DNA of 59,818 nt, filler included, from Sluysia triapertura (Eukaryota), in NCBI GenBank assembly GCA_046118255.1. It is 4 parts of 4 records of this genome, joined end to end, with 100 filler letters (N's around TTAATTAATTAA, not from the genome) between each part and the next. Parts side by side here need not be neighbours in the genome. Positions count along the whole stretch, not along the records: positions 17,289 to 29,429 come from JBJNIA010134732.1; 3 more parts are not named here. One strand, 5' to 3'. Shown here one piece after another: positions 1 through 59,818 of this stretch; positions within the stretch are counted from its first letter, which is position 1, and each line of letters begins with the position of its first letter. The notes beneath the pieces are model-generated. The model searched no databases, was not told the DNA's origin, and was given only the letters and a program-made list of their open reading frames with translations. The position numbers were made by a program, and so were the translations under genes.

Positions 1-19
1 TACTATTAAAATTAGCTCG

Positions 20-640
20 ACAACATTTTGTAAAAACTGGTTGTTTGTTGAATTGTCAGTCAATGGTAGATATAAAGGATATTTTTGAAACTGGCTCTGA
101 AGAACTTATGTTGGAACGTACAGATTCTTTAAATGATTTAAAAGATTTTAAGAAGTATAAACTTATACTTACTGTTTCGATGATTGAATTTCCGGCTTGC
201 AAGTTTTATCAAGCATCAATATTTGTTTATCGAATCTTCTTGGCGTTAATCATATGTATTCACACTGTTACTTACATTCAGATTTAAAGCCTGAAAATAT
301 ATTGATTGAAAATTCAATTACTCGGAAAATTAAAATTATTCATTTCAGCTTAGCTAAAAAAATTGTTGAAAAAGACGTTTTGGCTTTACAAGGTACCACT
401 GGAATTTGTGGCTCCTGAAGTTATCAATTTTGAACCTTTGTCTTAGGGTACAGATATCTGGTCAACCGGAACTATAATGTTTTTAACGTTAACTAGTTAC
501 AATCCATTTGATGCAGATAGTGACAACGATATTCATTGTAATATACTTCGATGTGATATTGATTATACCGACGAAAGATTCGTTTGTTTGGGTGACATGG
601 CTAGGGATTTCATAAAAACATTATTAATTAGAAAAATAAA
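20..640 (+). pseudogene. Degenerate CAMK-group Ser/Thr kinase domain (MLCK/DAPK/twitchin-like)
   Basis: HSDLKPEN catalytic loop; DFG decayed to HFS; GT-(frameshift)-EFVAPEVINFEPLS*GTDIWS with in-frame TAG at 444-446; C-lobe NPFDADSDNDIHCNILRCDIDY...ARDFIKTLL; pieces lie in different frames. Confidence 0.85.
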
Positions 641-816
641 TGACTTAAAATTGATGGAAATGTATGGTGTTTGTATTCCTAAATTCAAATATATTAGAGT
701 ATATTGTTATTTTTTCGTTCATATTTTCGTTTATAAAGTTAATCCACAAAGTTGTTGTAACTATAAGGACCTTAAGTCAATTTTTCTTAATTTTAAATTT
801 CCATATGTCCATCACA

Positions 817-915
817 CTGACATCATTCGGTTATCGCTTATTTGATCAGCTTTATCAATTAATGCTTCGAAAGTTTGATTGTCAAAGCCGTGGCACAGTT
901 GCGTTCGATGATTTA
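817..915 (+). pseudogene. PDCD6: Fragment of penta-EF-hand protein ALG-2/PDCD6
   Basis: LTSFGYRLFDQLYQLMLRKFDCQSRGTVAFDDL closely follows the PDCD6 segment FGYRLSDQFxxxLIRKFDRQGRGxIAFDDF; only ~33 codons, followed by a stop. Confidence 0.8.
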
Positions 916-960
916 TAAGGAATCGAATACTTATACGATTTATACATTTATTACTTTGTA

Positions 961-1140
961 TGTGCTCTTGAATCTTCTAAATTAATCATTAATGTAATGG
1001 GATATCACAGTATTAACGATCGCCATGATAAAGACCGAACATTTCTTCATTTAGCTACCATCAGTCAATTTTAAACTGAATCTGGAGTAAACTGTACTTA
1101 AAAGATCACACTAGCGCGACCTGCTTCGATATTGTTAATA
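961..1140 (+). pseudogene. Ankyrin-repeat gene fragment
   Basis: CALESSKLIINVMGYHSINDRHDKDRTFLHLAT then SGVNCT-(frameshift)-KDHTSATCFDIV; fits the ankyrin consensus IN.xD..GRTPLHLA / G.D...KD..G.T. Confidence 0.55.
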
Positions 1141-3039
1141 ATCAGTACTTGTATTATTGTCAACTTATCATATTTAGTCATAAACGAGAATTAGAGAAAC
1201 GTCGAAAATCTGAAGAATCTAAAATTATAAAATAATTATGTACAAATACATAATAAGAATTATTTTGTGAAACTTTCGGAACGAAATTCCTATTGAACTA
1301 AATGATAATTTTTATTTTGAGAAAACTTTTTGGAGTCTTGTTAAAAAAAGCGAAGTCATTCAATTTTAGAAGTCTCACCAGTTTCAGTTGAATTACATCT
1401 TTTACGTTCGTCTTCAAATCATTCTCAATTATTGGCTTTCATTGATTTAAATGCATCTGAAATACAATTTGATAAAGATCTTTTAACACAAGATACATTT
1501 ACTAAAAAGAACATTTGATTTAAAACGTACAGAAAATTTATACATATAATGGAGGTGGTGTTACTTTAGTCTTTAGTTCCAGATCAAAGACTAAAACTTC
1601 TATCGAAAACGAAACTACTAGTAATGGATTCAGAACTGAATAAATTTTGTTGTGTTCATGACCAATTTCAATTAAAACGAGAACAAATGTTAGAAGGTGG
1701 AACATGCTTGGACAAGTCAGGAATAAATAAAATATAAATATTAAATTGTCATAACCACGCATGCAATTATTCACAAATTTCTCCAAACATCTAAAATACG
1801 AAATAATTATTATATAATAAATATTATTATCAATTATTATCGATTTTTTAATATGATTAAAATGGTAATTTTGGAATCATTTAAAATTTGGAATATGTAC
1901 TAACAAACAAATTAGTTGAATTAGATTTAGAAACTGCTTATATGCATTTTAATCGAAATTTCTGTTTAATATCTAGCCTGCAGAATATGTTTATATTTTT
2001 AATGGTGTTTTTTGATATAATGTCAACAACTACAATTATTCTAAAATTCGGTACGAGAACTGTGTCAACATTATGTCAAATAGAAGCTCTTATTTTTGAT
2101 GAGACAAAATCCATGGTTGGATCGTTGGCTACAAATTAATGGATGTTCACTTTCCAAATATGGACTTCATTGCGGTGGCCAACCCAATATTTTAAAATTT
2201 TATTTAACAATATATAACAAAATCACACTTCAGAATATCTTACAATTTGTAATACTTTCAAACAATCTAAGCATGAAATGTCAAATCATCAAAATCGACC
2301 TAAACATCGAAAATCATCAAAGAATTAATTTAAAAACCAATCGAAATATTTTAAATTTAATTCAACACATTTCACATAAAATCACATTCTATAACATTTT
2401 AAGTATTCTTACATTTGAATCTTTCCATATTTCATTTCCGTTACTTCCACTAAAAATAGTCTCATTTTAAATTTCATTCAAAACATTATAAATTTACAAC
2501 TTTACAACACCAAAACCATTAAATTTTATTCAAAACATTATAATCCACAATTTCATAACAACAGAATTACATTTTACATCTTAAACTATCAAATATATAT
2601 CTCAAAATCAATTCAAAATATTTCAAGTTTACAATCCTTTAACGTTCAATCTCAAATATCACCGAAAAACATTAAATTAATATTTTGAAACCATTTTAGA
2701 CATTGCAATCAAAATAACGTTCCTTTAACATTTTAGTTATCCATTATTTCCTTTAAATATTCTATTATCAGCTCTTTCCATAATTCACATCTTTGTAATC
2801 ACCGAATAAAGTCTCTTCCAAAGGAAATAAGAATTACAACTAATATTCAAAAAAGCATTTAAGGAAAAAATGAAGTATATACTTAAGCAACAAATAAAAG
2901 AACAAAAATAATTTTACTTAAAGGAATTAAGTTAAAAGAATTTTATTAACCTTATGTCCAGAAATTTTCATGTTCGAAAGAAAAGTTTATGTTGAAGAAT
3001 AAAAGAATTTACGCACATTTTATATTTTTTCTTTGTAAA

Positions 3040-3042
<3 letters not shown>

Positions 3043-3078
<36 letters not shown>
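3043..3078. repeat. (ATT)n microsatellite
   Basis: Direct inspection. Confidence 0.95.
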
Positions 3079-3079
<1 letters not shown>

Positions 3080-3172
3080 ACTATTTATTATATCAATTAT
3101 TATTATTTTTAATCATTTAATTATCATTGTAAAAGTACTATTATTGAGACTATCAATTTTTTGTAATACAAT

Positions 3173-3306
3173 CTGTCACCAGTCGACAGTAACTCAATTA
3201 AATCAAGTCAAAATATCGTATAAACTGTCGATTGATGACAGTTGCTGAGTGTCCGTTGCAAAAATGCTTGTATCTCATTAGTATATTTGATTGGACGTCC
3301 AATCAA
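3173..3306. promoter_or_regulatory. Inverted repeat of TGTCA/TGACAG motifs plus a perfect 20-bp palindrome containing two CCAAT boxes
   Basis: CTGTCACCAGTCGACAGT (3173-3190) pairs 16/18 with ACTGTCGATTGATGACAG (3224-3241); TTGATTGGACGTCCAATCAA at 3287-3306. Confidence 0.5.
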
Positions 3307-3526
3307 TCATATTATTCTAAGTTTTAATTTTAACTGGACTTCCAGTCAAAAGAAAAATTAAAAATTAACAAAAATAAGTAGATATTTTTAGTAACAAAAA
3401 GACAAGCACAAAAAGACATCGAATCCATTATTAATTTTATATATTTTAAAAAAAGTACAATAATCTTTATTATTGTTGGCGATGCATAATGTCAAAATAT
3501 TAGCTATAATGTTTGATAATATTTCT

Positions 3527-3955
3527 AAATTAAAGTGGTCAAAGCCAGTTCAAATTCAACAACACACTACGCCATTATTATTGAAACATAAAGATGCTAG
3601 TAGTTTATCTGGAACCTGCAACGGAAAAACTGCTCGCTATCGTATTCAAATTATTCAACGATCAGCCATTTATGTACCTCATGATTTTTATTCCCTCACT
3701 TGAATTAGTAATACAAAAGTATTGTTAGTTTTTAGAAATAAATGAACGATTAAATTTGAAAAGAATGCATTTTACTGGAGATATAGATATGACTGATCAA
3801 TTAATAGAACTTAATATTTCTGATATTCACATTATACTACCTACTCCTGGTCGAATTTTAATGATGTTTGATCACACTAATCAAATCCAAGAAATTTTTT
3901 TATTCTATTCAAAATTTTGTAATTGATGGGGCAGATAAGATGTTAAGTTATCAAC
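3527..3955 (+). pseudogene. DEAD-box RNA helicase N-terminal domain pseudogene (DDX47/DDX49-like)
   Basis: Q motif WSKPVQIQ; motif I SGTCNGKT; Ia MIFIPSLELVIQ; TGDIDMTDQ...IHIILPTPGRIL (Ib); motif II VIDGADKML; correct order but frameshifted. Confidence 0.85.
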
Positions 3956-4501
3956 TACGTGAAAACAGTTAGAAAGATTCACGAATTGTATCGACAAAAT
4001 TTAGCAATAAAAGCAGGAAGAAAAATAAAAATATTTTTAAACAAATACAAATTTATTCAACATGTTATGGTGAAATTCAAAAGAAGTCCGGATTTTTGTT
4101 ACATGATTCACAATTTGTTAATGTCGAAACAGTAGGTAATTTTCCAACATGGCTGAAATTTTGTGTGTGCTGTGCCAAATGATGTTATAGAAAATGATAC
4201 CTTTTTATAATAATATGCGAAACATCAATGCATTATACCGTTAAATCATACCTATTTAAAGTTTCAGTTTTTGTTAAAGATTATCCTGAAGCACAGTATT
4301 ATGAAATGCGTATTAACATAAGCCCAACAGTATGCTCTACCAAAATCGAGAAAATATGAATCGACTGATGCTCCTATTATGTTTAATAATGAATCTGACT
4401 GTATAAGATTAGACTTTGAATCATCAATCAGTATTAGTAATTCCGATACTACACGATTTAAAATTCCAAGAATTTCAAACTCGGGCATCATAGTTCAATC
4501 C

Positions 4502-4590
4502 AGGTTTAAATCTCGATAAACATTATAAGATTGCGCAATCTGGTACGGTATGAATTGTAAATACTTACACTCTGTCAAAGAGCTGAAAGA
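4502..4590 (+). pseudogene. Degenerate TIS11/ZFP36-type CCCH zinc finger fragment
   Basis: RFKSR*...WYGMNCKYLHSVKELKE resembles RYKTxLC...CxYGxxCxFAHxxxEL; contains stops. Confidence 0.4.
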
Positions 4591-5029
4591 AATAGAAATT
4601 AACTCAGCAGTTAACAACATTCATCTCGATCAAATAAAAATCTTGCTGTAATCAATAGACATTTTCGTTCTAGCACAGTATCCATCCACAACGGAATTCA
4701 AAGTATCCATTAAAGATTGCACAGAAATACAATTCGATGAGCCAATATCAGATGAAATTAAAGTAATTAATAAATATGATTATGATAATGATAATTTAAT
4801 TATAATTTTTTATTCAGTAGTTGAAACATGGTCTAACAGAATACATATTGGAAGATTGATGAACATTAACATATTTACTAATATAAATAAAATTGGGTTT
4901 TTAATTTTGTTCTTTTGTAATGTATTAAATCTGAGAATAGTTTTCTTCAATAATTTAAATAGTAAATATAACTTTTCTCAATATAATAAATTTGTGATAA
5001 TAAATTTTTATAGAATAAATAAAAATAAC

Positions 5030-5097
5030 TATAAATAATAAATAAATAAATAATAAATAAATAATAAATAAATAATAAATAAATAAATAATAAATAA
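5030..5097. repeat. AAAT/AAT compound low-complexity tandem repeat
   Basis: Repeating ~11-nt AATAAATAAAT units. Confidence 0.85.
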
Positions 5098-8000
5098 CTA
5101 TAAACCATCGCATCATTGTTTTATGATGCCAATACGTCCAAATATTTATATTAAACAATTCTCAATCAAAGATGGTGAAACATTTTTGAAAAAATAGAAT
5201 ATTATCGTTTTCGTAAATTGCAATTGACTGAAAATGTTGCTTGTTTTTATAGAAATGAATACTATATGTTTGAACACATTTTTGATATTTACAAAGGTAG
5301 ATATTTAGGTTTACTAGATATGCTATAAATTTAAAGTTAAACATTTAATAACATTAGCAATTAATACATTCGATAAAGACACTCTATTAGCTTCAGAAAA
5401 TTCAAATCCAGTTACTACTGATGATTGTGCAGATAAAATTGATGACGATGGTAACATATCATGTTTATTAAGGTAATTTATATTTTTATAGTTTTTATTC
5501 TTGTTAATATAAAATTCAACTTTTTGTTTATTTAATTAATTTATTGTTTCAAAAGGCCATAAGCTTATTTTGTTAATTGTTTATAAGTTTTATTTAAATT
5601 GTTTAATATTAATTGTAAATTCTAACTTTCTCGATAAATTTTTTTATCAAAATTTTAAAATTAAAATCCAAAAGCCCTCTCAACAGTAACAAAGTTATCT
5701 TATGTTGGATGTTATGTGTAAGACAGATATCTTAAGAAACGTTAATAAACATATTGTAATAAAATTCATGTGAATAATTTAGACTTTTCAAACACCGTAA
5801 TACATATTAAAATAAAGTATTTTAGAAAATAATTATTGTTTAATTTGTGCAAGGAATTAAGAGAAAGTAAAATTATTTCAAAATCAGATATATAATCCTT
5901 TCGTGACTAAAATAATAAATGAAACTTCCTTCGTTTGCAAAATTATTTTCCGCATTATAATATCTAAGTCGTTTTTGTTGTTTTTTATACAGTTATAAAA
6001 CAAGCAGAAAAATAAGACAATTTTTATAAAGTAAAATATTATTTATTATAAATAATGCAAAAATTAAAACGAATTTATAAATGTCTATTTTAAGATTTTG
6101 TTTTGTTTTGCGATCTGAGAAAAAATATAATTAAATTCTATAAATGAAACATATTTCTAAGTATTTATGGAAACTAATTTATTTTTAACGTGCAATCTGT
6201 TTTGATCAATATATAGTTTCCAATTCTTGGTCATAATTTCTCTCCAAAACTTTTTGTAGTTTCTTTAAGTTATATATTAAGGTTAATTTTTCGAGTATAC
6301 AGCTCAAGACGATTTGTGCTGTAAATTACATAAATTTTAATATTTAAGTACGCTTTTTCTCGTTTTATAGAGACCTTTTTTATAATTTTGGCGGGACATT
6401 TATTATAAGTTAAATTTTTGACACGGAAGAATATTAATATATTTATATAGTGACTAAATTATATTTTTATAGAAAAATATATAATCTTATCAAAACTAAT
6501 AAAAATATAAGTACAATTATTAGTTAATTGTGTATGGAAATCTATATTGATTTTAGATCATTTATTGAATCACTTTATAGTTATAATGAATTTAAACAAA
6601 ACTGAAGTTCAATTAATTAATTAATTTTATCTACCTTTACAAGATACCAATTTAAGTGAATGAAAAATATCTTTGTCTCTAGAATTGATTACAAAACATT
6701 TGAATCTGATAATGTTCTTTTCTGCTTTTTACTCTTTCTGAAGTTAATAATTTTTGTTCATTTACATCTCGTTGATTATTCGGTTGCAAAGATTTTATAA
6801 TAACTGATAGAGCCAAAAATTGCAAATAGTATCACCAAAATTTAATAATTTATTTAAATAGTGATACTATTTGGCGATATACATTTAGTGAGCGTAATTG
6901 TATTTGTAATTGTATTTTATATACCAATTTCCAGAATTTGATCTAATTATTTTGTTTTAGATAATTATAGACTAATTCTCGAAATGGTAACTAATTAACC
7001 AATTTTAATTAAATCTTATAATTAATTAATTTTATTAATATTTCAATTTAGTTTTTTAAAATATATTTCTTTTATCAATAATTCATTCCTAATTTTTTTA
7101 TAATTTAACACTAGTTCTAACATTTAAAATAGTTTGTTTAAATTTCAATTATTCAAGCAGTTTTAACCATTTTATTAATATAGGTCATGTAGATCCTAAG
7201 CATAAACAATATTAATGAAATTAAAATATCTCACGTTTAAAAAACTATAATATGATAAAATTATTTTAAAAAATGTACTTTTTAATATAAATTTAAAATT
7301 ATGTATTTATAATGTGTTATGTAGTCCATTTCCATTTCCATTGTGACAATTTTTCATTCGAATGAAGGTAATTTCATTTTAATTTTAAAATAAAAATGTG
7401 TAAAAATAGAAATAAAAATAATTTCGAATTATATTCAAGAAATTAAATTATCAGATTGATGTGTGAGATAATATATTTGAAAAAAGCATTGGACATATAC
7501 AGAATGATTGACCTGATTTTGCTGTCATTTAAAGATATTTTATTATTTTAAAAAAATGTGAAACATCTACAGTTTTTAGCATTAATAAAGAATAAAATCC
7601 AAAACTTTTCGATAATGCTATCACTGTTTATTACCATTGTTTATTACGTAAATAATCGTTACTTAAATTATTTGTGAATTTTAAATTCAAGATTGAATTT
7701 CAATTTAATTTCTTTTAATTCTTTCCTGCATTTCAGATGTGCATTATTAATGTAAGTCAAAATTAAGCGTATAATATAATTTTTAAAATTTTGTCTACCT
7801 ATTTCTTTAGATTTAAAATAATATGAATTAATATTTATATTAAGTTGTCATTACAACCCCTTGATAAAACAACTTACAACTTATATAATTTATCTTATTT
7901 TTTCAGAACTTATTTTCAAAAAAAGAAAATGCCTTACTAAAAATAGAAAAGAAGTTCTAGAACATTCAGAATTCTAAATGGTTATGATTGGCCATTTTGA

Positions 8001-8130
8001 CAAAGTTTCAGCAGCGCATTTTGATCGACATATCGTTTTTTCAATTGATTCAACTGTTAACAATCATTTGATTAAATCATCGAATTGGTCAATTCGTTCC
8101 TGTCATCAATCAGTCATTTAAGTTGTTTTT

Positions 8131-8408
8131 TATATTTTTACTCGCGCGCGTAAATCAATACTTCCAATTTTTCTTATGACATATTCAGAACATCAGTTTT
8201 ATCATTAACTTTATATAAAGATGTTCTGAAAATACATTTGGTATGTTATATTTGTTTAGTAATTCATGTAGTGATATTAAATCTTCTTTACTTATTTCTA
8301 ATAAAATAGCACTAAATTGATTGGACAGAATTTTTACACGTGATTTGAATTTGTATATTCGTAAACCAAAACATAATCATAAACAAAATCATAGACATCC
8401 AACACATT
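8131..8408 (+). repeat. Dispersed ~280-bp repeat, copy 1
   Basis: Near-identical to 10362-10650 (e.g. CAGAACATCAGTTTTATCATTAACTTTATATAA...TTTACACGTGATTTGAATTTGTATATTCGTAAACC). Confidence 0.9.
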
Positions 8409-9879
8409 TCTCATAATAATAATATTAAATTACATTTTAGATTGTATTTTGAAAACCACGATGTAATGAAGGGAATAACTTTATTTTAAACTAATAAAGA
8501 TTAAATTGAATATCAAATATAGATTTCAATTTTAAATTACATAAATAATTTTTTCTCATTATTCTTTTGCTGCAAATACTATTTCAACGTTGTATTAATA
8601 AAATTTTAAAAATTTGATAACCTTAAAAAGAATTAAATTGATTAAAGAATTAAGTTAATGACCCTCCATTTACGATAGGCAAAAATAGTATTAGAATTCG
8701 TTGTTTTAAGAATTTTGTTAAGACTTACACTTACAGGAACTCCCTCTTTACGGCAAAAAGACGTAACCTGACCGTGCTTAATTTTATTTTGGCGTAGGTT
8801 AGGAACTAAGAAAACCAAAGAATTTAAGAACAACTTTTACTCGAGTTCTTATTATTGAATTTGTTCGTAAACTTTATAAAACTATCTTATTTCTAAAACT
8901 ACGTCAAGTTATAATCTCAAACTTAAATTTTTTAAAATTTAAATTGATTTTGTGAGTTCTAATCTAACTAATCGAAGTTCCAAATTTCCTGTAAAAAATT
9001 AAAAAAGTTATAGTCCTGTAAATTTATTTTTATCGTACCAATTTTAAAATAAATTATATACTTATGTATAAAATCTGTGTTCACACAAAATTTTAAACAG
9101 AAGTTTAAGTGACATTTTTATTATTAACTTTCGGCCTACCAGTCGGATCCAATTGAATCGAGTATAAATTTCACTAGTTATATTCTGGTAATATGTTACG
9201 TGAAAATTGTTTTGATTTCCTCACTTTTTTCATAGCAGACAAATGAGTTTATTTATATGGTTCGTTAAATTTTTTAAAATTTTTTACATACATTTTGGTA
9301 AACTGAATGTTAATTAAGTTTATTTTATAATATTTTAATTCACTTTAACTTTTCCTTTTTATAATAGAAAATTCCAATTATTTATTGAATGCTAATGATA
9401 TGAATATCAATCTTTTCACGTAATTTTATATAAAATCATAAAATTGAACATAGATAAGTAAAATGATAAAAGAAATTCAAATAAATATTAAATATTTTTC
9501 TACATTTATTAAAAAATACATTTGTTTTAGTCACGTTTTCTTTTTTACAATATAATTAACATTATTAAAGGCATTTTTCATAATTCAAAAGGCAAACACT
9601 GTTTGATAATGTTTTTCTAACAGTCTAGAATTTAGGCGATTTATTTAAGCAACTGTTTTCACATTATTAATAATACAAGACCTATTTTAATTTGTATTAT
9701 TTATATATTAATTATAAAGTTTTATTTAATTTATTGTTTTTCCGATCATTTAAAAAAGTTATTTATTTAAGGACGAGGCGTGCATGTATGTATTCTTCAT
9801 ACAAATATATAAATTTTATTCATATATCTCTGTAAGCAGTATTTTTGGTTGTTGAAGTATCTCCAGGCAATTGAATTTT

Positions 9880-10090
9880 TAGCGAATGCATTGATTTGAC
9901 TTGAGACAACGCCACACATAACTGTTCACAGGAAAAATGGGAGAATTCCTACTTTGTTAAAAGTTTATCCTTCAGATAAGTGAATAGGAACGGCTTTCGA
10001 TGAAACTAAAAGAGATTTTTGGTAGCAAAAAGAGTTTTCCTGCAAAACGTCCAGTAACAACTTCACAAATTATAGTGTTTGATATGAAAG
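9880..10090 (-). mobile_element. Helitron/PIF1-type helicase C-terminal remnant
   Basis: Minus-strand translation SNTIICEVVTGRFAGKLFLLPKISF...SEG*TFNKVGI...EQLCVALSQVKS matches SQGQTFxKVG...GQLYVALSRV and the copy at ~33000. Confidence 0.7.
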
Positions 10091-10361
10091 TTGTTTATTA
10101 GAAAATTAACTTACAAAATGAACGTCATCTTATGGTTTGCTTGTATTCTTTGAGAGACTTAACTGAAATCTTTTAATTGAAATTCTTATTTAGTGTATGT
10201 TTTTCTGAGGATTCAATTGTAAAATTTTATTAGTTTTATCTATTCATGAGATTAACATATTGGGATAAACATTAACTTTTCTATAAACAATCTAAGGGTA
10301 GTTATATTTATATAAATTTAGTAGATAAAAATGATCGTGCTAAACCACAACCATTCCATAG

Positions 10362-10650
10362 TATATTTACTCGCGCACGTGGATCAAATACTTTCCAATG
10401 TTCTTATGACACATTCAGAACATCAGTTTTATCATTAACTTTATATAAGGATGTTCTGAAATTACATTTTGTATGTTATATTTGTTTAGTAATTCATGTA
10501 GTGATATTAAATCTTTTTTGCTTATTTCTAATAAAATAGCACTAAGTTGAGTGGACAGAATATTTACACGTGATTTGAATTTGTATATTCGTAAACCGAA
10601 ACATAATCATAAACACAATCATAGACGAACATCAACATAGTCCAACACAT
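10362..10650 (+). repeat. Dispersed ~280-bp repeat, copy 2
   Basis: Near-identical to 8131-8408. Confidence 0.9.
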
Positions 10651-13600
10651 TAATCATAAACAAATCTTAAAAAAACTTTAACACGATCTTACACAAAATA
10701 TCAAATCAACAAATTACGTACATAAAAAAAGAAACAATCTTCATAAGACATAAAAAGGCAAATTCAGAATATCTTGACAATAACAGTCATAATAATGTTA
10801 ACGATACATATTTCAACAATTCCCTATAGCGACCAACAGAAATTTAATATTATTTTAGTATTACATACGTTGTGATTTCAAGATGCACGTAAAGCAATAA
10901 GTTATCGTTGTTTGGTTGTCTCGCATTAACAATATCAGCAGTTGGAAATATTTTTTAGTTTATTCTAAAGTACTTGGTATTTCTCAAATTATATACACAT
11001 GTTCATTTGGATTCAAACGTATAAACGCAAAATTAGCCTTATTTTTGGCTTATTAAATTATGTTCACATTTTTTGGTAATTGCAAAACCAACATAAACGG
11101 GTATATTAGGTTGTAGGATATGCGAACAATATCAAAAGATCTCTTTTCATGCGGTCTTTTACCAGCTGTTGGCTTATTGATATTTATGACATTTATCAAT
11201 GTTTTATGTTAAATACATAATTATGTTATCATATTATTTAGCTCAGATGCGAATAGTCTTGTCGTATACATATTGTGAATCAATTTTAATATGAAAGATG
11301 ATATATTGTACTATTAAATTTATTTTGAGAGTAATAATGCACCGCTTATATTAGTTTTCATTTATATAATTGTTTGCTAATTCAATGATTTTATAGTGTT
11401 TTACTAAAAAATATCAAGTTGTAAAAAGCTATAAACAAAAGTTTGTTTACTATAATACTTATCGATATTATATAAACCTTATGAAAATATTTATTTCTTT
11501 AAATTATGTCTTTATTCCTTTAAAATAGAAATTATAATAATATGATTGTAAATACTAATTTTAATAAATCAATATTAGAAAATGTCAGTTCTTATATAAT
11601 AGCATTTTTTCAATTAATGATAATACAACAATAAAATACGGAATATGACTTTATATTTATGAGTAGAAATCAAATTGAGAAAATTTCATCAATATATTCA
11701 TAACCGTGATCGTAAGTATCTGTCAACATTAGTTTTGTATTATTATCGTTATACGTTACTAGATTACGCACAATAAATGCACCCGGTTTTTATTCAATTT
11801 TCGGTATTAGTGTAGACCTTGCTTATATTTTTTCGTTTAGAAATTAATCAAATTAATATTACTATAGTTGAAAATGAGTTTACAGTTGTATACCAACTGT
11901 ATAAAATTCCATCATATTTTGATGAAGGTGATTATATTATAAATACACAAACACGTTATTTAGATGGTGAACATTAGCTTGCAAATTATATGAAGCCTGT
12001 ATTTGTTGATACATTTGGTTTTTATTATCCAAATTCGTTTTATTCAAATTAATAGTCCTGCACATGTCAATAGACAAAATATACTAACAAAATGTTGTTG
12101 ACAATTATGTATTTTAAGGTTGCATTACCAAAAAGCTGGCAATTAATTTTATTTAAATATATCTTAGTGCGTTAATTGTCTTTTTTATTGGTATAAACAA
12201 AAAAATTAGTGGGATGAAAAAAATGTAAAATGTATTTCGTCTTCATTGATGTAGAAAGTTTTGTTAATAGTAAAATCAAATTATTAATTAAATAAAACCC
12301 TAATCTTTCGCAGTCACTAAACAATGAAGCATTCATAAAAATTTCCAACATAACTATTAACAATAAAATTTTCATAAGATACACTTCGAATTGCAATTCT
12401 ATAACAGTTTTAAATTTAAAATTCATTTAAAGTTCAATTTTCAATCAGTCATAAATACAAATCTTTATCATCAATCAATCAATTATTAGTTTAACCTATA
12501 CAAAGAATGTGATATTAAGTATATTTTCAAGTATACGAGTGATAAAGTTCGGATTATGATTCATAAGAGTTAGAGTTCTTCGGACATAAACGAAATTGCT
12601 TCACAATCAATTTAACTTTACTTCATTCGAGATAGTAATTTCAATTAGTAATTTTAGTTTTTTGTAGTAATTACTATTTTGCTTTGACTATGAAACTTTC
12701 GGAGGTCATCTTTAAACATACTCTATCTTATCATTATTTCAGAAAAATATTATTGAATAAACCAATATTTGTAGCATTTGTCAGTCCAAAAGTAGATAAC
12801 CTATCTAGATTTTTCAAAATAAAATAAGATTTAAACTTGGATGAAATCTAAATTGAAGTCTGAATCTGCACTAATTTAAAATAAGAACTTTGAATAATTT
12901 TAAATTCCATTTTCAACACGAAATCGAAGTTTTGTTTGCCATTTATTAATTTTCTTAATTACTTTGTCGATTTCTAATATAATACTTAGAAAACACAATT
13001 GTGTATTCAATCTTACCAAGAAAGTCATCTCCGTAAAATTTTTTTATAAAATTGATGTTTTCGATAAAATTTGTAATTGTCACTAAATAAGATTAAAACT
13101 CTCATTCATAATTCCATTAATTTTTAACAGTTGTGATCACCTAAAGATAATTGTTATAAGGTCAACCCTACTAAAATGTCATAAGTGATTAATCACAAAG
13201 ATTTTGTAAACAATTAATTATATAATAAATATATAATAAATAATTAAGTTATTTATTACAAATATTTGAACCATAATGTTACTATTAAATAAACTAATTT
13301 AATATTCATGCAATTTTTATTAATTTATATAGCGATTGACTTTCAAACTACCATAGGGTCCAATGAATCCCATTGTAAATTACACTAATTATTTTCCAAT
13401 AACATATTACATGGAAATTGTTTTAACTTCCTGACTTTTTATATAGTAGATCATTGAGTTTATTTACATGCACATTTATTTGTGTTTATTAATATGTAAT
13501 GCATATATACCTTTTTGGTAGACGGAAGGTTAAACTAAGCAATTTAAAGTGTCACATTTTTACAATTAAACAATTATAAATAAAACTATTTTTTATTTTG

Positions 13601-15997
13601 ATGATAATACAAACAAACGATTAATTTGTAATATGTAATTTTTCAGAATAAATGTTCAACCTTGTTCAATCAATTTTCTTAGAAATATTTTATTAGTATT
13701 TGTACTTAAAATAACATTTTAACATTTTTAATCTTTAATGTGCAAAGATAATCTTTATTTTATAGAAAAGGTAATATAACACTTTGTACATTTGTTCAGA
13801 AATGAAATAATCTTCACAGATTCTTCTCAATTCCCTTATAAATGTTTCTCCTTCATTAGTATCATAAGACAGTTTCTCAGTAAAAATGTTAATTCCATGT
13901 TATTTCTTAAATTTTATTAACTAAGCACCACTAAAGTTATCTCGTTAGAAATAATATCATTCTTTTGTCTCCATACTGCTTCTCATTGAATATATACATC
14001 TTAAAGATCAGGATAATCTCTGATGATATTGAATATCTTCATTTAACTTAATAATAATTAATAAACTGTGAAAAGAAATTGGAATTAGTCGATATAGTTG
14101 CTTTAATAATTGTTTTAGTAAAAAAGTTACTTATAACTAATAACTAATAATTTATTTATTTATTTTTGCTTAGTGTTTACATTAAAATAAAATTACTACT
14201 AATAATAAAACACGAACATATTATATTTTAGTCTAATCTATAACCTATATTGATTAAAAAGTGCTTAATTATTAACGATTTTTGTCATCTCTGATAGAAG
14301 AAAATTGACAGAACTTATATTGTGCATTTATTATTTATTTTGAAAATGAGTCATAAATTTCAGTGAAGTTGAATAAATTTGTGAATATAATATATTTATT
14401 ATTTATAATCTCTGTAAAACTATTTTTATTATTATTTTATAATAATAATTATTATTAAAAGATGTAAAATTTTTAATATAACTTCAGCAGGCTTTTTCAG
14501 AATATAATTAAAAATAAAATAGAAAAATTATGTGTTTATATTGAATGATTTAAATTACAATCCAGTGTCAAACTATGAATCGAATAGTATCGAAGTTATT
14601 ATTAAAATATGAACGCATTAAGAAAAAGAAAAAAGATAGTTTGTTAATACAAATTGGTGAAATTTGTAAATCATTGGATAAGGAATTAGAAATTAGAAAT
14701 TAGAAATATCATCTAAGGGAGTGTCTATGATAAAAGTTGAAGTGGATGTACAAATCAAAACTTCAGATTAAAAATTAAATGCGGAGAAATAATTACACAA
14801 CAAACTAGTGGAAGTGTTCTAGACATTAAAAGAATTTTAAAAACGCAAAAATAAATAAATAAACCATTACCGATAATTTTATTGGTATTATTACATATTA
14901 AACACTTCTCCAAATCTTTCACTCACCGACAAAACATTTAATACATTTTAGATTAAATGTATTAAAATATGAATTGTTATAACTTAACCGTTATTACAAC
15001 CGTTATTATTATCATTATTATCATCGTTAGCACGATTATATTATGCTTCCTAAATTGCATTTGATTTAATACCTCAATCTGCTAGGTCATATTACTTAAA
15101 TAAAGATAAAAATGATGTTAAAGAAAAATTGACAAATTATCTAAAAATAAAGAGCAAGCTGCGAAGGAAACAAATCAAAGTATTCAATTAGTTTGCATTT
15201 ATTTTATTTCATAACTGAGCAAAAATAACAGTAAAACTAAAACTTAAATCATAGATCTGAAAATGAAGAAAATATCGAATATAAAGACAAAAGAGTAAGA
15301 ACAACTATGGATATTACAGATTTCACTATAAATTTTTTAAAATAACCTCAATAAAAATAACTGCTTACAAATAAATTTTCAGAAAATATTGAAAATTAAA
15401 TACTCAAAGAATTTTGTTTAATTTATATTCGTAATTTGTACTCGTATTTGAAACATATACTTGTTTTATGATATTGCTTTTGTTAAGATATATTTTTATT
15501 CTACATTTATGTTTTATTTATGTTATTTATGTTTTATTTATGTAAATAGTGTATATTTTTAATATTATCAATTTTAGTATATCAAATATCAAAAAATATA
15601 TTATAATTAAAAATCGAATTAAATAAAAGAAATACTAAAAATATAAAAAATATTTAGAAATAATAATTAAATTAAAATATTTAGAAATAATAATATTTAG
15701 AAATATTAATTAAACAAGGGTTTGTTTAAAATAATTAAAGATAAAGTTTTGTTTAGTCAAATTAATTTCCAAAATGGATGCCGATAGGAGAAATTTGATA
15801 TAAATACACGTAAGAAATATATTTTTACCATTAAATTTTTATAGCAAATTAGAAAGTAGTTTTTTCGAACAAAAATTTTTAACAAGCTTCCTGTTACAAA
15901 GAAGATAATCCAATTTTCCATGTCGATTAAGTAACTTATTATTATTCATCCTAAAATCATACTAAAATCAGACTTCAATTCTTAATTATTTTTCTGT

Positions 15998-16405
15998 ACC
16001 AACACCTTAAAGAGGGTTTGGTAATATGTACTTAAAATCATACAATAATCAATTTGATATTGAATTATTTTAAAATCTTATTATTATATTTTGTTTACGA
16101 CTTATTGTACTACACTTTAACTTGTATCCTTTGACGTTAAGTAATATATTGAGTTAAGTTCAATTTGATTATTCTTTCATTTTTTAAAATATTAGACTGC
16201 TTTTCAACAACACCTTAACAAAAGGGTTGTGAAATTTATGAAATAAGCTTATCGAATAAAATATCTTTTTCTAACAACACCTTAATAAAGGGGTTGTGAA
16301 ATACATAAAATCGAATATTTATTTCAAACAACACCTTAATAAAAGGTTTGTGTAATTTATTGATTTTTTGAACAGCATCTTAATAAAATGGTTGTGTAAT
16401 TTGTA
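15998..16405. repeat. Five irregularly spaced copies of an AACA(A)CACCTTAATAAAGGGGTTGTG-like motif
   Basis: Copies near 15999, 16205, 16272, 16327 and 16370. Confidence 0.75.
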
Positions 16406-17188
16406 AAATCTGAAATTAAAATCAATTATTTTATAATTATCACGTTTCCTCATTTAACCAAATTGCATTGTAAGACATAAGTGTAAGTTTCCTAAAATCC
16501 TAATAATACGTCTCCAACAGTGGTATAAAGCATATATATTAGGTGGACCGACTCCTCAGATAATTTGCAAAATAAGTTTTTAAGACGAAAGCTTGCATAA
16601 GGAATACTTTGCTATAATATTTTAAGTTTTATAATTACTGACTTAGTTAAATTAAATTTTGATAAGGAATATTTTGTCATAGTTATGTAGAATTTTTGTA
16701 TACACCCTATGTGGAGGAGGTTGTAATGTTGTACCAAGTGGTTAGTTGTTGTACCCCATAATTTGTTTATGATTATCATGTAGATGAGTATTGGATAAAA
16801 TACTGCTGTTACATTAAATACTTTGCAATTAATTGAAATATGAATTTTATATGTATTAATTGAGATCATGATTGTTTATTCTATTATTTTAAAGTATGAT
16901 GTATAAGACATTGATGTCTTAATATGAACATTTAAAATTCGTATAAAATAAAATTCAAATTTATGAAGACAAAATTTACGACTATTTATTTGTATAACAT
17001 AAAATGGTATGAAATTGTTAACTAATTTAAATTTTGTTAATATCTCTATATACACTCTTTCGTTCTGGATCCTCGATTCGTGGACTTGATGAATGACAAG
17101 ATTACTATAATTAAAAAAATTATAAGAATGGTTATAAAAGTAATCATAATAAAATTGTAATATAAAAGAATTACCTAAGTTCATAATA

Positions 17189-17288
17189 NNNNNNNNNNNN
17201 NNNNNNNNNNNNNNNNNNNNNNNNNNNNNNNNTTAATTAATTAANNNNNNNNNNNNNNNNNNNNNNNNNNNNNNNNNNNNNNNNNNNN
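17189..17288. other. Artificial contig spacer (44 N + TTAATTAATTAA + 44 N)
   Basis: Identical 100-nt layout occurs three times; the linker puts stops in all six frames. Confidence 0.95.
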
Positions 17289-17606
17289 CTAAAATCCATA
17301 AAATCAAAAGACCTCTTAAAATATTGAAGTAATAAATTATTAAACTAGATTTTTTGATAAATAGTCCTAAAATAGTTTTAAAATCCAACGGTTGGCCATT
17401 AAGTTGGTAAGCCCAATACGTTGGTGAACTCACCACTTATCTTCTAAGTAGTTTTATTCACACGCAGATCTTACAAAAAGAAGGCATAACGTAATAATTA
17501 AATTACATTCATTTGGAATCTAGATTAAGCTAGATAAAAATCTGATTAAAAAAGCACTAAAATTTTCACAACCTTATACTGTTGTAAGGTACTAACTACT
17601 TTTCAT

Positions 17607-17607
<1 letters not shown>

Positions 17608-17665
<58 letters not shown>
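17608..17665. repeat. (AAT)n microsatellite
   Basis: Direct inspection. Confidence 0.95.
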
Positions 17666-17667
<2 letters not shown>

Positions 17668-18947
17668 TTATTATTATTATTTGACATTGTTATGATAGTT
17701 TTATCATGCATCACATTACTTTTTATTGTGAATATAAATTTGGACTTTATTGTTTTAGTAATACTGGAAATAGTTAATAGCATAAATTAAAGTTTCAAAC
17801 TTATAAGTATAACCTAATATTATAATAGCAATAAATTATGGTCAAATATAATAGTAATTAATATGTTAGACATGATCAAGGAAACAGTAATCGATAAGAA
17901 TTTTGAAAGATAAGATCTTAAATAATGACCCATTTAAAAAATTTGTGGTATGGTAATGACATAAAAGTCTGCTAAACACATAGACAGATAATTGATGAAT
18001 TTAATACTTACGGAATATCCCACAGATACGTCGTGGTTCCGCCATCTTAAATCGTAGACTGTAGGCGAACTCATTGTATTTATTTTGTAAGTTTAAGTAA
18101 AAGACACAAAACTTGCAGTTGTAAACGTGTAAATAATATAAATAAATTTATAAAATACTATTGTCATTCTTAAAAATCCATATCCATTTTATTAACACCA
18201 CATACAAATTAATACTTACTGCACCAATAAGAACAATCTATACCAATTCAAATTAAGAGCACATGAGTAAACAAGTAAAAGCTTCTTTATTTTTTTCATC
18301 TGTTTAATCGAAGCTAAAAGAATTTTCTACATTTAATTATGCCTATCATTAAGAAATTTATCACTTTCTTTTGAAATTAATATTCAAACACTGAACGAAA
18401 TTTAGAGGATGGTAAATAAAAATTACTGGGTGGTTTTAATTATGTGATGAAATTGAAATAGCACATCGACTTCAATAATATTGTTTTCCTCTAGCTCGTT
18501 ATCATCCAATGCCATCTTCAACTTCTAATAAACTCTCATTACCATTACTATCATCAAAATTTAATAAAATTGTTACATTTATTTTAGCTTCTCTAATTAG
18601 CCGACTCATTTTAAATTAAAAATTTTAATGATAAACTAATAATAATAATAATAACATTTTTTGTTTTGCGTCATATGTGTGTATATTGATAAGAATAATA
18701 CCATTTTCAGCATATTTTCATTGTTTCGGTATGGGAAAAAAGTATGTTTTTTAATCGATTAATCGATAATGACATAAATGTTTTTACAGATATTATAGAC
18801 GCTGAAAGTGCAATATATTTAAATGCATGTTATTAAAGTTAATGATATTTTCTTTAATCACAACTATTGTATTTATAAGCGTATTAATCAATGGTATTAC
18901 TAAATAATCATAATAATGATAAAAGTTTTAGAACAATAATAAATGCA

Positions 18948-18948
18948 C

Positions 18949-19005
<57 letters not shown>
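18948..19005. repeat. (AAT)n microsatellite
   Basis: Direct inspection. Confidence 0.95.
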
Positions 19006-19006
<1 letters not shown>

Positions 19007-21099
19007 TGTAAAAATATAATGCTAGTAACAATTATTTAAGTAATGCTATTAATAAAATATTTTGAAAATATTATTAGAAATAAGCAATAATAATAAAACA
19101 TAAGCATGATTGGGATGTATATAATTTAACTCTGTTAATTTTAAATGAGAAACCCAGTAAATCAAAATAAGATTAAACCTCAATTATATAATATAATTTA
19201 CCAATTATCACAATAAATATAAATTAAATCAATAATCTACATAAGTATTATAATCACGAAATGTTGAATTAAAAATCATAATTATAAGTTAATTAAAAAT
19301 TAGATTTATAGAGGACCAATACCATTAAAATTGAACGCAACCCAAACTGTACTACTTCTCAAATATTAAATCAATATAAAATGAAGTAATAACAAATCCT
19401 TACTTCTAATAATATTACTCAATGTTGTTAGACGAATTACAATTCCTCGTTCATGATCCCACTAATTTTGTAAAATTAGAGGCGAATTCAGCTCCTTTAC
19501 ATAGTAAATTTTAATCGCATTTATCTCTAAAATCTATAATTAACAAATAACACATGTAAATACAATAATTGAAAAGAGTAATCAGTTTAAATAAATAATA
19601 ATTTAAATAATTTAAATAGTCAGTTTAAAAATACATTGTAAATTTTGTAAATATTTTAACATTTTCTGACATTTTTTTAATATTAACAAACATATATCAT
19701 TTAAGATTTAAAATTTTAATTTAGTTTTTAAGTTTTAATACATTATTATAATTATTATTATCATATTATTATAATCATAATATGAAATCTTGAAAGTAAT
19801 ATCATGTACTACTTTATGATAATTTTAATTGAAATAATATTTTAATTCATACTATTTATTTGCAATTAACAACTTTTTTATTAGTCATAAATTCGCATCA
19901 TGGAAATAAAAAAAATTATTGCATTATTCATTAAACAAGCTAAAAAACGTATAAATAAGACGTGCAAAAGGATACTGCGCGCACAATAATACACGAAATA
20001 TGGTTTACTATACATATGACGCTACGCCACTTATTATCTTTTGGAAAATTTTTAGTTACAATTTGTGTTGGCAAAAGTTTTAGTGGAACATTTCAAAGCA
20101 AGTCAAGTTGTACAAGGATCATCTCAAATTACAGTTGCAGAAGGATCATATCATATTGAATCAATTTTTCCATATTATATATAAAATCTTAAGTTATTTC
20201 CTGTTAAGATTTTTAAACTATAATATTTAGTTTTAAAATATTACTAAAAATCTTTAACAATTTTGTGGTCAAGAATTAATTCTGACTTAAAATAATTTCT
20301 AAAATAATTAAAATCTAAAGCCTAGCTCCAGAACAATTTGTTACCTTGTCTATAAACATATTTACATATATTTAAACGTTATCTATTTATATAAACATTT
20401 TGTTGATAAAAAATTTGTTTTATTACATTTGCTTTTTGTTGTTTATTAGAAAGTTAAGAGAATTAGATTGAAGATTTGTTAAGGCACTAAACTAGAGATT
20501 TAAGTAATAGCCTAATTTTATAGAATTGAGTAAAGTTGATTTTAATAAAAGTAAATTATATAAAGTTTAGACGTTAAAGTGCATAATTTATAGTTGATAC
20601 TTTTAATATCGAATAAGTTATATTTCGCTTCATGTAAGGACCCTCTTTACGCACTATATTTAGCTGTAACTCTGTCTTCCATATGGATATTACAGGCGAA
20701 CCCGTAAGTAAAAATTAATTCAAGTTAAGTTTTTAAGAAAGAACACAGCACATACAATCTTCATAATCTCAGTTCCTATCTTGGCACGAAATCAATATTA
20801 ATTACTCAAACTAAATTATATTAGGCTAAATTAAAATAATAAATTTAACTAATTAACTTTACATTACACGTTCTTTTATATGTTTCAGTAAACACATCTT
20901 AATTTGAAATAATGCAATGTATTTCTTCATATAATCATCAACTTCCATTAACCCTTATGTCTACCATAGGTCTTCCTGCACTATTATAATTATTAATTGT
21001 ACAGGTCATATAAACTAAATTTCTTGGAGGGGGCTGATATAACACTTGTTTTTTCATTAGTTTTGTTCAATATCAATTGTTTCTTTAGTTTGTTTTTCT

Positions 21100-22140
21100 C
21101 ATTCTTTAAAGCATTTAGTTGAGTGTGAGCATGATGATGTAACAGTAATTTAGCTAAAAATGGAAAACAACCAATTATTAATTTCCAAGTGAAACCTGAT
21201 ATTTAATAAATACCTATTACTGAAAGTATTTGAGATATATCATAAGAGCAATGACTTTAATTATTATGTATATACCTAATAAACCAGAAAAAGCTTGACA
21301 TATTATCAAGAAATTTCCCCAAATTTCTTTTAAGATATTATGTGCTGCTTTCTTAAAATGATCGGGTCCTAATAATAATTCATAATTTACTTTACCATCC
21401 TTTTCTACGATTGCTTTACAGACTATGTCTGTAAGTACTTTTGACCTTTTCATTGGAAATAAAATTTCGTGCCAAGATACTAGAATATCTTCGTTAGAAT
21501 AAATTCCTGATCTCTGAATGTTTTTGGTAGCTGAAAATTTTAATTTGGTTTAACCTTTGTTAAACCAATAATTTTCGGAGTTTTAACTTGGCTTCTGGGT
21601 GGTAAGGATATCCACAGATTATAATCAGTTTTGTATTCTGGAGCCATTACATTAGAACAATGTAATATCTTTGGTTTTAATTTATAGTTTGCATAATAGT
21701 TCCAGTAAATGGTTCTAAATAAGTATTTTGATTATTTGATTATTATACAGTAATAAGTATTTATATATTACTGTAATTCGTTAGTACATTCGTTTTCTTG
21801 CCTAATCTGTACTTCTACATTTTTACTTTATCCATTAATCTACCAAAAACTCCTTCTTCTAAAGGAAGTAATGGTGCTACTAAATCTGGATTAGTTATTG
21901 CTACAGCTAATTTTGTTCTTAGTATTTCTTTGCTTAGTTGACAATCTCTAGCTATCATAACTCGATAAACTTTTTCTAGGGACATCAGTCCTAAATGGTA
22001 ATAAAATCAATTTTATTGTTAAAATACGTATTTATTTGTAAATTTTTTGTATCTATCCCTTTCTTAGCTTGAATTATTGTCTTTTCTGATAAATATATTC
22101 CTTGATAATTTGTTTCTATAATCTCTATAATTTCTATAAT
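21100..22140 (-). pseudogene. env: env: C-terminal half of a chuvirus/Jingchuvirales-like (class III, gB-fold) fusion glycoprotein
   Basis: Frameshift-corrected translation: ETNYQGIYLSE...QINTYFNNKIDF/YYHLGLMSLEKVYRVMIARDCQLSKEILRTKLAVAITNPDLVAPLLPLEEGVFGRLMDKV/KNVEVQIRQENECTNEL...YLEPFTGTI...HCSNVMAPEYKTDYNLWISLP...RSGIYSNEDILVSWHEILFPMKRSKVL...IWGNFLIICQAFSGLLGIYIIIKVIALMI (TM). Confidence 0.75.
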
Positions 22141-22773
22141 AATTTCTTGTCATAAAAATATAAATCAATATAAGTTATATTAGAGTCATTTGACTTAAGT
22201 AATTCTATAATATCTTTTACTATTGAAGTTACTGGGAGTTCTATAGCATTATTAATAATTATACTTATTTTCATTAATTTTCATTATCTTTTCTTTATTT
22301 TTTGACCTATTTTCCTTAGTAATTTTCTTGCTTTAGTCTCTTATAAACTATCTTCCTTACTTAGAATAGCTAATATTAATTTAATATCATGTCCATTTTG
22401 TATACTTAGTTCTAAATTCAATAATTTGTTTAAATTTTCATTTAAAATTTTGCCATTTGCCATATATGATAAAAATTCCTCAACTTTTAGATCAGTTTCT
22501 TTAATTTTTATTTCTGGGGTATCTATTATTATTAGGTATTATTATTGTTACTGATTCCATCTCCTCTGATTCCATTTCTTCTGTGGCACTGTAATGCGCA
22601 TCTTCTTCATCTATCTCCATTTCTTCTGCTTGTAATTCTTCATCATCAGTTTCTTTATTATTAATAATATTTTCTATATATGTTTCTACTTCTTGGTCAT
22701 CACGAAGTTCTGAGTTATCTGATTGATTTTCTTCTTGATTTGTTTATTCTTCTGTTGAACGTGATTCTTCTTC

Positions 22774-22838
22774 TATTTCACCATCTATTTCATCATCTAT
22801 TTCATCATCTATTTCATCATCTATTTCATCATCTATTT
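22774..22838 (-). repeat. 12-bp tandem repeat encoding (EIDD)n within an acidic gag extension
   Basis: (TCATCTATTTCA)n on +; ORF 22744-22977 reads KEIDDEIDDEIDDEIDDEIDGEIEEE. Confidence 0.9.
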
Positions 22839-23449
22839 CTTTGTCAATTTTCTTATTTGGTTCAATTTTCTTTGTCTTTCCTTCCCATTTTTCAATTATT
22901 TCTTGAATTCTTTTTCTATTATCTTCATTTATTACTACTTCTTTTATTTCTTTTATTTGTTCGATTCTTTCTTCCAAAGGTCGAATTCTTGTATTGTTAG
23001 TCTATTTTCTTCTTTTTCTCGTTGTTCCCTTCTCTGCTTATCCTTTTGAAATTCTAAATAACCATCGTGCATGTAACTCATAAAGATTTCTTCTTGTTTA
23101 TTTTTAAATCTATTTTTATCACAGTGATATAGATTTCAGTGATATAGATTTCTTGTAGCATTTCATTCTTTTCCTCATCGTAATTAACTTAAGATATCTA
23201 TCATCTTCTTCATCCTTACTCATTTCTCTTCATCTTGGTTGTTTTTTACTCTTATTTCTTTCTTCTCGATACTGATATTCATCTTCATCTTCGCATTCAT
23301 TTCTGTTATTTCCATATTCTTTTTGACTTCCATCCCTTATTACTCTTATTATTATCATAATTAAACCTTACTTTCTTAGTAGGGCTTTGGTATCTTTATT
23401 GGTCTTGACCCCCTACTTTAGTAAAATCTTGAGTAAATACACTTTGTCT

Positions 23450-24480
23450 TCATTTCCTACAATCTCTTACATAATGTCCTTTTTTATTACAGTTCTCACA
23501 GATTATTTCTACATCTATATTAGTTTGAGTCTTATTATTATTTTCATATCTTATTGGACTATTCCTCTTATTCCTATTAAAGTTGGAACGAGGTGGCCAT
23601 CTAGGTGCTGGTCTTTGTTCATGGTTTGAAGCACTATAATTGCTTATTTTACTGTTTTGGAACGCTCTATTTCTATAATTCCTTCAAATACTTCTGTAAT
23701 TATTTGAGGTACTTCCGTAATTGTTTGAATTACCTCTATAATTATTTCTATAATTATTTGAAATAGAATTACCAGGCCTCTACTTGGGCTATTGTAGTTA
23801 CTGTCATTATATCTTTCATAATTCAGAGAATTAAATTTATTATCACCATAATTATTTATATCTCTTCTTAATTTCGGACTTTTATATCTTTTTTCTTCAT
23901 TGTCACTTATATAATCAATATTCTTCTTATTATTATTTTTATACTTCTTAATTTCTTAATTACTTCCTTAAAAGATTTTCCTTCTATTAAGGTGACATGT
24001 AATCCAGATTTTTAATTTATCTATTAATGTTATTTCTTTTTTATCTTCAGGGATTTTGGCTCTAGCAACAAGGCTTTTAAGAGCACAAGCATATTCATAT
24101 ACAGATTCATTTGGTTTTTGTATTCTAGTGTTTAACATTTTAGCATAATATTTAGCATAACATGTCATCGAGTGCTATTTCTTCTGTGAATGCATTAACA
24201 AATTCATTCCATGTTTGCTTATTATTATTACTTATTTCTTTATAGGTCTGGATAGCCACTCCAGTTAAATAATTTTGGATCCGTTTTATTTTTTATTTTT
24301 TTATTTTTATTGCGTCTGATATGCTTTCATAATCTTAAGATATTCCTCTGCTCCGTCAAATTTTTTAATTTCAGGTAATGCTATTATTGGACGCATTTCT
24401 CTGGTTAATTGCGCCATATATTCTTTAAAATCATTAGGTAAAGCCGTATAATTTCTTAATTTTGATCGGTAATCTTCGTA
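23450..24480 (-). pseudogene. gag: Ty3/Gypsy-type gag (capsid + N/R-rich linker + nucleocapsid)
   Basis: LPEIKKFDGAEEYL/KDYESISDA...IQNYLTGVAIQTYKEI...TWNEFVNAF...IQKPNESVYEYACALKSLVARA (major-homology-region-like Q..NESVxEY); multiple frameshifts. Confidence 0.85.
23459..23500 (-). other. Retroviral-type CCHC zinc knuckle (nucleocapsid)
   Basis: TGT GAG AAC TGT AAT AAA AAA GGA CAT TAT GTA AGA GAT TGT = CENCNKKGHYVRDC (CX2CX4HX4C). Confidence 0.9.
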
Positions 24481-24813
24481 AAGTACAATATACTTATCTA
24501 TTTTTCTTAAAACTTACTTAATCTATTAATAATCAGTTAGGGAATAATAATTTTGTTCACATTTAACTTATTCTTAATGAAATCGTGATATAATTATTCT
24601 AAAACTTCTTCTTAAATGCTTAAATGCTTAAATCTTAATATTAATTCTGAAATTATTCCTTAATTCAATATTAATCCTAAAATTCTACTTAAATACTTAA
24701 TTCTTATGTCAATTCTTCTTGAATACTTAATCTTTATACTTATAATATTTCAATACTGGTCCTCAAATTCTTCTTAAAATCTTTATGCTTATTTATATTA
24801 TTGCAATACTGGT

Positions 24814-24830
24814 CCTCACTCTGGGTACCA
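24814..24830 (-). promoter_or_regulatory. Primer-binding site (probably tRNA-Leu)
   Basis: Minus strand TGGTACCCAGAGTGAGG begins with TGG (complement of CCA) ~350 nt upstream of gag; resembles the complement of tRNA-Leu(TAA) 3' ends. Confidence 0.55.
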
Positions 24831-24840
24831 GTTTATTCTA

Positions 24841-25955
24841 TGTGAGTAATTTAAAGTAAAGTAATAGAATTAAGAAATAGTCCACGAGTTAGAGCCAGCC
24901 GTTGGATTTGTAGATAAAAGTAAAAGATAAAATGAATTTCCTCAAAATGTGACGTTAGTTGGAATCTTCTTTATTTGATTTTATTATTATTATTATTACT
25001 TTTTACTTTTTTGGAAGGTCTGGAGATGCATAAAAGTATATAATCAGAAATAATTTAATTGATATTTTACGTGGATCCTATGAAAGGATTTAATAGATAT
25101 TTTACGAAGTTAGAATTAAAATCTAATTTTAGGGAATTCGTTTCTTAGTATCAATTTTGTATTTAAAGCTATTTAATTTAGTATTAAAAACAATAATTTT
25201 ACTGAAAATTTTATTAAACCGCAATGAAAAAATTCTTACAAATAAAAATAATAATATAATGTAAAGAAGAATTACTATAGGTAATTCCTATCTAACTGAT
25301 ATTTTACTAAAAGAATTTTCGCGGATCTATTATAAGATCCAACTAGTTATGAAGTAATTTAAGTTGATTTTACGGTGATATCTCTAGGATATCTAAACTT
25401 ATTACAAATAAACTAACAGATTATCTTTTAGACAATTAAAGAGGGATCTGATGAAGGAAAATCGATGCGTTGACTGCTGATATGTCGAAGAAAACCATAG
25501 CAATTGTGTCGTTGAGTAATTGTGTAAAAATGGCCGTTAAAATTATTGCTAAAGATTGTTAAAAATTATTGTTTCAACTTGAGAATTATTCTCTCCTTAT
25601 ATATAAATTTTACTGCCTTTGGCCAGACCATTCTTTAGAAAATTTTAATATTGAAACAAAATTTTAAAATTTAAAGATTAATATTCAGAAATTAATATTT
25701 ACAAAATAAAAAATTAATATTTACAAAAATTCATAATTTAATATATACAAAATAAGACATACTTTTAATAATTATCCAGAAAAATAATTGTTCGGAATAA
25801 ACATAAAATTTAAAATGATCACAAAATATAAAAAAATTATAAAGTCCAAAAAAATCAATAATCAAAGTTTGATTTACATATAAAGTTCAATAAAAACAAA
25901 GTTTGATTTACAATATTTGATTTACACAAATAATAACAAATTTAAATATATATCA
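24841..25955 (-). repeat. Putative 5' LTR of the retroelement
   Basis: Lies just upstream of the PBS, ends ...CTCACA on minus at 24841, TATATATAAGGAG box near 25600 on minus; outer boundary uncertain, no partner LTR seen. Confidence 0.4.
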
Positions 25956-26627
25956 CGTAAGAACCGGTAAAAGGTTCCCAATTTTTATAGAAATGGATTT
26001 TAAGTGTATTTTGCGTGCGACACCTTCAGGTATCGAAACCTTAACAAAATAAACTAACGTAAACTATTTTGGAAAATCGACAAGGATGAATTTTAATCGG
26101 TTAATTGTCTTCTTGGTTGTATAAAAGTTATGAAGATTTTGATTAAGAATTCGTGGAAACCGTGGAAAATTTATCGAGTAGAGCTGCACCGAAAAATAAA
26201 AAAATTGTGTCTAATGTTTTTGTATGCTATTTTATATACATATCTTATGCTGGCCTTAGCCTTTTAATATAACTAAAAAAGAAATTTATTTAATAATGAT
26301 TTGAAAGTATTTTAATAATATTAAAAATACTTACGTTAGTTTAATTTTTTTAAAACTTCAGAATTCAAAATTTTCAAAATAATTAATCACAAATATTAAT
26401 TGTTATAAAAATTAAAATCCAAATTATTAACCAATAAGTAACAAATCAATAATACAAAATTAATAAAACATACATGTAATAAAATTTGACGAATGTTAAT
26501 AGCTTTTCACCAGACAAGCACATATAATAGTTTTTTTCAGCACACATTAATAGTTTATTTCTACAATATAAAACCTATTTTAAAATTTTACTGGCCAACA
26601 TTAATTTGGACGAATAGTGTAAAAGTG

Positions 26628-26629
<2 letters not shown>

Positions 26630-26668
<39 letters not shown>
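26630..26668. repeat. (TA)n microsatellite
   Basis: Direct inspection. Confidence 0.95.
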
Positions 26669-26671
<3 letters not shown>

Positions 26672-27781
26672 CTAGCATAATGTTTATTGAATCAGTCTAT
26701 ACACCAAGACATTTTGGTGGTTATTTATATCATTATTCATATGTATAAGTCCTAGTGCATGATGCAAACGTTTTATACATTATTTTAGTTTACTTTGTAT
26801 TGAATTTATTTATTGATAGTATTAGTTGGTCACAGCTGAAGTAAATGAGTTAATAACATCAAGTCTAAAAATACAACCATTTTATTGTTTTAATTAAATT
26901 ATATTTTATTATTTTGAAATTTTGAATTATATGAATTATGTTTTTTTAAAAAAATCGAAAATTTATTTTAACAATTATGTGCTTACGGCACTTAAAGTTT
27001 AAAATTAAACCGTTGAAATCATTTCTTTCTTGCCTCCGAGGGCGGTTAACGTAAAAATAACAAAAAATTCTTTTATTCGTACAATAAAATTTGTTGTAAA
27101 TCAATGTTGAACTGCTAAAGACTAAAACAAAAAGGATCAACAACAGTAACTAATCCTTCAGGATCAGGATCAAATTGTTCGTCGATGTCCAACATCTTGC
27201 CGAACGTCGCGACTCCGTCGATCTTTAAGACAGCCCACTGCAAACGAAGGAGTAAATCTTTTTAATTAACCACGTTTTTTAACGTTAGCAATTTCTAATA
27301 AAGTCCGAATTTGGTGGGCTATTGTTCCACTTCCATGCACAACTTGATTAAGTGTATTCTCAATACTTATCGGTACAGTATCCTCGTGAGAAGGTATATC
27401 ATATTCTTGAATTTGATGCATTGTATTAATTCTTGGGTGTTCTTGAGATGGATGAGTACCACGAAGTAAGCTGGATTCGTAGTATGTAGGATTCAAACTA
27501 ACAGATGAAGTCGAATCCGCATTTAAATTACTGATTACTAATTTACCAAATAATATCCTCGCTCGAAGATAATCATTTATCGCCAAATTATATTCACTTT
27601 ATTTTATATTTTCCCTCATCTTAAACGACAATTTAAATATAAAACTATAGCGTTGCAAAACACCATAAGCTGATCGGACACAATCAGTAATTAAACGCCG
27701 ATCCAATAATTTTTCAAACATTTTATGTGCAGCTTTTTTACAATTGCTTAATGAACTATGAAGTTCATTTCTTTCTAAACT

Positions 27782-27919
27782 TGATTGAATATCTATCCAA
27801 GTTTCTTTTGGATTATCCCAAAACATTCCAGTTGAATTATTCGCATTATGAGCCAACAGAACTGGGACAGAGCAATGTAATACCATGGAACTATCTAATT
27901 CGTATTCAACTACATTTAG
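27782..27919 (-). pseudogene. GANAB: Fragment of glucosidase II alpha subunit (GH31) embedded in an unrelated ORF
   Basis: LNVVEYELDSSMVLHCSVPVLLAHNANNSTGMFWDNPKETWIDIQS parallels GANAB LDVFxYELxNPMALYGSVPVLLAHN...GIFWLNAAETWVDI; flanks do not continue the match. Confidence 0.8.
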
Positions 27920-29429
27920 CTTGTCAACATTAGCATAACTTTTAAAATCAATCATCCTCTTAGATTGCACAAATTACACCTACTTTAATCAGGAATCACA
28001 TAGATTTCATCACAAAAAACCATATTAATAGAAAGCTCATTCACAACCTGCATACTGGTGCAATTTCATTTACAATACGACACAAATTCATAACAAAACC
28101 ATTAATATTAGTAACATTATAAAATTTTAACATTCTTTTAATAGTAAAATCCGAGTAACATCTATCATCATTATATCAGCATTTCAACACCACTCTTAAT
28201 ATATTTTTATTTTTTACCTTTCGTAAATTTGGCGATTTAGAGACTTATCTGCGATGTAATTTTTATTTATTGCAAATTACGACAATTAATAATTTATGTA
28301 CTAAAATTTTAACGAAATCACTGTCGTATTGTAAAGAAGTTATTGATACGTCTTCACAGCCACATCCTTCTCAGTCGTCATTTTTCCATTCGCTTTCATC
28401 AGTTTCAATTCAACTATCTGACATAGACGATTGTAATCTTCTTGATAAATCTACAATTGAATGTAATAATATTTTAGTTTCAAAGACCACATTAAAAATC
28501 GGCATCACATCATTTATTTTACCTCAAATACTCTTTAGAAATTCAAATTTAAAAAAAATAATAATAAATAGAAAAAAATAATGTTAACGTTGAGATGACT
28601 AATAAAAGTATCATTTAACTTTTTTTAAATGGAATTTGTATTGAGAATGTTTCAGTTTATGTATTGATTTAGTAGATAAAGCAGAAGTTTGGATATTTTG
28701 TTATCTTGGTAGATTTATTATAGTTATTCTGCTTAGGGTGCATGTTTGAATGTTTTTCCATTTTCCTACATAATGAAAGTTTATACTTTAGTTTGATAAA
28801 TAAAAATGTACAAACTATTGCCGCAATTAATTTTTACATAGAATTTATTTGTACAAGCTTATTTAATTAATCCATTATCATCTACAGACAACTTAATAGA
28901 TTATCTATTAAACAATGCACTTTTAAATAAACAAATTTACACAAAAAAATCCCTACACGTATGAGCTAGCATCTTTAATATAAACATAATTTTCTGTCTT
29001 TTGAAAATATTTATATTATATTTTGAACTAATTTATATAAAATTATGGGTAATAATTATTAAGGACACCTACAATAATGTTCATGAAGCACTATTAAGCA
29101 ATGTTTATTAATTTTATGAACTGTCTTTCATAAATAAATTTATAGTAATTAGTAAATTTATAGTAATTTATAAATTTATATTAATTAGTTCATGAATATC
29201 TATATTTTATTTTGTTATTTGTTAGAACAAACAATTGTTCAATCTTTTAATGTATAAATTTTTATGCTTTTGTTCAAATAATTTAAGAACTAGTGAGATA
29301 ATTTGTTTTAATGTTTAAAACTGTAGAAATAATTTAAAATAAAATTCCTCAATTTATTATGGTATAATGACTACAGGTTCAGATAAAGTAAGAAAAGCAG
29401 ATCTTTTATTCAAATTTGAAAAATTTGAA

Positions 29430-29529
29430 NNNNNNNNNNNNNNNNNNNNNNNNNNNNNNNNNNNNNNNNNNNNTTAATTAATTAANNNNNNNNNNNNNNN
29501 NNNNNNNNNNNNNNNNNNNNNNNNNNNNN
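29430..29529. other. Artificial contig spacer
   Basis: 44 N + TTAATTAATTAA + 44 N. Confidence 0.95.
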
Positions 29530-31164
29530 AATGATTGTAGTTGTGAGTATTGTTGTTTTATGTGATGAATTTTACTTATTTTAAGTTAAGGGGTTGGCCA
29601 CTACAATTGTCACATCTTCAGCTATTTGGACAACTTTTTAATATGAAAACAAATTAATTAAACACTGCTGTAAAACTGGCCTTAATTGACTCTCTTCTGT
29701 CAGGCCCGAGCAATCTGCTGTTTAAATGGCAAGTGTAAAGACTATATGGATGCATTCTTTGATGAATAAAACTATTCTCGATATTTGTAAGTTATCAACT
29801 AACTTTGACTTTTTCTACAAATTTTACTGTTTCCGGATTTTTTCATTATTTTATTATTTCAGGACTTACATAATAAAACAATTATATATTATGTCATACG
29901 TTTGAATTCTGTTCTTGCTTTTATTGGTAACCAATGTAATTTTTTAAAAACCCCTTACATGGAAAATTATTCATTTTAATTGATTCAACAATAATTTCAC
30001 ACTTTTGAGTAAAATATTAAAATATTATGAATGATCCACAATTAGTTTAACCGAATCTTTATTAATAAATTTTCTAATATTTGATATTTTCTTTAAGTGG
30101 AATTTGCACATTAATTAATATTTTTCTATTTTCATTTTTGAATCCACATAGTATCATCTATTTCCTACTTTTAGTTTTGCAATTAGTATCTTGTCACTTA
30201 TAATTAAATAAAATTCTAGTGTTGTTCTTATTGTAATATAATTCCTTTTTTAACATTTTGTTATATTAATAAATTTTAATAATTGATTTTCTGATTTAGA
30301 AAATTGACCGAAAACTCTGATATAATATTTCTGAAAAGAATAGAACTTTATACTTTCTTTTCACTAACAAAAACAAGTTAAAAGAAGCTGATTATAATGT
30401 GAATTGAATTAATTTTATAAGACCTTTATTTGAGTTTAACTATTCACTTACGTTTAAGAACTGATTTAACTGTTAAAAAACTATTGAGAGATTATTTTTA
30501 AATAAACATTCACAAACTAAGATCATAATTACGAAGTAATTGTTAATAAATATCTAAAAAACAAGTTGTTAGTTTTATGCTTTCAAGTAAAAACTTTTCA
30601 AAAAATTAAAGTGGTTTGAATTGGTTTATGTCACAACATTTTTAAAATTAATTTTCCACTATGTATATTTACTCTAAATATATTGCTATTATTATTATTA
30701 TAATGGAATGAATGTAGCAATATGATGGATCGATTACTTAGGATATAAATGCTTTCAACACACAAACTCTTCAGATAATCGACAAGAATATGGTAAATCG
30801 TTTTTCCGATTTGCTGAGCCAATTCGCACTATTTTGAAAAGATGTTCCCAAATACCATCAGGCACATATAAAACAAATTCAGTTTCCGTTACTTATTCAA
30901 ATATACTTTAAAATCAGTATATTAAATAAGGCTTATCTTCTAGCTAGCAATTCTTAAGTTTTATAATGATTTTAGACACGTATTATATAATAAATAAATC
31001 AAAATCCAACAATATGTTTTTTATTAAGATAATTTAAATAAGTAAATAATTTAAATTATACTAATAAATTCTAAATTACATTAAAACAAAAATAATTACA
31101 AATTTCGAATAATTGTTAATTATATTGCAAATAAAATCGTAAAAGGGAACATTTTTTCATGTTT

Positions 31165-31245
31165 CTGATTGGATAAATAAAATTAAATGACCAATGAAGC
31201 AAAATATAAGTGACCAAAACAACATTCATATTCATTAGTCGTTTG
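31165..31245 (+). promoter_or_regulatory. Putative netrin core promoter (two CCAAT boxes, initiator-like TCATTAGTC)
   Basis: ATTGG at 31168, CCAAT at 31191, about 140-160 nt upstream of the ATG. Confidence 0.4.
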
Positions 31246-31329
31246 TAATTAATAAACTAATCTAACGACATTTTTTATTTATTTAAACAAAACCAAAAAA
31301 ATAATTTTACGTTAATAACTTTGTAATCA

Positions 31330-32064
31330 ATGTTTAATATTATATTTTTAACGATATTTTTGGTGAATGTTCGATCAATATTTATGATTTATCGCTTATC
31401 TGAATTTAAATGCCATCAAAATGGACAGCCAACTTTATGTATGCCAGCTTTTTTAAGTCTTCTTGAAAATGCACCTGTTCAGGCTAGTTCTACTTGCGGT
31501 ACTAACGGTCCTGAACAAGTGTGTCGCATATGGCCATCGAATACAAGTTCTATTAATCGTCAGTTTTGTAGTTTATGCGATGCACATTCTCCATTTAGTG
31601 CTTACCCTCCTCGGCACATTAATGATCGTCATGACACGAGAAATCAAACCTGTTGGTTCAGTGGACCTATTTTACGGACTCCTCCTTACAATATTGTCAA
31701 TATAACAATTTCATTAAAGAAAACTTATGATGTATACTACGTGGCATTGCAGATCTGTGGTACTATCCCAGATTCAATTGCTATATATAAAAGTGCAGAC
31801 TATGGTAATAATTGGGAACCATGGCAATTGTTTTCTAAAGATTGTTATCGTGCTTTTAAAATGCCTACGACAAATTTTATAAACAATCAAATGGGATTTT
31901 CGAATATTAAAGAAGTAACTTGTTTACAATTGTCTTCGAATATACTTTACAACGATTACGGAGAAGCACTTGAAGTGCTTGCTTTCAATACGGATTCAGG
32001 TAGAACACCTTGGTTCACGTGGACTGATAATTTACTTGACTGGATGACAATGACTGATTTAAAG
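31330..32064 (+). CDS. netrin: Netrin exon 1: signal peptide + laminin N-terminal (domain VI)
   Basis: Hydrophobic N-terminus; CMPAF, ASSTCG, CSLCDA, TCWFS, VNITISLKK..VYYVALQIC..PDSIAIYKSADYG..WEPWQLFS, LLDWMTMTDLK; donor AAG|GT at 32065. Confidence 0.93.
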
Positions 32065-32859
32065 GTTGTTTAAAAAGTATTAATCATTGTGTTTGATTAA
32101 AATAACAAAATTTATCTATGTCTAAATGTAAATTTAATAATATTCAAATAGAATAAATATTGAAGAATATTAAATATATTATGATTAATAACAACTTTAT
32201 ATTTTTAACTATAAATTTAAAATTTTTCTTTAATGTTACGAAAAAGAAAGTTATTTTCTATTTAAAACAGTTTTAATAAATTTGTGCTAGTTGGTTTAAA
32301 TGATTTATTAATCTTTTTTATGCATGTTATACATAATCTTTCAAGTCACAATGTTTGTATGTGACATATAAATAAGGTCTTTTTAATTATGTTAGCTATA
32401 AAAATTAGTGGCACATCAAAAAATCGTGTTACTATTTTCACGGAAAAAAATTTAAATTCAATCTTAAATTTCTTTTAAATAATTGTTATAAATTATTTTC
32501 AAAGTAACATTTTTCTTAAAATTATAGAAAAATAATTTAAGGATTTAAATATTATGTAAAATCTTATAAAGTTTCAAAAATCAAAAAATCTATATAATAA
32601 TTTGACCATTCACATTGAAGGAAACAGATAAATATAGAAATAAATACAAATTGAATTTTTATTTGATTATGAATCTCTTAAGTCACTTTGTTGAAATCTC
32701 GTAAAAACAATTCGACCACAGAAATATTTGGCGACACAATTCAACATATAATGGCATGCTATTTTGCCATTTTTGGTATTACAAATTGTTCAAAAACTTC
32801 CTTGAGAATTCATAATAATAAATATTATTGACCAAATAATTTGTGAACCAACAAAAGAC

Positions 32860-33210
32860 GTAACCAATGGAATTTTAAATACTCTTTAAGCAGTAGTTTG
32901 CCTCCGCATGAACTGCATCTTAAAGTTGGAGTTATTATAATGCCCTTAAGATACAAAAAGTGGCCTTTATAATGGAGATCGTTTCAAAGTTATCCAGATT
33001 TTATCAAACTTTGTAGATTGTGAAGTTGTTAATGGAAGGTTTGCAGGAAAACCAAAAATTAAGTTAGAACCAATGGATGATTTGTTTTACTTTAAATTTC
33101 AGAAAAAGCAGTTTCTTATTCGCTTATCTTTCTGAATTACATTTAAAGAAGTTGGAATTTAACATGATTCTTCCTTTTTTGCACACAGGTAGTTATATAT
33201 TATATTCCCA
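32860..33210 (+). mobile_element. Helitron/PIF1-type helicase C-terminal remnant in netrin intron 1
   Basis: SSLPPHELHLKVGVIIMPLR...YNGDRFKV...DCEVVNGRFAGKPKIKLEP...FKFQKKQFLIRLSF...FFAHR*LY matches LPPHxLxLKVGxPIMLLRN...RxQFPxRLAF...FxHGQLY. Confidence 0.85.
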
Positions 33211-33810
33211 ATGAACACATTTTTAATCTGATGAAAAAGTTTTAACATAAACCAAAAATAACAAATATTATGAAATAAAAAATACACTTACCCGAATGTC
33301 TACTTGAATGATGATTTCCATGGAGAACGTTGAAGGTTTCCTCACTGAATACAAAAAACTTTTCTAATTATGACAGTTTTTGTTGACCCTTATCATTTTA
33401 TACCTATCTTCGATGAGAATCGTTTAATTTTCATGTCATATTGGATTGTCATATTAAGCTTCTAATAACTCAACTTTGTTATACACAAGTAGATAGATAT
33501 AGCTCCGATATATTATTTACAATAGTTTACTAGTACTTCATTGCGAACAAAATTTTGATTGGTTGAAATAAAGTGGTTTAGGAGGTGGTTGACTCTTATG
33601 TATTACCTTTTTTGTTAGAGTATTATATTAAATTTGGATTTGATGTTAACAAACTGGAAGTTGGTTTATTTTGATTCCTACAACCCTAAATAAATAAATA
33701 GAAATTTGAACATCAATGTATAATAATTATAAATATAAAAATAAATTGTACCCGCCTAATAAGTAATTTTGGCATTAATACAGATTGAATATATTCCATC
33801 GTTCGTGTAG

Positions 33811-33956
33811 CATATTTTATAACATTGGTTTTATCATTAACTTTTACATAAGGATGTTCTAGAATTTGTTCAATATTTCGTTTAGTAATATTATTTATTT
33901 CTAATGAAAAAGCATCAAATTCAACCGATAGGATTTTACACGTGACTTAAACTTAT
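33811..33956 (+). repeat. Diverged third copy of the ~280-bp dispersed repeat
   Basis: Shares GTTTTATCATTAACTTT...AAGGATGTTCT and TTTTACACGTGA with the 8131 and 10362 copies. Confidence 0.7.
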
Positions 33957-36525
33957 AATTAAAATGTATGATTGGTTTTCTTATTAAGTGATATCAGATC
34001 ATTTTTCAGAATAATTAATTATTTATATAGACTTTCGTTACTTAAAATAAATTACCTCAAAAGCTCTTTCCTTCGAGTAATAAATTAAGACAATTTCCCC
34101 TTTATTAACACCAAAACCAAATTTAATATAACACTCTACCGAATTTGTGGTGTTTCAACCTTAACTGATACGAATATATTGTATCAGTTACATATGCATC
34201 TATACATACACATACCACAACTTACACTCATTACAAAATACATTTAAGGAACATCAATATTCAGTATTATCCTAAGTCTGATAACAACGCATGACCTCAT
34301 AAAATAATAATAACCTTTTAAATTAATTTAAAATTCTAAATCTAGACACTAATAATATTTGACTCTAAATTTTGAGAATACTATAAGCTAAATTATTACT
34401 GCAATTCACATTGACATTGTCCTATTTATCAGTTATATTAATTTATGTGTATCTTTTAAATTACAATTGTAAACGCCAATACAATGTAATAAACTTAATT
34501 TTCATGATGTAATTAAGAACAGAATTGAATTGAAAAAAATTACGTTATGTACTATTAATTCTTTTTAACTATTATATACTATAACTTTTGTTAATCTGTT
34601 AAAGAATTATCAATCCAATAAACTGATGTTGATGATGTTAAAGCTAGATCGATGGCAGTGACGTTATTGATATCTTATTAATGCATTTTATGCGAGGAAT
34701 ATGTTGTGATGTCGAAAAATAGTTTTAAGATCAGCCTTAATGTTTCTTCATCGATTAACGTCATTTTAAAATTGAACAAAATGTCAACGGTTTGTGAAGA
34801 AATTCGTAATTTAGAAAATATAAAGAATACCAGTTATGATGATTTTGATTTAAAAGTGGGCTCCAAAAACCGCAACAAAATTAAAATCTGCATGAAAAAT
34901 CCAGAAGAGTCCAGCCTTTGAAATTATTAAAATTAAGAATCGTTAAAATAGTTCTACAATTTCATCATGAAATAAATGCACCTGTAATAAAATTTAATTC
35001 ATGAATGTGGTATCCGAATAATAATTAGGAAGATGATAATATTTGTAACGAATATTTTTAAAAATTTAGATTATTTTCTTTGGTTAGTCAAACATTATTT
35101 GGCATCATAGATTTGCTTATTAATCTTGATTTAAATAATTGTATACTCAATGTAAATGCTCTTTTGGATTGTAATAGAGGATTCAAGGATTCTGATTCAG
35201 AATTGTACTTATCGTACATTTTAAGATAAATATAGATTGTAAATTTAAGAAAATTTTGTATTTTAAATTTAAATATATTTCAATTATATTTATATTTCTT
35301 TACATTTGAAAAGAAATTTTATTTTAATATTAATGTTTTGTTCGAAAATTTTGATATTTTAAAAAATGCCTAAGTTAGCTTCAAAAGCCTGCTCGTAAGC
35401 ATATAAATTTATGAAAACTTATATGTTACTGTCGAAAAGTTAAATGCAATTTTGAAATAAGTAAAAATAGATTTTCTTCCTGCATTTTTGCCTACGATGT
35501 ATGATAGATTATTAGAAAACAATCCTAAATCGTTATTAATGGATGTTACTGCTGGTCTTTCTCCAGCTCTGGAAGCGGTAGACTTTGAAAGTGAATCGGC
35601 TTCAGTAAGAACCTCTGAAGTTTAAGAGGAAAACAAAGCACCAGTGAAGGAAATTTGCGGTTTGTGCTTTGTTAGACTAAAGATTAACGAATTAAATCAA
35701 TCATCGAAAGATCATGGAGATAAAATGCAGAGTTTTGGTAAAAAAAATTGTCCGAGTTGGAGAAGGTAGTTAAATGTCAAATTTTAAAATAAATCGAAGG
35801 AACATGTTACAGAAGGTGCCGAAACAGCGCAGCTAAGTTTGCAATCGAAGGAGATCCAAATTTTACCAGACGCAGTAACTTGCATACACCCTTTAAGGTA
35901 GTTGAGTATATAAATTTTGAAATTAAGTGTCATGATATGCCCTGTCGAGTTTGTTGCATTCTTTACGTCATACTAACAAACTTTTTAAATTTTATGATAA
36001 TTTTATTAAATACTTTTGTGTGAATACTAGGTTTTATGAAATAAGCAGTCTTTTTATTTATTTATGTTCTAAATTTTAAATTTGAATTTAAATTTCAAAT
36101 AAAGTTCGAGTGCCATAAGTACAAAAGTTAAAAACTAATAATAGTAATTATAGTAATTATAAAGCCCTTAGATAAACAAGACTACGGCCAAACAATACCT
36201 ATTAGCCAGGAATCAACCAATCAATCCCTCAAAACTTGTGTTCGCGCTAAACCACCTTGAGCAACTAATCAAACTTGTATCCGTGCCGAATCACTGGCAA
36301 ACCCTTGCGAACTATTACATACACTCTATTATAAGAAATTCCATTACATACATTATATTTGTCTGCAAATGAAAATTAAAAATTTCTTATCTCCAGGAAA
36401 TAGTGGCATCAGGAAATACTGGTTGAATTTATTAGTCTAAATTTAATATCTCAAATTTTCACGATCATGATGTAAAACTGAGACCTGTAACAAAACTGTA
36501 TCTTACAATCGAAGAAGCATCTTTA

Positions 36526-36730
36526 TTCTTTTCTGCCCAAGATTACTTGCATACATTGCACTCAGGATTTCATACTTTTATTTGATATCATTCTTTTCTG
36601 CCCAAAATTACTTGCATACATTGCACTCAGGATTTCATACATTTATTTGATATCATTCTTTTCTGCCCAAAATTACTTGCATACATTGCACTCAGGATTT
36701 CATACTTTTATTTGATATCATTCTTTTTTG
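36526..36730. repeat. 65-bp minisatellite, about 3.1 near-perfect copies
   Basis: Unit starts at 36526, 36591, 36656, 36721 (TTCTTTTCTGCCCAARATTACTTGCATACATTGCACTCAGGATTTCATAC...). Confidence 0.95.
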
Positions 36731-37675
36731 CCTTAAATTTCGCGTGCATTATTGCAGAAAATCCTCCTATTAATTTCACTCACCAAACATATCTTCTTCC
36801 ATGCTTTCTCATAATCAAAAAACAATTTTCAAAATATATCATAATTCATCACTTACGATGGTTTTGTCTCTATCTACCATCAGATATAGTCAAAAAAGTA
36901 TACACTGAATGTTAATTTGGATATTTACGGTTTGAATGGAGAAATTGATGGTTTTGTTGATTTCCTTACCGAATATGAAACTTTTCTAGCGGTGACATGA
37001 TTTTTGTTGACTAAAATGATATTGTGATATTTATTGATTAACAATAATAGTAATCTGATCACTAAAGTAATATTTATTTATTCCAATTTATGGTTTTTCT
37101 GCTTTCCATTTTATTAAAGAATTGATAAACTTAATTTTAAAATTTTGGACACAATTTTTAAACGGAGAAATGGTGTTTGGGTACTCTTAAGCGTTGATAA
37201 TAAATTATAATTATGTAGAAAATAATAGTAAAATAGTATTTAAGAATAATAATTACATAATCATAATAGTAATAAATCAATAATAATAATTATTATTATA
37301 AATGAAGTAATAATCTAAAACAATTAAATTAACGCCTGAAATAATAAAACTTTTATAAAGGTTTTATAAAACTTTTATAAAACAGCTTTATGGCGGCCAA
37401 ACTCTTAGTACAGCGTTTGATCGACAACCAATATGGTCATATTATTCGGCAGATGGAATTCTATCATGTTACGAAATTTATATTTTTAATTTTGTTTTAT
37501 TTTTTAGTAATCAATTTAGTTTGTAATATATGAAGATACTCAAGATATTTACAATGCGCTTATATGTGTTTGAATATTTTTATTGTGACTTAAACTTAAT
37601 GTTATTAGTGAATTTTTGTTTATATATATCTATCATATACAGTTGTGTGTTTGTTCTTTAGTTCAATGTCTAAAT

Positions 37676-37702
37676 CAGTGGTTCCCAAACTGTGTGTCGC
37701 GA
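37676..37702 (+). mobile_element. Solo hAT-type terminal sequence
   Basis: CAGTGGTTCCCAAACTGTGTGTCGCG matches a common hAT/Charlie TIR start; no partner end found. Confidence 0.45.
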
Positions 37703-38648
37703 AAAATGTTATTAATTAAATAATAAGTTATTAATTAGTTTTATAAAGGTTTTTAATAATAATTTAAACGGTAATAAACGATTTTGTAAATTTATGATAA
37801 AAATTAAACATCCTTTTAGTAAAAACTATTTTAAACACTAACTTTAATTTCTACATTGGTGAATACACTATAATATTCTTTTGCTGTATTAAGTATGTTT
37901 GTTTTATCAATGTTTCGTTTTATATTTTGTTCTACTTTTATAAAATTACGATAAATTCATTTAATTGCGATTTGAGTTCTCAAAACGTAAATCTAAAGAT
38001 TCCAATCTTGAAAGTTAAGTCATTTAAAGTTAATGTTCATTTCAATAAGGACTTTAAATCTGTAAATATTTACTTTAAGCACTCTAAGTATCATCCTCAA
38101 ACTATTACATTTAGAATCGAGTTTAACGCTTCTTTAATAATAATTAATTTCGACTCTATCATTCTTTAAAGAATAACATTTTTCTTATTTAGTTAACGTA
38201 TTTAGTTTCGTAATATCACTATAACATAGATTAGACATTATCACGTATAAAGACAATTAGACAAACATAAATGCTAACCCTACAGAAATGTCTTCTAGAA
38301 AGATATAAACCGTTTACTATATTTTATTTTGTAAGTTAGTTTTTCAATAAAACATTTGAAATTGTATAAAGTGTAATAAAATATCAAAATATATAATGAT
38401 ACTAAAAGCGAAAAACTATATGCTATTTTTAATAATCAAGCATATAATTTATAAAAGGCGCAATTGTTGTTCCAGATTGACAAAATATGATAGTAGTAAG
38501 TTCAAGATAATGGTAGAAAATTAAATACTTTTTTAAATAACATTAGAAATTGTTATTAATATTAAAATGAAACGAGAAATTATATTATTTGAAGTTGTAA
38601 AAATTGTCATTAATTATCTTTTAGATTATGTAATTGATTTAAATCTAG

Positions 38649-38991
38649 GTAAGTCTTATAAGGTTTCCAGATCAATCTTTATTACGTGGATCTGATGAAC
38701 ACGGGCGTGCTCCTGGATCAGCTGGAGAATATTATTTTGATTCAAGACATTCAATGCGATTCCACGACGAACCAGAACCTCCTATTGTGCATTACGGTTT
38801 ATCTGATATTGCAGTTGGTGGTCGATGCAAATGCAACGGACATGCAAATGAGTGTGCCGATGATGGACGTGGTAATGTTCACTGTGTGTGTCAGCATAAT
38901 ACTGAAGGTAAAGATTGTGAAAGATGCAAGCCAAAATTTCTTGATCGACCATGGGCTAGAGCAACTAAAAATAATGCCAACGCTTGTAAAC
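38649..38991 (+). CDS. netrin: Netrin exon 2: end of domain VI + first laminin-EGF repeat
   Basis: Acceptor TCTAG at 38648, phase 0 with exon 1 (TDLK|VSLIRF); HYGLSDIAVGGRCKCNGHANEC...CQHNTEGKDCERCKPKFLDRPWARATKNNANACK; donor GTTAGT at 38992; later exons not found in the window. Confidence 0.93.
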
Positions 38992-39130
38992 GTTAGTCAA
39001 CATTACAATTAGATGTAATCATAAAATTCATTTGAGTTAAAAATGTGTATTACTGACTTAGTACATGAAAAATCTAAATAATTATCAAAAACGCGTATTT
39101 CTAATAAGCTTATTGAATATCATTAGAACA

Positions 39131-39238
39131 CATTAGGCTTTCATTAACACATTATTAATAATTTATTAATACATTATTAATAACACATTATTAATACATT
39201 ATAATAATAATTAATAATGTGTTAATGAAAGCCTAATG
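39131..39238. repeat. Perfect 29-bp inverted repeat (fold-back)
   Basis: CATTAGGCTTTCATTAACACATTATTAAT (39131-39159) and its reverse complement (39210-39238). Confidence 0.9.
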
Positions 39239-40167
39239 ATTGCGATTTATGTGTTAATAATAATAATAATAAACACAAATAATAACAAAAAAACAAATAG
39301 TGCATGTAATGTATGAAACATATATGCATGCAAATATGTGATATTTAGTAAAGTGGATGTTACATATGCATGTATGAATACGAAGATCATCATTATGAAA
39401 ACTAGTAATTAGTAACTGCTAGTAAATTTAATAATTAAGTAATATGGCTGAATAATACGAACTTAGTATAGAGAACAATTTATTTACAAAATAACTATGA
39501 AAATAATTTCATGTAAATTTAGTATAGAGAAGAATTTATATGTAAACAACTATATAAAAATCACTATGAAAAGTATTTACTTAATTTATTATTTAAAAAT
39601 GGCTGAATAATACAAACTTAATTTAGAGAGGAATTTAAGATTAAAATTTAATTAGAACATGTTACTATAAAAGCAAGTGCTTTTAAATGGGGTCACGCAA
39701 CAATATTAATTTATAATAAGATATGTTCCAATTCTGATTTTTTGTATTGAGAAGAAGAAGCATATGATCTTATTGAACATATTCGAATTTGAATTTATGA
39801 TCCTTGGTTTTCTTAAGTCAAATTTTATCTATAAAAATTAAGTGGGCCAGTATAAAATGCGTGGTACAAATTTTATCCTTTGGCCTATTTTAATTACAAG
39901 TATAAATATTAAATTATCATTAGAAATAAATTTGAAAAGTAAGATTCGAAATCATAAAGTATTTTTTAGAAATTTCTTCACTTCAATCTCTTACATCAGA
40001 GACAAGAACTGACTTAAGCTTCCAGATAAATTCATATTTAAGTAATAAAAGGCTATAAAAGAATTAAAAGTAGGAGAAATAACCATGATATAAAAAATAG
40101 ATAATATATAAAGTAAATTAAATTTACTAAATTAAAATTTAATAAAAGCTTAAAATTTTTCAACTAC

Positions 40168-40227
<60 letters not shown>
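40168..40227. repeat. (AAT)n microsatellite
   Basis: Direct inspection. Confidence 0.95.
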
Positions 40228-40228
<1 letters not shown>

Positions 40229-41004
40229 TTGAATTTAAAAATTTAAGCTTAGTAGTTCTTTATAAAAATTAAATGTCTTTGAACACTTTATTATATCGAT
40301 AGATTGATTTATGCTTGTAATCAATGTATTCTGTATATGTTTACAATCAATGTAACTTTCTTTATGAATTCTTATTAGTGCTATTCTAAATCTTTTGTCA
40401 ATATGTTCAAGTTACTCTAATTTTAATTAAAATTTAATGTTAAAGTGCAAATTTTATAAAATGTTACTATTCTTCAATAAATTCTCAACTTTAGTTAATA
40501 TGAAATTTTAGTCTTCGATAATTGTCTAAATATCTCCACTTATATAAATTAATATTCGTCAATGCAACTTAAATTTTTTACCTTATTTCGTATAGACTCT
40601 TTATAAGTAATATTTATATATTAGACTTATTATACTCGTTTCGGTGACCTGAAATGGAAACGGAAAAGTAAGCTTTTATTTTTATGTTATCTTAAAATTG
40701 AATTTTGTTTTATTTAACGTAAGTGCTCGAATTCAACTTTAATCACAAAAAGAAGAAAAATATCGTTATTATTTTCAATTATGACGTATCTCTATTTTAT
40801 TATTTCCCTGAATATTCAATCAAAAATAATTTTAAAAAACGCAAGTCAGATTTATAATAAAATTTATTATTAAAATGCCACTTGGTTTATAAATAATAAG
40901 ACTTTTGATTAATTTAGAAATTAATAGATTATTAATATTATTAACATTATTAATATATTATTAATATTAAAGTATTTTAAATTTCGAACAATTAGAGTAA
41001 TAAT

Positions 41005-41505
41005 TAGGGCTGTTCCCGGTTCATCGATGCACTGGATAAATTTTTTGAACCGGTTTTTGATTTAGGTGCACCTGATTTTATCTTATGAGCATGATCAATA
41101 AATAAATGACAGTATAATGGTCTTAAAAATCAAGAATTTTCATTGGTCTTCTTGAGTGTTTTTGAAATAAAATTCTAAAATATTTAGAATAAATTTCTAA
41201 TTGGGAAATCAATACTTTATAACACAAAACATGTCTCATTTTGAAATAATAGTTGTTCGTAGGTGTTTCATTATATACTATATAATATACATACATAATA
41301 TAATATATACATCTAGTTCCACCTTTATTTTATTAAAAAGCCATCGAAATTCATAACGTTACGTATTAATTTCATTCTTGTTTTTATTGTATTATATTTA
41401 ACTGAATAATACATTATTATTAAATCATTCAGTGGGAGTTTAATTATTGAGTAGGGCTGTTCCCGGTGCACCGGTAAAATTTTTATTGGTGCACTGGTGC
41501 AGGAA
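41005..41505 (+). repeat. Two direct copies of a TAGGGCTGTTCCCGGT...GGTGCAC element end (DNA transposon terminus-like)
   Basis: Copies near 41005 and 41452 in the same orientation. Confidence 0.55.
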
Positions 41506-42582
41506 AATCTTTCAAAGTCCCAGTCTCACCTCTTTAGTGGCTAATTGAATCTTCGAAAATAAATAAATGTTCTACAACGTTTATGCGTCTGCGAATAAAA
41601 CGATAAATATGTTTGAAATGTTCGTATATTAATAGCTGTTTTTTAGGTTTATGTGTCCACTAATACAATAGTAAATATATTCTAAACTTTCAAAGTTGAC
41701 AGCTTGAATTAACTGGATTTAAAATTGCAAAATCACTAGACCAAATTTCCTCTTACATAAATTTTTGTTCTGTCTAACGATTTTTATCTAATTACATCGT
41801 AATTTTTTTATTAAAAATAGTAATAAATTCGTAGTAGTTATAATAATAATTCATAATAATTTTATAATAGTATAGCATAAATTTCATAGCATAATAATAA
41901 TTTTATAGTGATGTAGTAAAATAGTAATTTCAAATTATATTAATTTCATTTTGTTAAACACTGTAATAATTATTACTTTTGTCCGAATTTGTTACTGAAT
42001 TCTGATTGTATATAATCCATATTTATTCTCAGTTTAATATGATTTTTCTCTTTTATAATGTTCTGATATCACGTTATTCTCTCTACTCTGTCCAATCTTT
42101 AACATAAGTTAATTTTGATCGAGAATAATGTTAGTTTTTAATTACATACTAGTTTTATTCAATCTCAATTCAATATAATTTTAATTTACTTATTAAAATA
42201 GTTTTGCTTATGTAAATAAAATACATAAAATAAAACTATAAAATTTTATTTCCAATTTAAATTAATTATTGTACAAATAAATTAATAATTAAATTATTAA
42301 CGATATTTTAAAGAAAATAAAAGAGCGGATTTTAAGGAAGAAGTAATTAATATTTAATGTGTTAAAGAAAGAAGGTATATTTACTTAATGGACCTTAATG
42401 GATTTTCAATTAAAAAAGCAATTAGACAGAATAATTTAATGGAAAAAAAGTAATTACAAATGAATGTTACGGAATAATAATTTAGTCAAAAAGTAATCAC
42501 AATAGTTATAGGCAATTATACAACATTATCGAATGGATATAAATAGAGAAATATTTTGGCTAAGAAAATATAATTTTAGAAG

Positions 42583-42705
42583 AAGATTTTAATCAATCCT
42601 ATCAAGAGGATATTAATCAATTCTATCGAGCAATCTTATCGAGAAGATATTAATCAATCCTATCACGACACTATCTCGAAGAAGATATCCTTCAATCTCA
42701 ACACA
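42583..42705 (+). repeat. Imperfect GAAGATATTAATCAATCCTATC tandem repeat
   Basis: About four copies visible. Confidence 0.7.
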
Positions 42706-43532
42706 ATATTTAATTTGAAGAAAGAAGGTATTCATTTGTAACATTAATTATTTGTCTAACGTTTAACGATATTTAATAATTTTAATTTGTTTGATTATTT
42801 TCCTATTAGAACAATGAGGTAATTACGAGCACTTCGTGTTTTATAACTAAACTATATTAACCATTTTGTGTAACATATTCCGTGTTCTATAACTAAATTA
42901 TTTCATGTTTTGTAACTAAACTATATTATCTATTTTGTGTAATATATTCAGTATTTTGTAACTAGCCTATTTTACGACAATTTTGTGTAAGTCTAACATT
43001 TTTCTTAAGAGAGATATATGGATAATTCGGCATTAACGTATTAAGAATCTAAGGAACCAATTTTTGGCACCATCGTTCCATCTACGACGAGTGAACGAGC
43101 GATCCCAGATAAGTAAGCATAAGTATAAAGGCAAAATAAAGACAAGAGATATTTAAAAGAGTTATTAAAATTATTATTATTAAGTTATTTTTGTAATAAC
43201 ACTTAGATTTTGTGTTTTCAAAGTTTGATTTCATATTATCGTTATGGAATCACATTATAAAATATTTGCGTATTTGGTTTTTAATTTAAAACTAGTTAAT
43301 ATTTGTTACTAAATGTTAAATTCATATTAATTCTATTAAATCTCAATTTAAAAGCATAATAATGGCAATAATTTTAATTTTTATTACTAAGAAATAAATT
43401 TAAATTAAATGGAATTCAGGTCTCAAATTTTGAAAAAATTTTTGAGTTTTTTAAAATGATTTTAATTTTTATTTTTAAGAAAATATATTTAAAAAATTTT
43501 TTTAAATAAATTTAAAATGGATGAATATTATT

Positions 43533-43632
43533 NNNNNNNNNNNNNNNNNNNNNNNNNNNNNNNNNNNNNNNNNNNNTTAATTAATTAANNNNNNNNNNNN
43601 NNNNNNNNNNNNNNNNNNNNNNNNNNNNNNNN
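43533..43632. other. Artificial contig spacer
   Basis: 44 N + TTAATTAATTAA + 44 N. Confidence 0.95.
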
Positions 43633-44419
43633 ATTTTATTGATATTATTTTGATTTATACATATTTACATTTTACAAGATTATAGTATTCTTAAGATTAT
43701 GTAGATACAATATTTAATTTTATTGTTTAATTTAATTATTGAAAATTACCCTCATTAGATCGAAGCAAAAATTAATTTTCAAAAATGTTCTTTGAGTAAT
43801 ATCCTCTCCTGGAAGATAAAAATTCCCTTATAAAAAATAAATTACTGAATTCATGGAAAAGCCACTTGAACGAAATCCTCTGTTGAATTGAAATTGATAT
43901 TATTGAAATAAGAGAGTAGTGAAAATTAGCAGTGAAAAATTGTGTTTATGAACTAGTCATTAACCAACAGAAACCGACGGAACATTCTATTTTTAGTATG
44001 GAATTTTCTTTTTTAGAAAATAAGTTATTTTATTGAAGAATTAGTGCATTAAGTTATTTTTTATAATTATAACAATTATAATTTTTTAAATAATAATTTT
44101 TAATACATTTTATAATTTTTTAATAATAATTATAATTTTTTTAATTTTCAATAATATTTATAATTTTTATAATTTTGAAACATAAAATATATACAATAAT
44201 CAATAAAATATAAATAATAAAATGTATACAAATGTTAATTTGCATATATACAATCTTTATATGTGCTTCAATAAACACATTTTACCCGAAAGTAACATTT
44301 TCATAATGTCATTTTCTTCATATAATTATCAACTTAACTTTTCATGACTTCTAAATTTAATAACTTCTAATGTTTGAAAATCATTTTAGTGCCAAACCTA
44401 CGATTTTTGATTAAATAAA

Positions 44420-45300
44420 AGTGCAAGTGTTTTTACTAAAAACCAACTTACGAAATAAAAATTAAACTGGGTTTGCTCATAGTCTAAGATTTAATCTCCT
44501 AGAACGATGCATCTCTGGGATTTAACGCATGAAAGCTACATATTCACTATACAATAAATTCGAAGAACTTTTCAGACAGGTTTCTAATTTATGTTACTGT
44601 ACTACTGTTTCATTATTGGATATACTTCTTAGATTCGAATTCACTAAAATGATGAGATCAATTGGGTTTAGCTTCTTGAATGATTTTAAGTTAATTTGTG
44701 AACATGAACGTATTCAACGCTTTACTTCAGCTTTTTTAATAATAGTAAATAACCTTATTTGGTTCTCTACTGGTAGATTTTGGTGTAATTACCTAAACTT
44801 ACGCTGACCATAAATAAACTTAGTGTATGAGTCCGCCTAAGATATTAGGCTTACAAGAATGGCTAGCCCTTAGGACTTATAAAAATTATAACTTAAAAGA
44901 AGTGATGGAGGTTAAATAATGTTTTGATGTCGACTGCGAATAAGATCTGCTTTTTGAGATTAGGTTCTGCGAATTTTATAAAATAATCAATAAATGATAA
45001 TATATTGCTCCACTTTAATGCGAGATTAGACTAAATTATGCTTATGTAATAGATTCAACTTCCGCTTGACGGTGAGATTACTTAAGTTGATGATTTTATT
45101 TTCGATTCTACTTAAACAGAACCAACACAAAATTGGTAAATTTTATAATTCGGTATTTTGCACCGAAGACAGTCAAAGGAAGATGGATTTTAGATTAATT
45201 AAAACTATAGAAATTGGCTTGATTTTATTGACGATTCTTATTAAATGGATCGAAAATATATAAGATTTAGTTTAAACGATCTGCAGCTAATTTCTATTAA
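44420..45300 (-). mobile_element. Highly decayed non-LTR (LINE) reverse transcriptase relic
   Basis: QILFAVDIKT near 44915-44950 resembles the LFADDxK catalytic motif; upstream remnants are weakly compatible; many stops. Confidence 0.4.
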
Positions 45301-45704
45301 ACGCTCTATATTAATGTAATAGAACTATGAATAACGTAATTTTATAAACTATATATTAAAGGAATTAATTGGTAATATGAAGAAAATACGAATAATTATA
45401 CAAAAATGTCAATAAAAATAAATTCGAATTAATAAGTAGAGATATAATATAATGTTACAAAGGCGAAGATATTAATAAAGTTAATATTATTAATATTAAT
45501 ATTATTAAGATCGTAAGTTTTTCTTTAATAATAATTTCTATTACATTTCTTTACATTTTTGTACTGCCAGGTATAGCTTTATTAGATTTTCATAATCTTT
45601 TTATTACCAAAATCTTTATTATATAAATCATATTTTTATTACAAACACCACTTTTTTATTATATTTTTATTGCTATTAAAATTAGATTATGATTATGATT
45701 ATTG

Positions 45705-46157
45705 AAGTGGCTGATTAAGGCTAAATTGGGCCTAGGAAACATTGTAATTCCTGGTCTATTTTTCAATCATGACACATACTTTGCGTTTGGTAGTTTGGTT
45801 TTAAAGCATTAGTATGTAGTTCTATTTAATTATCGGATTCCAAGAAAAAAAGGAAAAAAATAATATACATGTACAAAAATTAAATAAGCATAATTTATTA
45901 AAACAAACAATAATAAACAAATATACCCAGATTGATTAGTTACATTGCCTTTTCTCACTTTTAATTCTGCAGATTCGTCAATTAGTTTATCATAATTAAT
46001 AGAGTTATTTATCAATCAACAATTTGGCAGAATTTGGATACGTTTCAGCAATAATTATGAATATCACATTTTTCTGTTAAATAAAAATAAAAATTATTTA
46101 TAAAAATTATTTTAAAAATTTTAGGGCCTAGGTTGCCTAGACCTTAGTCCGTCCCTG
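45705..46157. mobile_element. hAT-type MITE with 8-bp target-site duplication
   Basis: TSD GATTATTG at 45697-45704 and 46158-46165; TIRs AAGTGGCTGATTAAGG versus reverse complement CAGGGACGGACTAAGG (11/16); subterminal GGGCCTAGG at both ends. Confidence 0.75.
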
Positions 46158-47537
46158 GATTATTGTTACTGTTATTGTGCTTAAATATCGGATTCTAAAT
46201 CGCTCTATCTTTCTAGTTGATTCGATTATTCTGTGATACCTAATTCCCTGCTAACGCAAAAAATTAATTAAAATAAGTTCTTGCGTAATCTCTTTTAATT
46301 TAAATAGCAAGACCTCCATTTTCCCATTAATAATGTGTTACAACAACTTCTAAAATTATCACTTTAATCCAAAATTATTTTACAAATCTTAGTTTAATTA
46401 ATCTAATTAAGTTAATTAACAAATATAATTTTATAAATTTTATACCTTAAAATGCATTTTAAGGTTTTCATAGCCTTTTTAAAACGCTATCTATAAATAT
46501 CGTACATAAATGACAGCCTCATTACCATCTTTTTGTCTCATGCATTTTATCTATTTATCATCTTTATTACAATTATTATAATTGTTATTTTCATTATTAT
46601 TGTTATTATTATCAATAATTACATTATTAAGTATTATTATAAATTTTAATAATTTTATAATAGTTATAATAATAATAATTTTTATTAATGTAAATTTTAT
46701 TTATTTCTTTAATTATATTTATTATTTTTACTAATTTTAATTTTCATTATTAATTCCATTAATAATTTTTATTAATTTCATAAATTTTATTTTTTTATTA
46801 CTAATTTAATTTATATAATTAAGCTTTATTATTAATTAATTTTTTATTATTAATTTAATTTTAGATCCACAATTGATTAATGATTTCATTTGAAAGTACT
46901 TTTGATTTAACATAACCGAATAGGTTTAATCGAATATATTTATAAACCCTAATCTCAAATTAAGATATCAGAATTTTATTTAAAGAAAAACATTTTTAAA
47001 TAATTAAAATACAATGCAGTTTTTATTCAGTACGTTTCACAAACCTTGTATTTTAAGCTTTTTTGATAAAAGTATCATCCTAACTGTTTATTAGTTAGAT
47101 TTTAGATCCCCTAAAATATCAACACCATTCTGTAAATCACATTTAAATTTCAATCAGATATTTTATATTATTATTATTATTATTATTATTATTTGAACTT
47201 CACATTTTAAATAGTGGAAGTCATTTTTATTGAGTATATTCACTCTTAACATACTTTAAACGTTGATACGCTAGCATATATAAACTTACATTAAGAATAT
47301 GCTGTTTTCTTACCAAATTTGAACCAGCAAATATAGTTACAAAAATTCTCAGGATATAATGCGAGCTCTACAAGAAGCAATTCCTGATCTTAGCGAAATA
47401 CAATTATATCGTTTGAATTTTAAACTCTTATATTAATGCTATAAACTTTCAGAAAAATTTCCATTATTTGTCCTTTTATTATAAATAAATTAACTTGTAA
47501 TTAAAGACAAAATATCTATGGTTTATTCCTAACATAT

Positions 47538-47891
47538 TTATGTCAGGCTGTATCTTTGTTGTACCTGAAATAATAAAAAATAATAATATAATAATATAAC
47601 AATAATAAAATAATAATAGAAAGAAACTCACCTTATTTAACCTGAAGTTACTAAAAATAAATTATTTAATATTAATATTTACCTCATATGATACTGGTAT
47701 GCATAGCTGCCGAATTTAAATAATTACTAATGAATTATCAAATGAAAACTTACCTCATTTTCCTGTTGTCTATAATGTTCTAAAAATAAATAGTTATTAT
47801 TTAGTGATGAATAATCATCCCTTACTGTTAGTATAAATAAGCCACTGCAAGAATTTGAGCCACACAATAAAAAGACTACGTGAAGTGGAAC
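47538..47891 (-). CDS. Putative micro-exon gene 3' end (exons 47891-47826, 47779-47754, 47706-47683, 47650-47632, 47564-47538)
   Basis: Four consecutive GT-AG introns (46, 47, 32, 67 nt) with donors GTAAGG, GTAAGT, GTAAAT, GTGAGT; spliced frame is open: VPLHVVFLLCGSNSCSGLFILTNIIDNRKMSYAYQYHMSNFRLNKVQQRYSLT*. Confidence 0.5.
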
Positions 47892-49235
47892 CTAATAGAA
47901 ATTCGTAACTTGATCGTTTTTTCGTTGATAAGTTGGTAAATCGAATCAGTTGGTGATACTTAATCCGTTGGTTGGAGAAATTACGTGAAATTATTTGGTA
48001 AAGATTGACTCATTCGACAATTAATCGAACTACGTCCAGTGCAATTTGGTTGTATCCTGAATTATAAAATTAGATTTAGTTTCAGCGTGACCTGAACAAA
48101 AAATTATTCAATCTCTGGCTGAAACTTTAGAACTATCAGTAAGTTTATGTTAGGTTCCATCTCTATTAGGAGATATAAAAATAAGACTTAAAATCTTAAA
48201 CAAGTTTAGTTTTACACTAGACACAATCATTTTTTAAGATTTTCAATATTGCTTTAAAAGAACCTTCTAACAATAATCATAATTTATTTTTTATTATTAT
48301 TTCGAATAATTTGCAATTTATTTATGTTCTTTTAGTAATGCGACAGTTTTAAATAGAGTTTTGTTTTTTTGCTTTATGTGGTGAGTCCGTTACAATCTTA
48401 GTCTTTCTCACTTAAGGGCTAAGTTGTAAGTAGCAATCAAGAAGAATTTCATCGGAGGTAGCTGCTGTGGTGGCCAACCTTATCAGTGAAAATTTTTAAT
48501 TCAACACTACACACGAAAAATCACATTTTACTTCTTCAGATTTATAAAAATTTCTGATACTTCAAAGCATTAAAAGTTCACAAGTTCGTAACATCAAAGA
48601 TAATTAAAATTATACTTTCAAATTATTTTAAAACAATAAATCAAAATGGAATTTCTTTCAACAGCTCCAATTTTTACAAGTTTCTTTTTTAATTCTATTT
48701 TTAAGATATGTTAAAAGAAAAAGAACTATTTACACAAAAGAAATTTATGTTTTTGTATTATTTATTATTATTTTCATTTTTGTTTTATTATTATTATTAA
48801 TTTTATTTTATTATTTTCAGTATTATTAATTACAATTTTATTATTATTATTTACATTGTTACAAAATTATTATTAAGTAATATTATCATTATTATTACTA
48901 GTAATTATCATCAGTATTATACTAGTCACATGTATTATTTGTTGTCACCACTGTTTGTGCTATCAGTAATGACAGTTTTTCAATTATCTCGGATTATTTA
49001 CTATCATTACTGACAGTCACTATTAATCAAAATTTTTCCAAATTGTAATATGCTTATTGGCTGACAAATAGTAAGTGAATTATTTCACAAGTTGAGTAAA
49101 TAACAGTAATTAAAAATCACAATTTATAAATTTTTTGACATCACTTTTAAAACATTAATCAAAAGTAATTTTGTAAAACGATATTTGACAATTTTTATCA
49201 AAAATAATTTATTGATGATCCTAGATATTTAATTT

Positions 49236-50095
49236 GTGATTTTAAATGATAACAATATAATTTCAACAAGTTCTACCACTTTAACTACTTCTATAGCTAC
49301 TTCAAATCAACTCAGACAACCAGTAAAGCTACATGAAAGATTATTTACAAATATGATATTACAGAAATGTCATCCAGCAGATGACAACATTATCATGGAA
49401 AGTAACAATAATATAAATGATAATGTAATTATAAATACCTTACCGAGCAATCAAGTCCATATGAATTTTCCCAATTCCATTGAGAACTTTAATACGATCA
49501 TTAAAGAAAACATTGTGTATGAACATCATTCATTTGTTCCTCAGATTTATGTATGTACTACTACAATTGAAAAACTATTAGAAGAGTTGTTAAAATATTC
49601 AGATTGTCATTTGTCTACTAATGTCATTTCAATGATTCGTTAAATTTACATGACAATTCAATTAAACCTTCATCTTCTAAAATTTCCTAAGATAAATTCG
49701 TTTCGAAAACAGGCATGCTTGATAAGTATAAAACTCATTGTATATCTTTCACAGATCTGTTAAAGTATAATGTTACTAATAATAATGATGCTTCATATTC
49801 AATTTATTCTAATTTGAACACATTATATGATTTGAATGCCCAAATAACAAGTCATCATACGTCATCCTATTCAATCGATATCGAAATTGATGATGTAAAT
49901 AAGCAGTTAAATGAAAGAATAAATTTTCCAAAATGGGCAATCTGCCTATACCAAACTAATGAGTCGGGTCGATCTGCGAAATATGGAGGCCTATGTCCAA
50001 ATGCACAAGCATTGAATCAACTTGTGGTTATTTCTGGAATATATAAAGAAAAATTATTCGGACCGTCTTGCTTCGACAATGAAGACATTAATAAA
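49236..50095 (+). CDS. Unassigned coding-like region (two ORFs), possible gene or pseudogene
   Basis: 135-aa and 141-aa ORFs with protein-like composition; possible donor GTAAAG near 50096; no family recognised. Confidence 0.35.
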
Positions 50096-51944
50096 GTAAA
50101 GATTTTAAAGATTTTTATGAATTATAATGTTATTTTATGATTTTATTTATTAAATTCTTCAGAATAAGAAAAACAATATATTCAAGAAATTATGAAGAAA
50201 AGATTTATGTTTTTGTTATAAGTGTTTTAAACAAAATTTCAACAGATCATGTTCTTTTTAATATTGATCGATTTACAATATTAAATTAAAAAAGAAATTC
50301 TTTAAAGAATCAAACTAACGAATAAACTTTTAATCAAAGTGATTTGTTGAATTCCGCGATTGTGAACAAATCCAACTGAAAAACTTCCAAGAATAAATAA
50401 TTGAATACTTCCGAGAACAAAGTAATTGAAAACTTCCAAGAGTAAATAGACGTCTGACACTTTTAATATTTTAAAAGAAAGTTTTTTGTGTTTTTTCGTG
50501 AAGAATTTGGATCTTGAATAGCCATTTTAGATGTCCTTGAAAATGATTTGAATAAAGAATTGAAGATTCATAAATAAAGAATTAGATATTTTAAGACGCA
50601 AAATCAATTATTTTTTAAAAAATTACTTTAATTCTATAATTTATTACAATAATAAATTAATAATAAATTAATATTAATAATAATAATAATAAATCAAAAA
50701 TCGATAATTTTTGTCATTATTTTTAGACGTTATTATTAGATGTACAATTATTTTTAGACATTTATTTTACATATTAATATAAACTTTACACACATAATTA
50801 AATTAATTTAACATACATAATTTGATATCCATTAATTTAATATTGACATAAATACACATGCTGACAGTAATATACTTTGCAGTTCGATGTCTTTTATTTG
50901 ATTTAGTTGATTTTTAGAGTCTAAAGTGCAATAATAAATTATTAAGTTAAAAGAAGCCTAAGCTAAGTATCATACTCCCTAAAAAAATTTAAAGAATATG
51001 CATAGCTAAGAAATGAATCTTTCAAAAAAGAAATGAGTAAGAATTACGCATTTATGCGAAGCACGAGATTAACATTTGAAAAGAATAAAATATAAACTCT
51101 TACTTGTTATTTATCACTGAAGGAATTAAGACATAAATTACCTCAATAGAATTGCAGAAACTTATAAAGAAAGTTTTAAGAATAGAATAGTAAGTTATAT
51201 TAATAAAGAGACTGACATATGAAAAGAATAAATTAAAAGTTTACTGGATAATAATGTAAAATCTTGCGTGTTGATTATCATTAAAGGAATTAAGACATAA
51301 TTTACCTTAACTATTTATAGAAAAACCCTCAAGAGCGTTACAAGAACAATACGCTAGTAATTGATAATTTTCCCTTTAGAAAATAAAAGTATACATTCAT
51401 GTTTAATTAAACAATTCTAGAAAAAATTTTAAGCTTACGTGCTGTTACTTACGAGTACGTCTCCTTAAGATTAAAGCGTATATCGCAAGCGGACCATTAA
51501 TAACCATAAACAATTTGTAAAAGTATAAGAAATTACTAGCATTCAAAAAAGAATTATAAAATAAGGCAAAAATAATAATAATAAGTTGAAAATTAAGATT
51601 AATCATAATTTGAACAATAATTTTAAGATTCAATGTTGAGACAGGAGGAATTTGTGGCTTAAAAATTAAAAGAGGTTAAGTATGAAAGTATCGTAGGACA
51701 AAACCTTAAAACAATCTTACGGCTGCATGGATTGGTAAATGTTTGATAAATTTTGAGAAGGAATTGTTCACCAGATGTAGAGTAAATCACGACGTACTGT
51801 AAATACAGTAATGCTTTTCTTCGACTTCACTTAACACTTGTTGGAGTATCGTGTCAATAAATGAGTATGAGAATAAATCGCAATAATCTTCTTAGCAGCA
51901 GTGTTTTATCTTTTTGATCAGCGCTTTGGGGGTTTTAGTTGATT

Positions 51945-53101
51945 TTAACGTAAAGTAGTAATATAAAACATTATCATATTTAATTGAAAACGAATATCTA
52001 TAAATTTTATTATTATTATAATGATTTCATTCTCCTTATTTGAGTTATTAGATCGAAATTCAAAAAATTCATGTTTATGGACAACAAGTCCTGTTATTTC
52101 TTTTATAATTATGTTTATAACAATTTCAAAGTATAAATAATAAAGGTTATTAATTAAATGCTTATAAAATGCATGAAGACTATAATTTATTAAACCGTAA
52201 CATCTGAATTTTATGATTATATTTAAATTATTGTTTATAACTAATGTCTTTAGTACTGCATTCTTCGGTCTGTCATCTGGATGCACATAAAAATCACGTT
52301 CTAAAAACAAAATAAAGTAAAGATGATTCTTAGTATAAAAAAATAAAACTTTACCGTCCGTTTATTCTGGAAAAACTTTGTCGTTGTAGAGTTGTGCACA
52401 GCTGTAATGGTTTGACGCTCGAATCTACTTGAAACGGATCCCACTTTTAAATATGTTCTGTAATAACGTTCTAAAACATGATCCCGATTGGTAAATTTTT
52501 CATTTGTAATAATGTTCACATCATGAATAATATGGAAACATAAAGTTGAGTTGTATTTCATCATCTGACTAAAACCTTGAATCGATTTCATTATCTGACT
52601 AAATCCTCGAATTAATTTCATCACCTGACTAAGCTCTTGTTTCATCTCATCAGTCAGTTCGAATTGATCAAAATTTTTCAAATTACTTTTTTCAAACAAG
52701 GCTCATAATACACATTGATGAATACATTTGTTACAATAATAAAGGATAATGAAAACCTCGACCATCGCTATAAGAGCATCGAAATTGGTAATGCTAAATG
52801 TTCTGAAATATTTCATACTGATTTTCGGAGGATAAGGCTTATCAAGATTAACCACGATTAATTTTATTATTAAAACATGACTATGATTAGTTTCAATATA
52901 CAAGTCTTTAATTACACATAATGTAAAATCCTGCAAATTTCTTCGCGTATCTTTTAAAAACTCAGCGTTGAACTCTACATTGTAACTTTTGCGTCTTAAG
53001 GTTTTCACATATTGAATAACTCGTCTGATTTGAACAAACGCTTTATTTACTTGAATCATACTCATCTTATTAGTTTGTCTTGTAATATATTGCCTAGACA
53101 T
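51945..53101 (-). CDS. Unassigned gene or pseudogene with internal 10-aa repeat
   Basis: ATG 53101; two in-frame 132-aa ORFs separated by a single TGA (52703-52705); 30-bp repeat (xFSQxMKxIx)3 at ~52556-52640; 54-nt GT-AG segment 52354-52301. Confidence 0.4.
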
Positions 53102-53533
53102 CGTACAGAAATGTTTAAATCTCTCATAAATGATCCAAACAGTTTATATATTTCGTTATCGGTTGACTTATCGTAATCTGTAACTTAGTAGAGACTGTTA
53201 TAATTATATATTTGTCGTCTATTTTAGAAATTTATATTTTGTGAATTAGCTTTAATATTAGTTTTACTTTTTTTACGTTCAATAATATCTTGTATGTATT
53301 CTAACGACAGTTCCCAAAAATTTTAGTTTTTTGTTATTCATCCAATCAGTGCTTCTCTAGCTTATCATTGATTAAAATTCAGCCTGATTGGATGATGAGC
53401 AGCATTTAGAATTGAAGGTTAATGATGATTACTGATGATTGACCATCATCAGTGTTGCACATTAATGAGAATTGTGATGGTAACGACTAGTTGGTGAGTT
53501 ATGAATAAATTAATGAATTTATTTTAATGACTG

Positions 53534-53534
<1 letters not shown>

Positions 53535-53579
<45 letters not shown>

Positions 53580-53586
53580 TAATAAT
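53535..53586. repeat. (AAT)n microsatellite
   Basis: Direct inspection. Confidence 0.95.
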
Positions 53587-53731
53587 GTTGTTGTTATTAT
53601 TATTAACGAGAACAATAAAAATAATAAAATTCACATAAATAGTCTTTAAAAAAAGAAACTACAAGATCTTTTCTTTCTTTAATCGTTTATTCTAAACATA
53701 TAAAAAAAATTAACAAAATTTGATAAATGTG

Positions 53732-53789
53732 AGTGAAATAGCAGCGATAACAGGGCGTATTACGCTCGAGTTATCGCTGCTATTTCGCT
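53732..53789. repeat. Compact 58-nt hairpin
   Basis: AGTGAAATAGCAGCGATAAC pairs with GTTATCGCTGCTATTTCGCT (17 perfect bp plus G-U extension); inner GGGCGT/ACGCTC stem. Confidence 0.85.
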
Positions 53790-56259
53790 TTATAAAATTG
53801 AATTCTTTAAAACTGTATTGTATTTTCCTAAACTTGTTGAAGGATTTAAATATGTTGAAATAATTAAGATAACTATATTTGGAACTGATTTTCTTAATGG
53901 AATTGTTTTGAAAGGTTTGATAATTATATTTTACCTTTAAAGATATGATAAATGAATTGAGTCTAAAATGAAATAGAGGATGTTAGAATAAGTTCTTTGA
54001 TATTGGTTGAAGTCTATATTTGAAAACAAGATTTATGTATTGAAATATCATGGATAAAAGGTTTCTTGAGGAGGGTGTAATTTACTGAATTTAGAAGGAC
54101 AATTGGTGTTGTTATACTGTGTTAATGATGACTATTAGTACATTTGAAACGTTGTAGTCGATTCGAAGATGAAAAGCAGGTACTTTATATGTTTCGAGTA
54201 GATTTATTGGTGTTGTGAAATGGTATTAAATGTAATTATGGTTTATATTCTGTAAGTTTTTGATTGTGATTGTAAATATTATTAGATATTAAGTATTAAT
54301 TGTTACAGTGTAGTGTAATATAAAGGATTCGAAAGTATTAGGTGGATTATTTCGGATGAGTTTGCTGTTAGATTATAATGAATATCGAGTAATGTTTCTG
54401 GTGAATTAGTTAATGTAATTTAGTAATGTTAGGTGAATTAGTGATTTGGATGTCGTAAGATTGTGGATATACATTGATTTTAAAGAGTATGTGATAGATG
54501 AATGTATAACTTTTGAGGTGTAGTGAAATGAAAAGGAAAAGATGTTGATTTAGAATAAAATTTTAGTGGTTATTAAAGTTGGTCACTACAATTGAGTTAT
54601 TATTAATTATTATTAATTCACCGATACTTGTAATTATTATCACTACTACTTGTAACTATTATTATGAATAATTTAATAAGAAACTATACCTGTGATTATT
54701 ATGAATTTTATGTGCAAAATTATTAGCATTTAGTAATAATTACTGTGAAATAAATTAAATTTGAATCACATAAATTACATTAATATAAATATATGCAAAA
54801 ATTCTGAATGACACAGTTTTTATTATTACTTATACTGGAAGAAAATTAGAAGTTGATATTTTGCTTATAATTGATAATTGAACGGTTTTTCTTGTGAGTA
54901 GAAAATTAGAACATTTTGGCTGTACGCATCCTTTTGTAAACACATTTATAAATGATCATTGAATGGTTCTTCTCGTGGGTATTCTCGCAATCCAGGCGAC
55001 AGTAGGGCAATCTCTTCTGTGGACATTTATAGTTTATTGAGCAGGTAATAATACTGTGATGTGTAAATTTTGTGTTGAGAACCTTATGACTAATGTCGAT
55101 TTTATGTAGATTTTGTGACTTGTAAATTGTGTAACTATAAACACATTTACTAATTATAAATCATTGACTATTTGTTATAAACTAATTAGATTCATTTATC
55201 TTATTTAATTATTGAAATTTATTGTTTTGTATATTTATTTACTGATTATTTATATCTATTGTTTTGGAGTCTAATCCTTTAAAGTAATAATTTATAATTA
55301 TAAAATTTATAATTTAATAAATAAAATAATTTATTATATGATAAAACATTTATTTTTTATTTAAAATGACATTTTGCAAAAAAATTATTATATTAAAAAG
55401 TATTAAAATATAATTAAAATATTATTCTAAAACATATAAACATTAAGAAATTTCACAAATACAGACAAAATAACTCAATTCAAATTTATACTTTTAATAC
55501 CGTTTGGATTCACATCGTTCAGAAGTAATTTTAAACTTATCATAGGAGCAACTTCTTCACGAGACAATTATAGATTGATTTTAGAATAACTTATCGTTAG
55601 TTTATTTTGTATAAGGATCGATACCCTCGTGCATCTTATGCAAAATATTACTTATCGGAACGAGTATCCGAGCTCACGTTTTCATATAAAATAAATTTGA
55701 AACAAAGACTATTTACAAAACGAGACGATAAAGAGTCTATAATATAAAATAATCATTAAGAGACTTTAAGTTATTGTTAATGATTAATAATTGAAGATTG
55801 AGAATGCATATCGATAAATTTAAGAACTTGTTAAACATTTCATTAAGTTTGCATCGACATGTTTAATTGTCTACATTTATTGTAAGTATATATAAAATAC
55901 TTAGTATTATTATAAAAGCATTCAGCGTCATTTTAAGTTTTGCAAAGAACGATTACTATGATAGGATAATTTAAAAAATTTTACCTTTAAATTAAGTTAT
56001 TAATATACTGTTACATAACATACATTTAAATTAAATAAATTAAAATATAATATTTAAATTAAATAAATTAAAATATAATATTTAAATTAAATTACATTAA
56101 TTTTTAATAGTAAAATTTAAATTAATAGTTTAGATAAATGAAAAATAATAAAATATTTAAATTAAATTACTTTAAAAGGCAATAAACAGTAATAGTTAAC
56201 TACCACTAATACTATTATTATTATTGTTATTATTATTGATCAGAAATTTGTTTAGAAAT

Positions 56260-56720
56260 ATCATGTATGCATTGAAATAATTTACATTGGAAATTTACAT
56301 GTATTTAAAATTATTATGAGTAAATTTACATTGAAAATTTACAATACTATATGTATTAGTATTATGTATGCAGTATAAATACATTGAAATAATTTACATA
56401 GAAAATTTACGATATTATATAGTATTGCTATTTATAAAATTTGAAATAATTTACATTAAAAATTGCGATACTATATATTGAAATTTTTTTGACAGTATAA
56501 AAGCTTGGAATTAAAAAACAGTAATAATACGAGTTCAATTGGATATTTTATGTTAAACAATTGTGAGCAGTATCATATCATTTTAATTTGGACCATTGAC
56601 GATATTTTATATTAAACAATTATAAGCAGTATCATATTAGTGTAAACAGTATCATCTTCATTTGGACATTTGACAATATTTTATGCAGTATTACATTAGT
56701 TTGAACAATCGACAATATCA
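56260..56720. repeat. Two adjacent imperfect tandem arrays
   Basis: GAAATAATTTACATTGRAAATTTAC-like units (~4) followed by GATATTTT...AAACAATT..RAGCAGTATCATAT-like units (~3). Confidence 0.6.
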
Positions 56721-59700
56721 ATTGATGATTATATCTGAATATATATTATGTAAGTTTTATTATTATTGTTTATCGCCTTCATTTATAACTATTAATTGTA
56801 ATATACTTGAAATTTAAATATAATAAAAGTATTGTTAATTTATTTTCAAATAAAGTAATTGTTAAAGAAGAGTGGAACCCTAAAATTAAATAAAATAAAC
56901 ACTAAAATTAAATAAGTAGTTAAATTAACTATTGCGCAATTGTTAAGTTGCTATTATTAAATCATTAATCACTTCTATCCTAATAGTAAGGACGAGTATT
57001 TTAACTCATACCTCCAGCTAAGTCTAATATAATACTAAGCGAAACTTAAAATATTTATACATTTTAGAGATCTAAATTGATAACATATAGTAAGGATTTT
57101 TATAGCATAAAATAATAATCAGACATATTTAAACTAGATACAAAGAATTAAAAGCTAAATTCTTAAGATTCAGAAGAATAAATTATGTACTGAATAATCA
57201 ATTAGATAATCAGCAAAATTATTATTACATTACTAATATAATAATTATTTCAAATTTTAATTAGATGATAATGGATTGTTTACCACAAGTCCCATTATCT
57301 TTGGATATTTAAAATAAAAAAGTTGAACATTGATGGAATTTCCTGTCGAAATCTAATCAGTAAAATTGGTCGGCTTATTGCCGACTAAAAGAGAATCGAT
57401 AGCTTTAATTTTCGTCTTGTTCAATTTCTTATTTTTTATTTCTGTAATTATTGTAAAACTGCTATAAGCAGTTACATTTCTGCAATAAAATTAGAAGTGA
57501 AACCGAAAAAAGAACAGAGCTAAGAGAAATCAAATTAACCTAACTTTTCAACTGTAGGGAAGCTGCATTAGTTCATCATTGGATAACGGTGAAACTAAAC
57601 TCATTTATTTAGCAATTGATTAAAATAAACCATTTTCTTTTTAGAACAATGGTTAGTAATATATATTTCTTAATGTTTGTATTTTGCATTAATGCGGATG
57701 CTAAGATTTAAATAAGTTGTGTCATCCTGGTTGTAATTTGTCATTAAAGATTAAATAACATTATAGAGTAATTTGTATTGTCATTGCTATAAAGAATAAT
57801 TTATATATTTTAGTTGTAATATTGTGATAATATAAAGAATATATCGAGATTTGGAATTTATTTAGTTCTTGAGTTTTTATTTAATAATTTTGGAAAATAA
57901 AAGTATTAAAAGCACAATAAAAAGAAAAGTTATAAAATTTATTTAATTGAAATTGCAGTTTCTATATAGAAATTTCCGTTTGTTGATTAATTTCAAACTT
58001 GAAATTATTGAAATTTCATATGTTAAGTGACTTAGGTGTCGTCTGGTTGTGTTTAAAATTTCGAATAACAGGTTGGATCACCACAATTGATCGAATTCCA
58101 CGATCAAGAAATGGGATTACACTGACAATTAGTCCGTCCAAATGATTTGATTAAAAACTTTAATAAGCTTATCCAGATATAACAGAAGAATTTTCTGTGT
58201 CTTTTATTAATGTCATATCTATTTATATGTGAAATTATTATCTGTTAGTATTTCAAATTATTAAATAATTTTAGCATAAAACTAAGTTCTTTGTAATTAT
58301 CTCGAAAAAAAAACACATTTTCTGCAATATATTGTTTAATTTAATTTACTTATTTTTCGGTATTCCGTGTAAACAGATGACTGTTTATTATTATTCTTAT
58401 TTTTATTATTGTAAAAGCATAATTTAAAATTTATGTATTAAAAATTTTAAAAAGTATAATTTAAAATTAAAAAAGCTTCATGCAAAAGTATAATTTATGA
58501 GTAAATAATTTTAATAATGTGTACATAATTTTAATATAATTTATAATTCCAATTATAATATTTGTAAAAATAAATCAATTTAAAAAAATAGTTATTATTA
58601 TTATTTTATCAGTTATTAAAACTATTATCATTGTTATATTAGTAGCATTAGTCATTAAAACTAGTAATTAGTTATGCAGAATTAGTGAATAATAAGATTT
58701 AGTAATGAATAATAAGATCAATGACTTTATAGTTTGAAATAGTACATAAACACATACTTTATTACTTAAAATAATAATGCTTTAGAAGTTAATTTTGAGA
58801 TTAATTCATGTAGTTATAGTTGATCGATTACGTTTTTTGATATAACATTGATTTTCGAATAATTTTTTGAAAAGATAATTTTACTTTAGCACAATCGAAT
58901 TAACCACTACCAGAGGAATAAAAAAATCATTAGAAAACATAGTTCTTCAAAATATTTGTTAGTTGATTAATTATATGATTCATTTTAAAAGAAAAAAGTA
59001 ATATAAACTAAAAAAATTTTACCATGTTTGTAATATTTAATTTCTTATCCAAAATATTAAATTTCAGACTGCATAAATTATTCACGCAGTAATTTTAATA
59101 AATTATTGTTGATTTCATATTATAATTGAAAAATATTACTATTATAAAATTTCAAAAAAATTATAAAAACTGTATTCAATTATTTAATTTTTTGTATCAC
59201 ATATAACTAACTAATTGTATCATCAATTTTGATTTATATTAATAAATTTTGTTTCTTAAAAAATAAACCTATTGATCATCATTATCTTAACAGTTCTTTC
59301 CGTTTTAAATAAATTTTAAAGTTTCAATATTTGCAACATTCAACACAAAAAGTAATAATAAAATTTACTATCGATAATAAATTAAAATTCATTAAAAATA
59401 AAGATCCTTTTAAATCGGATCGCATTCAACTTTTATTTAAAAAATAATCTTGCTAAACAGCGGAATTTAACCCACCACAAGATCTTTGACCTCCAAAAAG
59501 CTTGCATTTTCATCTTTCGCTGGCACCTATTGTAATGGCCGGGGTATAAGTATATTCGATTCAAAATGAAATTTTAGAAATTTAATATTAATAAAATAAG
59601 ACTTAAGGTCTATGTAATTACTAAAATATTTTAAATCGTCATTAATTAAAAATTGAAATAAAACATAACTATTTCCATTAATGTATTGAATTTTAAAATT

Positions 59701-59818
59701 ATCGCACATATTAAAAACATCAAATAGTTTAAAATTATTAAACATCATAAAATTATCAAGCATCTTAAAAATATCAGACATCGCAATCTCCTCAACTTTA
59801 TTAAACGTTTCACAATTA

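Follow-up and report, generated by a model that had tools for sequence, protein, structure and literature searches.

The window, i.e. the whole 59,818-nucleotide stretch of Sluysia triapertura DNA that was analysed, carries the remains of a retroelement on its minus strand. Read in that direction, a PBS motif, gag, a CCHC knuckle, an acidic linker, a helical plus ubiquitin-like module and then the C-terminal half of an envelope glycoprotein (env) follow one another:

24813..24830, minus strand: PBS-like motif that begins TGG (read from the sequence).
24019..24331, minus strand: capsid region of gag, split into two pieces that differ in frame, with one in-frame stop (gag profile).
23444..23785, minus strand: stretch rich in N and R, with one CCHC zinc knuckle at about 23500-23459 (Pfam zf-CCHC, gag profile).
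22501..23001, minus strand: low-complexity acidic linker, in which a 12-nt unit is repeated in tandem at 22741-22860 (composition, repeat search).
22137..22499, minus strand: four-helix domain, then a ubiquitin/SUMO-like domain cut short C-terminally, with three stops (profile of relatives).
21113..22125, minus strand: env of the HSV/gB type (chuvirus-like, class III), represented by its C-terminal 55% (PF24664, tblastn, profile).
20941..21066, minus strand: possible first residues of a protease, ending before the catalytic motif and unproven (position and pattern by eye).
20936..24975, strand not assigned: extent of a deeply covered repeat block (summed contig depth).
20828..20944, plus strand: another repeat, adjoining the 3′ break of the element (72% identity over 130 nt to window 44206-44335).

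The PBS, gag, CCHC knuckle, acidic tract and frameshifted glycoprotein named in the preliminary description were all recovered on the minus strand. Its placement of the element's end at 25955 finds no support, the deep block running from about 20936 to 24975 and no LTR pair being detected in the window. The lack of such a pair, and of a purine run of at least 11 (polypurine tract) in the window search, is as expected of a truncated copy. The PBS-like motif may be tRNA-Leu-like, and no tRNA gene lies within the window. No pol similarity is found anywhere in the window at E 1, and neither 19000-21100 (minus frames) nor 24800-27200 nor 10000-19000 has a Pfam match. The putative protease start (21066-20941) is equalled in score by 41 of 1000 shuffles and falls outside the top ten tiles.

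A gag profile built from 12 relatives matches the window at 24331-24164, 24156-24019 and 23785-23444, in order. The two capsid pieces score 28.7 bits (profile positions 63-119) and 24.1 bits (positions 121-168), the CCHC-bearing piece 24.8 bits, and none of 1000 shuffles reaches the score of any of the three; a fourth piece farther upstream (24310-24513) does not reach significance (41/1000 shuffles). The match became clear only after more relatives were added, an earlier three-sequence profile having been weak (6.7-6.8 bits). The single knuckle is recognized by Pfam zf-CCHC (24.9 bits against a cut-off of 20.8, E 2e-5), while Retrotrans_gag is weak and under cut-off on two window pieces (E 0.074 and 0.22). 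The earlier view of this gag as gypsy-type is borne out through the relatives' profile, Pfam alone being weak on the capsid; the relatives behind that profile carry Retrotrans_gag or Ty3_capsid matches. Downstream, 35% of the residues encoded by the acidic tract (22501-23001) are D or E, and two stops interrupt it.

Between gag and env lies a helical plus ubiquitin-like module that the preliminary description had overlooked. A profile of 14 relatives matches it at 22454-22194 (iE 1.3e-5, profile positions 16-108 of 150), the best of 798 tiles and a score that 0 of 1000 shuffles reach; this match too was marginal with an earlier four-sequence linker profile (iE 0.043) and clear only once more relatives were added. 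In a model of residues 220-373 of the relative P0052 (pLDDT 89.5), residues 75-154 match SUMO/ubiquitin folds, the fold searches having covered the ubiquitin half only, and PF11976 (Ubi2/SUMO-like) matches weakly in the relative P0070. The window has such a Ubi2/SUMO-like domain between gag and env, as do Burro elements (see below). A tentative TFIIS-N-like identity of the helical domain was dropped: Pfam returned nothing and the Atlas no usable match.

The env occupies five segments over three frames (22125-21113). The proposed check of its peptide by HMM yields the chuvirus-type glycoprotein family Monjiviricetes_fusion (PF24664) at E 1e-14 and 53.9 bits, above the cut-off of 27. Against a profile of full-length relatives it spans positions 273-607 of 609, the first 272 being absent, and by tblastn it is collinear with polyprotein relatives. 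A C-terminal TM helix had been claimed; a hydrophobic helix is indeed present, but a second hydrophobic stretch follows it (KD19 2.32 at 21294 for the first, 1.71 at 21229 for the second). For a 110-aa env ORF, the top 12 of 50 matches are 38-46% identical, whereas named chuvirus G proteins reach 28-29% over about 100 aa. A word-based protein search with this ORF matched none of 107 candidates, and a scan of viral contigs gave no locus. With Foldseek, a model of the env of the relative P0011 (mean pLDDT 65) has HSV-1 gB as its best match at E 1.9e-13 and a low TM-score of 0.29, and every row listed is a herpesvirus gB. The PF24664 match in the window, together with this predicted gB fold in P0011, places the env in the HSV/gB type.

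The nearest relatives (42-46% identity), metagenome proteins of 2,100-4,800 aa, one of them filed under a bacterial MAG, are single polyproteins in which gag, ubiquitin-like domain, env, protease, RT, RNase H and integrase follow in this order. PF24664 and an aspartyl protease occur together in all 15 long relatives found by env, 12 of which also have RT, and env precedes the protease in 9/9 of those rescanned. Among 13 relatives chosen by env alone, 10 have a CCHC before env and 10 the helical plus ubiquitin-like module; weak Bcl-2 or ankyrin matches are seen in some relatives. The window itself has gag and then env with nothing of pol between them, pol after env being seen in the relatives only, as is the gypsy-type order PR-RT-RH-IN. 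The pol of P0052 has Ty3 Gag-Pol as its best solved-structure match (E 1.7e-128). Among the Pfam families that we take to mark BEL/Pao, none is named in the window or in any of the 26 related proteins scanned (26/26). The relatives' pol being Ty3/gypsy and not BEL/Pao, the preliminary reading of the element as gypsy-like rather than BEL-like is supported.

The element in the window is very probably a copy, decayed and with an internal deletion, of a gag-env-pol retroelement of Ty3/gypsy type (a Burro-like errantivirus), likely of a flatworm. It is a broken copy of a repeated retrovirus-like transposon of a kind already published, and it is unable to encode a working element. In favour of this reading, acidic tract and helical domain are joined in two diverged contigs (records 5 and 6). 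Because of its frame changes, stops and large missing part, we file it as a decayed member and not as an intact element; the intact ORFs required for an element to be listed in PMC13524379 are lacking. The flatworm origin proposed earlier is likely, a host netrin exon showing 52% identity with the netrin of Dugesia japonica, against 41% with a cestode and 38% with a flea sequence, in a comparison of one gene with six matches.

That the copy belongs to a repeat is indicated by summed contig depth, which is 23,643-176,110 in all 10 bins of 20936-24975 and 50-1,891 in 19 of the 20 bins outside, although run X1 may be the window's own source. Depth alone is not specific, since bin 17300-17703, which contains a simple TAA run, is also deep (56,910). 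The deep cover of all ten bins, and retention of the PBS motif, would fit a refinement in which copies with this deletion make up a non-autonomous family of their own that replicates through full-length helpers acting in trans. We regard this as rather unlikely: full-length copies would yield equal cover, neither an LTR pair nor a polypurine tract was found, and another repeat adjoins the 3′ break. The linker-env junction near 22130 is, moreover, spanned by no contig among those listed, which also weighs against the main reading.

The preliminary description took the element for a candidate endogenous retrovirus lineage in which a gypsy element of a probable flatworm had independently captured a chuvirus-like glycoprotein. 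The match of the env to PF24664 and to named chuvirus glycoproteins agrees with this, and since elements of the gag-env-pol kind do not group as one clade in the published pol tree (PMC13524379), several old acquisitions are possible. The env tree points the other way. It was built from 36 of the 50 matches (14 covering only part of the 110-aa query being omitted) over 110 columns with no outgroup, and a 99/98 branch sets the window, with 12 polyprotein envs, apart from 18 rows, the three named chuvirus G all among them; the branch uniting the window with 11 polyproteins is weak (70/77). A tree constrained to unite the window with nine chuvirus-side rows, a group picked after inspection of the tree and the one placement tested, is rejected (p-AU 0.005). 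On this short alignment the window glycoprotein is not nested in chuvirus G diversity, as an endogenous viral element derived from Jingchuvirales would be; Jingchuvirales G shares the Pfam family with the window env but stands in a separate clade, and the identity of the window env to retroelement envs is far above that to viral G. Such a position, with retroelement envs and not within the chuvirus clade, speaks against a fresh capture, which we consider very improbable. A new lineage is not supported either, flatworm gypsy elements with such an env placed after gag and ahead of pol being already published (PMC6431247; PMC13524379).

The gag and env might also be neighbours by chance, a chuvirus-derived endogenous viral element having inserted beside an unrelated gypsy gag fragment. 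The env does start abruptly in mid-ectodomain, and chuvirus glycoprotein insertions often adjoin fragmentary LTR elements (PMC10084718). Against this, gag, linker and env in the window all match the relatives in order, which makes chance nesting unlikely: strand and order are those of the intact polyproteins, where gag and env co-occur within the same protein, the intervening helical plus ubiquitin-like module is common to both, the window env is closer to retroelement envs than to viral G, and gag to env forms one block of deep cover. Chance nesting is thus largely refuted and extremely improbable, and the view that the gypsy-type gag and the chuvirus-like class III glycoprotein belong to one element is supported. 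That the element is BEL/Pao (Anakin-like) deserves almost no credence: Anakin is reported to carry a related glycoprotein and the window's own pol is absent, but the relatives' pol is Ty3-like, none of the 26 proteins has a BEL/Pao-type family (by the markers presumed above) and the window has a single knuckle.

The copy can be set beside several known systems. Platyhelminth GAG-ENV-POL errantiviruses with an HSV/gB-type env (Smed_errantivirus_1-6, Mlig_2 and Pcro_1-2; Chary and Hayashi, PMC13524379) share with the window the Ty3/gypsy type, env directly after gag, a gB-type env, a flatworm host (likely so for the window) and multiple copies (1-215 in that survey); its authors link the gB-type env to the Anakin/chuvirus glycoprotein. 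The initial 10-residue motif of the window env differs by one mismatch from the end of domain I-II of Smed_errantivirus_4, this tie to the published planarian elements being one of architecture and motifs compared by eye with the supplement of PMC13524379. Those elements are intact, whereas the window copy is broken and has neither pol nor env domain I-II. Ubiquitin, Bcl, Burro and fibronectin are not mentioned in the main text of PMC13524379. The giant gypsy elements Burro/GYPSM1 of planarians (Arkhipova and Yushenova, PMC6431247) have an env with mononegavirus-like matches in frame between gag and protease, and decaying fragments with stops and frameshifts are reported there. Burro resembles the window and its relatives in a gag with CCHC and in the Ubi2/SUMO-like domain (PF11976), but it has two or three knuckles against one in the window; hence Burro-like, not Burro. 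Burro elements exceed 25 kb, and their 4,873-5,140-aa ORF carries MATH, BIR, BCL2 and ankyrin domains, none of which the deleted copy in the window shows. Anakin, reported by Dezordi et al. (PMC7642597) as BEL/Pao elements of mosquitoes, is likewise an LTR retroelement with a PF24664-type glycoprotein, but on a BEL/Pao backbone in an insect host, and in the tree the window env stays apart from chuvirus-side sequences. Finally, herpesvirus gB has the same fold as that predicted for the relative's env.

The ancestor of the copy would have been one long ORF cleaved by the element's own protease. Its membrane-anchored env may have wrapped gag particles and caused their fusion with another cell, a mode proposed for errantiviruses, and the family probably spread through retrotransposition. 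The window copy would have lost the part from mid-ubiquitin domain to mid-env (the module-to-env distance is 87-408 residues in 14 relatives) and everything past env, and then decayed; it is presumably inert now, at most a source of small RNA. 'Potentially infectious', as the family had been called, is inapplicable to a copy that lacks 45% of env and in which no pol is detectable; infectivity of such elements is a hypothesis raised in both PMC6431247 and PMC13524379. As it stands, the copy matters little, being one more decayed family of a kind reported from planarians in 2019 and covered across animals by a 2026 survey, and a broken copy is no help in testing infectious-particle formation; PMC13524379 already lists intact, multi-copy elements of Schmidtea.

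A post-integrase tail, likely a second membrane protein (FN3/Ig-like), is seen in 12 of the 13 full-length relatives in which an integrase motif could be located. It falls in the part absent from the window copy and is observed in relatives only. The searched text of PMC6431247 and PMC13524379 names no post-integrase membrane protein. By analogy with gD or gH/gL as partners of herpesvirus gB, the lineage might conceivably build two-glycoprotein enveloped particles, in which the gB-type fusogen encoded ahead of pol would work with an attachment partner encoded after integrase, a type I membrane protein that is FN3/Ig-like and evolves fast; we hold this proposal to be rather unlikely. If real, the post-integrase protein would be a candidate receptor-binding partner for a class III retroelement fusogen.

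The element lies on the minus strand of the window, as seen in six-frame translation. At 24830, there is a primer-binding-site-like motif starting with TGG, to which no tRNA could be assigned; a 29-nt direct repeat (24737-24765 and 24790-24818) duplicates part of this motif just downstream. The gag follows in pieces, with one CCHC knuckle above the Pfam cut-off and only weak Retrotrans_gag matches. It is succeeded by an acidic tract from 23001 to 22501 (35% D/E), which includes a 12-nt tandem repeat. The glycoprotein, read in one frame with X written at stops, matches PF24664 (Monjiviricetes_fusion) at an E-value of 1e-14, while the natural 110-aa ORF at 21549-21220 does so at 3.8e-16. The sequence motifs listed in the preliminary description are real.

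Much of a complete element is missing from this copy. The window env covers only positions 273 to 607 of the 609-position env profile, and the ubiquitin-like domain of the copy ends early, where relatives have 87-408 further residues ahead of the env start. Thus, the signal region and domain I-II, the site of the fusion loops according to the relevant part of PMC13524379, have been lost. No pol similarity was found anywhere in the window, neither a second LTR nor a polypurine tract was found there for the element, and its 3′ break at 20944 is adjoined by another repeat. No working fusogen can be encoded by this copy, and it cannot replicate autonomously.

A search of the 110-aa env ORF against 1.84 billion representatives returned 50 matches. 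The best 12 of these, mostly long proteins, are 38-46% identical to the query, and the named chuvirus glycoproteins (Soybean thrips chu-like virus 2, Lishi spider virus 1 and Fushun oxya chinensis chuvirus 1) rank among the lowest, at 28-29%. A second search, in which the env region of the polyprotein P0052 served as query, yielded 15 proteins of 2,099-4,057 aa; PF24664 and an aspartyl protease are present in all 15, RT in 12. Env precedes the protease in all nine relatives rescanned. The relatives are ENA/JGI proteins, one of them filed under a bacterial MAG. Regarding the type of pol, that of P0052 best matches Ty3 Gag-Pol (E 1.7e-128), and in the Pfam scan none of the 26 relatives has a named match to the families that we take to be BEL/Pao markers. 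Two or three aspartyl protease domains per polyprotein occur in P0007, P0068, P0071, P0075 and others, P0069 and P0070 additionally contain ankyrin repeats, and weak Bcl-2 matches stand immediately ahead of env in P0011 and P0069.

An env nested by chance beside an unrelated gag was considered and is very unlikely. Among 13 further relatives picked by env alone, a CCHC gag lies ahead of env in 10, and the linker module is also present in 10. In the window, what lies between acidic tract and env resembles this module as first seen in four relatives. Profiles built from 14 linkers and 12 gags were run on 798 tiles of the whole window: the best gag tiles (24331-24164, 24156-24019 and 23785-23444) lie in order, followed in order by the best linker tile (22454-22194, iE 1.3e-5), and each exceeds 1000 of 1000 shuffles. 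For a further gag piece upstream and for the putative start of the protease, 41 of 1000 shuffles scored as well, so that neither is established. In the modelled linker of P0052 (pLDDT 89.5), four helices precede a ubiquitin/SUMO fold (Foldseek E 1e-4; VIA Z 11.3, rmsd 2.4, 78 aligned). Judged by these profile matches, gag, linker and env are one element.

For the env, an intact relative, P0011, was modelled (mean pLDDT 65), and its best match is herpesvirus gB (E 1.9e-13, TM about 0.3); the predicted fold thereby confirms class III for the env family. An env tree (37 rows, 110 columns) was built with 36 of the 50 matches, excluding 14 partial ones; in it, a 99/98 branch unites 18 rows, including all three named chuvirus G. 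The window env falls outside it with 12 polyprotein envs, its own branch being weakly supported (70/77). Forcing the window together with nine chuvirus-side rows, a group named after the tree was seen, was rejected (p-AU 0.005). This placement argues against a recent capture from chuviruses, in a tree that is unrooted and so does not give the direction of transfer.

The reading of a gypsy element with a chuvirus-like env stands, but the copy is dead and is of a published kind. The platyhelminth part of PMC13524379 reports only HSV/gB-type env, in the order GAG-ENV-POL, for errantiviruses of this phylum; it lists nine elements, six in Schmidtea, with up to 215 copies, and gives numbers of ENV-POL candidates for Dugesia and Girardia. 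The survey's bait included the Anakin chuvirus-like glycoprotein. By eye, the domain I-II motifs of our relatives and the first env residues of the window match Smed sequences in the portion of its supplement compared. The Burro section of PMC6431247 describes planarian elements that have gag, a SUMO-like domain and BCL2, and whose mononegavirus-like env stands in frame ahead of the protease; it proposes that these are proviruses, and reports fragments undergoing decay in a planarian. As excerpted, PMC8532177 has BURRO1 silenced by SMEDWI-2, and PMC10084718 describes gypsy fragments beside chuvirus-derived glycoproteins without clear capture.

Copies were sought in one public run, X1, which contains 35% of sampled window words and may itself be the window's source. 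At 80% likeness, 14,678 contigs fit 17300-29400, including 862 with a likeness of at least 99%. Summed contig depth, which is not copy number, ranges from 23,643 to 176,110 across the ten bins spanning 20936-24975; of the 20 remaining bins, 19 have 50-1,891, and the exception contains a simple repeat. The block as a whole is thus present in many diverged copies, and two diverged contigs connect the acidic tract with the helical domain. The window also includes two exons of a netrin gene, about 50% identical to a Dugesia netrin:

31327-32073, plus strand, netrin exon
38649-38996, plus strand, netrin exon

One netrin exon is 52% identical to netrin of Dugesia japonica, 41% to that of a cestode and 38% to that of a flea, and by this likeness the host is likely a flatworm.

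An integrase motif could be located in 13 of 14 full-length relatives, the other one having none. Beyond the integrase, 12 of these 13 show two or three hydrophobic segments around a variable stretch some 125-410 residues long. The relatives thus likely encode a second type I membrane protein, variable between families. Its FN3/Ig identity has repeated, weak support: a short FN3-like motif in the tails of four relatives, Pfam Ig_3 in P0079 (E 1.5e-5), below-threshold Fn3 matches in the polyprotein loci L001 and L002, and an Atlas score of 0.90 at low recognition. The candidates and the neighbouring ORFs are:

P0001, P0005, P0052, P0054, P0068, P0070-P0073, P0075, P0077, P0078: carriers of the candidate second membrane protein
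L001:5200-6660 and L002:5600-7106: candidate second membrane protein, weak FN3/Ig signals
L001:8592-9920 (E 6e-9) and L002:9043-10371 (E 1e-11): 442-aa ORF with DEDD/RNase_T exonuclease domain, downstream of the polyprotein

Upstream of the exonuclease ORF, both loci have an ORF of 461-490 aa of no clear family; these separate ORFs are probably accessory genes of the elements. The main text of PMC13524379 (eLife) does not contain 'fibronectin', 'immunoglobulin' or 'accessory', section 7 of PMC6431247, on Burro, does not name a post-integrase protein, and a literature search returned only an unrelated paper. The window itself lacks the post-integrase part.

Elsewhere in the window, a glycosyl hydrolase 31 N-terminal piece directly adjoins a Sec5 piece (27266-27973, minus strand), the two sharing one frame that contains an in-frame stop; several contigs of the run X1 differ here, and these are possibly captured or duplicated host-gene fragments. 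Runs of N around a 12-base spacer occupy 17189-17288, 29430-29529 and 43533-43632, across which contiguity is not assured; the first two of these runs enclose the element. There are also a 240-nt direct repeat of 94% identity (8157-8396 and 10387-10626) and three tandem copies of a 65-nt repeat (36525-36739).
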